From Alphaproteobacteria bacterium (GTDB taxonomy: Bacteria > Pseudomonadota > Alphaproteobacteria > RF32 > CAG-239): DNA of 64,000 nucleotides. The notes below the pieces were generated by a model that had not been told where the DNA came from, made no database searches, and was given only the letters and a program-made list of their open reading frames with translations. Of the stretch, positions 1 to 64,000 are shown piece by piece. Where the stretch lies: the NCBI GenBank assembly GCA_016283295.1, contig JAEEMQ010000030.1:11482-75481 (forward strand), given 5' to 3'. Numbering within the stretch: position 1 is the first letter of the stretch; the number at the start of each line of letters is the position of its first letter. The translations under genes and the position numbers were made by a program.

Positions 1-664
1 GGAACTCGGCCTCAGGGTAATAGTCAGATCCCATTGATTTACACCTGTAGCACTGGCTGCCGCCGTAGCCGGTATTGCCGGCGTGGGAACATTCATAACA
101 TCCCGGAGTGATGCTGGATTCGGTACCTTCCGGACATTGAATCTCCGCATTAGGTACACACGTACCGCACATTTCCACACCGGACTTGTGCGTAGGGGTC
201 TCAGGGTCAACGAAAGTTTCCGTATCTGAGCACTCTTTCGAAGTTACATATCCCGGAGCGCACGGTTCAGGCGTGCACTTCCAGAAAAACTTACTACCCT
301 GGTCGCAACTCTCGCATTTCCAGGCTGCGCTCGAATAACCTAAAGGCAAAATAGTTTTCTTGTTGGTAGGTCCGAGTTTGAAGCCGCTGGCTTCGCAAGA
401 TTTCACCGTACATTCATACAAGTTACTACATCCCGGAATATTCGCCAACGAACAACTCATATTTTCTTGTTTTTGGGAGTAATATATTCCTTCTCGAACG
501 TAGTCTTCACAGGTTCTTTTTGCTGATATTTTTGCCGCAGATCCTTGTTCACAGGCACCTGTCGGCAAAAAACAGATGTCTGCCCAAGACGGCGACACGT
601 GAATTATACATGAGAGCATACACACGTACGCACATCTCTTGATTGTTTTAGCTATAGATAACAT
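1..664 (-). CDS. Cysteine-rich secreted protein, N-terminal part only (ORF runs off the left edge)
   Basis: Absent from the ORF track because it has no in-window stop. Hand translation of the minus strand starts at ATG 664..662, with GGAGG at 674..670 and a 5-nt spacer. It reads MLSIAKTIKRCAYVCMLSCIIHVSPSWADICF...PGCSNLYECTVKSCE...CAPGYVTSKECSD...PGCYECSH...SQCYRCKS and stays open for 221 codons to position 1. About 1 residue in 10 is Cys, and the N-terminus is signal-like. Confidence 0.6.
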   Translation of the reverse strand, partial: MLSIAKTIKRCAYVCMLSCIIHVSPSWADICFLPTGACEQGSAAKISAKRTCEDYVREGIYYSQKQENMSCSLANIPGCSNLYECTVKSCEASGFKLGPTNKKTILPLGYSSAAWKCESCDQGSKFFWKCTPEPCAPGYVTSKECSDTETFVDPETPTHKSGVEMCGTCVPNAEIQCPEGTESSITPGCYECSHAGNTGYGGSQCYRCKSMGSDYYPEAEF

Positions 665-821
665 GACGTCCTCCTTATTCTATAGAATAATGTAGATATA
701 GTGTAACACACTTTTTTTTAAATTTGTGTGACATTTTTGTTAAATTTTCGTGACTCTTCACACATTATTCTTGATTTTTTAATGCATATTGCTATTATGC
801 CCCTACAAAAAAGAGGATTTT

Positions 822-2267
822 ATGGCGCAAAAACCGGAAATTACGGACTCCAGCGGTGACAAATACAAATACGGCTTTACTACCGAAATTGAAGCCGATA
901 CCGTGCCGTGCGGTTTAAATGAAGATATCATCCGCCTGATTTCCGCCAAAAAAAAGGAGCCGGATTGGCTGTTGGAACGCCGGCTTAAGGCTTATCGTCA
1001 TTGGTTGACGATGAAAGAGCCGCATTGGGCCAAACTGCAATACGATGCCGTGGATTTTCAAGCCTTAAGCTACTATGCCGCGCCAAAGCAAAAAGTGCGG
1101 CCGCAAAGCCTTAAAGAGGTTGATGAAAAATTACTCGAAACCTATAACAAACTCGGAATTCCGCTCAAGGAACAGGAAGCCCTTGCCGGAGTGGTGGCGG
1201 TTGATGCGGTTTTTGACAGCGTTTCGGTGGCAACAACATATCGAGCCAAACTGGCCGAACAAGGCATTATTTTCTGCTCAATCTCCGAAGCGGTACAAAA
1301 TCATCCCGATTTGGTGCAAAAATATTTAGGCTCGGTGGTGCCTTATACAGACAATTTCTATGCCTGCCTCAATTCCGCAGTGTTTACCGACGGTTCGTTT
1401 GTATATATCCCTAAAGGCGTCAAAGCACCGATGGAACTTTCGACCTATTTTCGCATTAATGCGCAAAACACCGGACAATTCGAGCGCACGTTGATTGTGG
1501 CGGAAGACGACAGTTATGTTTCGTATTTGGAAGGGTGTACCGCGCCGCAACGCGATGAAAATCAGCTCCACGCGGCGATTGTCGAAATTGTGGTAATGAA
1601 CAATGCCGAAGTTAAGTATTCTACCGTGCAAAACTGGTATCCGGGCGATAAAGACGGCAAAGGCGGCGTATATAACTTTGTAACCAAACGGGCGGCTTGT
1701 CGCGGTATTAATTCCAAAATTTCGTGGACACAGGTAGAAACCGGTTCGGCCGTAACCTGGAAATATCCGTCGTGCATTTTGCAGGGTGATAATTCGGTCG
1801 GCGAGTTTTATTCGGTGGCAATTACCAATAACCGTCAGCAGGCCGACACCGGTACCAAAATGATTCATTTGGGCAAAAACACGCGTTCCAAAATCATTTC
1901 CAAAGGCATTTCCGCGGGTTTTTCCAACCAAACGTATCGCGGTTTGGTTGATATTGCGCAAAATGCCCGGAACGCCCGCAATTATTCGCAATGCGACAGC
2001 CTGCTTATCGGTTCGACCTGCGGCTCGCATACGGTGCCGTATATCCGCAATCGCAGCAAATCGGCGGTTTTGGAGCACGAGGCCACCACCTCAAAAATCA
2101 GCGCCGAACAGCTGTTTTATTGCCAACAACGCGGTATAAAAGAAGAAGAAGCGGTCGGACTTATCGTGAACGGATTTTGCAAAGAAGTTATGCAAAAACT
2201 GCCGATGGAATTTGCCATCGAGGCCGGAAAACTCATTAATATCAGCTTGGAAGGGAGTGTCGGATAA
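822..2267 (+). CDS. sufB: Fe-S cluster assembly protein SufB
   Basis: ORF 789..2267 (TTG start) trimmed to ATG 822, which is preceded by AGAGGA. The translation shows the conserved SufB core (…[34 protein letters not shown]…), and sufC and sufD follow. Confidence 0.93.
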
Positions 2268-2584
2268 TGAAAGAAATCAATGAAGAAGAATTGTATAAAC
2301 GGGCCTTGCGGGTTTGGGGAAAAGAACCGCAAATGCTCCAGGTTATCGAAGAGATGAGCGAGCTGATTAAAGAGATTTTGAAAAACGTCAACCGCAAAAA
2401 GGACAATATTGATGAAATTATTGAAGAAGCGGCCGATGTGGAAATTATGCTCGGACAGCTTAAATGTTGCTACGGAATCAGCGATAAAATCCGCGCTTAT
2501 AAGGCCGAAAAACTGAAAGTTATCGAACAACGGCTCGATGATTGGGAACAAAAGGAAAAGAAAAATGACGGAAAAGTTGCTTGA
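2267..2584 (+). CDS. Small all-alpha MazG-like NTP pyrophosphohydrolase family protein (putative)
   Basis: 105-aa ORF. Its ATG overlaps the sufB stop (TAATG) and its 3' end overlaps sufC by 20 nt. It carries EExxE (aa 28-32, EEMSE) and EExxD (aa 53-57, EEAAD) motifs spaced as in MazG-type metal-binding helices. Confidence 0.5.
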   Translation: MKEINEEELYKRALRVWGKEPQMLQVIEEMSELIKEILKNVNRKKDNIDEIIEEAADVEIMLGQLKCCYGISDKIRAYKAEKLKVIEQRLDDWEQKEKKNDGKVA

Positions 2585-3332
2585 AATAAAGGGTTTATGC
2601 GCCGGTGTCGCCGAGGGCGGCAAAGAAATCATCAAAGGCCTTGATTTAAGCGTTAAGGCCGGCGAAACTCATGCGATTATGGGGCCGAACGGTGCCGGAA
2701 AATCTACCCTTTCGTATGTTTTGACCGGCAAACCTGATTATGTCGTTACCGGCGGCACCATGCACTTTTGCGGGCATGATTTGACCTCGCTCAAGCCGGA
2801 AGAACGCGCCGCGCTCGGTATTTTTTTGAGTATGCAGGCACCGGTGGAAATTCCGGGAGTTACCACCCAGAATTTTTTGAAGCACGCCGTTAATGCCGTG
2901 CGCAAATACAATAATCTGCCGGAGTTGGATGCCGCCGAGTTTTTGAAGCTGTTACGCACAAAAGCCAAAGAGTTTGAAGTAAGTGCCGAAATGCTCAAGC
3001 GCGAAATCAACGTCGGTTTTTCCGGCGGCGAAAAAAAGCGCCTGGAAATCTTGCAGCTCAGCCTGTTGCAACCGAAATTGGCAATTTTGGATGAAGCGGA
3101 TTCGGGGCTCGATATCGACGCACTCAAAATCGTGGCAAACGGCGTCAATCAATGGCGCGCCGCCGATAACGCGCTTTTGATTATTACACACCATATCGAT
3201 TTGTTGCGGCAGATTAAGCCGGATTTCGTGCATATTTACGCGGACGGACGCATTGTCAAAACCGGCGATATGGCATTAGCCGAAGAACTGGAAACCGGCG
3301 GCTACAAAAATTATCTGGACGAGGCCCAATGA
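2565..3332 (+). CDS. sufC: Fe-S cluster assembly ATPase SufC
   Basis: Walker A GPNGAGKST, ABC signature FSGGEKKR, Walker B LAILDEADSGLD. Start trimmed from 2538 to ATG 2565 (AAGGAAAAG upstream; the product begins MTEKLLEIKGL). Confidence 0.93.
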   Translation: MTEKLLEIKGLCAGVAEGGKEIIKGLDLSVKAGETHAIMGPNGAGKSTLSYVLTGKPDYVVTGGTMHFCGHDLTSLKPEERAALGIFLSMQAPVEIPGVTTQNFLKHAVNAVRKYNNLPELDAAEFLKLLRTKAKEFEVSAEMLKREINVGFSGGEKKRLEILQLSLLQPKLAILDEADSGLDIDALKIVANGVNQWRAADNALLIITHHIDLLRQIKPDFVHIYADGRIVKTGDMALAEELETGGYKNYLDEAQ

Positions 3333-4582
3333 GTTTTTTCAAGCAAAACATAACGTTGTTCGGCGCGGATATTCCGTGGCTTGAGGGCTTGCGGGAAAAA
3401 GCTCGCGCCGCTTTTGAGCGTTGCGGTTTACCGAATGCCAAAACCGAGGCTTGGAAATACTCTTATTTTAAAGAAGAAGAACTCGGCGCACCGCAAATTG
3501 ACGACACTCCGCATGAATGCGACGGGCATTGCGGCGAATCGGAGAATTTACCGTTTGCGGCGATTGAGATAAAATATTGCAACGGCAAGCTGACGCATAT
3601 TGCCCGCGATTTGCCGCGCGGCGTGATAATTCGCCCGCTGTATGAAGCAATTACCGACGGTGAAATCAAACCTTATCTCAATAAATCTTTTGATTTGAAC
3701 GAATTTCCGTTTGCCGCACTCAATACGGCATTTTTGGACGAAGGTCTGCTTATTATAATTACCGCTGACACAATGGCGAACATGCCGATTTATCTGCATT
3801 ATCATCAGCACGCCGGGATGAATCGCCTGTGTAACATCCGCAACGTCATTGTTTGCGAAAAAGGGGCAAAAGCCACGATTATCGAGCATTTTGACGGCGA
3901 AAGCAACGCACAATATTTTAATAATATCGTCAACGAAATTTATGTCGGCACCGGCGCGATTTTACGACATTATAAGCGGCAAGACGAGGCGTCAAAAGCG
4001 CACCATACTGCCTTAAACAGCGTACAAGTTAAGGCCGGCGGGCACTACAACAGCCTTATTGTTCACGGCGAATGTGCCCTGGCACGCAGCGAAAGTTATG
4101 TGCGTTTACTGCAGGAAAACGCAGGTGCTGAAATCAACGGCGCGTATCGTTTGACGCACAACGGCGTGAGCGATATTACCACCAACATCCGCCACCTGGC
4201 GCAGCACACCGCTTCCGACCAGCTGGTTAAGGGAGTGCTTGACGGTGCGGCCAAAGGCGTATTTCAGGGGCAGATTCATATTGCGCCGGATGCCCAGCAA
4301 ACCACGGGCTACCAGCTTCATCGCGCGCTGGTGTTGAGTGATGCGGCCGAGGTCGATTGCAAGCCGGAGCTGGAAATTTTTGCCGATGACGTTAAATGTT
4401 CGCACGGTGCCGCCAGCGGCGACTTGGATGCCGAGCAACTGTTTTATATGCAAGCGCGCGGCATACCGCTGGACGAAGCGCGCCAAATTTTGATAGAAGC
4501 TTATTTGAACGAAGTTTTTGCAAAAACAGAGGATTCCGCCGTTGCCGGGTGGCTGTCCGAGAATATTTGCCCAAGCCGATAA
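3329..4582 (+). CDS. sufD: Fe-S cluster assembly protein SufD
   Basis: ATGA overlap with the sufC stop. The 417-aa product has a SufB/SufD-family C-terminal core (…CSHGAASGDLDAEQLFYMQARGI…) and sits in the canonical position after sufC. Confidence 0.9.
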   Translation: MSFFKQNITLFGADIPWLEGLREKARAAFERCGLPNAKTEAWKYSYFKEEELGAPQIDDTPHECDGHCGESENLPFAAIEIKYCNGKLTHIARDLPRGVIIRPLYEAITDGEIKPYLNKSFDLNEFPFAALNTAFLDEGLLIIITADTMANMPIYLHYHQHAGMNRLCNIRNVIVCEKGAKATIIEHFDGESNAQYFNNIVNEIYVGTGAILRHYKRQDEASKAHHTALNSVQVKAGGHYNSLIVHGECALARSESYVRLLQENAGAEINGAYRLTHNGVSDITTNIRHLAQHTASDQLVKGVLDGAAKGVFQGQIHIAPDAQQTTGYQLHRALVLSDAAEVDCKPELEIFADDVKCSHGAASGDLDAEQLFYMQARGIPLDEARQILIEAYLNEVFAKTEDSAVAGWLSENICPSR

Positions 4583-4583
4583 C

Positions 4584-5759
4584 TTACCGTCCGCCGGATT
4601 TGTAACAGTTAATCACGTCGGCAATCAGTTTTTTGCCGTTTTCTTTCATTTTTTTGAAAATTTCGCGCAGTTTGCCGTTATAGCCGCGGAATTTTTCGGC
4701 ATCGCGCCCCGTATCGTGATACAAAATCAACTCTTCAATCGGCGGCAACGGCGTAAATTTTTCCTTATTAGCCTGCGAATTTACGACCCCACCGACCAAA
4801 ACATTGCGTGCAAGCATCATTAACCCCTTGCCGTCGTCGGTTTGTTGCGGACCGCCGTAAGCCAAATCGCCGTGTTCCGCCGGATTTGCCATAAACGGAC
4901 CGTCTTCTTCGTTGACCCACGGATGTTTTTGCTTAATCAGAAACAGGCGTTTTTTCTCCAAATAAGTTGCCGGCAGCTCAAACCAGCGATTTTGCTCGAT
5001 TTTGGCTCGGTCGGCCGCTTGTTCTCCGGCAAAACGCATTCTTTCTTCACGCTTGCGGCGGCGGATATAATCCGGAAGCAGATTCCAGCCGGTATCCCCC
5101 TCCCCGTCATAAGCCGAGCGAAACGCATAAAACGACGATTGTTGCACACCGAGCGGACAGGCCGGCGCGTGTGCCACCACCAACATTTGCGATAAAATGT
5201 TTTTGCGCTCGGCCAAAGAATAGCCTAAATCTTTGAGCTGTGCTTTCATTCTTTGTTCCAACCCGTAGGCCACATAACCGCCGTGACAGTGCGATATAAA
5301 GGTAATTTTGCGAATGTTTTGCGCAATTTCCTCCGCCGAAAAACGAATACCCTTTTGCGCCGAAACCACACGCGGCTCCACAATATTTTTATATAACTTA
5401 TCGATATAGGTCTCGTCCGGATTTTCCTCAGCGGCATCGCTTATGATTCGCTGCGCTCTTTTTTCCGGCAATAAAGTCGCCGCGCGGTGCTTTAAAAACT
5501 GCAGTTTTCGCGCCAAATCCGTATCCGCCTCGCCAAAGTCGTAAGTTGCACCATATACGGGAACACCGTGTCCTAACGCTTGAGTAATGTCTTTTTCGGC
5601 AATTTTGGTGTAGCCGTTGGCCTCTTTGTCGGTCACGGAGCCGTCGCCACCCAAATAAACCACGCACACTTCATCGGCCGGAACGGCATCAACCTTTTTC
5701 CAGCCGTGGGGATATTGCTCCGATTTTTGGCACCTCAAGCCGATTTGCACATCAGTCAT
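4584..5759 (-). CDS. Hypothetical protein, possible alpha/beta-hydrolase fold with a Cys in the nucleophile-elbow position
   Basis: 391-aa ORF with GAGGT SD before ATG 5759. The motif ITFISHCHGGYV (S-H-C-H-G-G encoded at 5277..5294) resembles a G-x-S-x-G elbow with Cys replacing Ser. No signal peptide and no other family recognised. Confidence 0.6.
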   Translation of the reverse strand: MTDVQIGLRCQKSEQYPHGWKKVDAVPADEVCVVYLGGDGSVTDKEANGYTKIAEKDITQALGHGVPVYGATYDFGEADTDLARKLQFLKHRAATLLPEKRAQRIISDAAEENPDETYIDKLYKNIVEPRVVSAQKGIRFSAEEIAQNIRKITFISHCHGGYVAYGLEQRMKAQLKDLGYSLAERKNILSQMLVVAHAPACPLGVQQSSFYAFRSAYDGEGDTGWNLLPDYIRRRKREERMRFAGEQAADRAKIEQNRWFELPATYLEKKRLFLIKQKHPWVNEEDGPFMANPAEHGDLAYGGPQQTDDGKGLMMLARNVLVGGVVNSQANKEKFTPLPPIEELILYHDTGRDAEKFRGYNGKLREIFKKMKENGKKLIADVINCYKSGGR

Positions 5760-5814
5760 AATCTTACCTCTGTGCGGATTATACTATACATTTGCCGATT
5801 TGTAAACTTTTTAT

Positions 5815-6300
5815 TCAGCCGGCATAAACGTAGGTTCTGACACCCCAGACGACCACCGCCGCCAACAAACCGGCGCAAACATCGTCCATCATCACCCCGA
5901 CGGCATTTTTCATTTTGGAATCGAACCACTTAACCGGTCCCATTTTCTTAATATCAAAAAAGCGAAAAGCGGCCAAACCGACAAGATACAACCACCAATC
6001 GGTCGTATTACCCCGCAGAGCATCGGCCACAAACAAAAAGGCCAGCAACTGTCCGACAACTTCGTCCACCACCACTTTACCCGGGTCCTTTTCTTCTTTA
6101 TCGCGAATCAGCACATCGGTAGCATAAATACCGACAATCGCAATCGGAATCGCCGCAACGATAATCCCCGGTGTACCGAAGAAATAACATAACAAAAAAG
6201 CCAGCGGCAAAGTGCCGATTGAACCGACCGTCCCCGGAGCTTTCGGCGACAATCCCAAGCCAAAATAGGTGGCAATAATCAACGCAAGTTTTTCCGACAT
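5815..6300 (-). CDS. pgpA: Phosphatidylglycerophosphatase A
   Basis: 161 aa. The N-terminus ATYFGLGLSPKAPGTVGSIGTLP and the multi-TM profile are typical of PgpA. AAGGA SD lies upstream of ATG 6300. Confidence 0.85.
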   Translation of the reverse strand: MSEKLALIIATYFGLGLSPKAPGTVGSIGTLPLAFLLCYFFGTPGIIVAAIPIAIVGIYATDVLIRDKEEKDPGKVVVDEVVGQLLAFLFVADALRGNTTDWWLYLVGLAAFRFFDIKKMGPVKWFDSKMKNAVGVMMDDVCAGLLAAVVVWGVRTYVYAG

Positions 6301-6386
6301 TTTTTAATCCTTTCAGTATGAAATATTTATAACCAAGGTTGTATCGGCGCGCAACGATATTATATTTTTTTACACAAAGTTAAACT

Positions 6387-6416
6387 TTGCACGCTATACT
6401 GCGGTCATGATAAAAT
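6387..6416 (+). promoter_or_regulatory. Putative sigma70-type promoter of the DUF378 gene
   Basis: TTGCAC (6387-6392), 18-nt spacer, TAAAAT (6411-6416), about 17 nt upstream of the ATG at 6433. Confidence 0.3.
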
Positions 6417-6432
6417 TAAGGAGAACAAAAAA

Positions 6433-6618
6433 ATGGCTTTGAAAAGAATCGCATTGTTTTTGGCACTGCTCGGCGGTATTAACTGGGGCCTGGTCGGTGC
6501 GTTCAGATTTGATTTGGTGACTTTCGTATTCGGATTTTTCCCGATTTTGGTGCCGATTATACAAATCATTATCGGCATTGCCGCTTGCTACGCTTTATTT
6601 ACGTATATGATAAAATAG
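6433..6618 (+). CDS. DUF378-family small membrane protein
   Basis: 61 aa with two TM helices. The motif LGGINWGLVGAFRFDLV is typical of DUF378. Strong AAGGAG SD. Confidence 0.8.
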   Translation: MALKRIALFLALLGGINWGLVGAFRFDLVTFVFGFFPILVPIIQIIIGIAACYALFTYMIK

Positions 6619-6649
6619 ACAGATATTCATAAGCTTTGGGCGCCGCGGA

Positions 6650-7156
6650 TTATTTTTCTGCGGCGTCTTTATTTTGCATGCGTTCCAAAGCGCGATACAG
6701 GGCCGGACGCATAAACTTACCGCGCCAGATTCCGCGTTTGTGTTCTTTGGCGTTTTGCTCGTCGGCAATGTATTTGTCGCTGCGATAAGTTACGGCATAG
6801 CCGGTAAAAATCATCGTTTTGTTCAGCGAAACGTCATCGGCAAAACATTCGCAAATTTCGCGGTCGTATTTATCTTTATTTTCCAGGCAATCACACCTGA
6901 CTTCGGCATCTTTGAGCAAATTTTCGAGATAATGCAAAGCATCGACCCCGCACGGATATTCCCGATTATCGGCATCGTAGCAGACCTGCACAAACTCCGG
7001 TGCGTCTATGCCGTCCAATCTGATACGTCTTTCGCCTTGCGCCAGCGAATCGCCGTCAACAGCCGTATATGCCGACGATGCGGCCAAAACATCGGTTGCC
7101 GCAAACAAAAGTCCCGTAAACATACAAAATACTTTGATCTTTTTCATGTTCTTCAT
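6650..7156 (-). CDS. Secreted thermonuclease (staphylococcal nuclease, SNase-like) family protein
   Basis: RIRLDGIDAPE … DKYDREICEC … KRGIWRG match SNase-fold motifs. The N-terminus MKKIKVFCMFTGLLFAATDVLAA is a signal peptide. Start is uncertain: TTG 7183, ATG 7156 or ATG 7147. Confidence 0.8.
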   Translation of the reverse strand: MKNMKKIKVFCMFTGLLFAATDVLAASSAYTAVDGDSLAQGERRIRLDGIDAPEFVQVCYDADNREYPCGVDALHYLENLLKDAEVRCDCLENKDKYDREICECFADDVSLNKTMIFTGYAVTYRSDKYIADEQNAKEHKRGIWRGKFMRPALYRALERMQNKDAAEK

Positions 7157-7267
7157 ATTAACGCATAATTTTTTTTTGTTCAATCATAAATTTATTTACT
7201 TTTCGTTCATATTATCCTGTTATTGTAGCCTAAAGAACTATAAGCTTATTTTGATAAAGGTATCGCG

Positions 7268-8578
7268 ATGTTAAAACAAATAGGATTCCTCTCAATGTTC
7301 GGTCTGTTCGCGTTTGGCGCACGGGCAGTTTCGGCGCAGACTTATGTTGATCCGACGATGGATATGCAATATGCGCAGCCGCAGCAATACGCACAGCCGC
7401 AACCGAATGCACAACAAAATCAAAAGACGCAGCCAAAGGTGCAAATGCCGTCTTCAATCATTGTTTGTCGTTCCAAACAATGCGCTCCGGCCAAGTTGTC
7501 GCAATCAAAAGAATATATTTTCAACACCCTTCTGCACATGTTTGACAGCAACGCCAGACAAAAAGCACTGGCTTGCGAGGGAAATTCGCAAACTCACGCT
7601 TGCACCGAAGAATATGTTTCCGTGCCGATTACGGTGGGCGTAACACCGGCGTATATGTATATCGACAGCGTAAAAATTACCGATGTTTCGATAAATCCGC
7701 AAAATACCATGGCCCTGAACCTGGTTTTGAGTTGGAATGTTACTTATAACGGACAAACTCCTACCTGCCGTCCGAGCAAAACCCTGCTTCATGTCAAAAA
7801 CGTAAACAATGTTCTGATTCAGGATAACGGCTATACCTGCCGCATGACCACCATCGGCACCACCACGATTCAAACGGTGTTTGCCGTTGATTATATTGAT
7901 ATGGACTACGGCTATATCGGCGGATTTTATTCCATCGGCTTATCCGGTCCGGCTTTCGGCGGCGGCAACGGCTATATGATGTTGCGTTTGCCGAATGATG
8001 TGACGATTGAGGCTAAAGATTTTCCGGTGACAACTCCGGCCGAAGACAATAATCCGTTTGCGCCGCAAGCGGTTGCTCCGGCAGTCAGTATGCCGCAATT
8101 AACCGCTCCGGCTCCGCAACCGGTCGCTCCGACTCCGCAGCCGCAGGCGGCAATGGGACAATACATATATAATGCGTACACCGGACAGTTTATCCCGCTG
8201 CCGACCGCACCGTATACAACTCCGACGGCTGCTCCGATGATACCGACGGCCCAGATGATGCCAGCAACAGCTCCGGTAATTGATCCGAATCATGTTCCGG
8301 CTCCGAATGTTAAGTCGATAATCAAATATAATCATCCGGCCAAACAGTACGACGAGGCGCAGGAATTGGCTCGCATCAGAGCGGAAAAAGACGCCAAAAC
8401 CAAAGAACACATGCGTCACGAGCTGGAAAGAAGAAAGAAAATGGAACAGGAAGCCATTGATTTCGGCGGTGCCAAAGTGTTCCCTCTGCCGTCGGGTAAG
8501 AAAGTTGACAAAACAGCTCCGAGCGACCCGAACAGCCTGAGTGATTATGCACCGGCGGAAAGTCGTCGCTTCGAATAG
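7268..8578 (+). CDS. Secreted Pro/Gln-rich protein of unknown function
   Basis: 436 aa. Signal peptide MLKQIGFLSMFGLFAFGARAVSAQ, then QP-rich repeats, a Cys-containing central domain, a Pro-rich linker (APAPQPVAPTPQPQ) and a charged C-terminal helix. A hairpin terminator follows. Confidence 0.7.
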   Translation: MLKQIGFLSMFGLFAFGARAVSAQTYVDPTMDMQYAQPQQYAQPQPNAQQNQKTQPKVQMPSSIIVCRSKQCAPAKLSQSKEYIFNTLLHMFDSNARQKALACEGNSQTHACTEEYVSVPITVGVTPAYMYIDSVKITDVSINPQNTMALNLVLSWNVTYNGQTPTCRPSKTLLHVKNVNNVLIQDNGYTCRMTTIGTTTIQTVFAVDYIDMDYGYIGGFYSIGLSGPAFGGGNGYMMLRLPNDVTIEAKDFPVTTPAEDNNPFAPQAVAPAVSMPQLTAPAPQPVAPTPQPQAAMGQYIYNAYTGQFIPLPTAPYTTPTAAPMIPTAQMMPATAPVIDPNHVPAPNVKSIIKYNHPAKQYDEAQELARIRAEKDAKTKEHMRHELERRKKMEQEAIDFGGAKVFPLPSGKKVDKTAPSDPNSLSDYAPAESRRFE

Positions 8579-8600
8579 ATTTTGCTTAATATCAGCCACA

Positions 8601-8633
8601 AAAAACGTCCGATTGATTTTGGACGTTTTTTTG
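8601..8633 (+). terminator. Rho-independent terminator
   Basis: Stem ACGTCC (8605-8610) / GGACGT (8621-8626) with flanking A/T extension, followed by a T-run to 8632. It starts 23 nt after the stop at 8578. Confidence 0.6.
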
Positions 8634-8646
8634 TATAAAATTTTGC

Positions 8647-8675
8647 TTGCAAATTAGTAAAAGTTATGTTAATAT
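8647..8675 (+). promoter_or_regulatory. Putative extended -10 sigma70 promoter of the 1484-aa lipoprotein gene
   Basis: TTGCAA (8647-8652), 17-nt spacer ending in TGT (8667-8669), TAATAT (8670-8675). This implies a 5' leader of roughly 160 nt. Confidence 0.4.
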
Positions 8676-8843
8676 CAGTTTTGCAAAATTACCTATTAAG
8701 ATATTATTTAGAGAAGAAGTGCTTATTTTACTTCTTTTCGCAGGTGATTTTATGTTCGTTTTTTCCTAAAACAACCACGTTGTTTTACGGCTCTAGATAT
8801 TAGCAAACAAAAAAATCATACATCAAACAAAAAATTTCAAGTC

Positions 8844-11800
8844 ATGGAAAAGAATGGTTTAACAAGAGCATTCCGTTGGATGGTGGCATTATTCGCCGCT
8901 GTCATGTTTTTCACTGCTTGCGAGAAACTCGAAAGCAATGTTTCAACCAAGTCCGAAGACGAGCCGGTCATACCCGTCGGAGGAATTACGTACGAGAACT
9001 CCTTGGCTCATTCCATCGATACAGCCTTGAAGGTCAAGGTCAGCGACCACATGACCGCCGGGCTGACGATTTGGAGAACCGAGGACGGACAGAAGGCCGA
9101 AAAGCTGTTCGACAACAAGGAGTACCCCTTGATGGAAGCCTACTCCCATCTGGCACGTGAGGACTATAACATCACGCGCGCTCAGTTGGACATCCGTCCC
9201 TCATCCGAGAACATTTCTCGCGACGAGGGCAGAGACAACGATGGTAATAGACTGGAGCTGGACACCGTCTGGCACTACTATCCGGACATGCAGATTGCAA
9301 GTTATCCGGTAAAGATTACCAGCAAGACCGTTGAGTACGATAATGTGGTGTACTACTACCCGTCGGTGACATTGGAAAGGGCTGAGTTTGTTTGGTTGAA
9401 GAACAAGGAGATTAACTCTAAGGCACGCACCCGTGCGTCTTATGTTGCAGGTGTTTATAACACCGAATACAAGATTAATCTCTATCTTCGCGAAACCAAA
9501 GTGAACGATCCCAAAACCTTCGTACTGCCGTTGTATGCGAACACTACGAGAAGCGTACTTGATGAGGATGCCATTGAGAAAGTGGTGGCCGAGAACAAGA
9601 CCCGCGAGCTGCTCGACAGCTTAAGGGAAAGATGCTCGTTTGAGAGAGTCACAACTTGGAAATCGGGTGAAACGACTCGGGAGAAGATTGAAATCATCCT
9701 TCAGCACAAGGTGGACAAGATTGCCCCGTATAAGAAGGACGTCAAGAATTTCAACTATCAGCTGGCACAGGTGAACGGCATCAAGCCGGGCAGCGAAGCA
9801 GAAAACCGCACCGAGGGCTACTGGAAGGTATGGCGCAAAACCGATACCTATTCAGCTGACCACTCAAACGGTGTAGCTGCCGACAAGATTACTACCGACT
9901 ATTCTCTTATGCACGAGCGTACAATCTATAAAGATGACTATCTTGAGGTTGAGTTCGACTATGAGGATTATCGCGTGGATGAGCTTGCTACCAATGTGAC
10001 TCCGATGAATTCCGACCGCCAAGGCTACACCGAGGCTTTGTTCGATAACCGCATCAACACGACCTATATCAGCTACAAGCAACAGGTCAATGAGCAGGTT
10101 TATCTCTACAAGGCTGACAAGAAGGCTGACGACTACAAGTTTGAAAATCCGAAAGTAACGGTCTATAACGACTCCGTAACCGCCGATATTGATTTCATCA
10201 TTATCTACGATGACGGCACCAAGGACAAGATTCACGACCACATCAAGGCCGCACGTTCTTTGAGATGTCTTACCAACTGGGAATCTTCTCAGAAGATGGC
10301 ATCACAGATTACAAGCGACGATGTAAGAGTTAATCTGCTCTCAGGCGACGAAGTTAAGAACGGCTACTGGAAGTACACCAAGCAGACCAGGAAGCTTGCT
10401 TCCGATGCTACGTTGTACGACGGCTCGGTTATGCCAAACGAGTGGGAAGCCGTTGTACCAAACGGATTTGTTTATACCCGCGAGGGTAAGACTTATACGT
10501 TTGACAACATCGCTTTCAACGTCAAGCAGATGGGTGGCTCACTCACTGCAGCCGGCGAGAAGGACGGTTTCTCTTTGCATAAGTACGGCGACGCCATCGA
10601 CGTGATTTACGGAAACAATACTCAGCGCTCCGTTGCACCCGGATTGATAAAAATCAGCAATAACACTGTTGAAGGTTATGAAATCCGCAACAAGCAGTTG
10701 AGCATTACTCCGACCAAAGTCGTGGTTTCTCTCGACTTTATCACGAAGTTCGTCAACGGTACCGAGAGCAAGGATCCCGTCACCAAGGAATTCCCACGTA
10801 GCCTCATCGTTACGACTAACTGGACCGCAAACGAGAACGCAGCTACCGAAAGCACCGCAGCTCCGACCTTTACGTTGGCTTCAACCAACAATAAGGAAGA
10901 AGGCGAGTGGAAGTGGAAGGAGGAAACACGCAACATTACGGCTAAGGTTACGTTGGCTTCAAGCCAGCAGACCAACGGCTGGACAAGCGTGGATCCGAAT
11001 AACATCGTGTTCACCCGTCAGGGCATCACGGCAGACTTCGGTACATTAACGTTCACGACCAACAAGGTATCAAGTGCAGCTACTCTGAAGGAGAGCACCG
11101 CTCAGACGGAAACCTACGATTACGCCAATATCATCAGCGTACGTTACGGTAACTCGGCGACAAGCGACCTCCAGAACAGCACCGCACCGGGTAAGATTAT
11201 CGTGCAGAAGGCAAGAACCATTACCGGACATGAGTTCCGCGATCCATCCCTCACCGTTGAAAATGACTATGTACTCGCTAAGATTACTTATGTCACCAAG
11301 TTCAGCGATGGCACAGAGGAGAAGGAAACTTCAAATCTGAAGGTGAATCGTATTCTCAACCCGTACACTTCTTGGACATCAAGTGAGACCAACGCCAACG
11401 AAACCACCGGTTCCGCCAACGTAAACCTCACCAACTCCGAGAACAAGACGGACGGTTATTGGAGCTTTGTTGCCGAAACACGTGACATCACGACCAAGGC
11501 TAAGTTAGCCGGCAGTGAGCAGACCAACGGTTGGACCTCGGTTGATCCCAACAGCTTTGTATACACCCGCGACGGTGAGCAGTACAAGTTTAATAAGATT
11601 AACTTCAGTGCCTTAGAGGCAGGTCATTCCGTGAATCTCTCCGGCGAGACGGCAACGTCTTCTACCTATGCTTACAGCGATAAGATCAACGTAACTTACG
11701 GTAGCAACACCAAGTCGTCATCGGCACCGGGTACCATCACGGTCAAGAAGGAGGTAACGATTACCGACTACGAGATTACCGACCCGAAGATTACCGTCAA

Positions 11801-13298
11801 TCAGAATGATGTGACCACGTCGCTGACATGGGTTACCAAGTATTCTGACGGAACTAAGAAGACTGAGGCAGTGAACAAGTCGTTCCCGCGCAGCTTCAAG
11901 GTTTTGAGCAACTGGTCTTCTAAGGAGGATGATAACACGCAGTCGACATCCGCAGCCAGCGTCAAGCTCAACGGCTCCGAGAGCAAGACAGACGGCAACT
12001 GGAGCTATGTTAAGGAAACCCGAAACATCAGCACCACAGCTCGTCTTAAGGGCTCAAGCCAGGAGAACAAGTGGGAAAGCGTTGACCCGAACAAGATTGT
12101 GTACTCCCGCGAGGGTAAGTCACACGACTTCGGTACGCTGAATTTCTCCGCCACCGAGACCGGCGCCAACGTGCAGCAGAAGAGTTCGAGTGCAACCGAG
12201 ACCGTTTACGGATATACCGATAACATTTCGGTTTCCTACGGTTCCAACAGCTTCAACTCATCGGCACCCGGTACCATCACGGTGAAGAAGGAAGTGACCG
12301 TTACCGACTATGCGATTGAGAATCCGCAGATTACCGTTAATCGGGATAATGTGACCACGTCTCTGACATGGGTTATCAAGTATTCCGACGGAACTCAGAA
12401 GACTGAGGCAGTGAACAAGTCGTTCCCGCGCAGCTTCAAGGTTTTGAGCAACTGGTCTTCTCGTGAGGATGACAATTCGCAGACTACCGGCTCGGCAAGC
12501 GTGAACCTCTCCGGTTCCGAGAGCAAGACGGACGGATACTGGAGCTATGTCAAGGAAACCCGAGACATCAGCACCACAGCTCGTCTTAAGAGCTCAAGCC
12601 AGGAGAACAAGTGGCAATCGGTTGACCCGAACAAGATTGTGTACAGCCGTGAAGGTAAGACACATGACTTCGGTACGCTGAATTTCTCCGCCACCGAGAC
12701 CGGTGCCAACGTGAAGAAGACCAGTTCGACCGACGCCGAAACAGTTTACGGTTATACCGACAACATTTCGGTTTCTTACGGTTCGGACAGCTTCAACTCA
12801 TCGGCACCCGGTAAGATTACGGTATCTACTCCTTGGACTCCCGACATCAATGTCAAGTTCACCGATGCAAAGGTAACCGCCACCATGGATGAGAACCATA
12901 AGACTTGGATGTATGCAGTGAGTGTACATTGTACCGACGGCACCTTCCCCATTCTGATTCGTCAGAATGCAAGTGCTCCGGATGCAATCAACATGAGCTA
13001 CAAGACATCGTCTACCAATTCGAATCTGAATGGTGCTTACTACATCAACGGTACTTGGCATAACGCTGTTGCCAGCGATGAGTCAAAGCACATGGCTTGG
13101 AGGGATGCAAATGGCGAGACCATGGGTATCCTGATCTATTCAACCGCTACCATGTGGGGCTGGGATGATGGTCATACGTCCGGCGGACATCCGACTGTCT
13201 TCACAGAGAAAATATCGGTAGAGCTGAATAGCGACAAGAGTGTATTGACGATCTACCGCGATGGTAGAAAGTTGGCTAGCTATAAGGGCAAAAAGTAA
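8844..13298 (+). CDS. Giant surface lipoprotein with five tandem ~180-aa S/T/N-rich modules
   Basis: 1484-aa ORF. The N-terminus MVALFAAVMFFTAC-EKLE has a lipobox-like Cys26. Five repeated modules and a distinct C-terminal domain. No SD before the ATG. Codon usage differs from the neighbours. A strong terminator lies downstream. Confidence 0.85.
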   Translation: MEKNGLTRAFRWMVALFAAVMFFTACEKLESNVSTKSEDEPVIPVGGITYENSLAHSIDTALKVKVSDHMTAGLTIWRTEDGQKAEKLFDNKEYPLMEAYSHLAREDYNITRAQLDIRPSSENISRDEGRDNDGNRLELDTVWHYYPDMQIASYPVKITSKTVEYDNVVYYYPSVTLERAEFVWLKNKEINSKARTRASYVAGVYNTEYKINLYLRETKVNDPKTFVLPLYANTTRSVLDEDAIEKVVAENKTRELLDSLRERCSFERVTTWKSGETTREKIEIILQHKVDKIAPYKKDVKNFNYQLAQVNGIKPGSEAENRTEGYWKVWRKTDTYSADHSNGVAADKITTDYSLMHERTIYKDDYLEVEFDYEDYRVDELATNVTPMNSDRQGYTEALFDNRINTTYISYKQQVNEQVYLYKADKKADDYKFENPKVTVYNDSVTADIDFIIIYDDGTKDKIHDHIKAARSLRCLTNWESSQKMASQITSDDVRVNLLSGDEVKNGYWKYTKQTRKLASDATLYDGSVMPNEWEAVVPNGFVYTREGKTYTFDNIAFNVKQMGGSLTAAGEKDGFSLHKYGDAIDVIYGNNTQRSVAPGLIKISNNTVEGYEIRNKQLSITPTKVVVSLDFITKFVNGTESKDPVTKEFPRSLIVTTNWTANENAATESTAAPTFTLASTNNKEEGEWKWKEETRNITAKVTLASSQQTNGWTSVDPNNIVFTRQGITADFGTLTFTTNKVSSAATLKESTAQTETYDYANIISVRYGNSATSDLQNSTAPGKIIVQKARTITGHEFRDPSLTVENDYVLAKITYVTKFSDGTEEKETSNLKVNRILNPYTSWTSSETNANETTGSANVNLTNSENKTDGYWSFVAETRDITTKAKLAGSEQTNGWTSVDPNSFVYTRDGEQYKFNKINFSALEAGHSVNLSGETATSSTYAYSDKINVTYGSNTKSSSAPGTITVKKEVTITDYEITDPKITVNQNDVTTSLTWVTKYSDGTKKTEAVNKSFPRSFKVLSNWSSKEDDNTQSTSAASVKLNGSESKTDGNWSYVKETRNISTTARLKGSSQENKWESVDPNKIVYSREGKSHDFGTLNFSATETGANVQQKSSSATETVYGYTDNISVSYGSNSFNSSAPGTITVKKEVTVTDYAIENPQITVNRDNVTTSLTWVIKYSDGTQKTEAVNKSFPRSFKVLSNWSSREDDNSQTTGSASVNLSGSESKTDGYWSYVKETRDISTTARLKSSSQENKWQSVDPNKIVYSREGKTHDFGTLNFSATETGANVKKTSSTDAETVYGYTDNISVSYGSDSFNSSAPGKITVSTPWTPDINVKFTDAKVTATMDENHKTWMYAVSVHCTDGTFPILIRQNASAPDAINMSYKTSSTNSNLNGAYYINGTWHNAVASDESKHMAWRDANGETMGILIYSTATMWGWDDGHTSGGHPTVFTEKISVELNSDKSVLTIYRDGRKLASYKGKK
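10134..12848 (+). repeat. In-frame tandem coding repeats, five units of 540-552 bp
   Basis: Units start at 10134, 10677, 11229, 11769 and 12309 (aa 431, 612, 796, 976, 1156). Each has the motifs …NW(T/S)S…T(D/E)G(Y/N)W…ETR(D/N)I(T/S)…W(T/E/Q)SVDPN…APG(T/K)I(T/I)V. The last two units are near-identical at DNA level. Confidence 0.9.
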
Positions 13299-13316
13299 TT
13301 ACCTGCATATTAAAAG

Positions 13317-13353
13317 AACAGCGTCTTCTTGATTGAAGACGCTGTTTTTTTTT
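13317..13353 (+). terminator. Rho-independent terminator
   Basis: Perfect 10-bp stem CAGCGTCTTC (13319-13328) / GAAGACGCTG (13335-13344), followed by a 9-nt T-run. Confidence 0.8.
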
Positions 13354-13369
13354 GCGTTTATTTTTTTAT

Positions 13370-13398
13370 TTGCCTTTGGCTGTCGGCTGTGTTATGCT
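13370..13398 (+). promoter_or_regulatory. Putative extended -10 sigma70 promoter
   Basis: TTGCCT (13370-13375), 17-nt spacer ending in TGT (13390-13392), TATGCT (13393-13398), upstream of the CDS at 13425. Confidence 0.4.
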
Positions 13399-13424
13399 TG
13401 AAAAACAAGTAAAGGAGTAAATCG

Positions 13425-15197
13425 ATGACAGATGATGAGTTGATGGCTGCCTTTGGCGAAGGTGCAGCTCCGGAAGATAAACAGGCAGAGGCCCCGCAAA
13501 ATACGGCCGATGCACAACTTGCCGCACAACTTGGCCAAGCGGTTGAGTTAAAAGACGGAGATATGGAAACTATCGACACTTTTGTTAACAAAAGCAGAGT
13601 CGGTTGTTTAAAGCGTATGGCTACGATGTCACTTTCCAAAGAAGACGTAAAAGCAAACATAATCAAGCCGGATATAACTCAACCTAAGGATTTACTTAAA
13701 CCGGGAATGATATCCGAAGCTAAACCCGGAGATAAAGATTATTCCCCAAACGCATTAGCTTACTGTTCGTCAAAGGACGGAAAGATTGTTCTTCAAGATT
13801 ATCAAGGAGAGCTCCGTGATGATGATTTGTTGGGTAAAGAATATCAAAAGGGTAATACGATAGCCAAGCTTTCGGTTGCCTACCACGAGTTGACTCACTA
13901 CAAACATTTTGAATATGACAACAGCGACGATTTCAAACATCCGGTTGATATAATCAAAGGCAGTCGGTTGAGTGAAAAAGTGGCTACGGCGGTACAATAC
14001 AATAATGCCGCTCAACTCTACACCATTCTGAAAGACCAAAATGTAACCCAAATTTCCGTAAATGGTGAAACCAAGCCGATTGAAAGCATTTTAGAACCTT
14101 TTGAAGGCTTAAAAGAATACGTGACGCAAAACGGTTATTCGCCGAACAACAAAAAAGACGTGCGGGCCGTTACCGAGATTGCCAGTAATTGGTGGAATGA
14201 AAAGCGCGAACAGGGATATACGTCACAACATTTGATATCCTCCGTAACCAGAAACGGTGCGGCAAATATTTTTGATGCGCTGAAATCGGATGAAAAAGTG
14301 TATGATGCCACCGCCAAAAGTATGTTGAAAGACGTATACATCGGCAACAATACCAATATCGATTTATCGCATTGCCGCGATTTGTTGGATGACATGACAA
14401 ACGAACAGGCTTTGGAGCTTACGGGAAATCAGCTGACGAGCTATCAATCCGGTGTAACGTTTAAAAATGCCGAAAAAATTTCTGCTTATTTGGAAACCAA
14501 AGGCCTGAAAACGGATGAAGAAAAATTGGCGTACCTGCAGGAAAATTTTGATAAAATGGTACTTCGCAACGGAGAATACGATAAAGATTTGAAAGAGCTT
14601 TTACTCAATCTCGAATCGCCTGACAAAGGCACTATTGTTTATGCCGACGGGTTGGAAGAACATCGCGGTGCCGACGGAAGTTATTCTCTCAAAAAAATCG
14701 GAGCCAAGCAACAACAAAACGCCGGAGACGGCACGGAGCTGGGTGTCAATACGACAACGAACACCGGCGTATCCGCAGCCGGTCCGGCGGAAATACCCGC
14801 CGATGATAAAGCGAAAATCGCTGCCTTGAGCGGCAGAAGCGGTCGCTACCAAAGCCCGGAATCGTTGCAGGCCGAAGCTTTGCAAGCCGAGCAGACCATT
14901 GACGCGCCGACCGTTGCTCCGGCTTCTCAGGAAGTAACACAACAAGCGCAAACCGCTCAGCCGCAACAAGCACAACCGGCACCGCAACAAGCGGTTGCCG
15001 AGGCTCAACCTGCCGGCAAAAAAGTAAAAGATATGTCGCCGCAGGAAAAGCATGAATTTATAAACGAAAATTTGCGCATGGGTAATAACCCGAATCTGAG
15101 CGGCGAATCGAAAAAATCCCGCAAAAAGACCAAGACTAAAGCGCGAACCGTCGACAATACCGTGGCACAGGCGCAAACTCTCCAAGCCGGCCGCTGA
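13425..15197 (+). CDS. Hypothetical protein with an HExxH motif and a low-complexity Q/A/P- and Lys-rich C-terminus
   Basis: 590-aa ORF with AAGGAG SD. HELTH at aa 154-158 (13884..13898). Acidic N-terminus with no signal peptide. The C-terminal third is Q/A/P-rich and ends in …SKKSRKKTKTKARTVDNTVAQAQTLQAGR. Confidence 0.75.
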   Translation: MTDDELMAAFGEGAAPEDKQAEAPQNTADAQLAAQLGQAVELKDGDMETIDTFVNKSRVGCLKRMATMSLSKEDVKANIIKPDITQPKDLLKPGMISEAKPGDKDYSPNALAYCSSKDGKIVLQDYQGELRDDDLLGKEYQKGNTIAKLSVAYHELTHYKHFEYDNSDDFKHPVDIIKGSRLSEKVATAVQYNNAAQLYTILKDQNVTQISVNGETKPIESILEPFEGLKEYVTQNGYSPNNKKDVRAVTEIASNWWNEKREQGYTSQHLISSVTRNGAANIFDALKSDEKVYDATAKSMLKDVYIGNNTNIDLSHCRDLLDDMTNEQALELTGNQLTSYQSGVTFKNAEKISAYLETKGLKTDEEKLAYLQENFDKMVLRNGEYDKDLKELLLNLESPDKGTIVYADGLEEHRGADGSYSLKKIGAKQQQNAGDGTELGVNTTTNTGVSAAGPAEIPADDKAKIAALSGRSGRYQSPESLQAEALQAEQTIDAPTVAPASQEVTQQAQTAQPQQAQPAPQQAVAEAQPAGKKVKDMSPQEKHEFINENLRMGNNPNLSGESKKSRKKTKTKARTVDNTVAQAQTLQAGR

Positions 15198-15300
15198 TTG
15201 CTACATACATTTATACCGCAAATACCGTTATTTTGACTTGCAATTTTGCGATTAATTTCGTATACTTTGGACATAAATTATAACTATTAATCCTCTTATT

Positions 15301-15699
15301 ATGGAAAAATTCGAAATTTTGCTGATTGTCGCGGTAGTCGAAGTCGGCAACTTGAGAGATTTTGATTTGGAAGAACTTTCCGAATTGTGGGCCGCGTTGA
15401 CGGTTTGTATGGACGACGAGTACTTTTTTGCCACCTTTGATGAAGATCAGAAGGCCGCAGTTAAGGAAGCCCTGCAAAGCGTTGAGGACGAATTGAAACA
15501 CCGCGGCAGCAAACCGCTGAACTTCTTCAAAATGATGCAGGAAAATCCGGCTAAGGTCGAGTATTACCTGAAACAGTTTGACCTGCCGAAGCTGATGGAT
15601 TTGGCTAAAGACCTGGAAGACTTCAAGAGCTCGCAGATTGTTGCCGATTTTTTGAAGCTCGTCAACAAACAAATTTATCAACGGATTCCGGTTGCATAA
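15301..15699 (+). CDS. Small acidic hypothetical protein
   Basis: 132-aa ORF followed directly by a strong plus-strand terminator. No obvious SD. The longer antisense ORF 15211..15681 looks like a shadow frame. Confidence 0.5.
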   Translation: MEKFEILLIVAVVEVGNLRDFDLEELSELWAALTVCMDDEYFFATFDEDQKAAVKEALQSVEDELKHRGSKPLNFFKMMQENPAKVEYYLKQFDLPKLMDLAKDLEDFKSSQIVADFLKLVNKQIYQRIPVA

Positions 15700-15705
15700 A
15701 AAAAA

Positions 15706-15737
15706 GGGGGAACATTGACTTGTTCCCTCTTTTTTTA
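15706..15737 (+). terminator. Rho-independent terminator
   Basis: Stem GGGAACA (15708-15714) / TGTTCCC (15721-15727), 6-nt loop, then TCTTTTTTT. Confidence 0.7.
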
Positions 15738-15775
15738 ATCTGAAATTAACTCATGTCATATATCATTTTTCGTAA

Positions 15776-15804
15776 TTGACGGATAGTATATATTCTGCTA
15801 TATT
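15776..15804 (+). promoter_or_regulatory. Putative sigma70 promoter of the pilin-like gene
   Basis: TTGACG (15776-15781), 17-nt spacer, TATATT (15799-15804), 30 nt upstream of the ATG at 15835 (AAGGAG SD). Confidence 0.45.
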
Positions 15805-15834
15805 TAGTGAAAAGTAACTGCAAGGAGATTTATC

Positions 15835-16407
15835 ATGAAAACAAACGAAACCGGTCGTTCAATGATTGAAATGCTCGGCGTGTTGGCCATTATCGGGGTT
15901 TTATCGGTAGGCGGCATTGCCGGATATTCCAAGGCTATGAACGTATATCGGGTGAATAAGTCCGTAGACCAACTGATGCAAATTGTGGCCAGCACGCGGT
16001 CGCTGTTTGCCGGACACAAATTATACACCTCTTTAACCAAAAGCAATAAGCCGAATATGGATCTGATTAAAAAGGCTCATTTGGTGCCTGACGATATGAT
16101 TAATGGCAACACTATAGAAAATGTTTACGGCGGTGAGGTATTGCTCAATAAGGCAAACAAAGGAAGCCGCACGGATAAGGCCTTTTCCGTTTATTTTGCG
16201 ATGATACCGCAATCATCTTGCATTGAGTTGGCAACCAAAGAATGGGGCCAGGGCAAAACTTCGGGATTGTATTCCATCAGCATTAACGGCACGGTGGTTC
16301 ATCAGGCAGATGCCACTGATGATAAAAAGAATCCGGTGGGTATTGCCAAGGCGGCAACTAACTGTAACAGCGCCACAGATAATAAGATTCTTTGGGTGTT
16401 CTATTAA
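15835..16407 (+). CDS. Type IV pilin / pseudopilin-like protein with a non-canonical class III signal
   Basis: The N-terminus is MKTNETG|RSMIEMLGVLAIIGVLSVGGIAGY: a Gly, then Glu at +5, then a ~20-aa hydrophobic helix. The C-terminal Cys pair (C128…C177) resembles a pilin D-region. Confidence 0.8.
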   Translation: MKTNETGRSMIEMLGVLAIIGVLSVGGIAGYSKAMNVYRVNKSVDQLMQIVASTRSLFAGHKLYTSLTKSNKPNMDLIKKAHLVPDDMINGNTIENVYGGEVLLNKANKGSRTDKAFSVYFAMIPQSSCIELATKEWGQGKTSGLYSISINGTVVHQADATDDKKNPVGIAKAATNCNSATDNKILWVFY

Positions 16408-16423
16408 TTATATTTTGATTTAT

Positions 16424-16460
16424 CAAAAAACGCCGCCTCATAATGAAGCGGCGCTTTTTT
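16424..16460 (+). terminator. Rho-independent terminator
   Basis: Stem CGCCGC (16430-16435) / GCGGCG (16447-16452), then CTTTTTT. Confidence 0.65.
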
Positions 16461-16490
16461 ATATTGCATTTATGTATTTGTCAAAAAAAT

Positions 16491-16518
16491 CTTGACTTTG
16501 TCCATAAAAATGTTACAA
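16491..16518 (+). promoter_or_regulatory. Near-consensus extended -10 sigma70 promoter
   Basis: TTGACT (16491-16496), 16-nt spacer ending in TGT (16510-16512), TACAAT (16513-16518). Confidence 0.5.
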
Positions 16519-16597
16519 TGAGCGCAGAAAAGAATTATATATAAGTTATTTTTGGAGGTCAGGAAGAAATTAAGCCTCGTTAAAAATCCTGTTTATT

Positions 16598-16780
16598 ATG
16601 AGCAAGGACGCTATATTTGCATTGTTTATATTAGTGTTCATGGTGATAGTAGCTTATTGCGCTTTTCAGTGTACTCCGAAACCTCGCCATTATCATCCGA
16701 CCAAACAGAAAACTGAGTACGATAATTATCGCCCCAGTTCTCACAAGATGCCGAGTACGAGTAGTACTTATCATATGTAA
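16598..16780 (+). CDS. Small membrane protein (60 aa), hypothetical
   Basis: N-terminal TM helix AIFALFILVFMVIVAYCAF followed by a polar, His/Pro/Ser/Tyr-rich tail. Bracketed by the 16491 promoter and the 16795 hairpin. No clear SD. Confidence 0.45.
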   Translation: MSKDAIFALFILVFMVIVAYCAFQCTPKPRHYHPTKQKTEYDNYRPSSHKMPSTSSTYHM

Positions 16781-16790
16781 ATTATATCAA

Positions 16791-16826
16791 AAAAAGGCTG
16801 CCCCTCACAAGGCAACCTTTTTTTTA
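16791..16826. terminator. Bidirectional hairpin terminator between the small ORF and eno
   Basis: AGGCTGCC (16795-16802) / GGCAACCT (16811-16818) with one mismatch. Flanked by an A-run upstream and an 8-nt T-run downstream. It lies between convergent genes. Confidence 0.5.
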
Positions 16827-16842
16827 TTTGATTTTGTTTGAA

Positions 16843-18132
<1,290 letters not shown>

Positions 18133-18232
18133 CTATGTAATATATTAAGTGTTGGCTATAACTTAATTAATTTTTAACGATTGTCAAGCTAAATCACGGC
18201 TTATCGCCACAAAGAAAAACAAAATTATCGCA

Positions 18233-18270
18233 TAAAAAAAGACGCCTTGCTCATTTCAAGCAAGACGTCC
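18233..18270 (-). terminator. Rho-independent terminator of rpsU
   Basis: On the minus strand: GACGTCTTGC / GCAAGGCGTC stem (18241-18250 and 18260-18269, one mismatch), followed by a 7-nt U-run (A-run 18234-18240 on the plus strand). Confidence 0.6.
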
Positions 18271-18288
18271 GACGATAGTCTCAAATTT

Positions 18289-18495
18289 CTAGAAACCTTC
18301 GGTATCTAAGCGCTTACGCATTTGTTTGCGAGCACGACGTACTGCCTCAGCCTTACGACGAGCTTTTTTCTCGCAATTCTTTTCATGACAACGGCGCAAC
18401 TTCATTTCGCGGAAAACGCCTTCTCTTTGCATTTTCTTCTTCAAGATTTTCAAAGATTGGTTTACATCGTTGCCGATAACCGTAACCTGAACCAC
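18289..18495 (-). CDS. rpsU: 30S ribosomal protein S21
   Basis: 68 aa, basic, …[21 protein letters not shown]…ARRKA…, typical of S21. GTG start with AGGGGTG SD. Confidence 0.88.
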
Positions 18496-18586
18496 TTAAA
18501 TCACCCCTTTCGGTTTAGTATATTGTTAAATTGTGCTTTTGTGTAGCACATGATTTTTTATTTTGCAAGCAAAAAATATTTTTTTG

Positions 18587-18799
18587 TTATGCAATAATGT
18601 TCGGATTGATACTGGATTCCACTTTATTTATCTTTTTAGCTAATCCGCTTTTTTGAGAGCTTAAACGGCGCGCCTGAAAAAAATCGATGGTTTTTCCTTG
18701 TTTGAGCAAACGGGACATATCCGTATTAACATGGCGTTGCTCTAACTTCAATTCGCAAAGCAAGAGCTGTAATTTAGCCGTTTTATCGTTCATAGTCAT
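18587..18799 (-). CDS. Small coiled-coil protein, DUF465 (YdcH)-like
   Basis: 70 aa. The pattern …ELKLEQRHVNTDMSRL…FFQARRLSSQKSGLAKKINKV resembles DUF465 helices. Weak call. Confidence 0.4.
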   Translation of the reverse strand: MTMNDKTAKLQLLLCELKLEQRHVNTDMSRLLKQGKTIDFFQARRLSSQKSGLAKKINKVESSINPNIIA

Positions 18800-18931
18800 C
18801 GGGTCGTTAGTCCTTTCTTTAAAATAAAGTTGTCATAAACTTTACTTTTTTAGTGGAAATTTTATATCAAAGTTGTAAAGAGTATACATCATTTTTAGTA
18901 TAAATGCAACTACAAAAAACGGAGAGAGTTG

Positions 18932-20008
18932 ATGAAAAAAATTAAAAAGATAGGTATTTTGACCAGCGGCGGCGACTGCGCCGGACTGAATGCCGTGATT
19001 TTTTCGGTTGTCAATGCGGCAACCCGTTTCGGCTGGGAAGTATACGGAATTCATGACGGTACCGACGGTTTAACCAACCGCCCGCTTTCTTATGAAGTTC
19101 TGACCGAATCGAATTTTTCGAACTCTCCGTGGCCGCGTCTTTCCGGCTCTTATCTCGGTTCGCTTAATACCGGGGTCAAAGAAGCTCCGGAAGTGCTTGC
19201 CAAACGCTTCGGCGAAGGGGTTAAGGAGCTGGGGCTGGACGCAATTTTGGTTGTGGGCGGCGACGGCAGTATGAATATCGTCAGCAACTATTGCAAAATG
19301 GCCGGTGTAAAGATGATCGGTATTCCGAAGACCATTGATAACGATACGCCGCTGACCGAGTTCTCCGTCGGCTTTAACACGGCTTGTCAGGCTTGTACCA
19401 ACGCTCTCGACGATTTGCTCTTAACCGCTCGTTCGCATCATCGGGCGCTGATTTTGGAAGTTATGGGCCGCGATGCCGGACACTTGGCTATTCACGCCGC
19501 GGTTGCCGGATTCGCCGATATTTGCCTGGTGCCGGAAATTCCGTATACCTTGCAGGGTATTATCAATAAATTGGAAGAAATCAAAAAAAGCGGCCGCCGC
19601 CATGCGCTGATTGTGGTATCCGAGGGGGTTAAAACCGAAAACGGCGAAGCGGTAACCGATGCGGTTAATATGGTCGGCGAAAAAATCAACGGCGGTATCG
19701 GCGAATATTTGAGCAAGCTGATTAATGCCAATTATAAAGGTTTTCAGACCCGTGTTACCAAGCTCGGACACGTTCAACGCTCGGGTAACCCGACGATGTT
19801 TGACCGCAGTTTGGGCGTAATTCTCGGTTCGGAAGCGGTGCGTCTGCTCTCTGAAGGGCATACCGACAGAATGGTGGCGCTTTCCGGCGGCAAGGTTACC
19901 TCGTTTGCTTTGGAGGAAGTTGTAGCGGCCGGGACCACCGGTTTGGACGCGCACAGCCCGTATGTAAAAGCCGCGCACAATATCGGAATGTATGTTGGCG
20001 AAGAATAA
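18932..20008 (+). CDS. pfkA: 6-phosphofructokinase (phosphoryl donor uncertain)
   Basis: GILTSGGDCAGLNAVI, VVGGDGS, IGIPKTIDND and MGRDAGHLA motifs. ATG 18932 follows the GGAGAGAG SD; TTG 18929 in the ORF track is too close to it. Confidence 0.9.
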   Translation: MKKIKKIGILTSGGDCAGLNAVIFSVVNAATRFGWEVYGIHDGTDGLTNRPLSYEVLTESNFSNSPWPRLSGSYLGSLNTGVKEAPEVLAKRFGEGVKELGLDAILVVGGDGSMNIVSNYCKMAGVKMIGIPKTIDNDTPLTEFSVGFNTACQACTNALDDLLLTARSHHRALILEVMGRDAGHLAIHAAVAGFADICLVPEIPYTLQGIINKLEEIKKSGRRHALIVVSEGVKTENGEAVTDAVNMVGEKINGGIGEYLSKLINANYKGFQTRVTKLGHVQRSGNPTMFDRSLGVILGSEAVRLLSEGHTDRMVALSGGKVTSFALEEVVAAGTTGLDAHSPYVKAAHNIGMYVGEE

Positions 20009-20029
20009 TCTGATAAAATATAATGCAAT

Positions 20030-20062
20030 AAAAAAACCGTTCTTAAGTGAACGGCTTTTTTA
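20030..20062. terminator. Bidirectional hairpin terminator between pfk and trxA
   Basis: CCGTTC (20037-20042) / GAACGG (20049-20054), flanked by an A-run (20031-20036) and a T-run (20056-20061). It lies between convergent genes. Confidence 0.6.
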
Positions 20063-20082
20063 TTAGCTTTTAAGCAAAAATA

Positions 20083-20400
20083 TTATTTATGTGATTGAAT
20101 CCAATCCTGAATAGTGGATTGAGTATTCAGGCCGACTTTGAAATCAACCTGTTTTCCGTCCTTAAACAGATACATGGTCGGAATACTGCGAATCCCGAGC
20201 TGTCCGGCAATTTCCGGCGAATCGTCTACGTTCATTTTATAGATTTTCACATCGCTGCCGATTTCATTATCAATCGCTTCCAAAATCGGGCCGAGCTGAC
20301 GGCATGGTCCGCACCATTCCGCCCAAAAATCCACCAATACCAAACCTTTGGCTTTTAATACGTTCTCATCGAACTGGCTGTCTGTTAAAGGTTGAGTCAT
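20083..20400 (-). CDS. trxA: Thioredoxin
   Basis: 105 aa with a WCGPC active site, GGAG SD, and a position downstream of addA. Confidence 0.95.
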   Translation of the reverse strand: MTQPLTDSQFDENVLKAKGLVLVDFWAEWCGPCRQLGPILEAIDNEIGSDVKIYKMNVDDSPEIAGQLGIRSIPTMYLFKDGKQVDFKVGLNTQSTIQDWIQSHK

Positions 20401-20488
20401 ATTTTTCTCCTCATGTTATTAATTGTGCCGTAAATATAATCTGTTTGCTTTCATATTAAAGATAAACAAAATAATTACAACACTTTTT

Positions 20489-23400
20489 TTACGCAATCCG
20501 CATCAACCGCGTTTCGTTGGTCCATAAAATATAGGTTTCAATCGGTTTATCCGGATAAATCAGCGCCACCAGCTTGGCATACGTATCGAGCTGATTGAGA
20601 TATACGCTCGGCGTTTGCTCAACGCTTTTATAGGCCGGACGGTTGGTTTTGAAGTCAACGATTTTTATTTTATCCGGCAGCACCACCAGGCGGTCGATTT
20701 GCGCCGAGATAATCTTGCCTTCAACCACGCCCATAACCGGCACTTCTGCCCGGGAAAACGGACCGAAAATTTCGGCGAATTCCGAAGTTTTTATCAGGCG
20801 AATAACCTCCGATTTTATCTGTTGACATTCCGCGGCGGAAAAGTCTGTTGCATATTTTTGCAGATAAATATCGACGGCCTCTTCCTGATTGCCGGCATTA
20901 TGCGGCAAAAATTGCAACAAACGGTGAATCAGCGTACCGCGGCGATAGAATTTTTCGTTATCAGCCAACGGAGAAGCCGAATCCGGCTCCTCGTCGGTTT
21001 CTTCCTTAGACGGCGTATACGGCTTGGCTAAGGCTTTTTCCGGTTCCAGATTTGCTTCTATCCACGGCGCAAAAGCAAATTCTCCGATAGAGAGAACATC
21101 CTTCTTCTTTTGCTCTTTTGCCACGTATTCCTCCGAGATTTCCTCTATCTCGACATTCTTTCTGCTGTCGTCGGTATCAAAAGCTCTGCGGCATATTTCA
21201 TACCACGAATCGGCATTGCGCTCGCCGTAAGCTCCGATGTAAAGCTCGTCTTCGGCGCGAGTTAAGGCCACATACAACAAGCGATGGTATTCCTGAGCCG
21301 ATTTGACGGCTCTTTCCTGATTGAGCTCGTTGCAATATTCGTCAAAATAACTCGCATTCAACGGATAATAACCGAGTTTTTCATCTTGCAAAAAGGTATT
21401 TCCTTTGGAAACTTTCGGCAAGGTACCTGTATCAGGCAAAAACACTATCGGCGCTTGCAAACCTTTAGAATGGTGCACGGTGAACAGCCGCACCGCATCG
21501 GTTTCCGGGTCGTCGCTTTCGCGTTTAATGACACGGTTGCTTTGTTCAAACCAGGAAATAAATCCCTGCAAACTCGGAATCTGGTGCTGTTCATAATCCA
21601 GCGCCAAATTCAAGAATTCATCCAAAGCATCTTCAACCTCTTGCCCCATGCGCGAAACAAATTTGCGGCGACCGCCCATGGTTGAAAGTACAAAATTGAA
21701 CAGTTCAAACGGACGAATATAATCCAAATTATTCAACAATGTTACCAGCCGGCCGTAAATTTCGGCACAACGCGGCTCATGCCCCATTCTGTCCCACAAC
21801 GTTTCGCCCTTTTCGCGGCCGTAGCATAAATCTTCAAGCAGTTTTTCATCAATGGAGAACAGCGGAGAAGTCAGAACTTCGGCCAAAGACAGGTTATCTT
21901 GCGGAAACAGCAAAAATTTGCCGAGTGACACCAAATCCTGAATGGCAATTTGCTCGGAAAGCACCATTTTATCGGCACCGGAAACCGCCACATTTTCTTT
22001 TTCGCAGGCACGTATAAATTCTTCCACAAAATCGTTGCGAGTGCGCACCAAAACCATAATATCGCGATAATGCAGCGGCTTATCGGTTTTGGCACGGGCA
22101 TCCATCAGCTGCCGAATCCGCCGCGCCGTAGCTTCGGCCATTTTGGTAACCAGCGCGGTTTTATAAACCCGTTCCGTCGGCGGCCGCAGATATTCGTCCT
22201 CTTTATGGATATCCTCCCCTTCTTCCGGCTCCATCAGCGGCATAATCGTTACCTTGGCAAATTGTCCGACACGGCTGGGCTTATGTTCGACTTTTTCATC
22301 GTCAATAACCACCCCGTCGGCGGCCTTATCGGTAGCAAATATTTTATTGACCGAATCCATAATTGCCGGAGCCGAGCGGAAAGAAATATCCAAATTCACT
22401 TTTTGGAATTTTTTATGCGCTATGGCAGCTTTTTCTTTGAACTTTTTTGCCATTTTATCAAATTTATCCGGGTCTGCTCCCTGAAAACTGAAAATCGATT
22501 GCTTACGATCGCCGACCACAAACAGCGTACGATTAACTTCGCTTTGTCCTTCGCCGCTGAAAAAATCTTCGCTCAGATGGGCGATGATATCCCATTGTTC
22601 CGGCGATGTATCCTGCGCTTCATCCACCAAAATATGGTCAATGCCGCCGTCCAATTTATACAGCACCCATTGGCGGGAGCCCGAATCATTCAACAAATTG
22701 CGCGTGTGATAAATCAAATCATCAAAATCCATACACGCCTGCGCTTGTTTATATGCCTCGTAGCGGCTATTGATTTCTTCTGCCAAAATAAAGGCCGCTT
22801 TGGTGGATTGATAAAGTTTTTGGCGCAGCAATTTTTCTTCGGTCTGTTGCAACAAATCACCTTCAAAATATAATCGGTCCAAAAGCAACGGGTCAAATTC
22901 TTTGGCATCGTTGGTGGCTAAACTTCTACCCTGATTCAATGCATTTGTGGTTTTAGCAAAATAACAGCTTTTATAGTCATCATAATCTTGACCGATAAAA
23001 CCTCTTTCCAACAGCTTTTGTAATTTATCGGCCTTGGCTACGTCTGACGGAGCGCCGTGTCCCCATGCTTCAATAATGGCTTTAATCTCATTAATTCGAG
23101 CCCGAACCGCATCCATAAATTCGGCTTTCAAACTTTCTTGCGTATCGCTGTCTTTTATTCCCAATTTGGCGGAGAGTTTTTCCAAAAAGCCGTTTAACCC
23201 GCCGCAATCGGTCATAATTTTTGCCATTTTGCGCCGATTGCCGATAATTTTTTGCACCGTACCGCTAAATGTAAACTCCGTCGCGTTATTTATCAGATAA
23301 GCACGGGCAAACGTCAACGACGGATTATCGTCCGGACCGTCATCCTGCACGATTTCCGCCTTGATTTGCTTTAAGGCCTTTTGCACCTCCTCATCTTCCA

Positions 23401-23878
23401 AAACGGTAAAATACGGCGAAACACCGGCTTCAAGCGGAAAACGCTTCAAAACATCGGTACAAAAACTGTGCAGAGTCTGCACTTTTATGCCACCGGGAGT
23501 GTCCAACAGTTTGGCAAACAAAGTACGGGCTTTTTGCCGATAACGACGTGCCGCATCGACCGAGTTATATTCGTCTCCGAGCAGTTTGGCCAGTTTTTCT
23601 TCCAACTTACTTTCTTCTTCCACCGCCCACTCGCTCAACCGCTGCGAGATACGCGTCAGCATTTCCACCGCCGCCGCTTTGGTATAAGTCAGACATAATA
23701 AGCGAGCCGGATTAACCTCATTTAACAGCAACCGCAAAACCCGGTCGGTAAGCACCTGAGTTTTGCCGGTACCGGCCGAAGCTTCAACCCATACCGATTG
23801 CTCCGGATTTGCGGCATCACGCTGTTGCTCGGTAGCCATTTTTTCCAATTTTTCTTTTTCCGATACAAAATCCGTCAT
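20489..23878 (-). CDS. addA: Double-strand break repair helicase-nuclease AddA
   Basis: 1129 aa. UvrD-type Walker A ASAGTGKT, helicase motifs (VDEAQDTSP, …HHSKGLQAP…, ALTRAEDEL) and a C-terminal PD-(D/E)xK nuclease region (…QIDRLVV…VDFKT). It follows addB. Confidence 0.9.
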   Translation of the reverse strand: MTDFVSEKEKLEKMATEQQRDAANPEQSVWVEASAGTGKTQVLTDRVLRLLLNEVNPARLLCLTYTKAAAVEMLTRISQRLSEWAVEEESKLEEKLAKLLGDEYNSVDAARRYRQKARTLFAKLLDTPGGIKVQTLHSFCTDVLKRFPLEAGVSPYFTVLEDEEVQKALKQIKAEIVQDDGPDDNPSLTFARAYLINNATEFTFSGTVQKIIGNRRKMAKIMTDCGGLNGFLEKLSAKLGIKDSDTQESLKAEFMDAVRARINEIKAIIEAWGHGAPSDVAKADKLQKLLERGFIGQDYDDYKSCYFAKTTNALNQGRSLATNDAKEFDPLLLDRLYFEGDLLQQTEEKLLRQKLYQSTKAAFILAEEINSRYEAYKQAQACMDFDDLIYHTRNLLNDSGSRQWVLYKLDGGIDHILVDEAQDTSPEQWDIIAHLSEDFFSGEGQSEVNRTLFVVGDRKQSIFSFQGADPDKFDKMAKKFKEKAAIAHKKFQKVNLDISFRSAPAIMDSVNKIFATDKAADGVVIDDEKVEHKPSRVGQFAKVTIMPLMEPEEGEDIHKEDEYLRPPTERVYKTALVTKMAEATARRIRQLMDARAKTDKPLHYRDIMVLVRTRNDFVEEFIRACEKENVAVSGADKMVLSEQIAIQDLVSLGKFLLFPQDNLSLAEVLTSPLFSIDEKLLEDLCYGREKGETLWDRMGHEPRCAEIYGRLVTLLNNLDYIRPFELFNFVLSTMGGRRKFVSRMGQEVEDALDEFLNLALDYEQHQIPSLQGFISWFEQSNRVIKRESDDPETDAVRLFTVHHSKGLQAPIVFLPDTGTLPKVSKGNTFLQDEKLGYYPLNASYFDEYCNELNQERAVKSAQEYHRLLYVALTRAEDELYIGAYGERNADSWYEICRRAFDTDDSRKNVEIEEISEEYVAKEQKKKDVLSIGEFAFAPWIEANLEPEKALAKPYTPSKEETDEEPDSASPLADNEKFYRRGTLIHRLLQFLPHNAGNQEEAVDIYLQKYATDFSAAECQQIKSEVIRLIKTSEFAEIFGPFSRAEVPVMGVVEGKIISAQIDRLVVLPDKIKIVDFKTNRPAYKSVEQTPSVYLNQLDTYAKLVALIYPDKPIETYILWTNETRLMRIA

Positions 23879-23881
23879 AGC

Positions 23882-26788
23882 CTATTCCTCCGCCTTATTG
23901 TTAACGTGAACACACCACTCGTCCAAGCGCGACAGATGGTCATAATCCGAGCTGTTGCCGACATCGGAAGGACGCGGCTTTACCAGATACGGATGTTTTT
24001 CATCGGCATACGCATTAATAAGATTCTGCACGATTTCCCTGGTAACCGCCAACGCTCCGGCGCTGTCGGCACCTTTAATGCCTTTGACTTGCTCGTCTTT
24101 AAACGCCCAATACTGCATACCGCTCACCGTGGCCGCCGCCACGTCTTTGAAACCGCCGGCCTCGGCAATCAGCCCCTCTACCGGCAGCTGCGGAGCCTTA
24201 CCGGCTTTGATTTCTTTAAGCGAACGCGCGGCGCCGGTTTTATAATCAACAATGTTCAACGTACCGTCTTTCAATTCTTCAATACGGTCGGCCGAAGAAA
24301 AGATTTTAAATTTTCCGAGCGGACTCGGCAAATAGGTTTCGCCGTCCGTCTCGTTATACAACTGTTTGATTGCGGCGCGGCGTTTTTGCTCCTCGGCAAC
24401 GACCCATTCGATTTGTTTTACGTAATTGGGCCACCAAAAAGCCAATTTTTCCGGCGGGACACCCGCATTGTTAAACGCCGTACGCCCGCGTTCCAGCAGC
24501 ATGGAGCGTGCCTCGTCTGCCGGCGGGTAAAAATCCTTATTGTATTCGTTGTTAAAATCTTTCAAAATTTCGTGCACGATAATGCCGTAATCATACGATT
24601 GTTTTTCCGCATCCAAAGCCTCCAGCGGGCGCAGACCCAAAATATATTTGGCATAAATTTCATACGGGTTGCGCATTAATTTTTCGATGTTGGTGGCAGA
24701 TAAATTATCCGGCCGCCGCGACACCTTCGGACACGGATGCGGCGCCGTAATCGGATGATATCCGCCGGTACGGTCCGCCGTTTTGGCCCAATAAGCATAC
24801 GGCTGAGTATAAATAAAGGCCCGCTTGGCAAGCTCGGTACCGAAATTGGCCTCGAGCACGGTTTCAAAGCGCAACCACCACCGCGATTTGCTGGTCGGGT
24901 CTTTTCCTACTTTTTTGGAGCGGGTGATATATACCTCGGGCGCATTCATCAGGTGCGCAAAGTCCGCGGCCGCCACCCCGATTTGTCTTTCCGGTTGCGA
25001 CAACCCGAATTCTTTTTTCATCGGCCGCGACATCCACATATCGGCTTCCGGAATTTTCGGCCACGTACCTTCGTTTGCACCGCCGATTATCGTCACATCA
25101 TACTGTGTCAATCTGGCTTCAATCGGGCCCAAAATTTTGACGCGCGGATGAGTGCCGTAACGCGCACGCACGCTCTGCTCGGCCAGCAGCGTCGCCAAAA
25201 ATGCCGCATACTCCGCGGTTTTTATCGTCCCCATATTGCCGCTTTTGGCTGCAAAATCGCTTACCCATCCGGCGGCAACCTTACCGGCATCGTTTTTCCA
25301 AATTATCTGTGCGCCGGTTTTAAGGTCGGTATCGGCCAAATTTTCGGCCACAACGATATGGGTACGGAAAATCGTTTGCAAATCAACCGCCGGCTGCTCG
25401 TATAAATCACGCAACGGCCGAATTCGCTCACAAAAATCATCATAAAAAGCTTGGGTATCATCATCAAAATCCCACCCTTTGCGCAAAGCATACTCCAGCG
25501 ATTTTATGCGCCGGTGAAAGGTAGAAGTATCCAACCCGCACGAAGTAAACGGGTGTTTCAACAAAGTAATCAAAGCCGTATCGGTGGCGCTGCTCACATA
25601 TTCGCAAATAAGTTGCAGATAAATTCCCGGCGGGGTCAAACTCAGCGGTTTTCCGGCCGAATCGTCGGCGGCAATATTCCATTTTTGCAACTCCGATACC
25701 ACTCGGCGCGACAGGTTACGGTCCATGGTTACCAACGCGGCCGTTTTGCCCGGAGTTTCCAAAGTATGGCGCATAATCAGGGCAACAGCCTGAGCCTCCT
25801 GCCGCATATCGTCGCAACTTATCAGCTTGATTTGCGCAAAGGCATCTTCGGGCAAAGGATGCGCGGTTAAATCGCGCCACGCGGCAGATGTTTCGGCCGG
25901 ACGGAAAGTTTCCGCCACGATTTTTTCCCGCACGGAGAACACTTCCGTGCCGATATTTTTGACCGAATCGCGGGAAATTTGCAAATAATCCAAAAGCTCT
26001 TTCAGCTCGTATTGCGGATGATTCTCGTCGATTTTTGCCCATTCGTCATCGCTTAAATATCGATCCAGACCGTATAAATAAACTTCGCCGTGCGGCAACT
26101 CCGTAACCGTTTTAACCAACTCTTTCAAAATCGGGAAAGCCGCCGTGGTTCCGGCCACCACGATATGTTGCTCGGTTTGTGTTTTTTTCCAAAATTCGAT
26201 TTCGCCCCTTAACAACAAATTGCGGCGTTCGGCTTCGTCTATTTTCCCCTGGTCGGCCAAAATCTGCGGCCAATATTCGGTTATGATTTCAAGCAATTTA
26301 ATGGTTTGTTGCCAATGTTCCGCATATTCCGACGACACCAAATCAGCGATTTTATCAAAACTCAGGCCCTCGTTATAAACCATATCCCTGAGCGCCGAAA
26401 GATTGCGGGCCAAAGCATAAGCCTGTGCCAACGATATCGAATCCAGCCCCAAACTCGTTTTTTTCAAAATCATTTTGGTAAATTGCATAATTTTATCGGT
26501 ATCATCAATCGCCGGCGGCAAATCTTTCAGTACCGACGCATCGGAAGTGAGCAATACCTCGTCTTCGTCCGCCTCCGCCAACGGTTTCATTTGCGGCAGA
26601 ATCGTCGGAGTTAACCCGCGCTTACGCACGAATGCATCGGCCAAACTTTGGCAGGCTCGACGGTTAGGCAATAAAAACAAAACCCGTGCCAAACCTTCCG
26701 GATTTGTTTCGTAGAGTTCCAAGTAACGCGCGGCCAACACATCAACAAACGAATCGCCGGCGCTGATGTTGAAAATTTTTTGTTGCAT
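23882..26788 (-). CDS. addB: Double-strand break repair protein AddB
   Basis: 968 aa with a C-terminal nuclease motif (…IVDYKTG…). Immediately upstream of addA (3-nt spacer). AAGGAG SD. Confidence 0.88.
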   Translation of the reverse strand: MQQKIFNISAGDSFVDVLAARYLELYETNPEGLARVLFLLPNRRACQSLADAFVRKRGLTPTILPQMKPLAEADEDEVLLTSDASVLKDLPPAIDDTDKIMQFTKMILKKTSLGLDSISLAQAYALARNLSALRDMVYNEGLSFDKIADLVSSEYAEHWQQTIKLLEIITEYWPQILADQGKIDEAERRNLLLRGEIEFWKKTQTEQHIVVAGTTAAFPILKELVKTVTELPHGEVYLYGLDRYLSDDEWAKIDENHPQYELKELLDYLQISRDSVKNIGTEVFSVREKIVAETFRPAETSAAWRDLTAHPLPEDAFAQIKLISCDDMRQEAQAVALIMRHTLETPGKTAALVTMDRNLSRRVVSELQKWNIAADDSAGKPLSLTPPGIYLQLICEYVSSATDTALITLLKHPFTSCGLDTSTFHRRIKSLEYALRKGWDFDDDTQAFYDDFCERIRPLRDLYEQPAVDLQTIFRTHIVVAENLADTDLKTGAQIIWKNDAGKVAAGWVSDFAAKSGNMGTIKTAEYAAFLATLLAEQSVRARYGTHPRVKILGPIEARLTQYDVTIIGGANEGTWPKIPEADMWMSRPMKKEFGLSQPERQIGVAAADFAHLMNAPEVYITRSKKVGKDPTSKSRWWLRFETVLEANFGTELAKRAFIYTQPYAYWAKTADRTGGYHPITAPHPCPKVSRRPDNLSATNIEKLMRNPYEIYAKYILGLRPLEALDAEKQSYDYGIIVHEILKDFNNEYNKDFYPPADEARSMLLERGRTAFNNAGVPPEKLAFWWPNYVKQIEWVVAEEQKRRAAIKQLYNETDGETYLPSPLGKFKIFSSADRIEELKDGTLNIVDYKTGAARSLKEIKAGKAPQLPVEGLIAEAGGFKDVAAATVSGMQYWAFKDEQVKGIKGADSAGALAVTREIVQNLINAYADEKHPYLVKPRPSDVGNSSDYDHLSRLDEWCVHVNNKAEE

Positions 26789-26798
26789 GGCAAACTCC

Positions 26799-27392
26799 TT
26801 ATAATGAAGTCAGATATTCTTTGAATTTTTGCATGGCGCGGCCGCGATGAGATATTTTGTTTTTATCGGCCTTGGCCATTTGCGCAAAACTGATGTCGTA
26901 CCCGTCGGGAATAAACAGCGGATCATAACCGAAGCCTTCGGCACCTTCCGTTTTTTGTTCGGCAATCGTGCCGTCAACCCGCCCTTCAAACAACTCGTAT
27001 TTACCGTCCGGAAAAGATAAAGATACAACACACGAAAAATGTGCTTTGCGACTTTTATTGTTGCTTTGCGCCATAGCCTGTAGCAATTTATCCATCCCTT
27101 TATCAAAATCGCGATTAGGAGCATAGCGCGCCGAATATACCCCCGGAGCACCGTCAAGCGCATCGACACACAGTCCCGAATCGTCGGCAATACACGGAAT
27201 TCCCGCCGCCTTTGCCATTGTCTGCGATTTCAGCAACGAATTTTCGGCAAAGGTCGTACCGGTTTCTTCCACATCTGGTAAATTCATATCTTCCGCCGTT
27301 TTTACAGCGATTCCCAGCGGCTCCAGCATTTGCCTGATTTCCTTGATTTTTCCGGCATTATGACTGGCAAACAAAATTTCGCTGATTTTCAT
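26799..27392 (-). CDS. rdgB: dITP/XTP pyrophosphatase (RdgB/HAM1 family)
   Basis: 197 aa: …ILFASHNAGKIKEI…, …TGTTFAENSLLK…, …DDSGLCVDALDGAPGVYSARY…, …GFGYDPLF…, …SHRGRA. Abuts the rph stop. Confidence 0.92.
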   Translation of the reverse strand: MKISEILFASHNAGKIKEIRQMLEPLGIAVKTAEDMNLPDVEETGTTFAENSLLKSQTMAKAAGIPCIADDSGLCVDALDGAPGVYSARYAPNRDFDKGMDKLLQAMAQSNNKSRKAHFSCVVSLSFPDGKYELFEGRVDGTIAEQKTEGAEGFGYDPLFIPDGYDISFAQMAKADKNKISHRGRAMQKFKEYLTSL

Positions 27393-28103
27393 TTATTCCT
27401 CCAAAACTTTTTTCTGCGCGCGGATAATTTGGTGAATTCCCGATTTTGCCAAACGCAGCAATTCGTTAAATTCCGCCTCGCTGAAAGTTGCACCCTCGGC
27501 AGTGGCCTGAATTTCAATAATCCGGCCGCTTTCGGTCAGCACAAAATTGGTATCGGCATCGGCATGCGAATCTTCGGCATATTCCAAATCGAGAATCGGC
27601 TCGCCCTCGTATATTCCACAAGAAACGGCCGCGGCATATTCGCGAATCGGGTTGCGCGGCAACTCACCGTCCTTTACCAGCTTTTGCATCGCTTTATATA
27701 AAGCCACAAATGCGCCGGAAATTGACGCAGTTCGTGTTCCGCCGTCCGCTTGCAACACATCGCAATCTATTTGCACACAAATTTCCGGCATTGCCGTCAG
27801 GTCGGTAACCGCCCTGAGTGAACGGCCGATGAGGCGTTGAATTTCGTGAGTGCGACCGCCCACCCCTTTGGTTTCGCGAGAAACTCTTGTTTGCGTTGCC
27901 CGCGGCAACAAAGAATATTCGGCGGTAATCCAGCCGCGATTTTGTCCTTTGAGCCAGGCCGGCACGTTGCGGTCAATGCTGGCGGTGCACATAACATGGG
28001 TGTTCCCCGCCTTGATTAAGCAAGAACCTTCGGCGTACGCGTTAACGTCGGTAATGATTTCCAACGGACGCATCTGTTCGGCCGTACGATTATTCGGACG
28101 CAT
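27393..28103 (-). CDS. rph: Ribonuclease PH
   Basis: MRPNNRTAEQMRP…EGSCLIKAGNTHVMCTAS…GWITAEYSLLPRAT…GRTHEIQRLIGRSLR…DCDVLQADGGTRTASI. ORF 28154 trimmed to ATG 28103 (typical RNase PH N-terminus). Confidence 0.92.
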   Translation of the reverse strand: MRPNNRTAEQMRPLEIITDVNAYAEGSCLIKAGNTHVMCTASIDRNVPAWLKGQNRGWITAEYSLLPRATQTRVSRETKGVGGRTHEIQRLIGRSLRAVTDLTAMPEICVQIDCDVLQADGGTRTASISGAFVALYKAMQKLVKDGELPRNPIREYAAAVSCGIYEGEPILDLEYAEDSHADADTNFVLTESGRIIEIQATAEGATFSEAEFNELLRLAKSGIHQIIRAQKKVLEE

Positions 28104-28662
28104 TCTCTTTCCTTTGTTGTTTGGTTTGTTTATAAAATCTGTTGATGGCCGCAATCACGTGACGCACGGTATTTTCCACCCGTTCATCGCGCGTTTCGAC
28201 TACAATATCGGCTTCGGAATAATACGGATATTCCTCGGTTATATATTCCTGAAGTTTGTTTTTAACCGTTTCGTTATCGCCGAGCAAAAACGGACGACGC
28301 GTACGGCCGGCGGTGCGATGATACAGCGTATTTATATCGGCCTTAAGCCAGATGGTCAGAGCGTATTCCTTAGCCAATTCGCGGGTTGTTTCCGCCACAA
28401 ACGAACCGCCGCCGGAAGCCAACACGCACGGCGCGCCTTTGAGCAAACGCTTCATCACCCGTTCTTCGCCGGCGCGATATTCTTTTTCGCCGAAGCATTT
28501 CAGCACGTCAACCAACGAAAGTCCGGCAGCTTTTTCGATTTCCTGGTCGCCGTCGACAAACGGCAAAGACAATCGGCGCGCCAATCGCTTGCCCACGCTC
28601 GTTTTTCCGCTTCCCATCAACCCGACCAATAATATTATTTTATTAATTTTAGGCATTTTCAT
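28090..28662 (-). CDS. aroK: Shikimate kinase
   Basis: 190 aa. Walker A LVGLMGSGKTSVGKRLA, then DGDQEIEK… and …ASGGGSF. Its 3' end overlaps the rph start by 14 nt. Confidence 0.9.
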   Translation of the reverse strand: MKMPKINKIILLVGLMGSGKTSVGKRLARRLSLPFVDGDQEIEKAAGLSLVDVLKCFGEKEYRAGEERVMKRLLKGAPCVLASGGGSFVAETTRELAKEYALTIWLKADINTLYHRTAGRTRRPFLLGDNETVKNKLQEYITEEYPYYSEADIVVETRDERVENTVRHVIAAINRFYKQTKQQRKENASE

Positions 28663-28733
28663 TTCTTTGTATTCTTAACTATTGACCTCAGCATATAACC
28701 TTGTTAATATATAATCAATATCTTTTAACACTT

Positions 28734-28904
28734 ATGGGAAAAAATAAAATGAGAAGCTCTTATTCCAAACAAAATAACTCAAAAATCATTGTTTATGCCG
28801 TGTTGTTCGCGCTTGTTATCGGTATCGGCGTTGTGGCCATGCAGGATATTCAGGCACCGACGGAACATGTTTCGCAAGATGTTGAATTGAAACTCGAAAA
28901 ATAA
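28734..28904 (+). CDS. Small membrane protein, hypothetical
   Basis: One TM helix (IIVYAVLFALVIGIGVVAM). The stop lies 2 nt before the xerD ATG. Start is ambiguous (28701, 28734 or 28749). Confidence 0.35.
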   Translation: MGKNKMRSSYSKQNNSKIIVYAVLFALVIGIGVVAMQDIQAPTEHVSQDVELKLEK

Positions 28905-28906
28905 AG

Positions 28907-29824
28907 ATGCTCGGCCGCGAAGTTGATAATTTTTTGCAAATGATGGCGGCGGAAAAGGGTTCTGCCCAAAATTCCATCAGCGCCTACGAAAGCGATTTGC
29001 AACAGTTCATTATATTCGGTAACTTTACCGAAGCCGTCGATATCAGCAAACAGGCGGTAGAATCATTTTTGCAAGACTTACATTCGCGGCATTTCGCGCC
29101 CAAAACAATCGCCCGCAAACTCTCGGTAATTAAAGAATTTTGCAAGTTTTTGTATTCGGAAAAAGTTATTAACGACAATCCGGCGCAAAATATTTTAACG
29201 CCTAAACAGGAAAAACCGTTGCCGAAATTTTTGAGCGCCGAAGAAATAAACAATTTAATCGAAACAGCGGCAGCCAGTGAAGATTACCGAATCCAGCGAA
29301 TCGCCGTAATGATTGAGTTGATGTATGCAACCGGAATGCGGGTTTCCGAGTTGGTGGCGCTACCGGTAACGGCCGTAAATTTTGATAAGAATCAGGTGAC
29401 GATTTTCGGTAAAGGCAGTAAGGAGCGCATCGTGCCGATGGCCGAACGCGCCGGCAAAACTCTGCAGAAATATGCCGAGTTGCGGCAGGAATTTATAAAA
29501 AAGAATGCTCATTCCAATTATCTGTTCCCTTCGCTGACGGCGGTTGACGGGCATTTAACCCGCGATGCCTTTTTTAAGGATTTGAAAAAACTGGCGGCGG
29601 AATGCGGCATTTATCCGTCGCGCATTTCACCGCACGTTCTGCGCCACTCGTTTGCCACGCATTTATTAAATAACGATGCCGATTTGCGCTCGGTGCAAAA
29701 AATGCTCGGCCACGAAAATATTACCACAACGGAGATATATACTCACATAACATCGCAAAAACTTCTCGACACCGTGTGTCAAAAACATCCGTTGGCAAAA
29801 TACGCAAACAAAGATGAGGGGTAA
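28907..29824 (+). CDS. xerD: Site-specific tyrosine recombinase XerD
   Basis: 305 aa. The N-terminal SAM-like domain (…AEKGSAQNSISAYESDLQQF) and the catalytic R…HxxR…Y set (ATGMRVSEL, HVLRHSFATHLL, GHENITTTEIYTH) are present. Housekeeping context, divergent from aroK. Confidence 0.85.
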   Translation: MLGREVDNFLQMMAAEKGSAQNSISAYESDLQQFIIFGNFTEAVDISKQAVESFLQDLHSRHFAPKTIARKLSVIKEFCKFLYSEKVINDNPAQNILTPKQEKPLPKFLSAEEINNLIETAAASEDYRIQRIAVMIELMYATGMRVSELVALPVTAVNFDKNQVTIFGKGSKERIVPMAERAGKTLQKYAELRQEFIKKNAHSNYLFPSLTAVDGHLTRDAFFKDLKKLAAECGIYPSRISPHVLRHSFATHLLNNDADLRSVQKMLGHENITTTEIYTHITSQKLLDTVCQKHPLAKYANKDEG

Positions 29825-29825
29825 A

Positions 29826-30353
29826 ATGGCACGCGGCTTAAAAATCAATAAAGAACACACGCTGAACGGGCTGACCGGTATTGCCCAGACCGCCTTGCCG
29901 TTGGCGCAACAGCTTTTGGGACAACACGGGTTTACGCATATCGAGTTACTCTCGTCGTGGGAAACGATTGTCGGGAAAAATCTGGCCCAATACAGCCTGC
30001 CGCAAAAACTGGTTTTTCCGAAAAACGAACGCAGCAACGGCTGTTTGACGATTATGGTGCCGACCGGCGCCTTTGCCATGGAAATCAAGCAAAACGAAGC
30101 CAAAATCATAACGCAAATCAATACTTTTTTCGGCTATCCGGCGGTAACCAAAATCAAAATTTTGCAAAACGGCAACAGCGAAGACTTTTTAATCAAGAAA
30201 AAACCGATTAATAAAGTTAAAAAAACTGTTGTATCTGCCGAGGAAGAATCTTATATTACGGAGTTAGTTAAAGATATCGAGCGTGACGATCTTCGAGAAG
30301 CCGTCGAAAGATTGGGACGTGCCGTATATGCAGATAATAACCGTCAGGAGTGA
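29826..30353 (+). CDS. DUF721-family protein
   Basis: About 175 aa, …LLSSWETIVGKNLAQYSLPQKL…LTIMVPTGAFAMEIKQNEAKII…, typical DUF721 pattern. ATG 29826 follows a GAGGGG SD. Confidence 0.7.
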   Translation: MARGLKINKEHTLNGLTGIAQTALPLAQQLLGQHGFTHIELLSSWETIVGKNLAQYSLPQKLVFPKNERSNGCLTIMVPTGAFAMEIKQNEAKIITQINTFFGYPAVTKIKILQNGNSEDFLIKKKPINKVKKTVVSAEEESYITELVKDIERDDLREAVERLGRAVYADNNRQE

Positions 30354-30358
30354 TATTA

Positions 30359-31087
30359 GTGGATGAAATAATAAAGAAAATAAGCAACGCGCTCTCGTTG
30401 ATTGTAATGTTTTGTTTTTCGGCCGTAATTTATTTTAATTATAAAGGCTTTGTTTATGAAAACGGCAAAATCTATTTGCGCGAACAAACGGCGGTTGCGG
30501 CCGAATATAACGGAATTGCCACCGTTTTGCCGGCAGATATAGCGATTAACGCTTCGCAAAAATATGCCGTCGGTTCCGCCAAGGCGCCGTTAACTTTGTT
30601 TGAATATTCGTCGCTTACCTGTCCGCATTGTGCCGACTTTCATCTCGATACCATGCCGTTGATTGAGCACGAATATGTTGCAACGGGGTTGTTGCGCGTG
30701 GTTTTTGTTAATTACCCGCTGGATAAAAATGCCATGAAAGCCGCGCTGTTGTCGGAATGTATGACTTATGATAATTATGCGCCTTTCATCAATAAATTGT
30801 TTTATGAGCAGCGTTCGTGGTGGATGGATAAAGGCTCAGAGCGTCTTCTTCGCTATGCGGCGGAGTTCGGCGTGGACTACGACGAAGCGATTTCCTGCCT
30901 GAAAGACAAGAAAAAAGCAACCGATATCGCCACCACCAGATACGAAGCATTCAAACAGCTTGATATCAAAGGTACACCGGCCTTTTTGGTGGTCGGTCCG
31001 GACGGCAATGAAATTGTTTACGGCGTTGTAACTTATTCTTCGTTCAAAGAATATTTGGACAGCCGTTTGGCACGGTTGCAACATTAA
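30359..31087 (+). CDS. DsbA-family thiol:disulfide oxidoreductase, membrane-anchored
   Basis: N-terminal TM helix, CPHC active site (SLTCPHCADF) and a thioredoxin fold. Start is GTG 30359 (8 nt after AGGAG) or GTG 30350. Confidence 0.8.
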   Translation: MDEIIKKISNALSLIVMFCFSAVIYFNYKGFVYENGKIYLREQTAVAAEYNGIATVLPADIAINASQKYAVGSAKAPLTLFEYSSLTCPHCADFHLDTMPLIEHEYVATGLLRVVFVNYPLDKNAMKAALLSECMTYDNYAPFINKLFYEQRSWWMDKGSERLLRYAAEFGVDYDEAISCLKDKKKATDIATTRYEAFKQLDIKGTPAFLVVGPDGNEIVYGVVTYSSFKEYLDSRLARLQH

Positions 31088-31098
31088 GGATCGGAAAA

Positions 31099-31404
31099 AT
31101 GAATAAGCTGCCGTCGGACATTCGCGATATGGATTTGAGAATCCGTAAAATGCAGAATAAAAGGGCGGCGACGCAACATAAAAGTCGGTCGCGGCTACGT
31201 ATTTTTATGGAATATGCCTTTCGGATGGCAGCCGAGTTTGCCGCACCGGTAATCATCGGTTTGTGCATCGGTTATGTTTTGGACAGACTGTTGCACACCA
31301 AGCCGATAATTATGTTGGTTTTGGCGATTTTCGGGGTTGCCGCCGGAACGTTGAATTTGTATCGGGCCGCGCAACAGATTGATAAAGATATGGATAAGGA
31401 GTAA
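31099..31404 (+). CDS. atpI: ATP synthase protein I (AtpI/AtpR-like)
   Basis: 101 aa with two TM helices, directly upstream of atpB. Confidence 0.7.
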   Translation: MNKLPSDIRDMDLRIRKMQNKRAATQHKSRSRLRIFMEYAFRMAAEFAAPVIIGLCIGYVLDRLLHTKPIIMLVLAIFGVAAGTLNLYRAAQQIDKDMDKE

Positions 31405-31409
31405 TCGGG

Positions 31410-32135
31410 ATGGAAAATCCTTTGGAACAATTTGAAATTAAAAAGATATTGCCGCTGGACATCAACGGGATTGATATATCTTTTACCAATTCGTCCTTAT
31501 GTATGGTTATCACGGTTGTTGTGGTTTTTCTCGGTTTGTGCTTAAGTTTAAGAAAGTGCGGCATTATCCCGACCATGGGGCAGGCTTTTGCGGAATCGAT
31601 TTATGAATTTGTGCAGGACATAATCGGCGAAACTTTGGGTAAAGAGGGCTTCAAATTCGTGGCCTTTGTGTTTACGCTGTTCGTATTTGTGTCTTTCGGT
31701 AACTTGCTCGGCCTGTTTCCGTACAGCTTTACCTTTACGTCGCATATTGCCGCCGTGGGCACGCTCTCGCTGTTCTGCTTTATATTGAACATCATTTTGG
31801 GGATTAAGCACCGCGGTCTTTCTTATTTTCATACTTTCTGCCCGGAGGGGTTGCCGATATTTATGGCGCCGCTGATTATACCGGTAGAAACGCTGTCTTT
31901 GCTGGCAAAACCGTTCAGCCTGACCTTGCGTTTGGCCATCAATATGTCGGTCGGACACATTATGTTAAAAGTTTTGGGTACATTTATTATTGCAATGCAA
32001 TTTTTCGGTTTTATCCCGTTAGTTGCGGATATGTGTATCATTATGTTTGAAATGTTTATCGCTTTATTGCAAGCTTACATCTATACGATTTTAAGTTGCG
32101 TATACCTAAGTCAGGCGATAAGTAACGAAGAATAA
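31410..32135 (+). CDS. atpB: F0F1 ATP synthase subunit a
   Basis: 241 aa, polytopic, with the conserved …LTLRLAINMSVGHIML… Arg motif. AAGGAG SD. Confidence 0.95.
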   Translation: MENPLEQFEIKKILPLDINGIDISFTNSSLCMVITVVVVFLGLCLSLRKCGIIPTMGQAFAESIYEFVQDIIGETLGKEGFKFVAFVFTLFVFVSFGNLLGLFPYSFTFTSHIAAVGTLSLFCFILNIILGIKHRGLSYFHTFCPEGLPIFMAPLIIPVETLSLLAKPFSLTLRLAINMSVGHIMLKVLGTFIIAMQFFGFIPLVADMCIIMFEMFIALLQAYIYTILSCVYLSQAISNEE

Positions 32136-32166
32136 AATTAACTTAAATCTACGAAAGGATAAAAAA

Positions 32167-32403
32167 ATGGAAAACGAAATCTTACAAGACAAATCTTTAG
32201 CTTTTATTGCTGCCGGTATCTGCGCTCTTGGCATGAGCGTTGCCGCTTGGGGTTTGACCAAGTTGTGGACCTCTTTGATTGAAACGGTCGGCCGCAATCC
32301 GCAAGTTAAGAAAGATGTTACGGTATTCGGTTTCCTTGGTATGGGTACCATCGAATCCATCGCTTTGTATATTCTGGTTATCGCATTGTTGATGATTCTG
32401 TAA
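32167..32403 (+). CDS. atpE: F0F1 ATP synthase subunit c
   Basis: 78 aa hairpin protein with …GRNPQ… loop and the conserved carboxylate (…GTIESIALY…). Confidence 0.95.
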   Translation: MENEILQDKSLAFIAAGICALGMSVAAWGLTKLWTSLIETVGRNPQVKKDVTVFGFLGMGTIESIALYILVIALLMIL

Positions 32404-32424
32404 TAACAAATCGGGGAACAGGTT

Positions 32425-32913
32425 ATGCCGCAATTAGATACGTCGTCATACTTTTCTCAACTGTTTTGGATGCTCGTTTGCTTTTGTTGCTTATGGGCGT
32501 TGCTTTCGACGTTTGTGATTCCGAAAATCGCCGACGCCATGGAGCAGCGTAAGCGCAAAATCGACGAGTATATTCAAAAAGCCGATGCACTCAATCAGCA
32601 GGCCAAAGAATCGATTGATAAATATCATGCGATTTTAAATGAGGCCGAGCAAACATCGCAGGCCGAAATTCAAAAGGGCCGCGATGAATTGCAGAAATAT
32701 CTGAAAAACACCGAGGCCGATTTATCCAAAAAGCTGAATCGAAAAATTGCCGACAATGAATTTACGCTGGCCAAAGAAAAGAAAGACACCATGCAACAAA
32801 TCGAAACGATTGCCGTTGATTTGGCGTATGAAATCGTGCAAAAACTCGGCTTTAAGCAAATCAGCAGAAAAGATGTTTCTGCCTTGGCCGTAAAGGAAAA
32901 AGCGCATGAATGA
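32425..32913 (+). CDS. atpF2: F0F1 ATP synthase subunit b'
   Basis: 162 aa. One N-terminal TM helix plus a long charged helix. First of two b-type genes. Confidence 0.85.
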   Translation: MPQLDTSSYFSQLFWMLVCFCCLWALLSTFVIPKIADAMEQRKRKIDEYIQKADALNQQAKESIDKYHAILNEAEQTSQAEIQKGRDELQKYLKNTEADLSKKLNRKIADNEFTLAKEKKDTMQQIETIAVDLAYEIVQKLGFKQISRKDVSALAVKEKAHE

Positions 32914-33556
32914 AGAACTTATGATGGAAACGCAAGACGCCGCAACCGCCGCCACTTCTGCCGGTCAGGAGATAATCGATGCAACGCAGAATATGATTAT
33001 GGGTGCGGCGGAGAACGTGTCTGAGGTGATTGCCGCCGGCAAAACCGCGGCAACCGAAATTCACGAAGTGCCGTTCTATTCCGAGGTGGAATTCTGGATT
33101 GCCGTGGCTTTTGTGCTGTCCGTCTGCATTTTGCTTAAACCGCTGACAAGTGCCATTCTTTCGGGCCTGCATAAGCGAATCGATAAAGTGGTGCAAGATA
33201 TCGACGATGCCGCTAAGTTGCGGGATGATGCCCAAGTTCTGTTGGCTGACTATGAGCGCAAGTATGTTGACGCGCAAAAAGAAGCCTCGCAGATTATGCA
33301 GAAGGCCAAAAACACTCTGGAAAATCTGAAAAAGCGCGAGTTAAGCAACTTGAAAAACGATTTGAAAGATAAAGAAAAAGAAGCGGAACGCCGTATCAGA
33401 GCCTCAACGCAAAAGGCGCAGGATGAAATCAATCTTTCGGCCAGTAAGGCTTCGGTTGAATTGGCGCAAAAAACCATTAATCGTTATTTGCAAAAAACCG
33501 ACAAGAGTGCGCTTATTGATGAAGCCATCGCCGAATTGGATAAATTTGCGTCATAA
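32906..33556 (+). CDS. atpF: F0F1 ATP synthase subunit b
   Basis: 216 aa. TM helix (FWIAVAFVLSVCILL) plus a long charged helix. The ATG overlaps the b' stop by 8 nt. Confidence 0.85.
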   Translation: MNEELMMETQDAATAATSAGQEIIDATQNMIMGAAENVSEVIAAGKTAATEIHEVPFYSEVEFWIAVAFVLSVCILLKPLTSAILSGLHKRIDKVVQDIDDAAKLRDDAQVLLADYERKYVDAQKEASQIMQKAKNTLENLKKRELSNLKNDLKDKEKEAERRIRASTQKAQDEINLSASKASVELAQKTINRYLQKTDKSALIDEAIAELDKFAS

Positions 33557-33574
33557 TTGATAAACACAAAAAAT

Positions 33575-33607
33575 AAAACCCGCCGAAGCAATTCGACGGG
33601 TTTTTTC
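33575..33607. terminator. Hairpin terminator between atpF and fba (convergent)
   Basis: AACCCGCC (33577-33584) / GACGGGTT (33595-33602) with one mismatch, then a 6-nt T-run (33601-33606). Confidence 0.45.
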
Positions 33608-33620
33608 ATTATAACAACGA

Positions 33621-34670
33621 TTAAATTTCGCCGGCAGCGTAACGCTTAGCCATATCCGAAAGCTTAATCGGCTTAATTTTATCGCCGTAGCCGGCCGCAC
33701 CGAAGGCAATATAACGCTCTTCGCAAACCTTTTGCATTTCTTCGATTGCCGGTTTCAAATATTTACGCGGGTCAAATTCCGACGGTTTTTCGGCATAAAC
33801 CTTACGAATCGCACCGGTAATTGCCATGCGCGAATCGGTATCAACGTTTACTTTTCTCACGCCCGATTTAATGCCGCGAACGATTTCCTCCATCGGTACG
33901 CCGTAAGTCTGCGGAATTTGGCCGCCATACGCGTTAATCAGATCCTGTAATTCCTGCGGAACCGATGAAGAACCGTGCATCACCAGGTGGGTATTCGGCA
34001 ACTTGGCATGAATTTTTTCAATCACATCAATCGCCAGAATTTCACCGTCCGGCTTGCGCGTAAATTTGTAAGCACCGTGCGAAGTACCGACAGCCACCGC
34101 CAAAGCGTCAAGATGAGTAAGAGCCACAAATTCGGCCGCCTCATCCGGATCGGTTACCAAACGCTTGCGGTCGAGCTTACCTTCAGCACCGATACCGTCT
34201 TCTTTATCTGCTTTACCGGTTTCGAGCGAACCGATAACACCGAGCTCGCCTTCCACCGAAGCGCCGACGGCGTGTGCACGAGCAACAACTTCTTGAGTTA
34301 CGCGAACGTTATATTCAAAAGAAGCCGGTGTTTTACCGTCAGTTTCAAGTGAACCGTCCATCATAACAGACGAATAACCGTTAACGATTGCCGATTGGCA
34401 GATATCGACCGATGTGCCGTGATCTTGGTGAACGCATACCGGAATATTCGGAAACATTTCAATAGCTGCAGCCATCATATGACGAATCATCGGGTCGCCG
34501 GCATATTTGCGCGCACCGGTCGAAGTTTGCATAATCACCGGAGCGTTTACTTTTTGCGCCGCCTGCATTACGGCGATAATTTGCTCCATATTATTGATAT
34601 TAAATGCCGGAACACCGTAATTGTGCTCGGCCGCATCGTCAAGAATCTGACGCATAGAAACTAAAGCCAT
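33621..34670 (-). CDS. fba: Class II fructose-bisphosphate aldolase
   Basis: 349 aa: …[13 protein letters not shown]…, …VHQDHG…, …MMDGS…, …GTSHGAYKF…, …[17 protein letters not shown]. Confidence 0.93.
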
Positions 34671-34776
34671 TTTTATCTCCCATAAAAATTAAAATTTATC
34701 TGGCTTGAATATATGCCATTTGACTTTTTTTGCAAGCATTATTTAAGATTTAGTACATCAGCCCGAATTACGGCCA

Positions 34777-34803
34777 ATAAAAAAGCCCTCGGATGAGGGC
34801 CTT
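34777..34803 (-). terminator. Rho-independent terminator of greA
   Basis: GCCCTC (34785-34790) / GAGGGC (34795-34800) with a 4-nt loop. The U-run on the minus strand corresponds to the A-run at 34779-34784. It begins right after the greA stop. Confidence 0.6.
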
Positions 34804-34807
34804 TGTT

Positions 34808-35281
34808 TTACAACCATTTAACTTGCAAAATTTCGTACGAACGTTTGCCTGACGGTGCCAGATATTCGGCAATATCGCCGATTTCTTTGCCGATTAAGGC
34901 TTTAGCGAGCGGCGAAGACAGCGAAATTTTGTTCTTTTCGATATCGGCCTCATAATCGCCGACAATCTGATATTCGCGTTCTTCATCGGTATCGATATTG
35001 GCCAACAAAACCGTGGCGCCGAAACGGACGATATTACCGCTCATCTGTGTCGGATCAATCACTTGAGCGCGGCTGATAACCGCCTCCAGTTCCTGAATGC
35101 GTCCTTCGTTAAAACTCTGTTTTTCTTTGGCCGCGGAATATTCGGCATTCTCCGACAAATCGCCTTTAGCGCGTGCTTCGGCAATTTCTTCGATAATGCT
35201 CGGGCGATCTTCGCCTTTACGTCTTTTCAATTCCTGCTCCAACATGGCGTAGCCTGTCTTCGTCAACGGAAACTTTTCCAT
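34808..35281 (-). CDS. greA: Transcription elongation factor GreA
   Basis: MEKFPLTKTGYAMLEQELKRRK…AEARAKGDLSENAEY…, typical GreA. ORF 35305 trimmed to ATG 35281 (GGAGGA SD 4 nt upstream). Confidence 0.93.
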   Translation of the reverse strand: MEKFPLTKTGYAMLEQELKRRKGEDRPSIIEEIAEARAKGDLSENAEYSAAKEKQSFNEGRIQELEAVISRAQVIDPTQMSGNIVRFGATVLLANIDTDEEREYQIVGDYEADIEKNKISLSSPLAKALIGKEIGDIAEYLAPSGKRSYEILQVKWL

Positions 35282-35302
35282 TTCATCCTCCAAAAAATCA
35301 AA

Positions 35303-35340
35303 CAAAAAACACCTATACTTACGATATAGGTATATTTTTT
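35303..35340. terminator. Symmetric hairpin with flanking A- and T-runs: terminator of the upstream ABC operon and/or an attenuator in the greA leader
   Basis: ACCTATA (35311-35317) / TATAGGT (35325-35331) with a 7-nt loop. An A-run at 35303-35309 and a T-run at 35335-35340 flank it, so it reads as a terminator on either strand. Confidence 0.5.
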
Positions 35341-35394
35341 AAGGTTAAAAAAGCCGACTGCAGAATCACTTCGCAGCCGCAACATATTGAGCCT

Positions 35395-35422
35395 ATAATA
35401 TGCAATTTGTCGCAAAAATCAA
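35395..35422 (-). promoter_or_regulatory. Putative sigma70 promoter for greA
   Basis: On the minus strand: TTGATT (35422-35417), 16-nt spacer, TATTAT (35400-35395). Located just downstream of the ABC gene stop. Confidence 0.35.
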
Positions 35423-35434
35423 GTGTTTTTTATT

Positions 35435-37171
35435 TTATTTGTTCAAACTTTGAATACGATAAAATTCGTAATAGGCGCCCTCGCGCTTCAACAATTCGTC
35501 ATGACTGCCCTCTTCGACGATTTTACCGTTATCCATAACCGTCAACCTGTCCATCTCACGCAAAGTAGAAAGCCGGTGGGCAATAGCGATTACGGTCTTG
35601 CCTTTCATCAGTTTTTTGAGCGACTTTTGAATATATTGTTCGCTTTCGCTGTCGAGCGCCGAGGTTGCCTCGTCCAAAATCAGAATCGGCGCGTCTTTCA
35701 AAATGGCCCGGGCAATAGCGATGCGCTGCCTCTCGCCGCCGGAAAGCATAACCCCGCGTTCCCCGACTTTGCTCTCATAACCGTTCGGAAGCTGTCGGAT
35801 AAATTCATCGGCATAGGCGGCTTTGGCGGCAGCTATCACTTCCTCATCGGTGGCTTTAACGTTGCCGTAGCGGATATTCTCCATAATGGTACGATTAAAC
35901 AGCGTCGTATCTTGCGGAATTACGGCAATTTGCGCGCGCAGGCTGTTTTGCCGCACATCGGCAATATTTTCGCCGCCGATGGTAATTTTGCCGCCGTCAA
36001 CGTCATAATAGCGTACCAGCAGCTTAATCAAAGTAGATTTACCGCTACCAGAATGGCCGACCAGCCCGACTTTCTCGCCGGATTTAATCCGCAAATTGAA
36101 CTTATCGAACAGATTTCCTTTGCCCTCGTAATGATAAACAATATCCTTGAAGTTGATGGCACTACCGCGCATTTTGATATTGTGTGCGTTTTCTTTATCT
36201 TTTACCTGATACGGCTTAAACACGAGCGTCAGACCGTCCTTAACCTGTCCGTAAGCCTGCGCAAATTCGCCGGCAAAAAAGCCGATGCTGTTGACTTCCA
36301 TCATCAAACCGTGCATCAGCGAGGTGCACATTACCACATCCGCCAGTTCCAAGCGTCCCAGATACCAAAAATAAAACACGCAGACACATGACGACAAATA
36401 CATCAGATAAAACACAATCCGCCCCTGCAAATCAAACCATGCGTCTTTGGTACGCTCCTCCTGCTCGGAGCGTACGGCCGTGCGCAACACCCGATAAAAT
36501 TTGCTTTTTTCATAAAAATAATTGGCAAAGCTCTTTACCAAATCGGAGTTGGTTACCGTATCGATAAACACCCCGTCGGTTTCGGCCTTAAAACGCGCCC
36601 GTTTTTCGGCAAACGAACCGATACGGCGCCGAATAAAAATAATCGCCGCCATAAAAAGCAAATTAAACAGCGTAATACAAAAGCCCATCAGCAAGTCGGC
36701 GCGACAAATCAGGAACAAGCTGACCAGTATGCCGCTGATAGGACGGATCAGGCCGAACACCACCTGAAAATAAATTTCCTGAATGCCGGAAACAATATTT
36801 TTGGTTTTTGAGGCCACTTTGCCGGACATTTCCACATTAAAAAAACTGACAGACTGGTGATGAACCGCCGCAAAAATATCTCTGTATACCAAACTGGAAA
36901 AATACGGCATGAACTTACCGCCCATGTAGCGCCAGATATAAGTGGATATACCCTCAAATACCAAAAATGCCGCCAAAAGTACGATATAGAAAATTATTTT
37001 ATTCAATATTGCCTTATCTCCGGCATATTGCGGCAATAAACCGATTACCTGCGCCATAGAATAAACTTCGCCGCGGTCGGCTACGCTGCGAGCGATAATC
37101 GCAAACAAAATCACTCCGGCCATAACCTTGGTTTTGCGCAAATATTTCAGGATAAAGGCAAATACGTTCAT
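35435..37171 (-). CDS. ABC exporter, fused permease/ATPase (MsbA-like type)
   Basis: 578 aa. N-terminal six-TM domain, Walker A GHSGSGKST, signature LSGGERQRIAIARA, Walker B ILILDEATSALD. 4-nt overlap with the upstream gene. Confidence 0.9.
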   Translation of the reverse strand: MNVFAFILKYLRKTKVMAGVILFAIIARSVADRGEVYSMAQVIGLLPQYAGDKAILNKIIFYIVLLAAFLVFEGISTYIWRYMGGKFMPYFSSLVYRDIFAAVHHQSVSFFNVEMSGKVASKTKNIVSGIQEIYFQVVFGLIRPISGILVSLFLICRADLLMGFCITLFNLLFMAAIIFIRRRIGSFAEKRARFKAETDGVFIDTVTNSDLVKSFANYFYEKSKFYRVLRTAVRSEQEERTKDAWFDLQGRIVFYLMYLSSCVCVFYFWYLGRLELADVVMCTSLMHGLMMEVNSIGFFAGEFAQAYGQVKDGLTLVFKPYQVKDKENAHNIKMRGSAINFKDIVYHYEGKGNLFDKFNLRIKSGEKVGLVGHSGSGKSTLIKLLVRYYDVDGGKITIGGENIADVRQNSLRAQIAVIPQDTTLFNRTIMENIRYGNVKATDEEVIAAAKAAYADEFIRQLPNGYESKVGERGVMLSGGERQRIAIARAILKDAPILILDEATSALDSESEQYIQKSLKKLMKGKTVIAIAHRLSTLREMDRLTVMDNGKIVEEGSHDELLKREGAYYEFYRIQSLNK

Positions 37172-38118
37172 TCCATCATCTCTTTCCGGCGTTTTTTCAA
37201 GGCGGCCAGTTTTTCGCTGACAACACCGGTATCGCGTCCGGCCTGCGCCAAACGGTTATACATTTTTTCGATTTCGTTTTCAAAATAGGCGGTGCGAACC
37301 TCGTCTTGCAACACCTGTCGGTCAAAATCGCTGCCGTGTTCTTTGATAAAATCCATCCGCTCGGCGCAAACTTCAACATCCATGTTGTAATTTTCTTTTT
37401 GTTTGCTGTAATAAGGCAGTTCATAAATCAGCTTACGCGACATTACAAACACCTCTTTACTGCTGCTGTAATCAATCTTTTTCAGCTTCAGCCAGCGGAA
37501 AGCGATTTCCAGTTCTTCAGGGTTATCCACCACAATAAACGGTACCGGGTCGGCGAATCCTTCCTGCGCAATATGTTTCAAAAATTCAAGCAAATGGTGG
37601 AAAAAGCCGTTGATGTTATAAATGATGAAAGGCTTTATCGGCAACATTTCGTCCTGCATGGCCACGCAGTCATAAGCCAGTTCGTCCAACGTGCCGACAC
37701 CGCCCGGCGTAAACACCACAAAATCGGCTTTCAATAATTTACGTTTACGTTCCTCAAGTGTGCGCGCCACCACAATATCCATTTTGCGAATCAGCTCGTC
37801 GTCGCTCGGATATAAATCAAAATATTTTTTAGTGGTAATACCCTGAATCGGGAACTCGCCTTTTCCCTCCTGTTTGTCGTTCCAACCGTCGATAACACCG
37901 CGAGCCACCGCGCCCATAATGCCTCTGTTGGAGAGTCCGAAGTCGAGTTTAAACTCCATTTCGATAATTTTGCGCCCCAAAATATATGCCTCTTGCGCAT
38001 ATTGCTTTTCGTTGCCGGAACGCGAACCGCCGGCCACAAAAACTCTGATACCCGCTTTTTTGTTTTCCTTTTTAAAGCTTTCCAAAACTTTATCGTTAAC
38101 TTCGGCTTCTTTGCTCAT
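37168..38118 (-). CDS. LOG-family (TIGR00730-like) nucleotide phosphoribohydrolase with a ~120-aa C-terminal extension
   Basis: 316 aa with the PGGxGTxxE motif (FTPGGVGTLDELAY) and a Rossmann-like N-terminus (IRVFVAGGSRSG). The C-terminal third is helical and unrecognised. Confidence 0.7.
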   Translation of the reverse strand: MSKEAEVNDKVLESFKKENKKAGIRVFVAGGSRSGNEKQYAQEAYILGRKIIEMEFKLDFGLSNRGIMGAVARGVIDGWNDKQEGKGEFPIQGITTKKYFDLYPSDDELIRKMDIVVARTLEERKRKLLKADFVVFTPGGVGTLDELAYDCVAMQDEMLPIKPFIIYNINGFFHHLLEFLKHIAQEGFADPVPFIVVDNPEELEIAFRWLKLKKIDYSSSKEVFVMSRKLIYELPYYSKQKENYNMDVEVCAERMDFIKEHGSDFDRQVLQDEVRTAYFENEIEKMYNRLAQAGRDTGVVSEKLAALKKRRKEMME

Positions 38119-38119
38119 A

Positions 38120-40391
<2,272 letters not shown>

Positions 40392-40392
<1 letters not shown>

Positions 40393-41174
40393 TATTCTTC
40401 TCCTTTTTGCAAAATTTTGCGGGCAATTTGCATAATATCTTCCGCTGCTTCCGAATTGGGATAGCGATTAAGAAGTAAAAAGCGGTTGCGAATGGCGTCA
40501 CGCACTCTGGTATCGCGCCGCACCACCCCCAGCAACGCCGGTGTTTTGGTAATATATTCTTCACAGGCGTGGCGCAAGGTGTTATAGGTTTGCAACCCTT
40601 CTTCATACGATTGCGCGTGATTTACCACGATCTGCATATTTTTATAGCGCTCGGTGGCGGCCGTATCCTGTAAGAATCTATAGGTAGAAACCAAATTTGA
40701 CGGTTCGTTGGTACAAACCAAAATCAAATTGCACTCGTCGGGCAAAATATTGAGCGAAATTTTCTCCGAAGCCGGCAAATCTATCAACAGATAATCATAA
40801 TCCTGAGCCGTCAGCAACAAATCATCGCGCAATATCTGCAGACGGCCGACCGGAGTGCTTTCCAAAATATTGCTGCCGGTGGCGCCGAAAATCGTATCAA
40901 ATTTGCGCCGATTAAGCGGCGTTACGACCTGATTGAGCGTAATATCCGAAGTTAAAACATCATTGAGCGAGTACAAAGACGAAACATCCGTTTGTGCCGC
41001 AACATTTAACAACCCGTTATCGGCATCAAACAACAACACCGATTGTTGCAAAATATTCAAAGCATGCGACAACGTAAGCGTCAACCAAGTTTTACCCATG
41101 CTGCCGACACCCGACGTTATGGCAATGATATTGCTGTTTCGTTGCAAAAATAAGTTTTTATTTATATTTACCAT
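40392..41174 (-). CDS. ParA/MinD/FlhG-like P-loop ATPase
   Basis: 260 aa. Deviant Walker A IAITSGVGSMGKTW and Walker B-like YLLIDLP. Its stop overlaps the downstream ATG by 1 nt (TAATG). Confidence 0.78.
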
Positions 41175-41317
41175 CTTGTACTTTTCAATTTTCTTTTGTA
41201 ATATGTTACAGAATTATTGCTTTTATGCAATCGGTTAAAATCTTTTTAACACAATTTATTTATGCTTGATATGATAAATAACGGCATTGACGGCATAAGA
41301 AAACGGGATATAAAGCT

Positions 41318-42316
41318 ATGAGACTTTTGCGGATTTTTGTATTTTTTTGGGCATTAGGCATCGCTGCTTCTTATGCGGCCGAAGATTCTACCAGTATGGT
41401 TGATGTGGAAAATTATTTCGACACCCCTCTTAACACCGTGGGATGGATTGATTATCCGCCGTTTTCCCGCTATGTGCCTTCACAAAAAGTCGGCAAAAAG
41501 AATCTGATGGAGTTGGAGAGTGCATTTCTGAAGCCGACGATGGACGTTATGGGCAAACACGGTATAAACCTTGTTCCGGTGGAACTTTTCAGCAACGAGT
41601 TGGATTTGAAACTAATGTTGCTCGACGTCAGAAGCGGCAAGCATAAAGTGTTTATCGGCGCATATTCAAACACCCAGCTTTACAGCGGCTTACAAATGAT
41701 TTTTCCGGCCAGCGTTTCTAACCCGATTCACGTGATTACTTCTGCGGACAGCATGACGCAAATCTCCAGCTTCGACGATTTGAAAAATATGCGCGGGGTT
41801 ATGTCAAAAACCGAGCTCTTAAGCGACTTTATCGTCCGCAAAGTTGCCGAAATGGGTGTAGAATTTTTGGATACGCCGTATGAATGTTACGAAAAACTTA
41901 TATTGGGAAAAGCCGATTATATGGTAGGCGGGCTGTATTATAACCGCATGATATCAAGCCATTACGGCGTGAGCAGTTTCCTGTCTTATTCGCAAAAACC
42001 GCTGTTTAAAATCCCGGTATTTATTGCTATATCTAAAGTTACACCGCGACTTTCGCAATATATGGAAGTTTTCCAGGAAGAATTTGCCAAGCCGGAGTAT
42101 GCCACCGCGGTTAAAGAAGAAATTATCCGTATTGTCAGCGAAGAAGAACGGCGCTACGAAGGTACGGTGCCGCCGTCGTTTGTACAATACGATACCGAAG
42201 ACGAGCCGAAAGACTTTTTGGAAGTTGAAGATGATTTAACCGACAAAGGCGGTCATGTGATTGAACAAAAAGTCGAGGAAAAATCGATAGACGAGGTTAT
42301 TGAGGGAATTTATTAG
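41318..42316 (+). CDS. Periplasmic protein, type 2 substrate-binding-protein-like, with an acidic C-terminal tail
   Basis: 332 aa. Signal peptide MRLLRIFVFFWALGIAASYA. The patterns …WIDYPPFS… and …GKADYMVGG… resemble family-3 SBPs. The C-terminal 60 aa are Glu/Asp-rich. Confidence 0.55.
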   Translation: MRLLRIFVFFWALGIAASYAAEDSTSMVDVENYFDTPLNTVGWIDYPPFSRYVPSQKVGKKNLMELESAFLKPTMDVMGKHGINLVPVELFSNELDLKLMLLDVRSGKHKVFIGAYSNTQLYSGLQMIFPASVSNPIHVITSADSMTQISSFDDLKNMRGVMSKTELLSDFIVRKVAEMGVEFLDTPYECYEKLILGKADYMVGGLYYNRMISSHYGVSSFLSYSQKPLFKIPVFIAISKVTPRLSQYMEVFQEEFAKPEYATAVKEEIIRIVSEEERRYEGTVPPSFVQYDTEDEPKDFLEVEDDLTDKGGHVIEQKVEEKSIDEVIEGIY

Positions 42317-42324
42317 GAGGTTTT

Positions 42325-42990
42325 ATGGTTCTTTTGGTACATAGCAATATTTTACCGCAATGCCGCAAGATTCGGATATTAATGGCCGAAAAGAGAATGC
42401 TGTATGTTTTGAAAGAAGAAACTCCATGGGCCTTGTCTACGGATATCAAAAAAATCAATCCGGCCGGAGAACTGCCGGTGTTTATCTTTGACGGCAACAT
42501 TATTGCCGGCAATTATGCCATTACCGAATTTTTGGAAGAAACCTATACCCAGAATCGCCTGATTAACGGCAACAATAAAGAGCGTGCCGAAACCCGCCGG
42601 TTGGTTGATTGGTTTGATAATAAGTTCCATCGGGAAGTTTATCAATACATCGTCGGCGAAAAAATATATAAAAGGTTTGCCCTGCATCAACCGCCGGAAT
42701 CCAAACGCATTCAGACCGGTATAAACAATTTGCGCTTTCATCTGGAATATATCGATTGGATGGTCGAGCGCAACAATTATCTGGTCAGCGGCGGATTTTC
42801 CATGGCCGATATCAGCGCGGCGGCACAACTTTCCATTATAGATTATTTGGGCGATGTGCCGTGGGAAGATTTTAAAAATGCCAAACAGTGGTATTCGCAA
42901 ATCAAGTCGCGGCCGAGCTTTAAAGAAATTTTAAACGACCGTATCAAAAATATATATCCGTCAACCCATTATACCAATTTGGATTTTTAA
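42325..42990 (+). CDS. Glutathione S-transferase family protein
   Basis: 221 aa. N-terminal thioredoxin-like part (…INPAGELPVF…) and a C-terminal helical GST domain. GGAGG SD. Confidence 0.82.
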   Translation: MVLLVHSNILPQCRKIRILMAEKRMLYVLKEETPWALSTDIKKINPAGELPVFIFDGNIIAGNYAITEFLEETYTQNRLINGNNKERAETRRLVDWFDNKFHREVYQYIVGEKIYKRFALHQPPESKRIQTGINNLRFHLEYIDWMVERNNYLVSGGFSMADISAAAQLSIIDYLGDVPWEDFKNAKQWYSQIKSRPSFKEILNDRIKNIYPSTHYTNLDF

Positions 42991-42991
42991 C

Positions 42992-43450
42992 ATGAGATAT
43001 TTATTGTTTTTATTCAGTTTGTTTTTAGGCGCCTGCTCTTCCACTTACGGAGGCAAGGGACAGGTGATTTATCACTGGGAGAGGGAAAATACCGGTGTGG
43101 CAAAATTCTCGCGCGACCATTCGGAGTGCTTAAAACAGGCTGAAGGCTGGTTCCATTGGCCTAATTTTACCAACTGGTTCTATTCCGAAGAATATCGCTA
43201 CAATATTCATGTCGATTGGCATAAAGAAAAAGGTATTTGGGCGAGTTACGTACCGTATCGCGGTGCTTCGCCGCTGTTGGTAAATTCTATTCGCGACTCA
43301 GCCGAATCTAATCCGAAAGACTATCGTCTGTGTATGGAAAAGAAGGGATATTGGCATCGCAAATACAATATTCCGACCGTGACCAACGTATTCGTGTATA
43401 CGCCGCAAAAACCGTCCGACCGCATACCGTTTGAAGATTTGAACTATTAA
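42992..43450 (+). CDS. Lipoprotein, hypothetical
   Basis: 152 aa with lipobox LFLGAC at MRYLLFLFSLFLGAC-SS. The ATG lies 1 nt after the GST stop. Confidence 0.7.
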   Translation: MRYLLFLFSLFLGACSSTYGGKGQVIYHWERENTGVAKFSRDHSECLKQAEGWFHWPNFTNWFYSEEYRYNIHVDWHKEKGIWASYVPYRGASPLLVNSIRDSAESNPKDYRLCMEKKGYWHRKYNIPTVTNVFVYTPQKPSDRIPFEDLNY

Positions 43451-43460
43451 TAAACCGCAA

Positions 43461-44834
43461 TTATACCGGTGCGCCGATTGCTTTATAAAAAGCAATGAGG
43501 TTTTGTATGGTTTGCGCCACGGCCGCAACATATTCCCGCTGTGCCGCCACCAGATTTTGCTGTGTGCGCATTACATCGGCAAATTCCGCCAAGCCTTGAG
43601 CATATTTTTTCTGAGTTAACTCCGCCGCGGTTTGCATATTGTGCCACGCCGCGTATTGATTACGCGCCACGGTTTTGCTCGCTTCATAAGCCGTTTGAGC
43701 ATTGCGAATCTCGGTTATGGCATTCAACACCGCCTGCTTATAATTTTCCAAAGTTTCGCGGCGAGCCGATTCCTGCAATTTTACGTTATTTTGCAGCTTA
43801 TTCCAATCCAACAGCGGCAGAGTCAGCAGCGGCGCATAATTATAATTTCGATTGCTTGAGCGAAGCAGTTTGCCGCCGCTTGACGCCGCATAGCCCCACA
43901 AACCGCTGATACTGACATCGGGATAAAGCTCCGCCACCGCCGCCCCGACCAGTGCATTTTGCGCCGCCAGCTTTTGTTCGGCCGCCGCCACATCGGGCCG
44001 CAACCGCACCACACACAGCGGGAAATCAAACAATTCCGCCTCAGCCACCGCCGGCAACGATAATTTTTGCGGCAACTTTACCGTATCCGATTCCGCCGGC
44101 AATATGCCGATAATTGCGGCCAACGCGTTTTTATATTTTTCAATCTCCGCCCGATATTGCGGAATTTGCGCCCGCGTATTTTCCAGCAGATATTGTGCTT
44201 CGCGATAGCTTGTTTCGTTACTCAATCCGCTTTTATATTTGGCACTTACCGTAGCAAAAATTTCTTGTTGCAAGCGGGCATTTTGTTCGGCAAAGCGCAG
44301 ATTTTCCGTGTTTTGCAACAAGCCGATATAATCGGCGGCAATTTCGGCGGCAATCACGTTACGGACATCTTGCAAAGTGTATTCGGCCGCCAAGGCGGCA
44401 GCTTCGTCCGCCTCGGTTTGTCGCCGGCCTTTGCCCCACAAATCAAGCTCCCACGAAGCGTCAAATCCGGCGGAATAATAATGCGAATCGACGGCATCGC
44501 TGTTTTTGCCGTATTTTTCATAATCATACCCGCCCTTGAAACCGACTTGCGGCAAGTATTCGGCTTGATTTATGCGCAAGGCGGCGCGAGCCCGATAGAG
44601 CCGCTCGATTGCCGCATGAATGTCGGTGTTGTTTTGCAAGCCTTTTTCCACCAAATCGTCGAGTTGCAAATATCCGAGCCGACGATACCATTTTTCGGGC
44701 AAAGGACGATTTTCTTTAAGATGCAACTCCCGCGCCATTGTCGCTTCGTCATAAAAATCCGGCCGCACGTAATCGGGCCCGACATTACAGGCGACGCAAA
44801 GCAAAATCAATATGCAACCTGAAATATTACGCAT
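43461..44834 (-). CDS. RND efflux outer-membrane factor lipoprotein (NodT family)
   Basis: Start trimmed to ATG 44834 ([17 protein letters not shown] lipobox). Two TolC-like repeats. Last gene of the MFP-RND-OMF operon; overlaps the RND stop by 8 nt. Confidence 0.88.
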
Positions 44835-47800
44835 TTGCTTTCTCCTTGGCCGGCGGCTGAAAATGCTCTTTAAGAGTCTCAAAAATCGCAAACAGCGCCG
44901 GAATAAATACTATGCCGATGACGGTGGCAAAAATCATACCGAAAAACACCGCCGAGCCGATGGCAATTTGCGAACCGGCGCCCGCGCCTTTGGCGATAAT
45001 CATCGGAAACACTCCCAAAATAAAGGTAAATGCCGTCATCAACACCGCGCGATACCGCTCCGCGGCACCCTTTGCGGCGGCTTCAACAATACTGAAACCC
45101 TGCTCGCGATACATTTTGGTAAATTCCACAATCAGAATTGCGTTTTTGGCCGCCAATCCGATAAGCATAACCAGACCGAGCTGCGCATAAATACTCAGCG
45201 ACTCGCCCATAAAAAACAGGCCGATTAATGCGCCCGATATGGCAAATACCGTTGAAAAAATTACCGACAGAGCCAAACACCAGCTTTCGTACAATGCCAC
45301 CAAAAACAAATAGCAAAATACTGCCGCCAAAGCGATGAGAAAGCCGGCAACCCCTCGGTTTTCAACCTCTTGCAGACTTAATCCGGTCCACGAAACGGCG
45401 AAATCTTTGCCGGCTTCCCGTTGCAATTCTTCCAGCTCATCCAGGGCCGTACCGCTACTGACGCCCTCGCGCGACATAGCCGTGACTCCGGCCGCAGTAT
45501 ATTGATTAAAGCGATAAACGGTTTTCGGCGAAAGTTCGGTCTGCACTTTAGCAAAACTGTCAAGGCGAATCAGCTTGCCGTCTTGCGAGCGCACCTGCAA
45601 ACGACCAATATCTTCAATGTTGCCGCGATACGCATAATCGGCCTGCAAAATAACTTTGTTTACCTGCCCGCTCAAGGTAATATTGTTAATATAGCGTGAG
45701 CCCAGATTATTTTGCAATACCGCAAACAAATCAGCCACATTAACCTTATAATATTCGGCTTTGCGGCGATCGATATCCAAATATACATGCGGCGTATCGG
45801 CGGTAAAATTAGAAAAAGCATAACTGAAATCCGGCGATTGATTCACTTTAAGCAGATATTTGTTGAGAGAAGCGGCCAATTCCGAAGCCGATATTCGATT
45901 GTCGGTTGCCAGATATTCAAACGAAATGCCGTTGCTTTGTCCCACCCCGACAATAGCCGGCGGCGCAAAAAAGTTAATTTCGGCCTCATTAAAATCGGCA
46001 AATTTTTGACTTAAAGTCTGACGAATCGCCTCAACCGACAAATTTTTGGCGTCACGCTCATCCCACGGCTCCAACCCGATAACCCCGAAGGCCACGTTTT
46101 CGCCACCGCCGCCGAGCATACTGTATCCGGCAACCGTCATAAAATATTTGACTCCCGGCGTCGGCAAAATCCGCTTATTCATTTCGCTGATAACTTCGTT
46201 GGTGCGATTTATGCCGGAAATATCGGAGAGCTGCACATCGGCAAACAAAATCCCCTGGTCTTCTTCCGGCAAAAACGAGGTCGGAGTTCGCCAAAACATC
46301 AGACCGATGGCTACCGTCACAGCCGCAATAATCAGCGCCGTCAGTCGCAAACGCTCGGCAAAATAGCCGACAAAGCGCAGATAATGTTTTTGGCTCCAGG
46401 CCAGCAACTCGTCAAACTTTTGAAAGAATATGCCGACTTTTTGCGTTTTTTCGTCTTTGAGAAAAATAGCGCACAAGGCCGGGCTTAAGCTCAGCGCGTT
46501 TATGGAAGAAAAGCTTACCGCCGTGGCAATGGTAACGGCAAACTGCTGATAGATTTTACCGGTTATGCCGGCCATCATACCAACCGGAATAAAAATTGCC
46601 AGCAACACAAAAGTCGTGGCCACAACCGCACTGCCGATTTCGCGCATCGCCGTTAGCGCGGCCTCGTGCGCATTCATATTGTTTTTGCCGATTAAATATT
46701 GCACCCGTTCCACCACGATAATCGCGTCGTCAACCACCAAACCGATGGCTAAAATCATCGCAAACAAAGTCAGAATATTGATGTTATATCCCAGCACATA
46801 AATCACGGCAAAAGTGGCAATCAACGAAACGGGAATGGTCAGCAACGGTATCAAAGTGGTGGTGATTTTTTGCAAAAACACATAAGTTACCAAAACCACC
46901 AAAATAAACGTTATCAGGAGCGTATCCAAAATGCCTTTGATGGAGGCCCGCACATAATCGGTAGAATCGTATAAAACGCGAAACTCCGTATCAGCCGGCA
47001 ATTTTGCCGTCATTTCCGCCATTTTTTTGCGAATGTCTTTCATAATTTGCAGCGAGTTGGTATTCGGCGTTTGATTAACGGCCATTATCAGAGCCGGCGA
47101 ATCGTTATAGGCCGATTTTAAGTTATAAGTATCGGCACCGAGCTCAATATGCGCCACGTCTTTGAGATAGACAATACCTCCGCCGGCAGAAGAAGTGATT
47201 ACGATATTTTCAAAATCTTCCACCGTTTGCAACAAACCCTTAGCGGTCAACGCAAGCACTATTTTGTTGGTGCGATCACTCGGTGCCGCCCCGATGCTGC
47301 CGACCGAGGCTTGTACGTTTTGGTTTTTAACCGCATTCATCACATCGGTCGCCGTCAGCCCCATCGAATACAGCTTGTCGCTGTTGAGCCAGATTCGCAT
47401 ACTGTATTGCGGGCCGAATATTTGCACATCGCCCACCCCTTTGACGCGGGAAAGCTCGTTTTTCAGGTTGGTATAGGCATAGTTGCTCAAAAATAAATCG
47501 TCGTGCGTATGGTTCGGCGAGCGCAACACCAACATCGCCAAAATATTGGAATTCTGCGTTTTGACGTCCATTCCGTATTGCGTAACTTCCTGCGGCAATT
47601 CCGACATTACCTGTTGCAAGCGGTTTTGCACCTTAACCTGAGCAATATCGGCATCGGTTCCCACCTCAAAAGTTACCGTCAGTTTATACGAGCCGTTGTC
47701 ATCGGAAGAAGACGACATATAAAGCATATTATCGACGCCGTTGACTTCGTTTTCTACCGGCACCGCCACCGTATCGGCCAAAACTTCGGCATTGGCGCCG

Positions 47801-47952
47801 ATATAGGTGGTAGAAACAACAATTTGCGGCGGGGTAATTTCCGGATATTGCGCCACCGGCAACACCGCCACCGCCAAAAGCCCGAGCATAACCATTACAA
47901 CGGAGACCACAATGGCAAAACGCGGCCGATTGATAAAAAATGCCGAAAACAT
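44827..47952 (-). CDS. RND multidrug efflux transporter (AcrB/HAE1 family)
   Basis: About 1041 aa, [16 protein letters not shown]…, 12-TM architecture with two large periplasmic loops. ATG 47952 overlaps the MFP stop (TGATG). Confidence 0.95.
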
Positions 47953-49085
47953 CAATCTTGCTCCGCCTGCGGGGTTTTGACCGTAACTTTTTGATTAATG
48001 AGGCGCGGCTCAACGCTTTCGCTGACTAAATAAGTATCGGCGGAAAATTCGTCGCCGATGACATATTGATTGTTATGCGTGCCGTATATCCGGATTTTTT
48101 GCGTTTGCAACACCCCGTTTTGCACCACGTTTATATAATCTCCGTCCGGCCGCATATCCACATAGTTTTTGGGCCAAAGCAACACCTTGTCGTAAGTTCG
48201 CTCCAGCAAAACCTCTACAAAAGCATTGGGCATCAGCTTGCGGTCGGGGTTGGCAAATTCGGCATACACCGCCACCGAGCCGGTCTGCTCGTTTACGATG
48301 TTAGCGGCATATTCGATATTGCCGGTTTGTTCAAACATTTCGCCGTTGGCCAGTTTAAGCCTTATGACCAAATTCTGCGGCTCGAAATTTTTGAAATGAT
48401 TTAAATATTCCTTGTCAGATACGGAAAATACCACGCGAATCGGGTTATATTGCACGATTTCCATCAAGTTACGGCTCTGCGGCGACACATATTCGCCGAC
48501 CGATACGTTGATATTGCCCAAAACCCCGTCAAAAGGTGCGGTCAGATAGGTATAATCATACTCGGTTTGCGCGGTTTCCCGTCCGGCCAGCGCCTTTTTT
48601 AAGGCGGCAACCGCCGTCAGATAATCGGCCTCGGCACTATCCATTTCTGCCGGTGAAACAGCCTTGTCCCCGGCTTTTTGCATGCGCTCGTATTTGGTTT
48701 TGGCATTAAATAAATCGGCGCGCGCGGCCGATACGTCGGCTTCGGCCTGAGCCAGTGCGGCAATATATTGCTCCTGCTTGATGGTAGCCAGAACTTCGCC
48801 TTTTTGCACAAATTTACCGCCCTCGGCGACGACGCTGACAACGTATCCGCTGATATACGGCACAATCTGCGCCTGATTTATGGCATCTACCTGCCCGATA
48901 TAGTTGTCGGTTACGGTAATTTCGCGCGCCTGCGGTTTGACTGCATTTATCTGCGGCAAATCTTCCGCCTTGATTGTTATGGGCGAATGGCGGTGATGAT
49001 ACAGCCAATAGCCGCCGTTGAGCCCGAGCACAAGCAATATAACCGCCGCAACACGTCCGATTATTTTTTTATGGTTTTCTTTCAT
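47952..49085 (-). CDS. RND efflux periplasmic adaptor (membrane fusion protein)
   Basis: Start trimmed to ATG 49085 (GGAGGA SD). N-terminal TM anchor, then a coiled-coil hairpin plus lipoyl/beta-barrel pattern. Confidence 0.9.
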
Positions 49086-49145
49086 GATATCCTCCGGATT
49101 GTCATCTGCTAAAATATGCCGCAAAACCGTGTTTTCAAGAGCCGG

Positions 49146-50018
49146 CTATTGCATTACTTCCACGGCTTTGGCAATTTTGCGAATCGAGTTAAGCTCAATT
49201 TGGCGCACTCGTTCTTTTGAAATGTGGTAAGTACGACTCAAATCATCCAAAGTAATATTTTCTTCGCTCAGGCGGCGTTTGTATAAAATATCTTTTTCGC
49301 GCGGGTTCAAAACCGTGATGGCTCGGTTAAACAGCTTGCGGCGATAATTCATGGTTTCGCGGTAGGCTAATTGTTCTTCCTGATTAGGTTTGGTGTCATA
49401 GATAAAATCTATCCATTCGGCCCCGCCGTCCGAGCTTTGATTATCTATCACGATATTAAGCGAACCGTCATGCGCCTTCAGCCGCGTATTCATATCGGTA
49501 ACCTCTTGAGCGCTGACATCAAGCGAATCGGCAATATCCTGTATTATGCGGTCGGAAAGCTCGCGGTCGTCGGTTAAGTTCAGGCTGTTTTTTATTTTGC
49601 GCAGATTGAAAAACAGCTTTTTCTGCGCGGCGGTCGTGCCGAGTTTGACCAGCGACCACGAATTGAGGATGTATTTTTGCACCGCGGCCTTAATCCACCA
49701 CAAAGCATAAGTAGAAAAACGAAACCCTTTATCCGGCTCAAATTTGTTGATAGCATACAATAAACCTATGTTACCTTCCGAAATCATCTCGTTTATCGGT
49801 AAACCGTAACCTTTATATTTTGAAACAACTTTAATAACCAGACGCAAATGCGAGGTTATCAATTTATAGGCAATATCTTTATCCTGTGTTTGTTTATATT
49901 TTACCGCCAGCTCGTATTCTTCTTCCTGCGAGAGCAACGGGTATTTGCGAATGTTCTGCAAATAGCGCGACAAATTGGTGTCGGGCGAAAAGTCCAGTCC
50001 GGTAAGAGCAGTTTCCAT
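49146..50018 (-). CDS. rpoH: RNA polymerase sigma-32 (heat-shock sigma factor RpoH)
   Basis: 290 aa. Sigma70 regions 2-4 and the RpoH box (AQKKLFFNLRKIK). AAGGAGG SD. Confidence 0.92.
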   Translation of the reverse strand: METALTGLDFSPDTNLSRYLQNIRKYPLLSQEEEYELAVKYKQTQDKDIAYKLITSHLRLVIKVVSKYKGYGLPINEMISEGNIGLLYAINKFEPDKGFRFSTYALWWIKAAVQKYILNSWSLVKLGTTAAQKKLFFNLRKIKNSLNLTDDRELSDRIIQDIADSLDVSAQEVTDMNTRLKAHDGSLNIVIDNQSSDGGAEWIDFIYDTKPNQEEQLAYRETMNYRRKLFNRAITVLNPREKDILYKRRLSEENITLDDLSRTYHISKERVRQIELNSIRKIAKAVEVMQ

Positions 50019-50047
50019 GTCGTCCTCCTTTCTGTTGACCGTTCCAA

Positions 50048-50076
50048 ATGATAAGAACGAACCGAAAGTTTCACAA
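50048..50076 (-). promoter_or_regulatory. Putative sigma70 promoter of rpoH
   Basis: On the minus strand: TTGTGA (50076-50071), 17-nt spacer, TATCAT (50053-50048). Confidence 0.35.
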
Positions 50077-50118
50077 CCTGAACTTTAGATTTAAAAACAT
50101 ATAAAGGGTTATATTAAT

Positions 50119-51093
50119 TTAAGAAATCGCCGCCAATTTTGCCAATAATTCCGCCATATCCGCCGGCAACTCCGAATCGAACTGCATAAATTGTTTGCTG
50201 CGCGGATGAACAAAGCCCAAACTCTTGGCATGCAACGCTTGCCGCGGAAAAGTGTTGACATAGTTTTTTAAATCGGTCGGTAATGCCAATTCGGATTTTT
50301 TGCTTTTAACATAAACCTTGTCGCCGATAAGCGCATTACCTTTGCTGCTTAAGTGTACGCGAATCTGATGAGTGCGACCGGTTTCAAGATTACACTGCAC
50401 CAAGGACGCCGCCTTGCCGAATGCTTGCAGGGTTTTGTAATTGGTGGCGGCAAATTTTCCGCCGCTTTCCACTAAGGCCATTTTCTTGCGGTCGAATTTG
50501 CTGCGACCGATGTTGCCCTCTATCCGCCCGCTCAAAGGATTAAGCACTCCGTAAACCACCGCCAGATACGTGCGCTCGATGGAGTGTTCGGCAAATTGTT
50601 CGCTCAAAAAATTATGAGCGTAATCATTTTTGGCGGCAACCAACAAACCGCTGGTTTCTTTATCTATGCGGTGCACAATACCGGGACGCTTGACCCCGCC
50701 GATTCCCGATAAATTATCGCGACAATGGTACAAAAGCGCATTAACCAATGTCCCGCTGTATGCGCCGGCCGCCGGATGCACCGTCATTCCGGCCGGCTTG
50801 TTTATCACGATTAAGTCATCATCTTCAAAGACCACATCTAATGCAATATTCTCGGCAACCGGCTCGGCCTCTTGCGGCGGCGGTAGGGTAACCTGAAACG
50901 AATCTCCCGCCCGCACCGCAAAAGAATTATCGGTAATAATTACATCTTCGCAAGTTACCATGCCGGTTGCGATTAATTTTTGGATTCGCGAGCGCGATAT
51001 ATCCGGCATTTGCTGCGCCAGATATTTATCCAAGCGCATTTTGGCTTCTGCCGCACCGACTTCCGGCGTTATAATCAGGTTTTCCGTATCCAT
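50119..51093 (-). CDS. rluD: 23S rRNA pseudouridine synthase, RluD family
   Basis: 324 aa. S4 domain (RLDKYLAQQMPDISRSRIQKLI) and the catalytic HRIDKETSGLLV motif. Confidence 0.9.
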   Translation of the reverse strand: MDTENLIITPEVGAAEAKMRLDKYLAQQMPDISRSRIQKLIATGMVTCEDVIITDNSFAVRAGDSFQVTLPPPQEAEPVAENIALDVVFEDDDLIVINKPAGMTVHPAAGAYSGTLVNALLYHCRDNLSGIGGVKRPGIVHRIDKETSGLLVAAKNDYAHNFLSEQFAEHSIERTYLAVVYGVLNPLSGRIEGNIGRSKFDRKKMALVESGGKFAATNYKTLQAFGKAASLVQCNLETGRTHQIRVHLSSKGNALIGDKVYVKSKKSELALPTDLKNYVNTFPRQALHAKSLGFVHPRSKQFMQFDSELPADMAELLAKLAAIS

Positions 51094-51192
51094 TTTAAGC
51101 TTTTTTTATTATATTTTACGATTTTACTTTTCTTTTATAATAAGGGTTGATATACTTAATTGCAAGAAAAGTTTAAAGGGAGTGCTGATTTT

Positions 51193-52188
51193 ATGAGCGA
51201 TGAAGATACTTTTAGCGACGGCGACGATTTTGAAAGACTCTTGAACAGCTTCATCAATTCCAAAGTAGATGACTTTGATGATGACGACGATGACGATAAA
51301 AAAGATGCTAAAAACCCGAAAGATGACGACGATAAGGAAGATTTTCCGCCAGTTGAGGATGAGGATGAAAATGAAGACGAGCTGCAACTGAGCCCGCAGG
51401 GACAAAGCGAAAACGAAGAAGCGGCCGAAGAATTTGAAAAAGAAGTTGCCGAAACTTTTGATGCCGCGCGCACCGCAATTGAAGAAGAGGACCAAAGTCC
51501 GGAATTAAAGGGAGAAGAATCGGAACTGGCTCAGGCTTTCATAAATTATAAAAGCTCCATAGATAAAATTTGCAAAAACAAGCAGATTCCTCCGTATAAC
51601 TGGCAGTTTGAAATCGATTATCTGTACCCTAATTACAAGCCGAGCGTAGGGCATTTGCTGGCCGGAGATTTGATTGCCGGCTGGAACATTTTGCAAGAAA
51701 TTTTCCCGGATACCATCGGACGCTTCCGGGTTTCGTCAACGGATGAGGAGTTTTTGAACTTTGCCGAAACGTTGCGCGACCAAAACCTACAGCTGGCGGT
51801 TATTTCTTATGTGGAAATTCTGATAGATATGGAAAGTTGCGAACTGACTTATCAAGCAAAACTGCTGAAATATCAGGAAAAACACATCAAACGCCTGTTG
51901 TATGAAGAATATTTGGAGCGCAAAGAGCGCCAAAAACGCTTTGTCGAGGCGGTTAAAAAGAAGAATTTTCCGATTGATGCCGAGCGCTTAATCAGCAACT
52001 ATTTCCGGGTGGCGCAAAAAGATATTGACGGTGCATTTACGGCACTTACGACTAATCCGGCAATTTTTGCGCCGATTGATTTTGCCAAAATCAAACCGCG
52101 CTTTTTCGGGTTGGTAAAAGTTACGCCTAAAGACGGTATTCGCGTCAATATGGAAATCGGCAAATTTATGAAAAAGGTAAAGGTTTAG
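51193..52188 (+). CDS. Hypothetical protein with an extremely acidic N-terminal third (poly-Asp)
   Basis: ATG 51193 follows AAGGGAG. aa 1-90 are D/E-rich, including VDDFDDDDDDDKKD (51268..). The C-terminal ~230 aa are predicted helical and globular. First gene of the T4CP cluster. Confidence 0.7.
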   Translation: MSDEDTFSDGDDFERLLNSFINSKVDDFDDDDDDDKKDAKNPKDDDDKEDFPPVEDEDENEDELQLSPQGQSENEEAAEEFEKEVAETFDAARTAIEEEDQSPELKGEESELAQAFINYKSSIDKICKNKQIPPYNWQFEIDYLYPNYKPSVGHLLAGDLIAGWNILQEIFPDTIGRFRVSSTDEEFLNFAETLRDQNLQLAVISYVEILIDMESCELTYQAKLLKYQEKHIKRLLYEEYLERKERQKRFVEAVKKKNFPIDAERLISNYFRVAQKDIDGAFTALTTNPAIFAPIDFAKIKPRFFGLVKVTPKDGIRVNMEIGKFMKKVKV

Positions 52189-52269
52189 GCAAAAAAAATA
52201 AATGTGGACAAAAATGTTTTTTTATGATATTATCATATTAAATTGAATTGCTTTAGAGGAGATATTCTG

Positions 52270-54426
52270 ATGGCTGATACTATTGATGCGGATTTTAAGG
52301 CTTTTTGCAGCGAATTGAAAAAATCGTCGCCGGACCCTGATAAAATCAAGGCCGGTATAATGAAGTACGGCTTTTCGCAACTGAGTGATTCGCAAAAAGC
52401 GATGTTTCAGGCAGCGATATTTCCGAAGCCGACTCCGCGCGGCAAGAAAGACTCCGAAAAGCTCGGGTTCAAAAATCTGGATAAAATCAATCACACTCTG
52501 CACATTATGCAGGATTTGTATGCCGGCGGAGCCATCAGCAAAGAAGATATGTCAGCCTTTTTAACCGAACCGCAACGGATTGAGCACAAAGATGAAAACG
52601 GAGAAATCAGCTATCGCTACGGCAAAACACTGTTGGCCGAAGTTGCGCTGAACACGTATGCCATAGAGTTCAAAGATGCCCGATTTGACAAGAAGTTGAA
52701 AGAAGAAGGCATCAGCGATGATTTGCGCAGCGATTTAACTAAATTACGCGAGAAATTATATAAAAATTCCGAAACGGCAATGGAAATTCAAAATACTCTC
52801 GGCAAACTTGACGGAGAGCTGTTGTATGAAGTGTTCAACAAAGAAGATAACCATACCGGCAGAAACTTTAAGTACAGCGATTTGGCCAAAAAGTCGTTTA
52901 TGATGAAGGACGCTTTTGAAAAAGCCGAGCGCTATGCCGCTCAGCATCAGGCCGAACCGGAGCGCACGCAAACGGAAAATACTCCGGCGGAAGAACCGGT
53001 CCGTTTCGGCGGTATGCCGGAAAATTCGGATACGCTGACCTTTTCGGCGCAACCTAATAATTTGAACGTTTCGACCAATACCCCGCCTCCTCCGCCGCCA
53101 CAAAACACGGAAGGCGATACTCAGGAAAATCCGGCTCAGTTGGAAGACTCCAAGAGAGATTCCAAGCGCGGCAAATCACAGTTTGATTTTAAGCCGGTAT
53201 CCGAACAGGATTTGATTAAATATCTCTACAACGTTTGGTTCCTGGGCCTGATTAACTGGACGCTTAAAAAGACATTTCAGGGGCTTGACGGCGCCATCGA
53301 TTATCTGTGCGGTGACAGCGGCAAGGCACCGGTAAGATCCGCCATCGCAACGCGCAATCAGGCAAACGGAGCCCAGCAAACACCACCTGCGGGGCCGAAT
53401 AACGGCGGTCGCAACGGTTTTGAGTTTAGTCCGGAAGCGATGAAGTTCAACAAGCAAATGGCTCGCATGATTGATCTGGCCAGAGATAACAATCTCAACG
53501 AATTCAGCAAGGTTATGAAAGATGCTAAGACGCTCAAGGCCGTTCTTGAGTGCATTCAGAACAATATCGGCAAAGGTGTGCACCTGTGGACAGCGGTTGA
53601 CGGATTTAATCCGCATAATCATTTGGAATTTGCGGCAAGTCTGAATAAATCGTTTTTTGCCAACAAAGCCCTGTTCCGCGGCAATTTAGCGACCTTGATG
53701 AAAAATCCGAAAATTTTATCCGAACTTTTCTCCAAAGATAAACTCAGAATGTGTGCGGCTTTAGCCACCATCGACTATATTCGGAAACATCCGGGCAAAG
53801 AATTGGACGGCAATGCCGAAGCGGCGGAAAAAATCCGTAAAGACACGTTGATCAAGTTCAAAGATATGACGGAAACCGCCGCGCATATTCTCCACGAAGA
53901 AGAAATAAAGTTCAAGCACAACAACAATTTGCGTCCGGATGCCGAGCTTTCTAAGGAACAGTTAAAGACCGTTGCCGAGAATGCTTCCGTTGAAATGAAG
54001 GGCTATTTTGAAAAAATGTGTCGCGCCGGCGGCGATTTGACGCTACAGCTGTGTGAACATCACGCCGCGACCGATGCCACCCAGAAAAAACTGCTGGAGC
54101 AGGAAATTCGCATAAAGGCGGCCGAATTTGATAAGATTTACAACAAATATCGTTCGCCGGATGATGATGTGCAGCCTACCGAAACCCGCAAAAAGGCCAA
54201 AACCGGACCGATGGATATAGTGGAAGCGGCTAATGCCGAACAGGCCGGTGAGAGAAAGCAGCAAACTTGGGAAGGCGATATCGGTGCCAAAAAAGCGCAG
54301 AACGAGGCCGAAAGAGGCAAAAATGCTCAACGCAAAGTAAAAGTAAAAGACTTTAAGCGGCGCATGGAAGGCAAATATCAGACGAAACAGGCCAGGATGC
54401 AGAAAAATCAGGGATCACGTGAATGA
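52270..54426 (+). CDS. Large hypothetical protein (about 718 aa), helical, with a PPPPPP linker and a Lys/Arg-rich C-terminal tail
   Basis: ATG 52270 follows GAGGAG. No TM segment or signal peptide. Central low-complexity region (…NTPPPPPPQNTEGD…). The C-terminus is …AERGKNAQRKVKVKDFKRRMEGKYQTKQARMQKNQGSRE. Confidence 0.7.
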   Translation: MADTIDADFKAFCSELKKSSPDPDKIKAGIMKYGFSQLSDSQKAMFQAAIFPKPTPRGKKDSEKLGFKNLDKINHTLHIMQDLYAGGAISKEDMSAFLTEPQRIEHKDENGEISYRYGKTLLAEVALNTYAIEFKDARFDKKLKEEGISDDLRSDLTKLREKLYKNSETAMEIQNTLGKLDGELLYEVFNKEDNHTGRNFKYSDLAKKSFMMKDAFEKAERYAAQHQAEPERTQTENTPAEEPVRFGGMPENSDTLTFSAQPNNLNVSTNTPPPPPPQNTEGDTQENPAQLEDSKRDSKRGKSQFDFKPVSEQDLIKYLYNVWFLGLINWTLKKTFQGLDGAIDYLCGDSGKAPVRSAIATRNQANGAQQTPPAGPNNGGRNGFEFSPEAMKFNKQMARMIDLARDNNLNEFSKVMKDAKTLKAVLECIQNNIGKGVHLWTAVDGFNPHNHLEFAASLNKSFFANKALFRGNLATLMKNPKILSELFSKDKLRMCAALATIDYIRKHPGKELDGNAEAAEKIRKDTLIKFKDMTETAAHILHEEEIKFKHNNNLRPDAELSKEQLKTVAENASVEMKGYFEKMCRAGGDLTLQLCEHHAATDATQKKLLEQEIRIKAAEFDKIYNKYRSPDDDVQPTETRKKAKTGPMDIVEAANAEQAGERKQQTWEGDIGAKKAQNEAERGKNAQRKVKVKDFKRRMEGKYQTKQARMQKNQGSRE

Positions 54427-54899
54427 TTAAAAAGTTTTTCCACTACGTTTGCGTGATTATCGCTTCCGGCTTATGGGTTGCTTTGCTGGCCGGTTTGGTA
54501 TCGTATGCCATTATGCTGATATATCATACCACACCGTTGATATTTTATCAAAAACTGGCTCTTTTCTGGGACCAGGGTAATATCATTCACGGTCGGGATT
54601 TAATTTTTATTACGACAATTATACTGTTGGTACCGCTCTGTTTTTACGGGGTGTACCGCCTCTATCATTTTAAGTATATGAAGTTGCTGACGGTGCCGCT
54701 GAACAAAATCTTCAACAGCGGATTCAATAATTACGTTGCGCCGGACGTAAACATCAAGAACTTAAAGATTGAGGAAAAGAAAACCCTGGATCAGTTTATT
54801 AAAGAACGGCTCGATGTGGAAAAGAAGAAAACACAAACCGCCGGCGCAACTGATTTCAGGAAAGAAATTATTGAAAAAATACAAAAGTCAGAAAAATAA
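54423..54899 (+). CDS. Membrane protein (2 TM), hypothetical
   Basis: 158 aa with an ATGA overlap with the upstream gene. Two TM helices and a charged C-terminal tail. The N-terminal module resembles that of the next gene. Confidence 0.65.
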   Translation: MIKKFFHYVCVIIASGLWVALLAGLVSYAIMLIYHTTPLIFYQKLALFWDQGNIIHGRDLIFITTIILLVPLCFYGVYRLYHFKYMKLLTVPLNKIFNSGFNNYVAPDVNIKNLKIEEKKTLDQFIKERLDVEKKKTQTAGATDFRKEIIEKIQKSEK

Positions 54900-54942
54900 A
54901 AAAATATATTCACTTTTTTAACATTTACATGTTATTAATATT

Positions 54943-56445
54943 GTGGGTACGTTTATAAGATTACGGAGTGCACGGTTGAAATCGGTATTGGTATTTCTCA
55001 GAATTTTGATTGTCGGTTGCCTGTGGGGTATTGTCTTCACCGAGGGCATCCGCGTTATCATGCTGTGCAACTGGCATTTTGATATTTTCTGGCCTGATCA
55101 CTGGCATCAGTTTGCAACCGCCTGGAGAGCCGGTTGGTTCCCGCGAGCGCCGAAAGAATGGGCCTTTATTATGCTGATTATCGTTTTCTTCCCAATGTTG
55201 ATTACCGGCTGGTGGACTTTGTGCATGGTCGCCTGGGAAGAAATTATTTGGAAAATATTGAAATTGCCGTATACGCTGTATACCAAATACATCAGCAAAT
55301 CCGCTCCGACCCCGATTGCCGCAAACAACCGCTACGGTGTGGTTAAACGCAAGTCTTATAAGCTGATTCGCCCGGCAGGAATCAATACTCTGCGCGTACC
55401 GATTTCCGATTACGGCAGCTCAAGCTCCTCCGCTCCGTTGGCGCCGACCGCCGGTTCTTCCTATTCTTCGCCGTATTCCGCTCCGGCCGCGTCTGCCGCT
55501 CCGGCACCGGCTACGGCTAAGAAAAAGACCGATGTTGCCGCCACAATCGACCACGCATTATTCAAATTTGACGATGACGACGATGACGATTTCGATTTGG
55601 ATATAGATTCGTTTGAAAAAGCCGATTTAAGCAAGAAAAAGAGTAGCGAAAGCAAGGCCAAAAAACGCTCATTCGACGATGACGATGACGAGGAGTTTAC
55701 ACGTTCCAAACGGGCTAAACCGAAGTATGATTTTGACGACGACGATGATGAAGATGATGAGACCGAGGCTAAATTTGAAAAGCCGGTATCAAGTCGCCGT
55801 GAAAGCAAGGAAAAAGAAAGCCGCAAATCTTCCCGTAAATCCGAGGATACTCCTAAACGCAGTACCCGCTCGCAACGCAATACCGAAGATGAGGGAGAGG
55901 GCAGCCGCCGCGGCAGAACAAGCGAAAACAGAGCATCCGAGGCATCTCAGGGCCCGGTATACGATGCTTTGGCTCAGAAGAATTATGAAATTATCAGTAA
56001 CGTTACGGTCAATAATACCGTTATCGACTTTGTCGGTGTTTCGGAAAACGATATTTATCTGTGTTTGGTTGATAAAGAAAGCGGCGATTGGCTTGCCGAC
56101 GAAGAAATGTTTAACGGTGAAGAGCCGCTGTGGTTCTCGGAAAGCAGCCACCGCGTTTCTCCGGTATGCAAATTAAACAGCGTTAAAAAGCAGATTGAAA
56201 GCGCGTTGGATGACGGCGGATTCGAGCAAAAAATCATTCCGTGTGTGATTATTCAGATGGCGAACATCATCAATGCCGACGATATGTTTGACATCTGGAA
56301 TGAAATGGGGATAGAAGTCACCCGCATCAATCGGGGCGCGCCGAAGGAAATCAAACTGTTCTCCAAGCTTTTGAATGAGGCCGACGGCAAGGTTTCTAAG
56401 AGAGAATTGGATAATTTACGTAAATTATTGAAAAACATAAAATAA
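54943..56445 (+). CDS. Membrane-anchored protein with a disordered poly-Asp/Lys-Ser-Arg linker and a C-terminal alpha/beta (NERD/nuclease-like?) domain
   Basis: 500 aa, GTG start (uncertain). TM helices in aa 15-105, S/A/P-rich aa 155-195, three F/Y-D-poly-D tracts (55561-55761), a basic S/R/K stretch, then a globular C-terminus …YEIISNVTVNNTVIDFVGVSENDIYLCLVDKESGDW…. Confidence 0.7.
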   Translation: MGTFIRLRSARLKSVLVFLRILIVGCLWGIVFTEGIRVIMLCNWHFDIFWPDHWHQFATAWRAGWFPRAPKEWAFIMLIIVFFPMLITGWWTLCMVAWEEIIWKILKLPYTLYTKYISKSAPTPIAANNRYGVVKRKSYKLIRPAGINTLRVPISDYGSSSSSAPLAPTAGSSYSSPYSAPAASAAPAPATAKKKTDVAATIDHALFKFDDDDDDDFDLDIDSFEKADLSKKKSSESKAKKRSFDDDDDEEFTRSKRAKPKYDFDDDDDEDDETEAKFEKPVSSRRESKEKESRKSSRKSEDTPKRSTRSQRNTEDEGEGSRRGRTSENRASEASQGPVYDALAQKNYEIISNVTVNNTVIDFVGVSENDIYLCLVDKESGDWLADEEMFNGEEPLWFSESSHRVSPVCKLNSVKKQIESALDDGGFEQKIIPCVIIQMANIINADDMFDIWNEMGIEVTRINRGAPKEIKLFSKLLNEADGKVSKRELDNLRKLLKNIK

Positions 56446-56463
56446 CTTATGAGGTGATAAAAA

Positions 56464-58677
56464 ATGGCAAATGATCGTGGCGAGGAATGGAAAGAATATG
56501 ACAAAGCCGTCAGGTGGATGCTGATTACGCTGCTTATCTGCGTTGTATTGAGCGTCATCTTCTTTGTTTTCAGCCTGCCGTTGTCATACATTGTCGGACA
56601 CGGCGTATCCAAATCGTCAACTACCGTGGTGCAAAAGTTTTTATCGTTGGTATGGCAGCATCCTGACCATTTGTTTACCATGTACGGCAAATGGTGGCGA
56701 CAGTTATGGAACCACCGTGGTCCGTTTTCGCTCAGTTTGTGGATTCCGATATTGCCGTTTATTACCATACCGCTCGGCATTATAATCAGCGCATTGTTCA
56801 GCCCGTATAAATTCCAGGTCAACTATCAAGGTCAGGCCAAAATTGCCGATTTGCGCGATATTAAACACATGCCGTTGTTGGGTTTTGACGGTTTCTGCCA
56901 AGTGGTAGGAAAATTTGACGGCAAGTTCCTGTTGTTGAAAGAAACGCTGGCAACCCTGTGCTGCGCACCTCCTGGTACCGGTAAAACCGTGGGTGTGGTG
57001 ATGCCGACGATTTTCCACTCCGATGGTCTGAGTTTGGTGATTAATGACCCGAAACCGGAACTTTGTTATAAAACTTCCGGTGCACGCGCGAAAGTGGGAC
57101 CGGTGTTCATTATTAACTGGGGTGCGGAAGATAACCCGAGCGAAGGTATTTATTATCCGAGTTGGAACCCGTTGTCACCGAACTGTATTCCGGAACAAGG
57201 TCCGGATCGCGACATGTATGTTGACTCCATGTGCAATATTTTGGTGGAAGACCCGAAAGGCGGCGCCGACCCGCACTGGTCGCAAACCGGCCGTGCCGCA
57301 TTAACCGGATTTATTCAATTTGTGGTTTCAAAGTGTGACCGCGCCCGTGCCAACGACTATTTCATCGGCCGTATTTATGAAGGCAAACTCGATGAAAAAG
57401 ATAAGGAAGTTCTGGAGGGTTATTATCAGGATATGCGTGATCCGGGAGCTCCGCGCGCCATCCAAAACCTTAAAAACGGCACTTTAACCATGGAAAACTA
57501 TCTGCCTATCGGTACTTGGAATTTGTTGCCAGCACGGTGGATGGGGCGTGAAGCCTGTATTGCCATGATTATGGAATGGATTACCGAGGCGCAAATCAAC
57601 GCCGCACAAGAAATTCAGCGTCGTCTGGATGAGGGCGACCAAATGGCAGCGATGGCCGACCCGACCCACGATATGTTGGAAGAAGCCATTAAAGAAGCAC
57701 GTAATTACGGATATGCTCAGCGTTGCGTTACCGAATTGAGTACCTTGAGTAATACCCCGGATAAAGAGCGCGGTTCCATTCTTTCTACCGCATTCGCCGG
57801 TATTAACATATTTAAGAACCAAGCGGTTAAAGCACGTACCAGTTTTTCCGATTTGCAGTTTAAGGATTTGCGCGGTATGAAAGACCCGATTACCGGCGAA
57901 TGGAAGCCAATTTCGGTTTATTTGTCGGTTAACCAGGTTGATGCGCGCGCTCTGGGCGTTATCAGTTCGACCTTTATTGAGTTGATGAGTTCTTACCTGA
58001 TTTCCAACCCGCCTAACCACGTCAACCGTACCGACGGCAAGATGGGGCCTTTCCCTGCCCTGTTCGTGCTCGACGAGTTTCCGCAAATGCCGAAGATGAA
58101 AGCTATTATTGACGGAACGGCCGTAGGTCGTGGTCAAAAAGTGTCGTACCTCCTTATCGGACAAGACTTGGGCCAAATTTCCGGTAAATACGGTAAAGAT
58201 GACTTGGAAACGGTGATTTCTACTACCGCCTGCAAAGTTATTCTGTCGCAAAACAACGAGGTTACGGCACAACGTTTCTCCAAGATGATCGGTAACAAAA
58301 CGGTACGTATTTCTTCGTTCTCACGTACGGAAGGTTCTTTGGGTAAAGACTTTAACCCGCTGGCTAAAAACGTTAACTACCAACTGCAAGGTATTCCGGT
58401 TATCAGCTCGACCCAGCTGTTGAGTTTGCCGATGTTAAAGCAAGTGGTATTGATGCAAAGCCATATCGACCGTCCGATTATTGCCGACTCACCGCGTTGG
58501 TATTTGGATAAGGGAATGACCAAGTTGGCTAAGCTCCCGCCGTGCGCCAACGTGCCGGATTGGGTGGTGGCACAACGTGAAGACATCAATGACGATATGC
58601 TGGCCAAATTGGGCATTGAATACAACGCCGAGGAGGATGACAGCGAAGGTTTTGAGATGGACGCTCCACAGGCTTAA
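56464..58677 (+). CDS. Type IV secretion coupling protein (T4CP), VirD4/TraG family
   Basis: 737 aa with GAGGTGA SD. Two N-terminal TM helices. Walker A APPGTGKT (56965-56988), …VINDPKPEL…, Walker B LFVLDEF (58060-58080), …YLLIGQDLGQISGKYG…. Acidic C-terminus. Confidence 0.9.
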   Translation: MANDRGEEWKEYDKAVRWMLITLLICVVLSVIFFVFSLPLSYIVGHGVSKSSTTVVQKFLSLVWQHPDHLFTMYGKWWRQLWNHRGPFSLSLWIPILPFITIPLGIIISALFSPYKFQVNYQGQAKIADLRDIKHMPLLGFDGFCQVVGKFDGKFLLLKETLATLCCAPPGTGKTVGVVMPTIFHSDGLSLVINDPKPELCYKTSGARAKVGPVFIINWGAEDNPSEGIYYPSWNPLSPNCIPEQGPDRDMYVDSMCNILVEDPKGGADPHWSQTGRAALTGFIQFVVSKCDRARANDYFIGRIYEGKLDEKDKEVLEGYYQDMRDPGAPRAIQNLKNGTLTMENYLPIGTWNLLPARWMGREACIAMIMEWITEAQINAAQEIQRRLDEGDQMAAMADPTHDMLEEAIKEARNYGYAQRCVTELSTLSNTPDKERGSILSTAFAGINIFKNQAVKARTSFSDLQFKDLRGMKDPITGEWKPISVYLSVNQVDARALGVISSTFIELMSSYLISNPPNHVNRTDGKMGPFPALFVLDEFPQMPKMKAIIDGTAVGRGQKVSYLLIGQDLGQISGKYGKDDLETVISTTACKVILSQNNEVTAQRFSKMIGNKTVRISSFSRTEGSLGKDFNPLAKNVNYQLQGIPVISSTQLLSLPMLKQVVLMQSHIDRPIIADSPRWYLDKGMTKLAKLPPCANVPDWVVAQREDINDDMLAKLGIEYNAEEDDSEGFEMDAPQA

Positions 58678-58696
58678 AAACCGCTTTATTTATGAT

Positions 58697-58732
58697 AAAA
58701 GCCTCGCTTATGACGAGGCTTTTCTTTTATTT
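58697..58732. terminator. Bidirectional hairpin terminator between the T4CP gene and marC
   Basis: AAGCCTCG (58699-58706) / CGAGGCTT (58714-58721) with a 7-nt loop, followed by a T-rich run (to 58732) and preceded by an A-run. Confidence 0.7.
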
Positions 58733-58737
58733 TGATA

Positions 58738-59361
58738 TCAACCGGCGCAATTATGGGAAATACTGCCGACAATCATGGTTAAATTGGAAGTAAACAGCTT
58801 AACCGAGATTGAAAGCAAGATAATGCCAAAGGCCTTCTGAAAGATGCAAATAACGCCCGGGGACAATATTTTTTCAAGCTTTTGCGATGATTTTAGCGCA
58901 AAATAAACAATGATTACGTTTGCCAACACCGCCAACAAAATATTAAAATCCGAATACTGCGAACGAATCGATAATAAGGTCGTAAAAGAACCGGCACCTG
59001 CTATCAGCGGAAACACCACCGGTGTAAAGGTAGCATCGTTTCCGGTAGCATTATTGGAACGAAAAATCTCCAAGTCCAACACCATCTCCATCGCAATCAC
59101 AAAAATGATTATAGAACCGGCAACCGCAAATGAAGATAAATCAAGGCTGAACAACCCCAAAAAGGCTTCACCCATATACATAAACCCGACAAATAAAACA
59201 AACGATATGATACTGGCGCGAGGGGCGCTGACAATGCGGCCGTTGCGTTGCAAATTCATCACAATCGGCAAAGTGCCGATAATATCGATAATGGCAAACA
59301 AAACAATAAACGCACCGGTAAATTGCGTTATGTTAAAGGTTTTTATAAAATCCCAAAACAT
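58738..59361 (-). CDS. marC: MarC-family integral membrane protein
   Basis: ORF trimmed to ATG 59361 (GGGGAG SD). The product begins MFWDFIKTFNITQFTGAFIVLFAIIDIIGTLPIV, typical of MarC/UPF0056, with about 6 TM helices. Confidence 0.85.
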   Translation of the reverse strand: MFWDFIKTFNITQFTGAFIVLFAIIDIIGTLPIVMNLQRNGRIVSAPRASIISFVLFVGFMYMGEAFLGLFSLDLSSFAVAGSIIIFVIAMEMVLDLEIFRSNNATGNDATFTPVVFPLIAGAGSFTTLLSIRSQYSDFNILLAVLANVIIVYFALKSSQKLEKILSPGVICIFQKAFGIILLSISVKLFTSNLTMIVGSISHNCAG

Positions 59362-59373
59362 TGTATATCTCCC

Positions 59374-59406
59374 CAAAAAAACAGCGGCATTGAAACAATG
59401 CCGCCG
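59374..59406 (-). terminator. Rho-independent terminator of the PPase gene
   Basis: On the minus strand: GCGGCATT / AATGCCGC 8-bp stem (59397-59404 and 59384-59391), 5-nt loop, then a 7-nt U-run (A-run 59375-59381). It ends only a few nt before the marC SD. Confidence 0.75.
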
Positions 59407-59438
59407 TTCTAACAAACTAAAACGAATTAGTCAATAAC

Positions 59439-61958
59439 TTAATCCATTTTTTTGGCTTCAATGCGCATAGCGTAGAAAGAACGCCATACAAATACCAAAC
59501 CGATGGCTAAGAAGGTGCAGGCAATGCCCAGGGCAAGGTTCGGATTTTCTTCCGATACTTTTGCCGACATTTCCGCAGCGAGCAAACCGAACAGAGTGGT
59601 AAATTTAATAATCGGGTTCAAGGCAACCGAAGCCGTATCTTTGTACGGATCGCCCACCGTGTCGCCGACAACCGAAGCATCATGCAAAGCCGTACCTTTT
59701 TCGTTTAAGTCAACTTCAACCACCTTCTTGGCGTTATCCCAAGCACCGCCGGCATTAGCCATATACAATGCCTGATACAAGCCGAAAATGGCGATGGAAA
59801 CCAGATAGCTGGCGAACAATTCCGGACCGAAGAAAGCAAACGCGATTGCGAACGAGAAAATCACGATAAAGATATTGAACATACCTTTTTGCGCATATTG
59901 TGTGCAAATCTTCACCACCGTCTTGGAATCTTCAACCGAAGCAGCTTTCTTGGTATCAAGCTTAATGTGCTCTTTAATGTAGTTTACGGCACGATAAGCA
60001 CCGGTGGAAACGGCTTGAATCGCCGCACCGGAGAACCAATAAATCACAGCGCCGCCCAAAATCATACCGATTAATACGCGCGCGTCAATCAGGTTCAACT
60101 GCAGATTCAACAACAAAATGATTGAGAAAATCATGGTGGTTGCACCGATTACGGCCGTACCGATTAATACCGGCTTGGAAGTTGCCTTAAAGGTATTACC
60201 GGCCGAATCGTTGGCTTCGAGCAAGTGTTTACCGTGTTCAAAGTCCGGCTCAAAATCATAATCCTTCTTGATTTCTTTTTTGATGCCTTTGATGCTCTCA
60301 ATCTGCGACAATTCAAATACCGATTGCGCATTGTCGGTAACCGGACCGTAGCTGTCTACGGCAATCGTCACCGGGCCCATGCCGAGCATACCGAAAGCAA
60401 CCAAACCGAAGGCAAATACCGTCGGATAAATCATGATTGCGCCGATGTGAGCTTGCGGCAAAATCTCGTAACCGAGCCAGATGCTCAACCATTCGGCAAC
60501 ATGGCCGGAGGCAGTAGCATAAGCCAAAGCCATCAAACCGGCGATAACCACACCCTGCCAGAAACCGGAGAAGTTACCGGATACGATACCGGACAGAATG
60601 TTCAACGAAGCACCGGCTTCGCGACTGGCATTTACAACTTCTTGTACGTGCTTAGACTTGGAAGATGTAAAGATTTTGGTAAATTCCGGAATAATCGCCG
60701 CAGCCAAAGTACCGCAGCTGATGATTACCGACATTTCCCACCAGATGTACGGACCGAAGTTCTTTGGCGGCAACATCAGATAAGAAGCACCGAAGGTAAC
60801 GGCAATCGAAATCAGCGACGTAATCCAAATCAGGCTGGTCAACGGTTTTTCAAAGTCAAATTCTCTGGACTTGCCGTAAATTAATTTGGCGAAGAATCCG
60901 TTAATGGCATAAGAGAATACCGAAGTGATAATCATCAAAATACGCATTACGAAAATCCAGGCAATCAAACGAGCCTGCAGTTGCGGAGCATTGATGTCGG
61001 CAGCCAAAGAACCGTCAGCCGTAAAGAAGTGGCCGGCAGCCAAAACAATGAAGCTGATTAAGGCAACACCGGTAACGCCGTAGGTTTCAAAACCGTCGGC
61101 GGTCGGGCCGCAGGAATCGCCGGCATTGTCGCCGGTGCAGTCGGCAATAACGCCCGGATTACGTGCGTCGTCTTCGTCAATTTTGAAGATAATCTTCATC
61201 AGGTCGGCACCGATATCGGCGATTTTGGTAAAGATACCGCCGCAAATACGCAGGGCCGAAGCGCCCAAGGATTCACCGATGGCAAAGCCGATAAAGCAAG
61301 CGCCGGCGGTTTCACGCGGAACAAACACCAAAATGAACATCATCATAATCAATTCAACGCAAATCAGCAATACACCGATGGACATACCGGAGCGCAGCGG
61401 CAGGTGCATAACCGGATAAGCATTACCCTTAAGCGAGGCAAAAGAAGTGCGAGAGTTGGCATAAGTGTTAATACGCATACCGAACCATGCTACCGTAAAC
61501 GAACCCAAAATACCCAGGATCGACCACAACAGAATAATGGCAACCTGCGGCAACGGAGTAGCGTTTAAGCCTGCGAAATAATAAACGATGCACGCACCGA
61601 TAAACAGTTCCAAAACAAACAACAGTTTGGCTTGCTGTTTCATATATGTAGTGCAGGTGGCGTAAATGGTTTCCGATACCTTGAGCATTGCGTCGTGAGC
61701 CGGCATTTTCTTAATGCTCAAAAATTCCCACAAACCGAAAATCATACCCAAGAGGCAGATACCCATACCGCACAAAAGTAACAAATTGCCGGTGATAGGA
61801 TAGCCGAAAATCGTATCATGACCGAAAATGCTATAAGTCGCAACGCCCAGATCAGGAATAACCAAATCCAGTTCCGAGGCGGATGCAACGTTTATAGCAG
61901 AAAACAATATAGTCAAGGCTGATAATGCAACCTTACAAATCTTTGCTTTGCTAAACAT
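59439..61958 (-). CDS. hppA: Membrane-bound proton-translocating pyrophosphatase (divergent, long form)
   Basis: 839 aa, polytopic. Motifs …GGIFTKIADIGADL…, …DDARNPGVIADCTGDNAGD…, …VDSYGPVTDNA…, …GNTFKA…, …GGAWDNAKK…, …VGDTVGDPYKDT…. AAGGAAGG SD. Confidence 0.92.
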   Translation of the reverse strand: MFSKAKICKVALSALTILFSAINVASASELDLVIPDLGVATYSIFGHDTIFGYPITGNLLLLCGMGICLLGMIFGLWEFLSIKKMPAHDAMLKVSETIYATCTTYMKQQAKLLFVLELFIGACIVYYFAGLNATPLPQVAIILLWSILGILGSFTVAWFGMRINTYANSRTSFASLKGNAYPVMHLPLRSGMSIGVLLICVELIMMMFILVFVPRETAGACFIGFAIGESLGASALRICGGIFTKIADIGADLMKIIFKIDEDDARNPGVIADCTGDNAGDSCGPTADGFETYGVTGVALISFIVLAAGHFFTADGSLAADINAPQLQARLIAWIFVMRILMIITSVFSYAINGFFAKLIYGKSREFDFEKPLTSLIWITSLISIAVTFGASYLMLPPKNFGPYIWWEMSVIISCGTLAAAIIPEFTKIFTSSKSKHVQEVVNASREAGASLNILSGIVSGNFSGFWQGVVIAGLMALAYATASGHVAEWLSIWLGYEILPQAHIGAIMIYPTVFAFGLVAFGMLGMGPVTIAVDSYGPVTDNAQSVFELSQIESIKGIKKEIKKDYDFEPDFEHGKHLLEANDSAGNTFKATSKPVLIGTAVIGATTMIFSIILLLNLQLNLIDARVLIGMILGGAVIYWFSGAAIQAVSTGAYRAVNYIKEHIKLDTKKAASVEDSKTVVKICTQYAQKGMFNIFIVIFSFAIAFAFFGPELFASYLVSIAIFGLYQALYMANAGGAWDNAKKVVEVDLNEKGTALHDASVVGDTVGDPYKDTASVALNPIIKFTTLFGLLAAEMSAKVSEENPNLALGIACTFLAIGLVFVWRSFYAMRIEAKKMD

Positions 61959-62070
61959 TTTTCCTTCCTTTTTAAAATTAAACTTTGGCCAAAGTAATCT
62001 TATTACCCTGACCGGTTGAGTGTATACTAAAGCATAAAAAAATACTTTTCACTATCTTTATGATAAAATT

Positions 62071-62817
62071 TTACATATCGTGGATAATTTCTTCGGGCTG
62101 CAGGTCTTTTTTCTCGGCTTCGATGTATGTTTTGCCGTTAACGTCGGTATGATAAACGTCGGCGCCGGCGGCAATAAGCTGCAACGAAATGTCGGAATTA
62201 CCGTAGGCTTCGGCATAAAACAAAGCGGTGCGGCCGTTTTGATCTTCCTGGTTTACGTCGGCACCGGCCTCAAGCAAAATAGCTACAATCTCGCCGTTCC
62301 ACGCATTAGTGGCGGCCTTCATCAGCGGAGTACCGAGCGGAGTTTCCTGGTTTATATCCGCGCCCAAATCTATGAGCAAACGCACCGTTTCCACGGCATA
62401 TTTCATTTCTTTGGCCGCGGCTTTTTTGAAGTCGTCCGCCATTTTTTCACGGTCGCGCGGTGACAGTTCGCCGATAAAAACTCTCGCGGCCTCGACCTGT
62501 ATGCGATCCGCCGCCGTAACGGCATAAATCAACGGAGTTTCTCCGGTCGGCGGCACCGGCGTATTCAAATCGGCCCCGTTATCCGCCAAAAAACGCAACA
62601 CCTGCGGCACACGCGCCGAAGTAAGCGCAAAATAAAACAACGGCCGATTATGCGAATCATGCATATTCACATCAAGCCCTTCCGCCGTCATTTTTTCCAG
62701 CGCGGCCACATCGTTCTTTTTTACGGCGGCTTCAACGTCGGCAACGCTCGGAGCGGCAACGCTGACGGATACCGGCCATAAAAGCAAACCGAACAATATC
62801 GAAATTATGTACTTCAC
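62071..62817 (-). CDS. Exported ankyrin-repeat protein
   Basis: 248 aa. Signal peptide MKYIISILFGLLLWPVSVSVAAPS. At least 4 ANK repeats (…GADVNQEDQNGRTALFYAEAYGNSDISLQLIAAGADV…). The GTG start overlaps the upstream stop (GTGA). Confidence 0.85.
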   Translation of the reverse strand: MKYIISILFGLLLWPVSVSVAAPSVADVEAAVKKNDVAALEKMTAEGLDVNMHDSHNRPLFYFALTSARVPQVLRFLADNGADLNTPVPPTGETPLIYAVTAADRIQVEAARVFIGELSPRDREKMADDFKKAAAKEMKYAVETVRLLIDLGADINQETPLGTPLMKAATNAWNGEIVAILLEAGADVNQEDQNGRTALFYAEAYGNSDISLQLIAAGADVYHTDVNGKTYIEAEKKDLQPEEIIHDM

Positions 62818-63788
62818 TTACTTGATTTCCTCTTGGTTGCAGGTGCGGACACCTTAGATGATTTACGTTGGTTCTTTTTCTTTTTGGCGGCTTTGGCGGT
62901 CAGATTTGCAGGTGTTTCCTCCGCCTCCGCCGGAATTTCTCTTTCCAAATGAGCATTAATTTCGGCCGCGGCAAGCTCCCGATGCAGTTGCTCCGTTTCT
63001 TCCATACGAATATATTGCGCCTGCGCAAACAGATAAAACACCGTTACGATTATCAGTTTAAGCAGATTGTCGGCAAAATCGGTTGCCACCGCCGTCGTAA
63101 GAGTGTCGTATTCGAAGGCAACACGGCTGAAAAATCCGTAAGCGTTCATGCTTATAATCAACAACATTATCGCCAGCAGCAAGAACATCATCACGCTGAT
63201 ATACGAACGACCGCTCGTATGGTTATACACCTTACCCAAAGCAAAACCGCCGGTATTCATATAATAAGCAAAACACGCCGCGCACCGTATCATCATCAAC
63301 GGTATCATCAGCAATACGAACACTATCAGAAAATATCCGAACTCAATTTCAAAATCCGGTTCGGCCGGACGCTGAATGATATAATATGCCACCAGCAAAG
63401 AAATTGCCGCCCCCACAAAAAATCCGGCCAGAATTACGGTTATATTGAGTTTTTGTTTGCTGACGGCAAACACGTCCCGCGATTTAAATACACTGTTCTT
63501 GAACAACGCATTATGCAAATCCGTCGTAAATGCGCAAATAAGATAAGTCAGCAACAAATAAAATATGCACATGGCAACAATTACCACATATTTGTTGTCA
63601 GGCAAAGTAACACACCAGAATTCCGGTTCGTCGCCGCGGCAAGAATAAGACCAGTTCCCGAACAGCGCATCCGTAATCGTTATTACGGCGGCATAGGCTC
63701 CGAAAATTCTCCACTGGCGGCAAGCGCGCACCAACAGTTGTCCCCACGTTTGCAAAACTCCGAAAAATGTATACTTGTTTTTACGCAT
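62814..63788 (-). CDS. Polytopic membrane protein with a Lys-rich C-terminal tail, hypothetical
   Basis: 324 aa with about 5-6 TM helices. C-terminus …AKAAKKKKNQRKSSKVSAPATKRKSSK. Translationally coupled to the ankyrin gene. Confidence 0.65.
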   Translation of the reverse strand: MRKNKYTFFGVLQTWGQLLVRACRQWRIFGAYAAVITITDALFGNWSYSCRGDEPEFWCVTLPDNKYVVIVAMCIFYLLLTYLICAFTTDLHNALFKNSVFKSRDVFAVSKQKLNITVILAGFFVGAAISLLVAYYIIQRPAEPDFEIEFGYFLIVFVLLMIPLMMIRCAACFAYYMNTGGFALGKVYNHTSGRSYISVMMFLLLAIMLLIISMNAYGFFSRVAFEYDTLTTAVATDFADNLLKLIIVTVFYLFAQAQYIRMEETEQLHRELAAAEINAHLEREIPAEAEETPANLTAKAAKKKKNQRKSSKVSAPATKRKSSK

Positions 63789-63789
63789 T

Positions 63790-64000
63790 TTACAATTCCT
63801 TTACCAAGGTTACGCCGGAAACCGCGCGGATATTGGTCATCAGCTTGCCGTTATCCAGCGCATAACTGTTTTTCAGCTGAATTCTGACATCCCAATCCGG
63901 CAATTCCGGCTCTATATATATTTTATACGGTCCGTAATCTTCGTGCGACAGCATTTCTCTGATTGGACGCACCGCCGCCACATCGGATATACCGATTACC
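63790..64000 (-). CDS. C-terminal part of an unidentified protein (ORF continues beyond the right edge)
   Basis: The track lists GTG 63981, but the same frame stays open to position 64000 (…VIGISDVAAVRPIREMLSHEDYGPYKIYIEPELPDWDVRIQ…). The stop is 1 nt before the next ATG. Family not recognised. Confidence 0.5.
   Translation of the reverse strand, partial: VIGISDVAAVRPIREMLSHEDYGPYKIYIEPELPDWDVRIQLKNSYALDNGKLMTNIRAVSGVTLVKEL

What the first reader, a model, noticed from the sequence alone, without database searches (positions are those of the whole stretch)
51193..58677. Orphan VirD4/TraG-type coupling ATPase in a five-gene cluster of unrecognisable acidic and membrane proteins, with no channel, relaxase or integrase in 64 kb
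Five co-directional, tightly spaced genes (51193-52188, 52270-54426, 54423-54899 with an ATGA overlap, 54943-56445, 56464-58677) lie between the divergent rluD-rpoH genes and the convergent marC-hppA genes. The cluster ends at a strong hairpin (58699-58721). The last gene is an unmistakable T4CP: two N-terminal TM helices, Walker A APPGTGKT (56965-56988), Walker B LFVLDEF (58060-58080), a GQDLGQISGKYG motif and an acidic C-terminus. T4CPs normally sit beside a VirB/Trb/Dot-Icm channel and, for conjugation, a relaxase. None of these is present in the window, nor is an integrase, tRNA or flanking repeat. By eye, codon usage (AAA/GAA/CCG-rich) matches the flanking housekeeping genes, so this is not an obviously recent mobile-element fragment. 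I cannot assign any of the four partner proteins to a family. A membrane protein directly upstream of the T4CP recalls dotM(icmP)-dotL(icmO) of type IVB systems, where DotM recognises acidic substrate motifs. Here the partner itself carries poly-Asp tracts. Working hypothesis: a stand-alone or trans-acting substrate-recruitment/translocation module built around a domesticated coupling ATPase.
Basis: partly seen in the sequence, partly recalled or inferred. Interest (0 to 1): 0.8.

Follow-up and report, generated by a model that had tools for sequence, protein, structure and literature searches.

The report
T4SS coupling-protein islet, novel partners
The five-gene cluster is real and is inherited vertically across a whole clade of uncultured gut and rumen Alphaproteobacteria. 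It is most likely not a stand-alone machine but the coupling-ATPase "islet" of a chromosomally scattered, Rickettsia-like type IV secretion system, and it carries four previously undescribed partner proteins.

Summary
The 64-kb window holds no channel gene, relaxase, tRNA or flanking repeat.

The cluster is not a mobile remnant. The order rpoH-rluD<>g1-g2-g3-g4-T4CP recurs in about 66 species-level genomes. The T4CP is as conserved as sigma-32 (median 75% identity), and its ATPase motifs are invariant in 81 of 81 copies.

Partners:
- g4 has a W-rich two-TM hairpin, a conserved FD-rich acidic motif and a cytoplasmic restriction-endonuclease-like (NERD-type) domain.
- g3 is a paralogous hairpin.
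- g1 is an acidic all-alpha protein with no known fold relative.
- g2 is hypervariable with a basic tail.

None of the partners resembles DotM or any plasmid protein.

In sister lineages (T4CP 58-64% identical, same g1/g3/g4), the cluster abuts a tandem array of two to three or more VirB6 paralogs. In one locus it lies near VirB8-VirB8-VirB9. These are the hallmarks of the Rickettsiales rvh "archipelago".

So the T4CP is orphan only locally. Channel genes in this genome are inferred, not shown. This is a new variant of a known kind, of moderate interest.

The parts
51193..52188 (+). g1: soluble acidic protein (331 aa, pI 4.5). It has a conserved N-terminal motif DDFEKLLNxFI (51223-51258), an acidic disordered stretch that includes FDDDDDDD (51274-51297), and a conserved all-alpha C-terminal domain from about residue 105 to 331.
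   Evidence: ORF; ortholog alignment A2. The AF2 model is all-helical and confident over about residues 110-250. Foldseek against PDB finds nothing with E<1. No Pfam, NCBIfam or PADLOC hit. There are 563 homologs, all unnamed or 'hypothetical' in uncultured Alphaproteobacteria.
52270..54426 (+). g2: hypervariable soluble protein (718 aa, pI 8.6) with no TM segment. Its only conserved element is a hydrophobic helix, KExDIIxYMYxxWxLxxxNWxxxK (53200-53271). The C-terminal tail is basic.
   Evidence: Orthologs range from 427 to 1069 aa, and mean column identity is 13%. The last 50 residues carry a net positive charge in 31 of 32 orthologs. None of the 32 orthologs has a shared or convincing Pfam hit (one stray match, E 0.002).
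54423..54899 (+). g3: small inner-membrane protein (158 aa) with a two-TM hairpin (54447-54503 and 54600-54656) and a charged cytoplasmic tail. It is a paralog of the g4 N-terminal hairpin.
   Evidence: hhalign of A3 against A1 gives probability 99.1% and E 1e-18. In sister lineages g3 is a full-length g4 paralog of 387 aa.
54943..56445 (+). g4: membrane-tethered partner (500 aa). Its elements are:
- a W-rich two-TM hairpin (54985-55041 and 55165-55221)
- a SYKxIRP motif (55354-55374)
- a conserved acidic motif HALFKFDDDDDDDFDLDIDSFEK (55552-55620)
- a variable charged linker
- a highly conserved cytoplasmic restriction-endonuclease-like (NERD-type) domain (about 55951-56442), with the signature GDWLADEExFNxEEPLWFSESSHRxSPV (56083-56166)
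   Evidence: Alignment A1. Pfam NERD scores 24.8 bits against a gathering score of 22.1, and 6 of 32 orthologs hit it. AF2 gives pLDDT 88 and pTM 0.83. The top Foldseek hits all have PD-(D/E)xK folds (1y88, 3fov, NucS, R2 RLE, Nt.BspD6I, Hjc), but with E>=4e-3 and TM 0.3-0.4. g4 sits directly upstream of the T4CP in nearly every locus examined, including lineages with only about 54% T4CP identity.
56464..58677 (+). VirD4-type type IV coupling protein (737 aa). It has TM1 (56521-56577), TM2 (56743-56799), Walker A (56965-56988), Walker B (58060-58080), the GQDLGQISGKYG motif (58159-58194) and an acidic C-terminal tail.
   Evidence: The motifs are invariant in 81 of 81 orthologs. Median identity to the window copy is 74.9%, against 75.1% for rpoH and 67.5% for rluD. 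The nearest plasmid relatives are 32-36% identical VirD4 proteins in MobA-VirB2-B11-VirD4 loci of Sphingomonadales and Microvirga.
58697..58723 (+). Intrinsic-terminator-like hairpin that closes the cluster.
   Evidence: 10-bp stem followed by a T run. This is a consensus match only. The number of such sites in the region is not above the shuffled expectation.

Best explanation
The cluster is the substrate-recruitment (coupling) islet of a vertically inherited VirB/VirD4-type type IV secretion system whose genes are scattered around the chromosome. The host is a clade of small-genome gut and rumen Alphaproteobacteria.

Proposed mechanism:
- The T4CP, an ATP-driven hexameric motor anchored by two TM helices, sits in the inner membrane together with g4 and its paralog g3. 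Their W-rich hairpins are the membrane subunits.
- g4 hangs a restriction-endonuclease-fold domain and an FD-rich acidic peptide into the cytoplasm as a docking platform.
- g1 (acidic, all-alpha) acts as a soluble adaptor or chaperone.
- g2 (hypervariable, basic C-tail) is either a substrate or a lineage-specific adaptor.
- Substrates engaged here are handed to a VirB channel (VirB6 paralogs, VirB8/9/10 and others) encoded in other islets, as in the Rickettsiales rvh 'archipelago'.

Shown: the gene content, the conservation, the intact ATPase motifs, the g3/g4 paralogy, the g4 fold class, and the linkage to VirB6 and VirB8/9 in sister lineages.

Inferred: physical contacts between the proteins, the role of each partner, the nature of the cargo, and the presence of channel genes in this particular genome.
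For: 1. The T4CP is intact and strongly constrained. Walker A, Walker B and the GQD motif are invariant in 81 of 81 copies, and identity equals that of rpoH.
2. Operon-like packing, with gaps of 81, -4, 43 and 18 nt. The order g1-g2-g3-g4-T4CP beside rluD-rpoH is kept in about 66 loci drawn from the best 80 of 201 species hits. It is kept again in JGI/ENA metagenome contigs.
3. g4-T4CP is the conserved core. It persists in lineages with only 53-60% T4CP identity.
4. Sister lineage L106-L108, L114-L116, L118, L127 (T4CP 58-64% identical to the window). These loci carry g1 (E 1e-35), a long g3, g4 and the T4CP. Directly upstream and divergently transcribed lie 2-3+ tandem VirB6/TrbL paralogs. 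Pfam PF04610 scores 30-41 bits against a gathering score of 25.9. The paralogs are mutually homologous at 1e-7 to 1e-26.
5. L120 (T4CP 59.7% identical) carries VirB8 (3e-21), a second VirB8 (2e-10), VirB9/CagX (2e-12) and a probable VirB10 N-terminus. They lie 4-9 kb from g3L-g4-T4CP among housekeeping genes.
6. Duplicated VirB8/9, multiplied VirB6, vertical inheritance and rearrangement into islets are the published signature of rvh (PMC2653234).
7. In an NJ tree the chromosomal T4CPs form one clade (84% bootstrap). That clade is sister to VirD4 of VirB-bearing alphaproteobacterial plasmids.
Against: No channel gene is seen in the window (64 kb) or within +-10 kb of the T4CP in any of the 80 loci of the window's own clade. 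I could not scan a whole genome, so the presence of VirB genes in this organism is extrapolated from relatives whose T4CP is about 60% identical.

In nine more distant lineages (L083-L092) the T4CP is also locally channel-less. Persistent separation in so many lineages is unusual for virD4 and would also fit a channel-independent role.

No partner protein has a demonstrated interaction, and no multimer modelling was available.
Confidence: 0.7

Rival explanations
1. Stand-alone, channel-independent translocase. In the window's clade the T4CP, g4 and g3 form a self-sufficient inner-membrane machine that moves DNA or protein. It may cooperate with a type IV pilus rather than a VirB channel, for example in DNA uptake or export by a metabolically reduced cell.
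For: None of about 90 loci of the window clade and deeper lineages has VirB genes within 10 kb.

Type IV pilus genes recur beside the T4CP. A pilin lies 43 nt upstream in L083, two pilins lie downstream in L084, pilins lie downstream in L010 and L015, and a prepilin peptidase lies 15 nt downstream in L091.

The partner has a nuclease-type fold. A secreted SNase lies at 6650-7183 and a PilS-like pilin at 15835-16407 in the window.
Against: Sister lineages with the same partner genes place the cluster next to VirB6 arrays and VirB8/9.

The pilin family is multi-copy (three copies within 21 kb in L010), so adjacency is only weakly above chance: about 0.23 expected against 2 observed within 1 kb in the first 80 loci (my estimate).

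No T4CP is known to act without a T4SS (established knowledge). The canonical E-x-K catalytic triad of g4's nuclease-like domain is not kept.
Confidence: 0.15
2. DNA-processing and transfer module. g4's restriction-endonuclease-like domain acts as a membrane-tethered nickase, an analogue of MOB_C-type endonuclease-fold relaxases. The T4CP then pumps chromosomal or other DNA, so the system is conjugative or DNA-releasing rather than protein-secreting.
For: g4 has a PD-(D/E)xK/NERD fold. The closest T4CP relatives serve conjugative VirB systems that have MobA relaxases. No classical relaxase is present, which leaves that role vacant. The partners carry acidic, DNA-mimicking tracts. In six deeper lineages the upstream partner is a pentapeptide-repeat protein, a fold known to mimic DNA.
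Against: The canonical catalytic Lys is not conserved. The site reads D377-K/R/N378-E379 instead of (D/E)-x-K. The most conserved surface is an acidic loop, which fits protein binding better. I looked for no oriT-like repeat; the repeat scan over the cluster and its flanks found no notable inverted repeat. The basic C-tails of g2 resemble protein translocation signals. Similarity to MOB_C relaxases was not tested.
Confidence: 0.1
3. Decaying remnant of an integrated conjugative element.
For: The T4CP has no channel, relaxase or integrase nearby.
Against: Synteny is conserved across about 66 species-level genomes. The T4CP is as conserved as rpoH, its ATPase motifs are invariant, and no pseudogenisation is seen. 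Base composition is native, and there are no flanking repeats or tRNA.
Confidence: 0.02

Closest known systems
Rickettsiales vir homolog (rvh) T4SS 'archipelago' (Gillespie et al. 2009, PMC2653234)
   Same: Both are chromosomal and vertically inherited P-type T4SSs in reduced-genome Alphaproteobacteria. In both, the genes are rearranged into separate islets. Relatives of the window organism show tandem multiplied VirB6 paralogs and duplicated VirB8.
   Different: From memory, rvhD4 sits at the end of the virB8-11 islet. Here the T4CP has its own islet with four novel partners. The T4CP is not an RvhD4 ortholog: NCBIfam PRK13897 scores 125 bits against a cut-off of 728. The hosts are free-living or epibiotic gut and rumen bacteria, not known intracellular Rickettsiales. 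The channel islets of the window genome itself have not been seen.
VirD4 coupling proteins of MPF_T conjugative plasmids (Erythrobacter, Sphingosinicella and Microvirga megaplasmids)
   Same: These are the closest annotated relatives, at 32-36% identity and E about 1e-98. They share the same domain set, TM topology and motifs.
   Different: The plasmid genes lie immediately after virB8-11, with MobA relaxases nearby. The window gene is chromosomal and syntenic across a clade, and has no relaxase.
Legionella Dot/Icm coupling complex (DotL-DotM-DotN-IcmSW-LvgA)
   Same: The idea is the same: a T4CP with a dedicated membrane partner encoded just upstream, plus soluble adaptors and acidic-motif recognition.
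   Different: There is no homology. The T4CP gives no DotL/IcmO hit and g4 gives no DotM hit. g4's soluble domain is an alpha/beta endonuclease-like fold, whereas DotM's is helical (from memory). Here the acidic motif sits on the partner itself.
NERD / PD-(D/E)xK nuclease-like domains
   Same: The g4 C-domain passes the Pfam NERD gathering score, and its AF2 model best matches restriction-endonuclease-fold proteins.
   Different: Support is marginal. Only 6 of 32 orthologs hit NERD, Foldseek gives E>=4e-3, and TM scores are 0.3-0.4. The catalytic (D/E)-x-K is not conserved. A family-specific acidic insertion is the most conserved feature.
Bacteria-killing X-T4SS of Xanthomonadales (VirD4-recruited toxins with cognate immunity proteins)
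   Same: In 60 or more related loci the T4CP is followed by a two-gene pair. The second gene is SUKH-like: SMI1_KNR4 5e-4 and SUKH_5 6e-4, both sub-threshold. The first carries an HNH-like motif by eye. Together they suggest an effector-immunity pair.
   Different: The pair is absent from the window and from its nearest relatives L001-L036. HNH is not supported by Pfam or PDB profile searches. No XVIPCD-type signal was examined.

Membership tests
Type IV coupling protein (VirD4/TraG family) | T4SS-DNA_transf / TraG-D_C / TrwB nucleotide-binding domain | tested here: met
   Pfam gives 1e-56, 2e-21 and 1e-17, all above the gathering scores.
Type IV coupling protein (VirD4/TraG family) | Walker A and Walker B motifs intact | tested here: met
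   APPGTGKT and hhhhDEF are invariant in 81 of 81 orthologs.
Type IV coupling protein (VirD4/TraG family) | N-terminal two-TM membrane anchor | tested here: met
   Hydropathy peaks at residues 20-38 and 94-112.
Type IV coupling protein (VirD4/TraG family) | Membership of a curated equivalog (VirD4, IncP/Ti TraG, F TraD, Bacteroides MobC) | tested here: not met
   The best NCBIfam scores are 141 and 125 bits, against cut-offs of 250-900. No DotL/IcmO hit. The protein is a divergent subfamily of its own.
Type IV coupling protein (VirD4/TraG family) | Works with a VirB4-containing T4SS in the same genome | not testable with these tools
   Whole genomes could not be scanned. No VirB gene lies in the window or in the 80 clade loci. 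VirB6 arrays and VirB8/9 are linked to the cluster in sister lineages.
rvh-like scattered T4SS | Tandem multiplied VirB6 paralogs | tested here: met
   Met in relatives only. L108, L114, L116, L118 and L127 carry 2-3+ paralogs (PF04610, 30-41 bits), and the paralogy is confirmed by blastp. Not seen in the window.
rvh-like scattered T4SS | Duplicated VirB8 (and VirB9) | tested here: inconclusive
   L120 has two VirB8 genes and one VirB9. It is a single locus, and no VirB9 duplicate was seen.
rvh-like scattered T4SS | Vertical inheritance, with genes split into chromosomal islets among housekeeping genes | tested here: met
   Synteny with rluD-rpoH across the clade. VirB8/9 lie among helicase and esterase genes in L120. 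The chromosomal T4CPs are monophyletic.
Dot/Icm coupling complex (DotL-DotM) | T4CP of the DotL/IcmO type and an upstream DotM/IcmP homolog | tested here: not met
   Neither gene gives a Pfam or NCBIfam hit to these families. g4's soluble domain has an endonuclease-like alpha/beta fold.
NERD / PD-(D/E)xK nuclease superfamily (g4 C-domain) | Restriction-endonuclease-like alpha-beta-beta-beta-alpha-beta core | tested here: met
   The AF2 model has pLDDT 88. Foldseek's top hits are all of this fold, with probability 0.9-0.99 for 1y88, 3fov and 2vld, although E is only 4e-3 to 3e-2. Pfam NERD scores 24.8 against a gathering score of 22.1.
NERD / PD-(D/E)xK nuclease superfamily (g4 C-domain) | Catalytic D...(D/E)-x-K motif | tested here: not met
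   D362 is nearly invariant, but the second motif reads D377-K/R/N378-E379. The Lys is neither at the canonical position nor invariant. Nuclease activity is therefore doubtful.
Integrative conjugative / mobilisable element | Relaxase, element integrase, att repeats, tRNA target, patchy distribution | tested here: not met
   No MobA hit. The only tyrosine recombinase is a Xer-type gene 22 kb away. There is no tRNA and no flanking repeat. The locus is universal and syntenic in the clade.
Anti-phage defence system | Match to a known defence protein family, with a variable 'island' distribution | tested here: not met
   PADLOC gives no hit for the T4CP, g1, g2 or g3, and only E 0.07 for g4. The locus is core, not variable.

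The most novel reading that the evidence does not exclude
The window's clade may have kept the T4CP-g4-g3 membrane complex after losing, or functionally uncoupling from, the VirB channel. The coupling ATPase would then work as a channel-independent translocase, together with its membrane-tethered endonuclease-fold partner and possibly with the multi-copy type IVb-like pilins. A plausible role is DNA uptake or export in a metabolically dependent small cell. That would be the first T4CP shown to work outside a T4SS.
Probability: 0.12. Interest if true: 0.85.

Novelty: new variant of a known kind. Interest (0 to 1): 0.55.

Why it matters
Coupling proteins decide what a type IV secretion system exports. 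Outside Legionella's DotL complex, very few dedicated T4CP partner proteins are known.

This locus defines a conserved partner set found in hundreds of uncultured gut and rumen Alphaproteobacteria. It comprises a paralogous pair of W-rich membrane hairpins, one of which carries an endonuclease-fold domain and an FD-rich acidic peptide, plus an all-alpha acidic protein with no fold relative in the PDB.

The locus also indicates that an rvh-style, vertically inherited, islet-scattered T4SS exists outside the classical intracellular Rickettsiales. The hosts are small-genome members of animal gut communities. This bears on how such metabolically reduced bacteria interact with neighbours or hosts, and on when the rvh architecture arose.

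For annotation, it shows that a locally 'orphan' T4CP should not be read as stand-alone until sister-lineage synteny has been checked.

Tried and rejected
- **DotM/DotL analogy.** No family hit, and the fold is different.
- **T4CP hairpin homologous to the g3/g4 hairpins.** hhalign gives probability <1%.
- **Sequence searches against PDB.** Nothing significant for the T4CP alone, or for the g4, g1 and g6 profiles.
- **Fold search for g1.** No match with E<1.
- **PADLOC defence families.** None.
- **Plasmid-borne homologs of the g4 and g1 domains.** None in 72,556 plasmids.
- **The conserved terminal 'GGR' of g2 as a secretion signal.** More likely it is the Shine-Dalgarno sequence of the overlapping g3. 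Only the net positive charge of the tail is retained as an observation.
- **Weak 'VirB9' profile hits in L050, L058, L061, L077 and L169.** These are SPOR-domain DD-carboxypeptidases, hence false positives.
- **HNH assignment of g6.** It rests on a motif seen by eye. Pfam and a PDB profile do not support it; pyocin AP41 appears only at E 0.66.
- **Pentapeptide repeats in g2.** None found.
- **The small DUF6476 gene upstream of g1 in one subclade.** It is absent from the window clade and is probably just a neighbour.
- **Literature on RF32/CAG-239 secretion systems or orphan T4CPs.** Nothing relevant found.
- **Exact look-up of the window's own proteins to extend the contig.** They are not on record.

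Full report
**Observation.** They are packed like an operon, with gaps of 81, -4 (ATGA), 43 and 18 nt. A terminator-like hairpin follows at 58697-58723.

The last gene is a clear type IV coupling protein (T4CP). Pfam gives T4SS-DNA_transf 1e-56, TraG-D_C and TrwB_AAD_bind. It has two N-terminal TM helices, Walker A at 56965-56988 and Walker B at 58060-58080.

The rest of the window is housekeeping: suf genes, enolase, pfk, addAB, the atp operon, tgt, acrAB-oprM, rpoH, rluD and hppA. It also holds some secreted or unknown proteins.
- There is no tRNA and no Rfam family.
- There is no VirB2-B11 or MobA homolog, by tblastn or by local profiles.
- There are no flanking repeats.
- The only tyrosine recombinase is a Xer-type gene at 28907-29824.

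**Who carries it.** The T4CP has hundreds of close relatives (73-93% identity) in uncultured Alphaproteobacteria from rumen and gut. A scan of one genome per species found 201 species. The nearest locus, L001 (99% identical), is MAG-R073. That MAG is a small-cell, metabolically reduced rumen alphaproteobacterium of order RF32 or Rs-D84 (PMC8992543).

In about 66 loci the arrangement rpoH-rluD<>g1-g2-g3-g4-T4CP is kept. The downstream side is not conserved.

Median identity to the window copy:

| Gene | Median identity |
|---|---|
| T4CP | 74.9% |
| rpoH | 75.1% |
| rluD | 67.5% |
| g4 | 49% |
| g1 | 48% |
| g3 | 39% |
| g2 | 30% |

Walker A, Walker B and GQDLGQISGKYG are invariant in 81 of 81 copies. 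This rules out a decaying mobile remnant.

**The partners.**
- **g4 (500 aa).** It has an almost invariant W-rich two-TM hairpin, a SYKxIRP motif and a conserved acidic peptide (HxLFKFDDDxDDDFDFDIDSFE). A variable charged linker follows, then a very conserved C-terminal domain.
  - That domain hits Pfam NERD just above threshold, as do 6 of 32 orthologs.
  - Its AF2 model is confident (pLDDT 88).
  - Foldseek returns only restriction-endonuclease-fold proteins at the top (AF1548, RPA0323, NucS/EndoMS, R2 RLE, Nt.BspD6I, Hjc). The statistics are weak, with E>=4e-3 and TM 0.3-0.4.
  - The canonical (D/E)-x-K is not kept. I therefore treat the domain as a probably non-catalytic, or at least non-canonical, docking domain.
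- **g3 (158 aa).** It is a paralog of the g4 hairpin (hhalign 99.1%, E 1e-18). In sister lineages it is a full-length g4 paralog.
- **g1.** It has a conserved DDFEKLLNxFI motif, an acidic disordered stretch and an all-alpha domain with no PDB fold relative.
- **g2.** It is hypervariable and soluble. It has one conserved helix and a basic tail in 31 of 32 orthologs.

None of the partners has a homolog on 72,556 plasmids or in PADLOC. None hits a Dot/Icm family.

**Origin of the T4CP.** Its closest annotated relatives (32-36% identity) are VirD4 proteins of Erythrobacter, Sphingosinicella and Microvirga megaplasmids. There they follow virB8-11 and lie near MobA relaxases.

A full HMMER scan of 1.8 billion representatives found intermediate relatives at 35-54% identity. 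I inspected nine of their contigs. In all of them the T4CP is chromosomal, sits among housekeeping genes and has no VirB neighbour.
- In L084 a g4 homolog directly precedes the T4CP.
- In six deeper lineages a pentapeptide-repeat protein does.

In an NJ tree all these chromosomal T4CPs form one clade (84% bootstrap). That clade is sister to the plasmid VirD4 group.

**The decisive evidence.** A metagenome scan with a T4CP alignment gave 80 more loci. g4 precedes the T4CP in nearly all of them.

One sister lineage comprises L106-L108, L114-L116, L118 and L127. Its T4CP is 58-64% identical to the window's, and it has g1, a g2-like gene, a long g3 and g4.
- In these loci a tandem array of two to three or more VirB6/TrbL paralogs lies immediately upstream of g1 on the other strand.
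- Pfam PF04610 scores 30-41 bits against a gathering score of 25.9.
- The paralogy is confirmed by blastp.

In L120 (T4CP 59.7% identical), two VirB8 genes, a VirB9/CagX gene and a probable VirB10 start lie 4-9 kb from the cluster.

Multiplied VirB6, duplicated VirB8/9, vertical inheritance and rearrangement into islets are exactly the features described for the Rickettsiales rvh system (PMC2653234).

**Conclusion.** The T4CP is orphan only locally. The best reading is a coupling islet of a scattered rvh-like VirB/D4 system with a novel partner set.

Channel genes in this particular genome remain an inference, because no whole-genome scan was possible. The channel-independent reading therefore keeps a minority probability. 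A recurrent but statistically weak association with type IVb-like pilins and a prepilin peptidase gives it some support.

The cargo is unknown. Two observations lean towards protein substrates:
- g2 has a basic C-terminal tail.
- In 60 or more related loci (not in the window) a two-gene pair follows the T4CP. Its second member is SUKH-like.

The endonuclease-fold partner keeps a DNA-related role open.

Noticed in passing
window 15835-16407 (+); also L010 (3 copies), L015, L083:9503-9958, L084:13437-13880 and 13941-14279, L091:10630-11334: The window encodes a type IVb-like pilin (Pfam PilS 4.5e-20, Bundlin 7e-9). Its N-terminus, GRSMIEMLGVLAIIGVLSVGGIAGY, is nearly identical in multi-copy pilin genes of related genomes. 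Such pilins, and in L091 a prepilin peptidase, lie directly beside the T4CP in five lineages. The association is only weakly above chance.
   Followed up: partly
L087-L092 (T4CP 35-41% identical to the window): In six deeper lineages the chromosomal T4CP is always immediately preceded by a soluble pentapeptide-repeat protein. These proteins are 335-521 aa long, carry an SKYDFP motif and have a very basic C-tail. No VirB gene is nearby. Three of these T4CPs carry 300-aa acidic/aromatic C-terminal extensions. I did not find a description of this pairing in the literature searched.
   Followed up: partly
Directly downstream of the T4CP in 60-64 loci (e.g. L077:12202-13282, L108:12367-13875, L084:12265-13334); absent from the window and from L001-L036: A conserved two-gene pair follows the T4CP. 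g6 has a conserved C-terminal domain with an HNH-like motif by eye (NxHxKIPxxxGGxxDxxNxxLxxTHPxHxxIH) but no Pfam or PDB support. g7 (about 145 aa) gives sub-threshold SUKH/SMI1_KNR4 hits (5e-4). This may be an effector-immunity pair.
   Followed up: partly
window 51274-51297 and 55567-55590: The same 24-nt stretch, TTTGA(T/C)GATGACGACGATGACGAT, encodes FDDDDDDD in both g1 and g4 (96% identical). It is the only repeat family of note in the 48.5-61 kb region.
   Followed up: yes
L037-L080, between rluD and g1 (e.g. L041:5190-5483): An extra small gene of about 90 aa has an N-terminal TM anchor and a beta-rich domain (Pfam DUF6476, 4e-9). It precedes g1 in the more distant subclade but is absent from the window's subclade.
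   Followed up: yes
L120:836-2359 (-): The VirB9/CagX homolog near the cluster carries a C-terminal SPOR (peptidoglycan-binding) domain, which seemed an unusual fusion for VirB9.
   Followed up: no
L106-L108: 8952-9905 (+): An extra 317-aa membrane protein lies between g4 and the T4CP. Its C-terminal 90 residues resemble T4CP residues of about 271-369 (25-36% identity), so it looks like a partial T4CP duplicate.
   Followed up: no
window 8844-13298, 2-664, 7268-8578, 13425-15197, 6650-7183, 62071-62817: The window holds several secreted or unknown proteins:
- a 1484-aa lipoprotein with internal ~170-aa repeats and no Pfam hit
- a cysteine-rich secreted protein
- two large proteins with no family
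- a signal-peptide-bearing staphylococcal-nuclease homolog (SNase 1.4e-12)
- a signal-peptide-bearing ankyrin-repeat protein (identified by eye)

These are candidate surface or effector proteins of a host- or neighbour-associated lifestyle.
   Followed up: no
By architecture and context it is a XerC/D-type housekeeping recombinase.
   Followed up: partly
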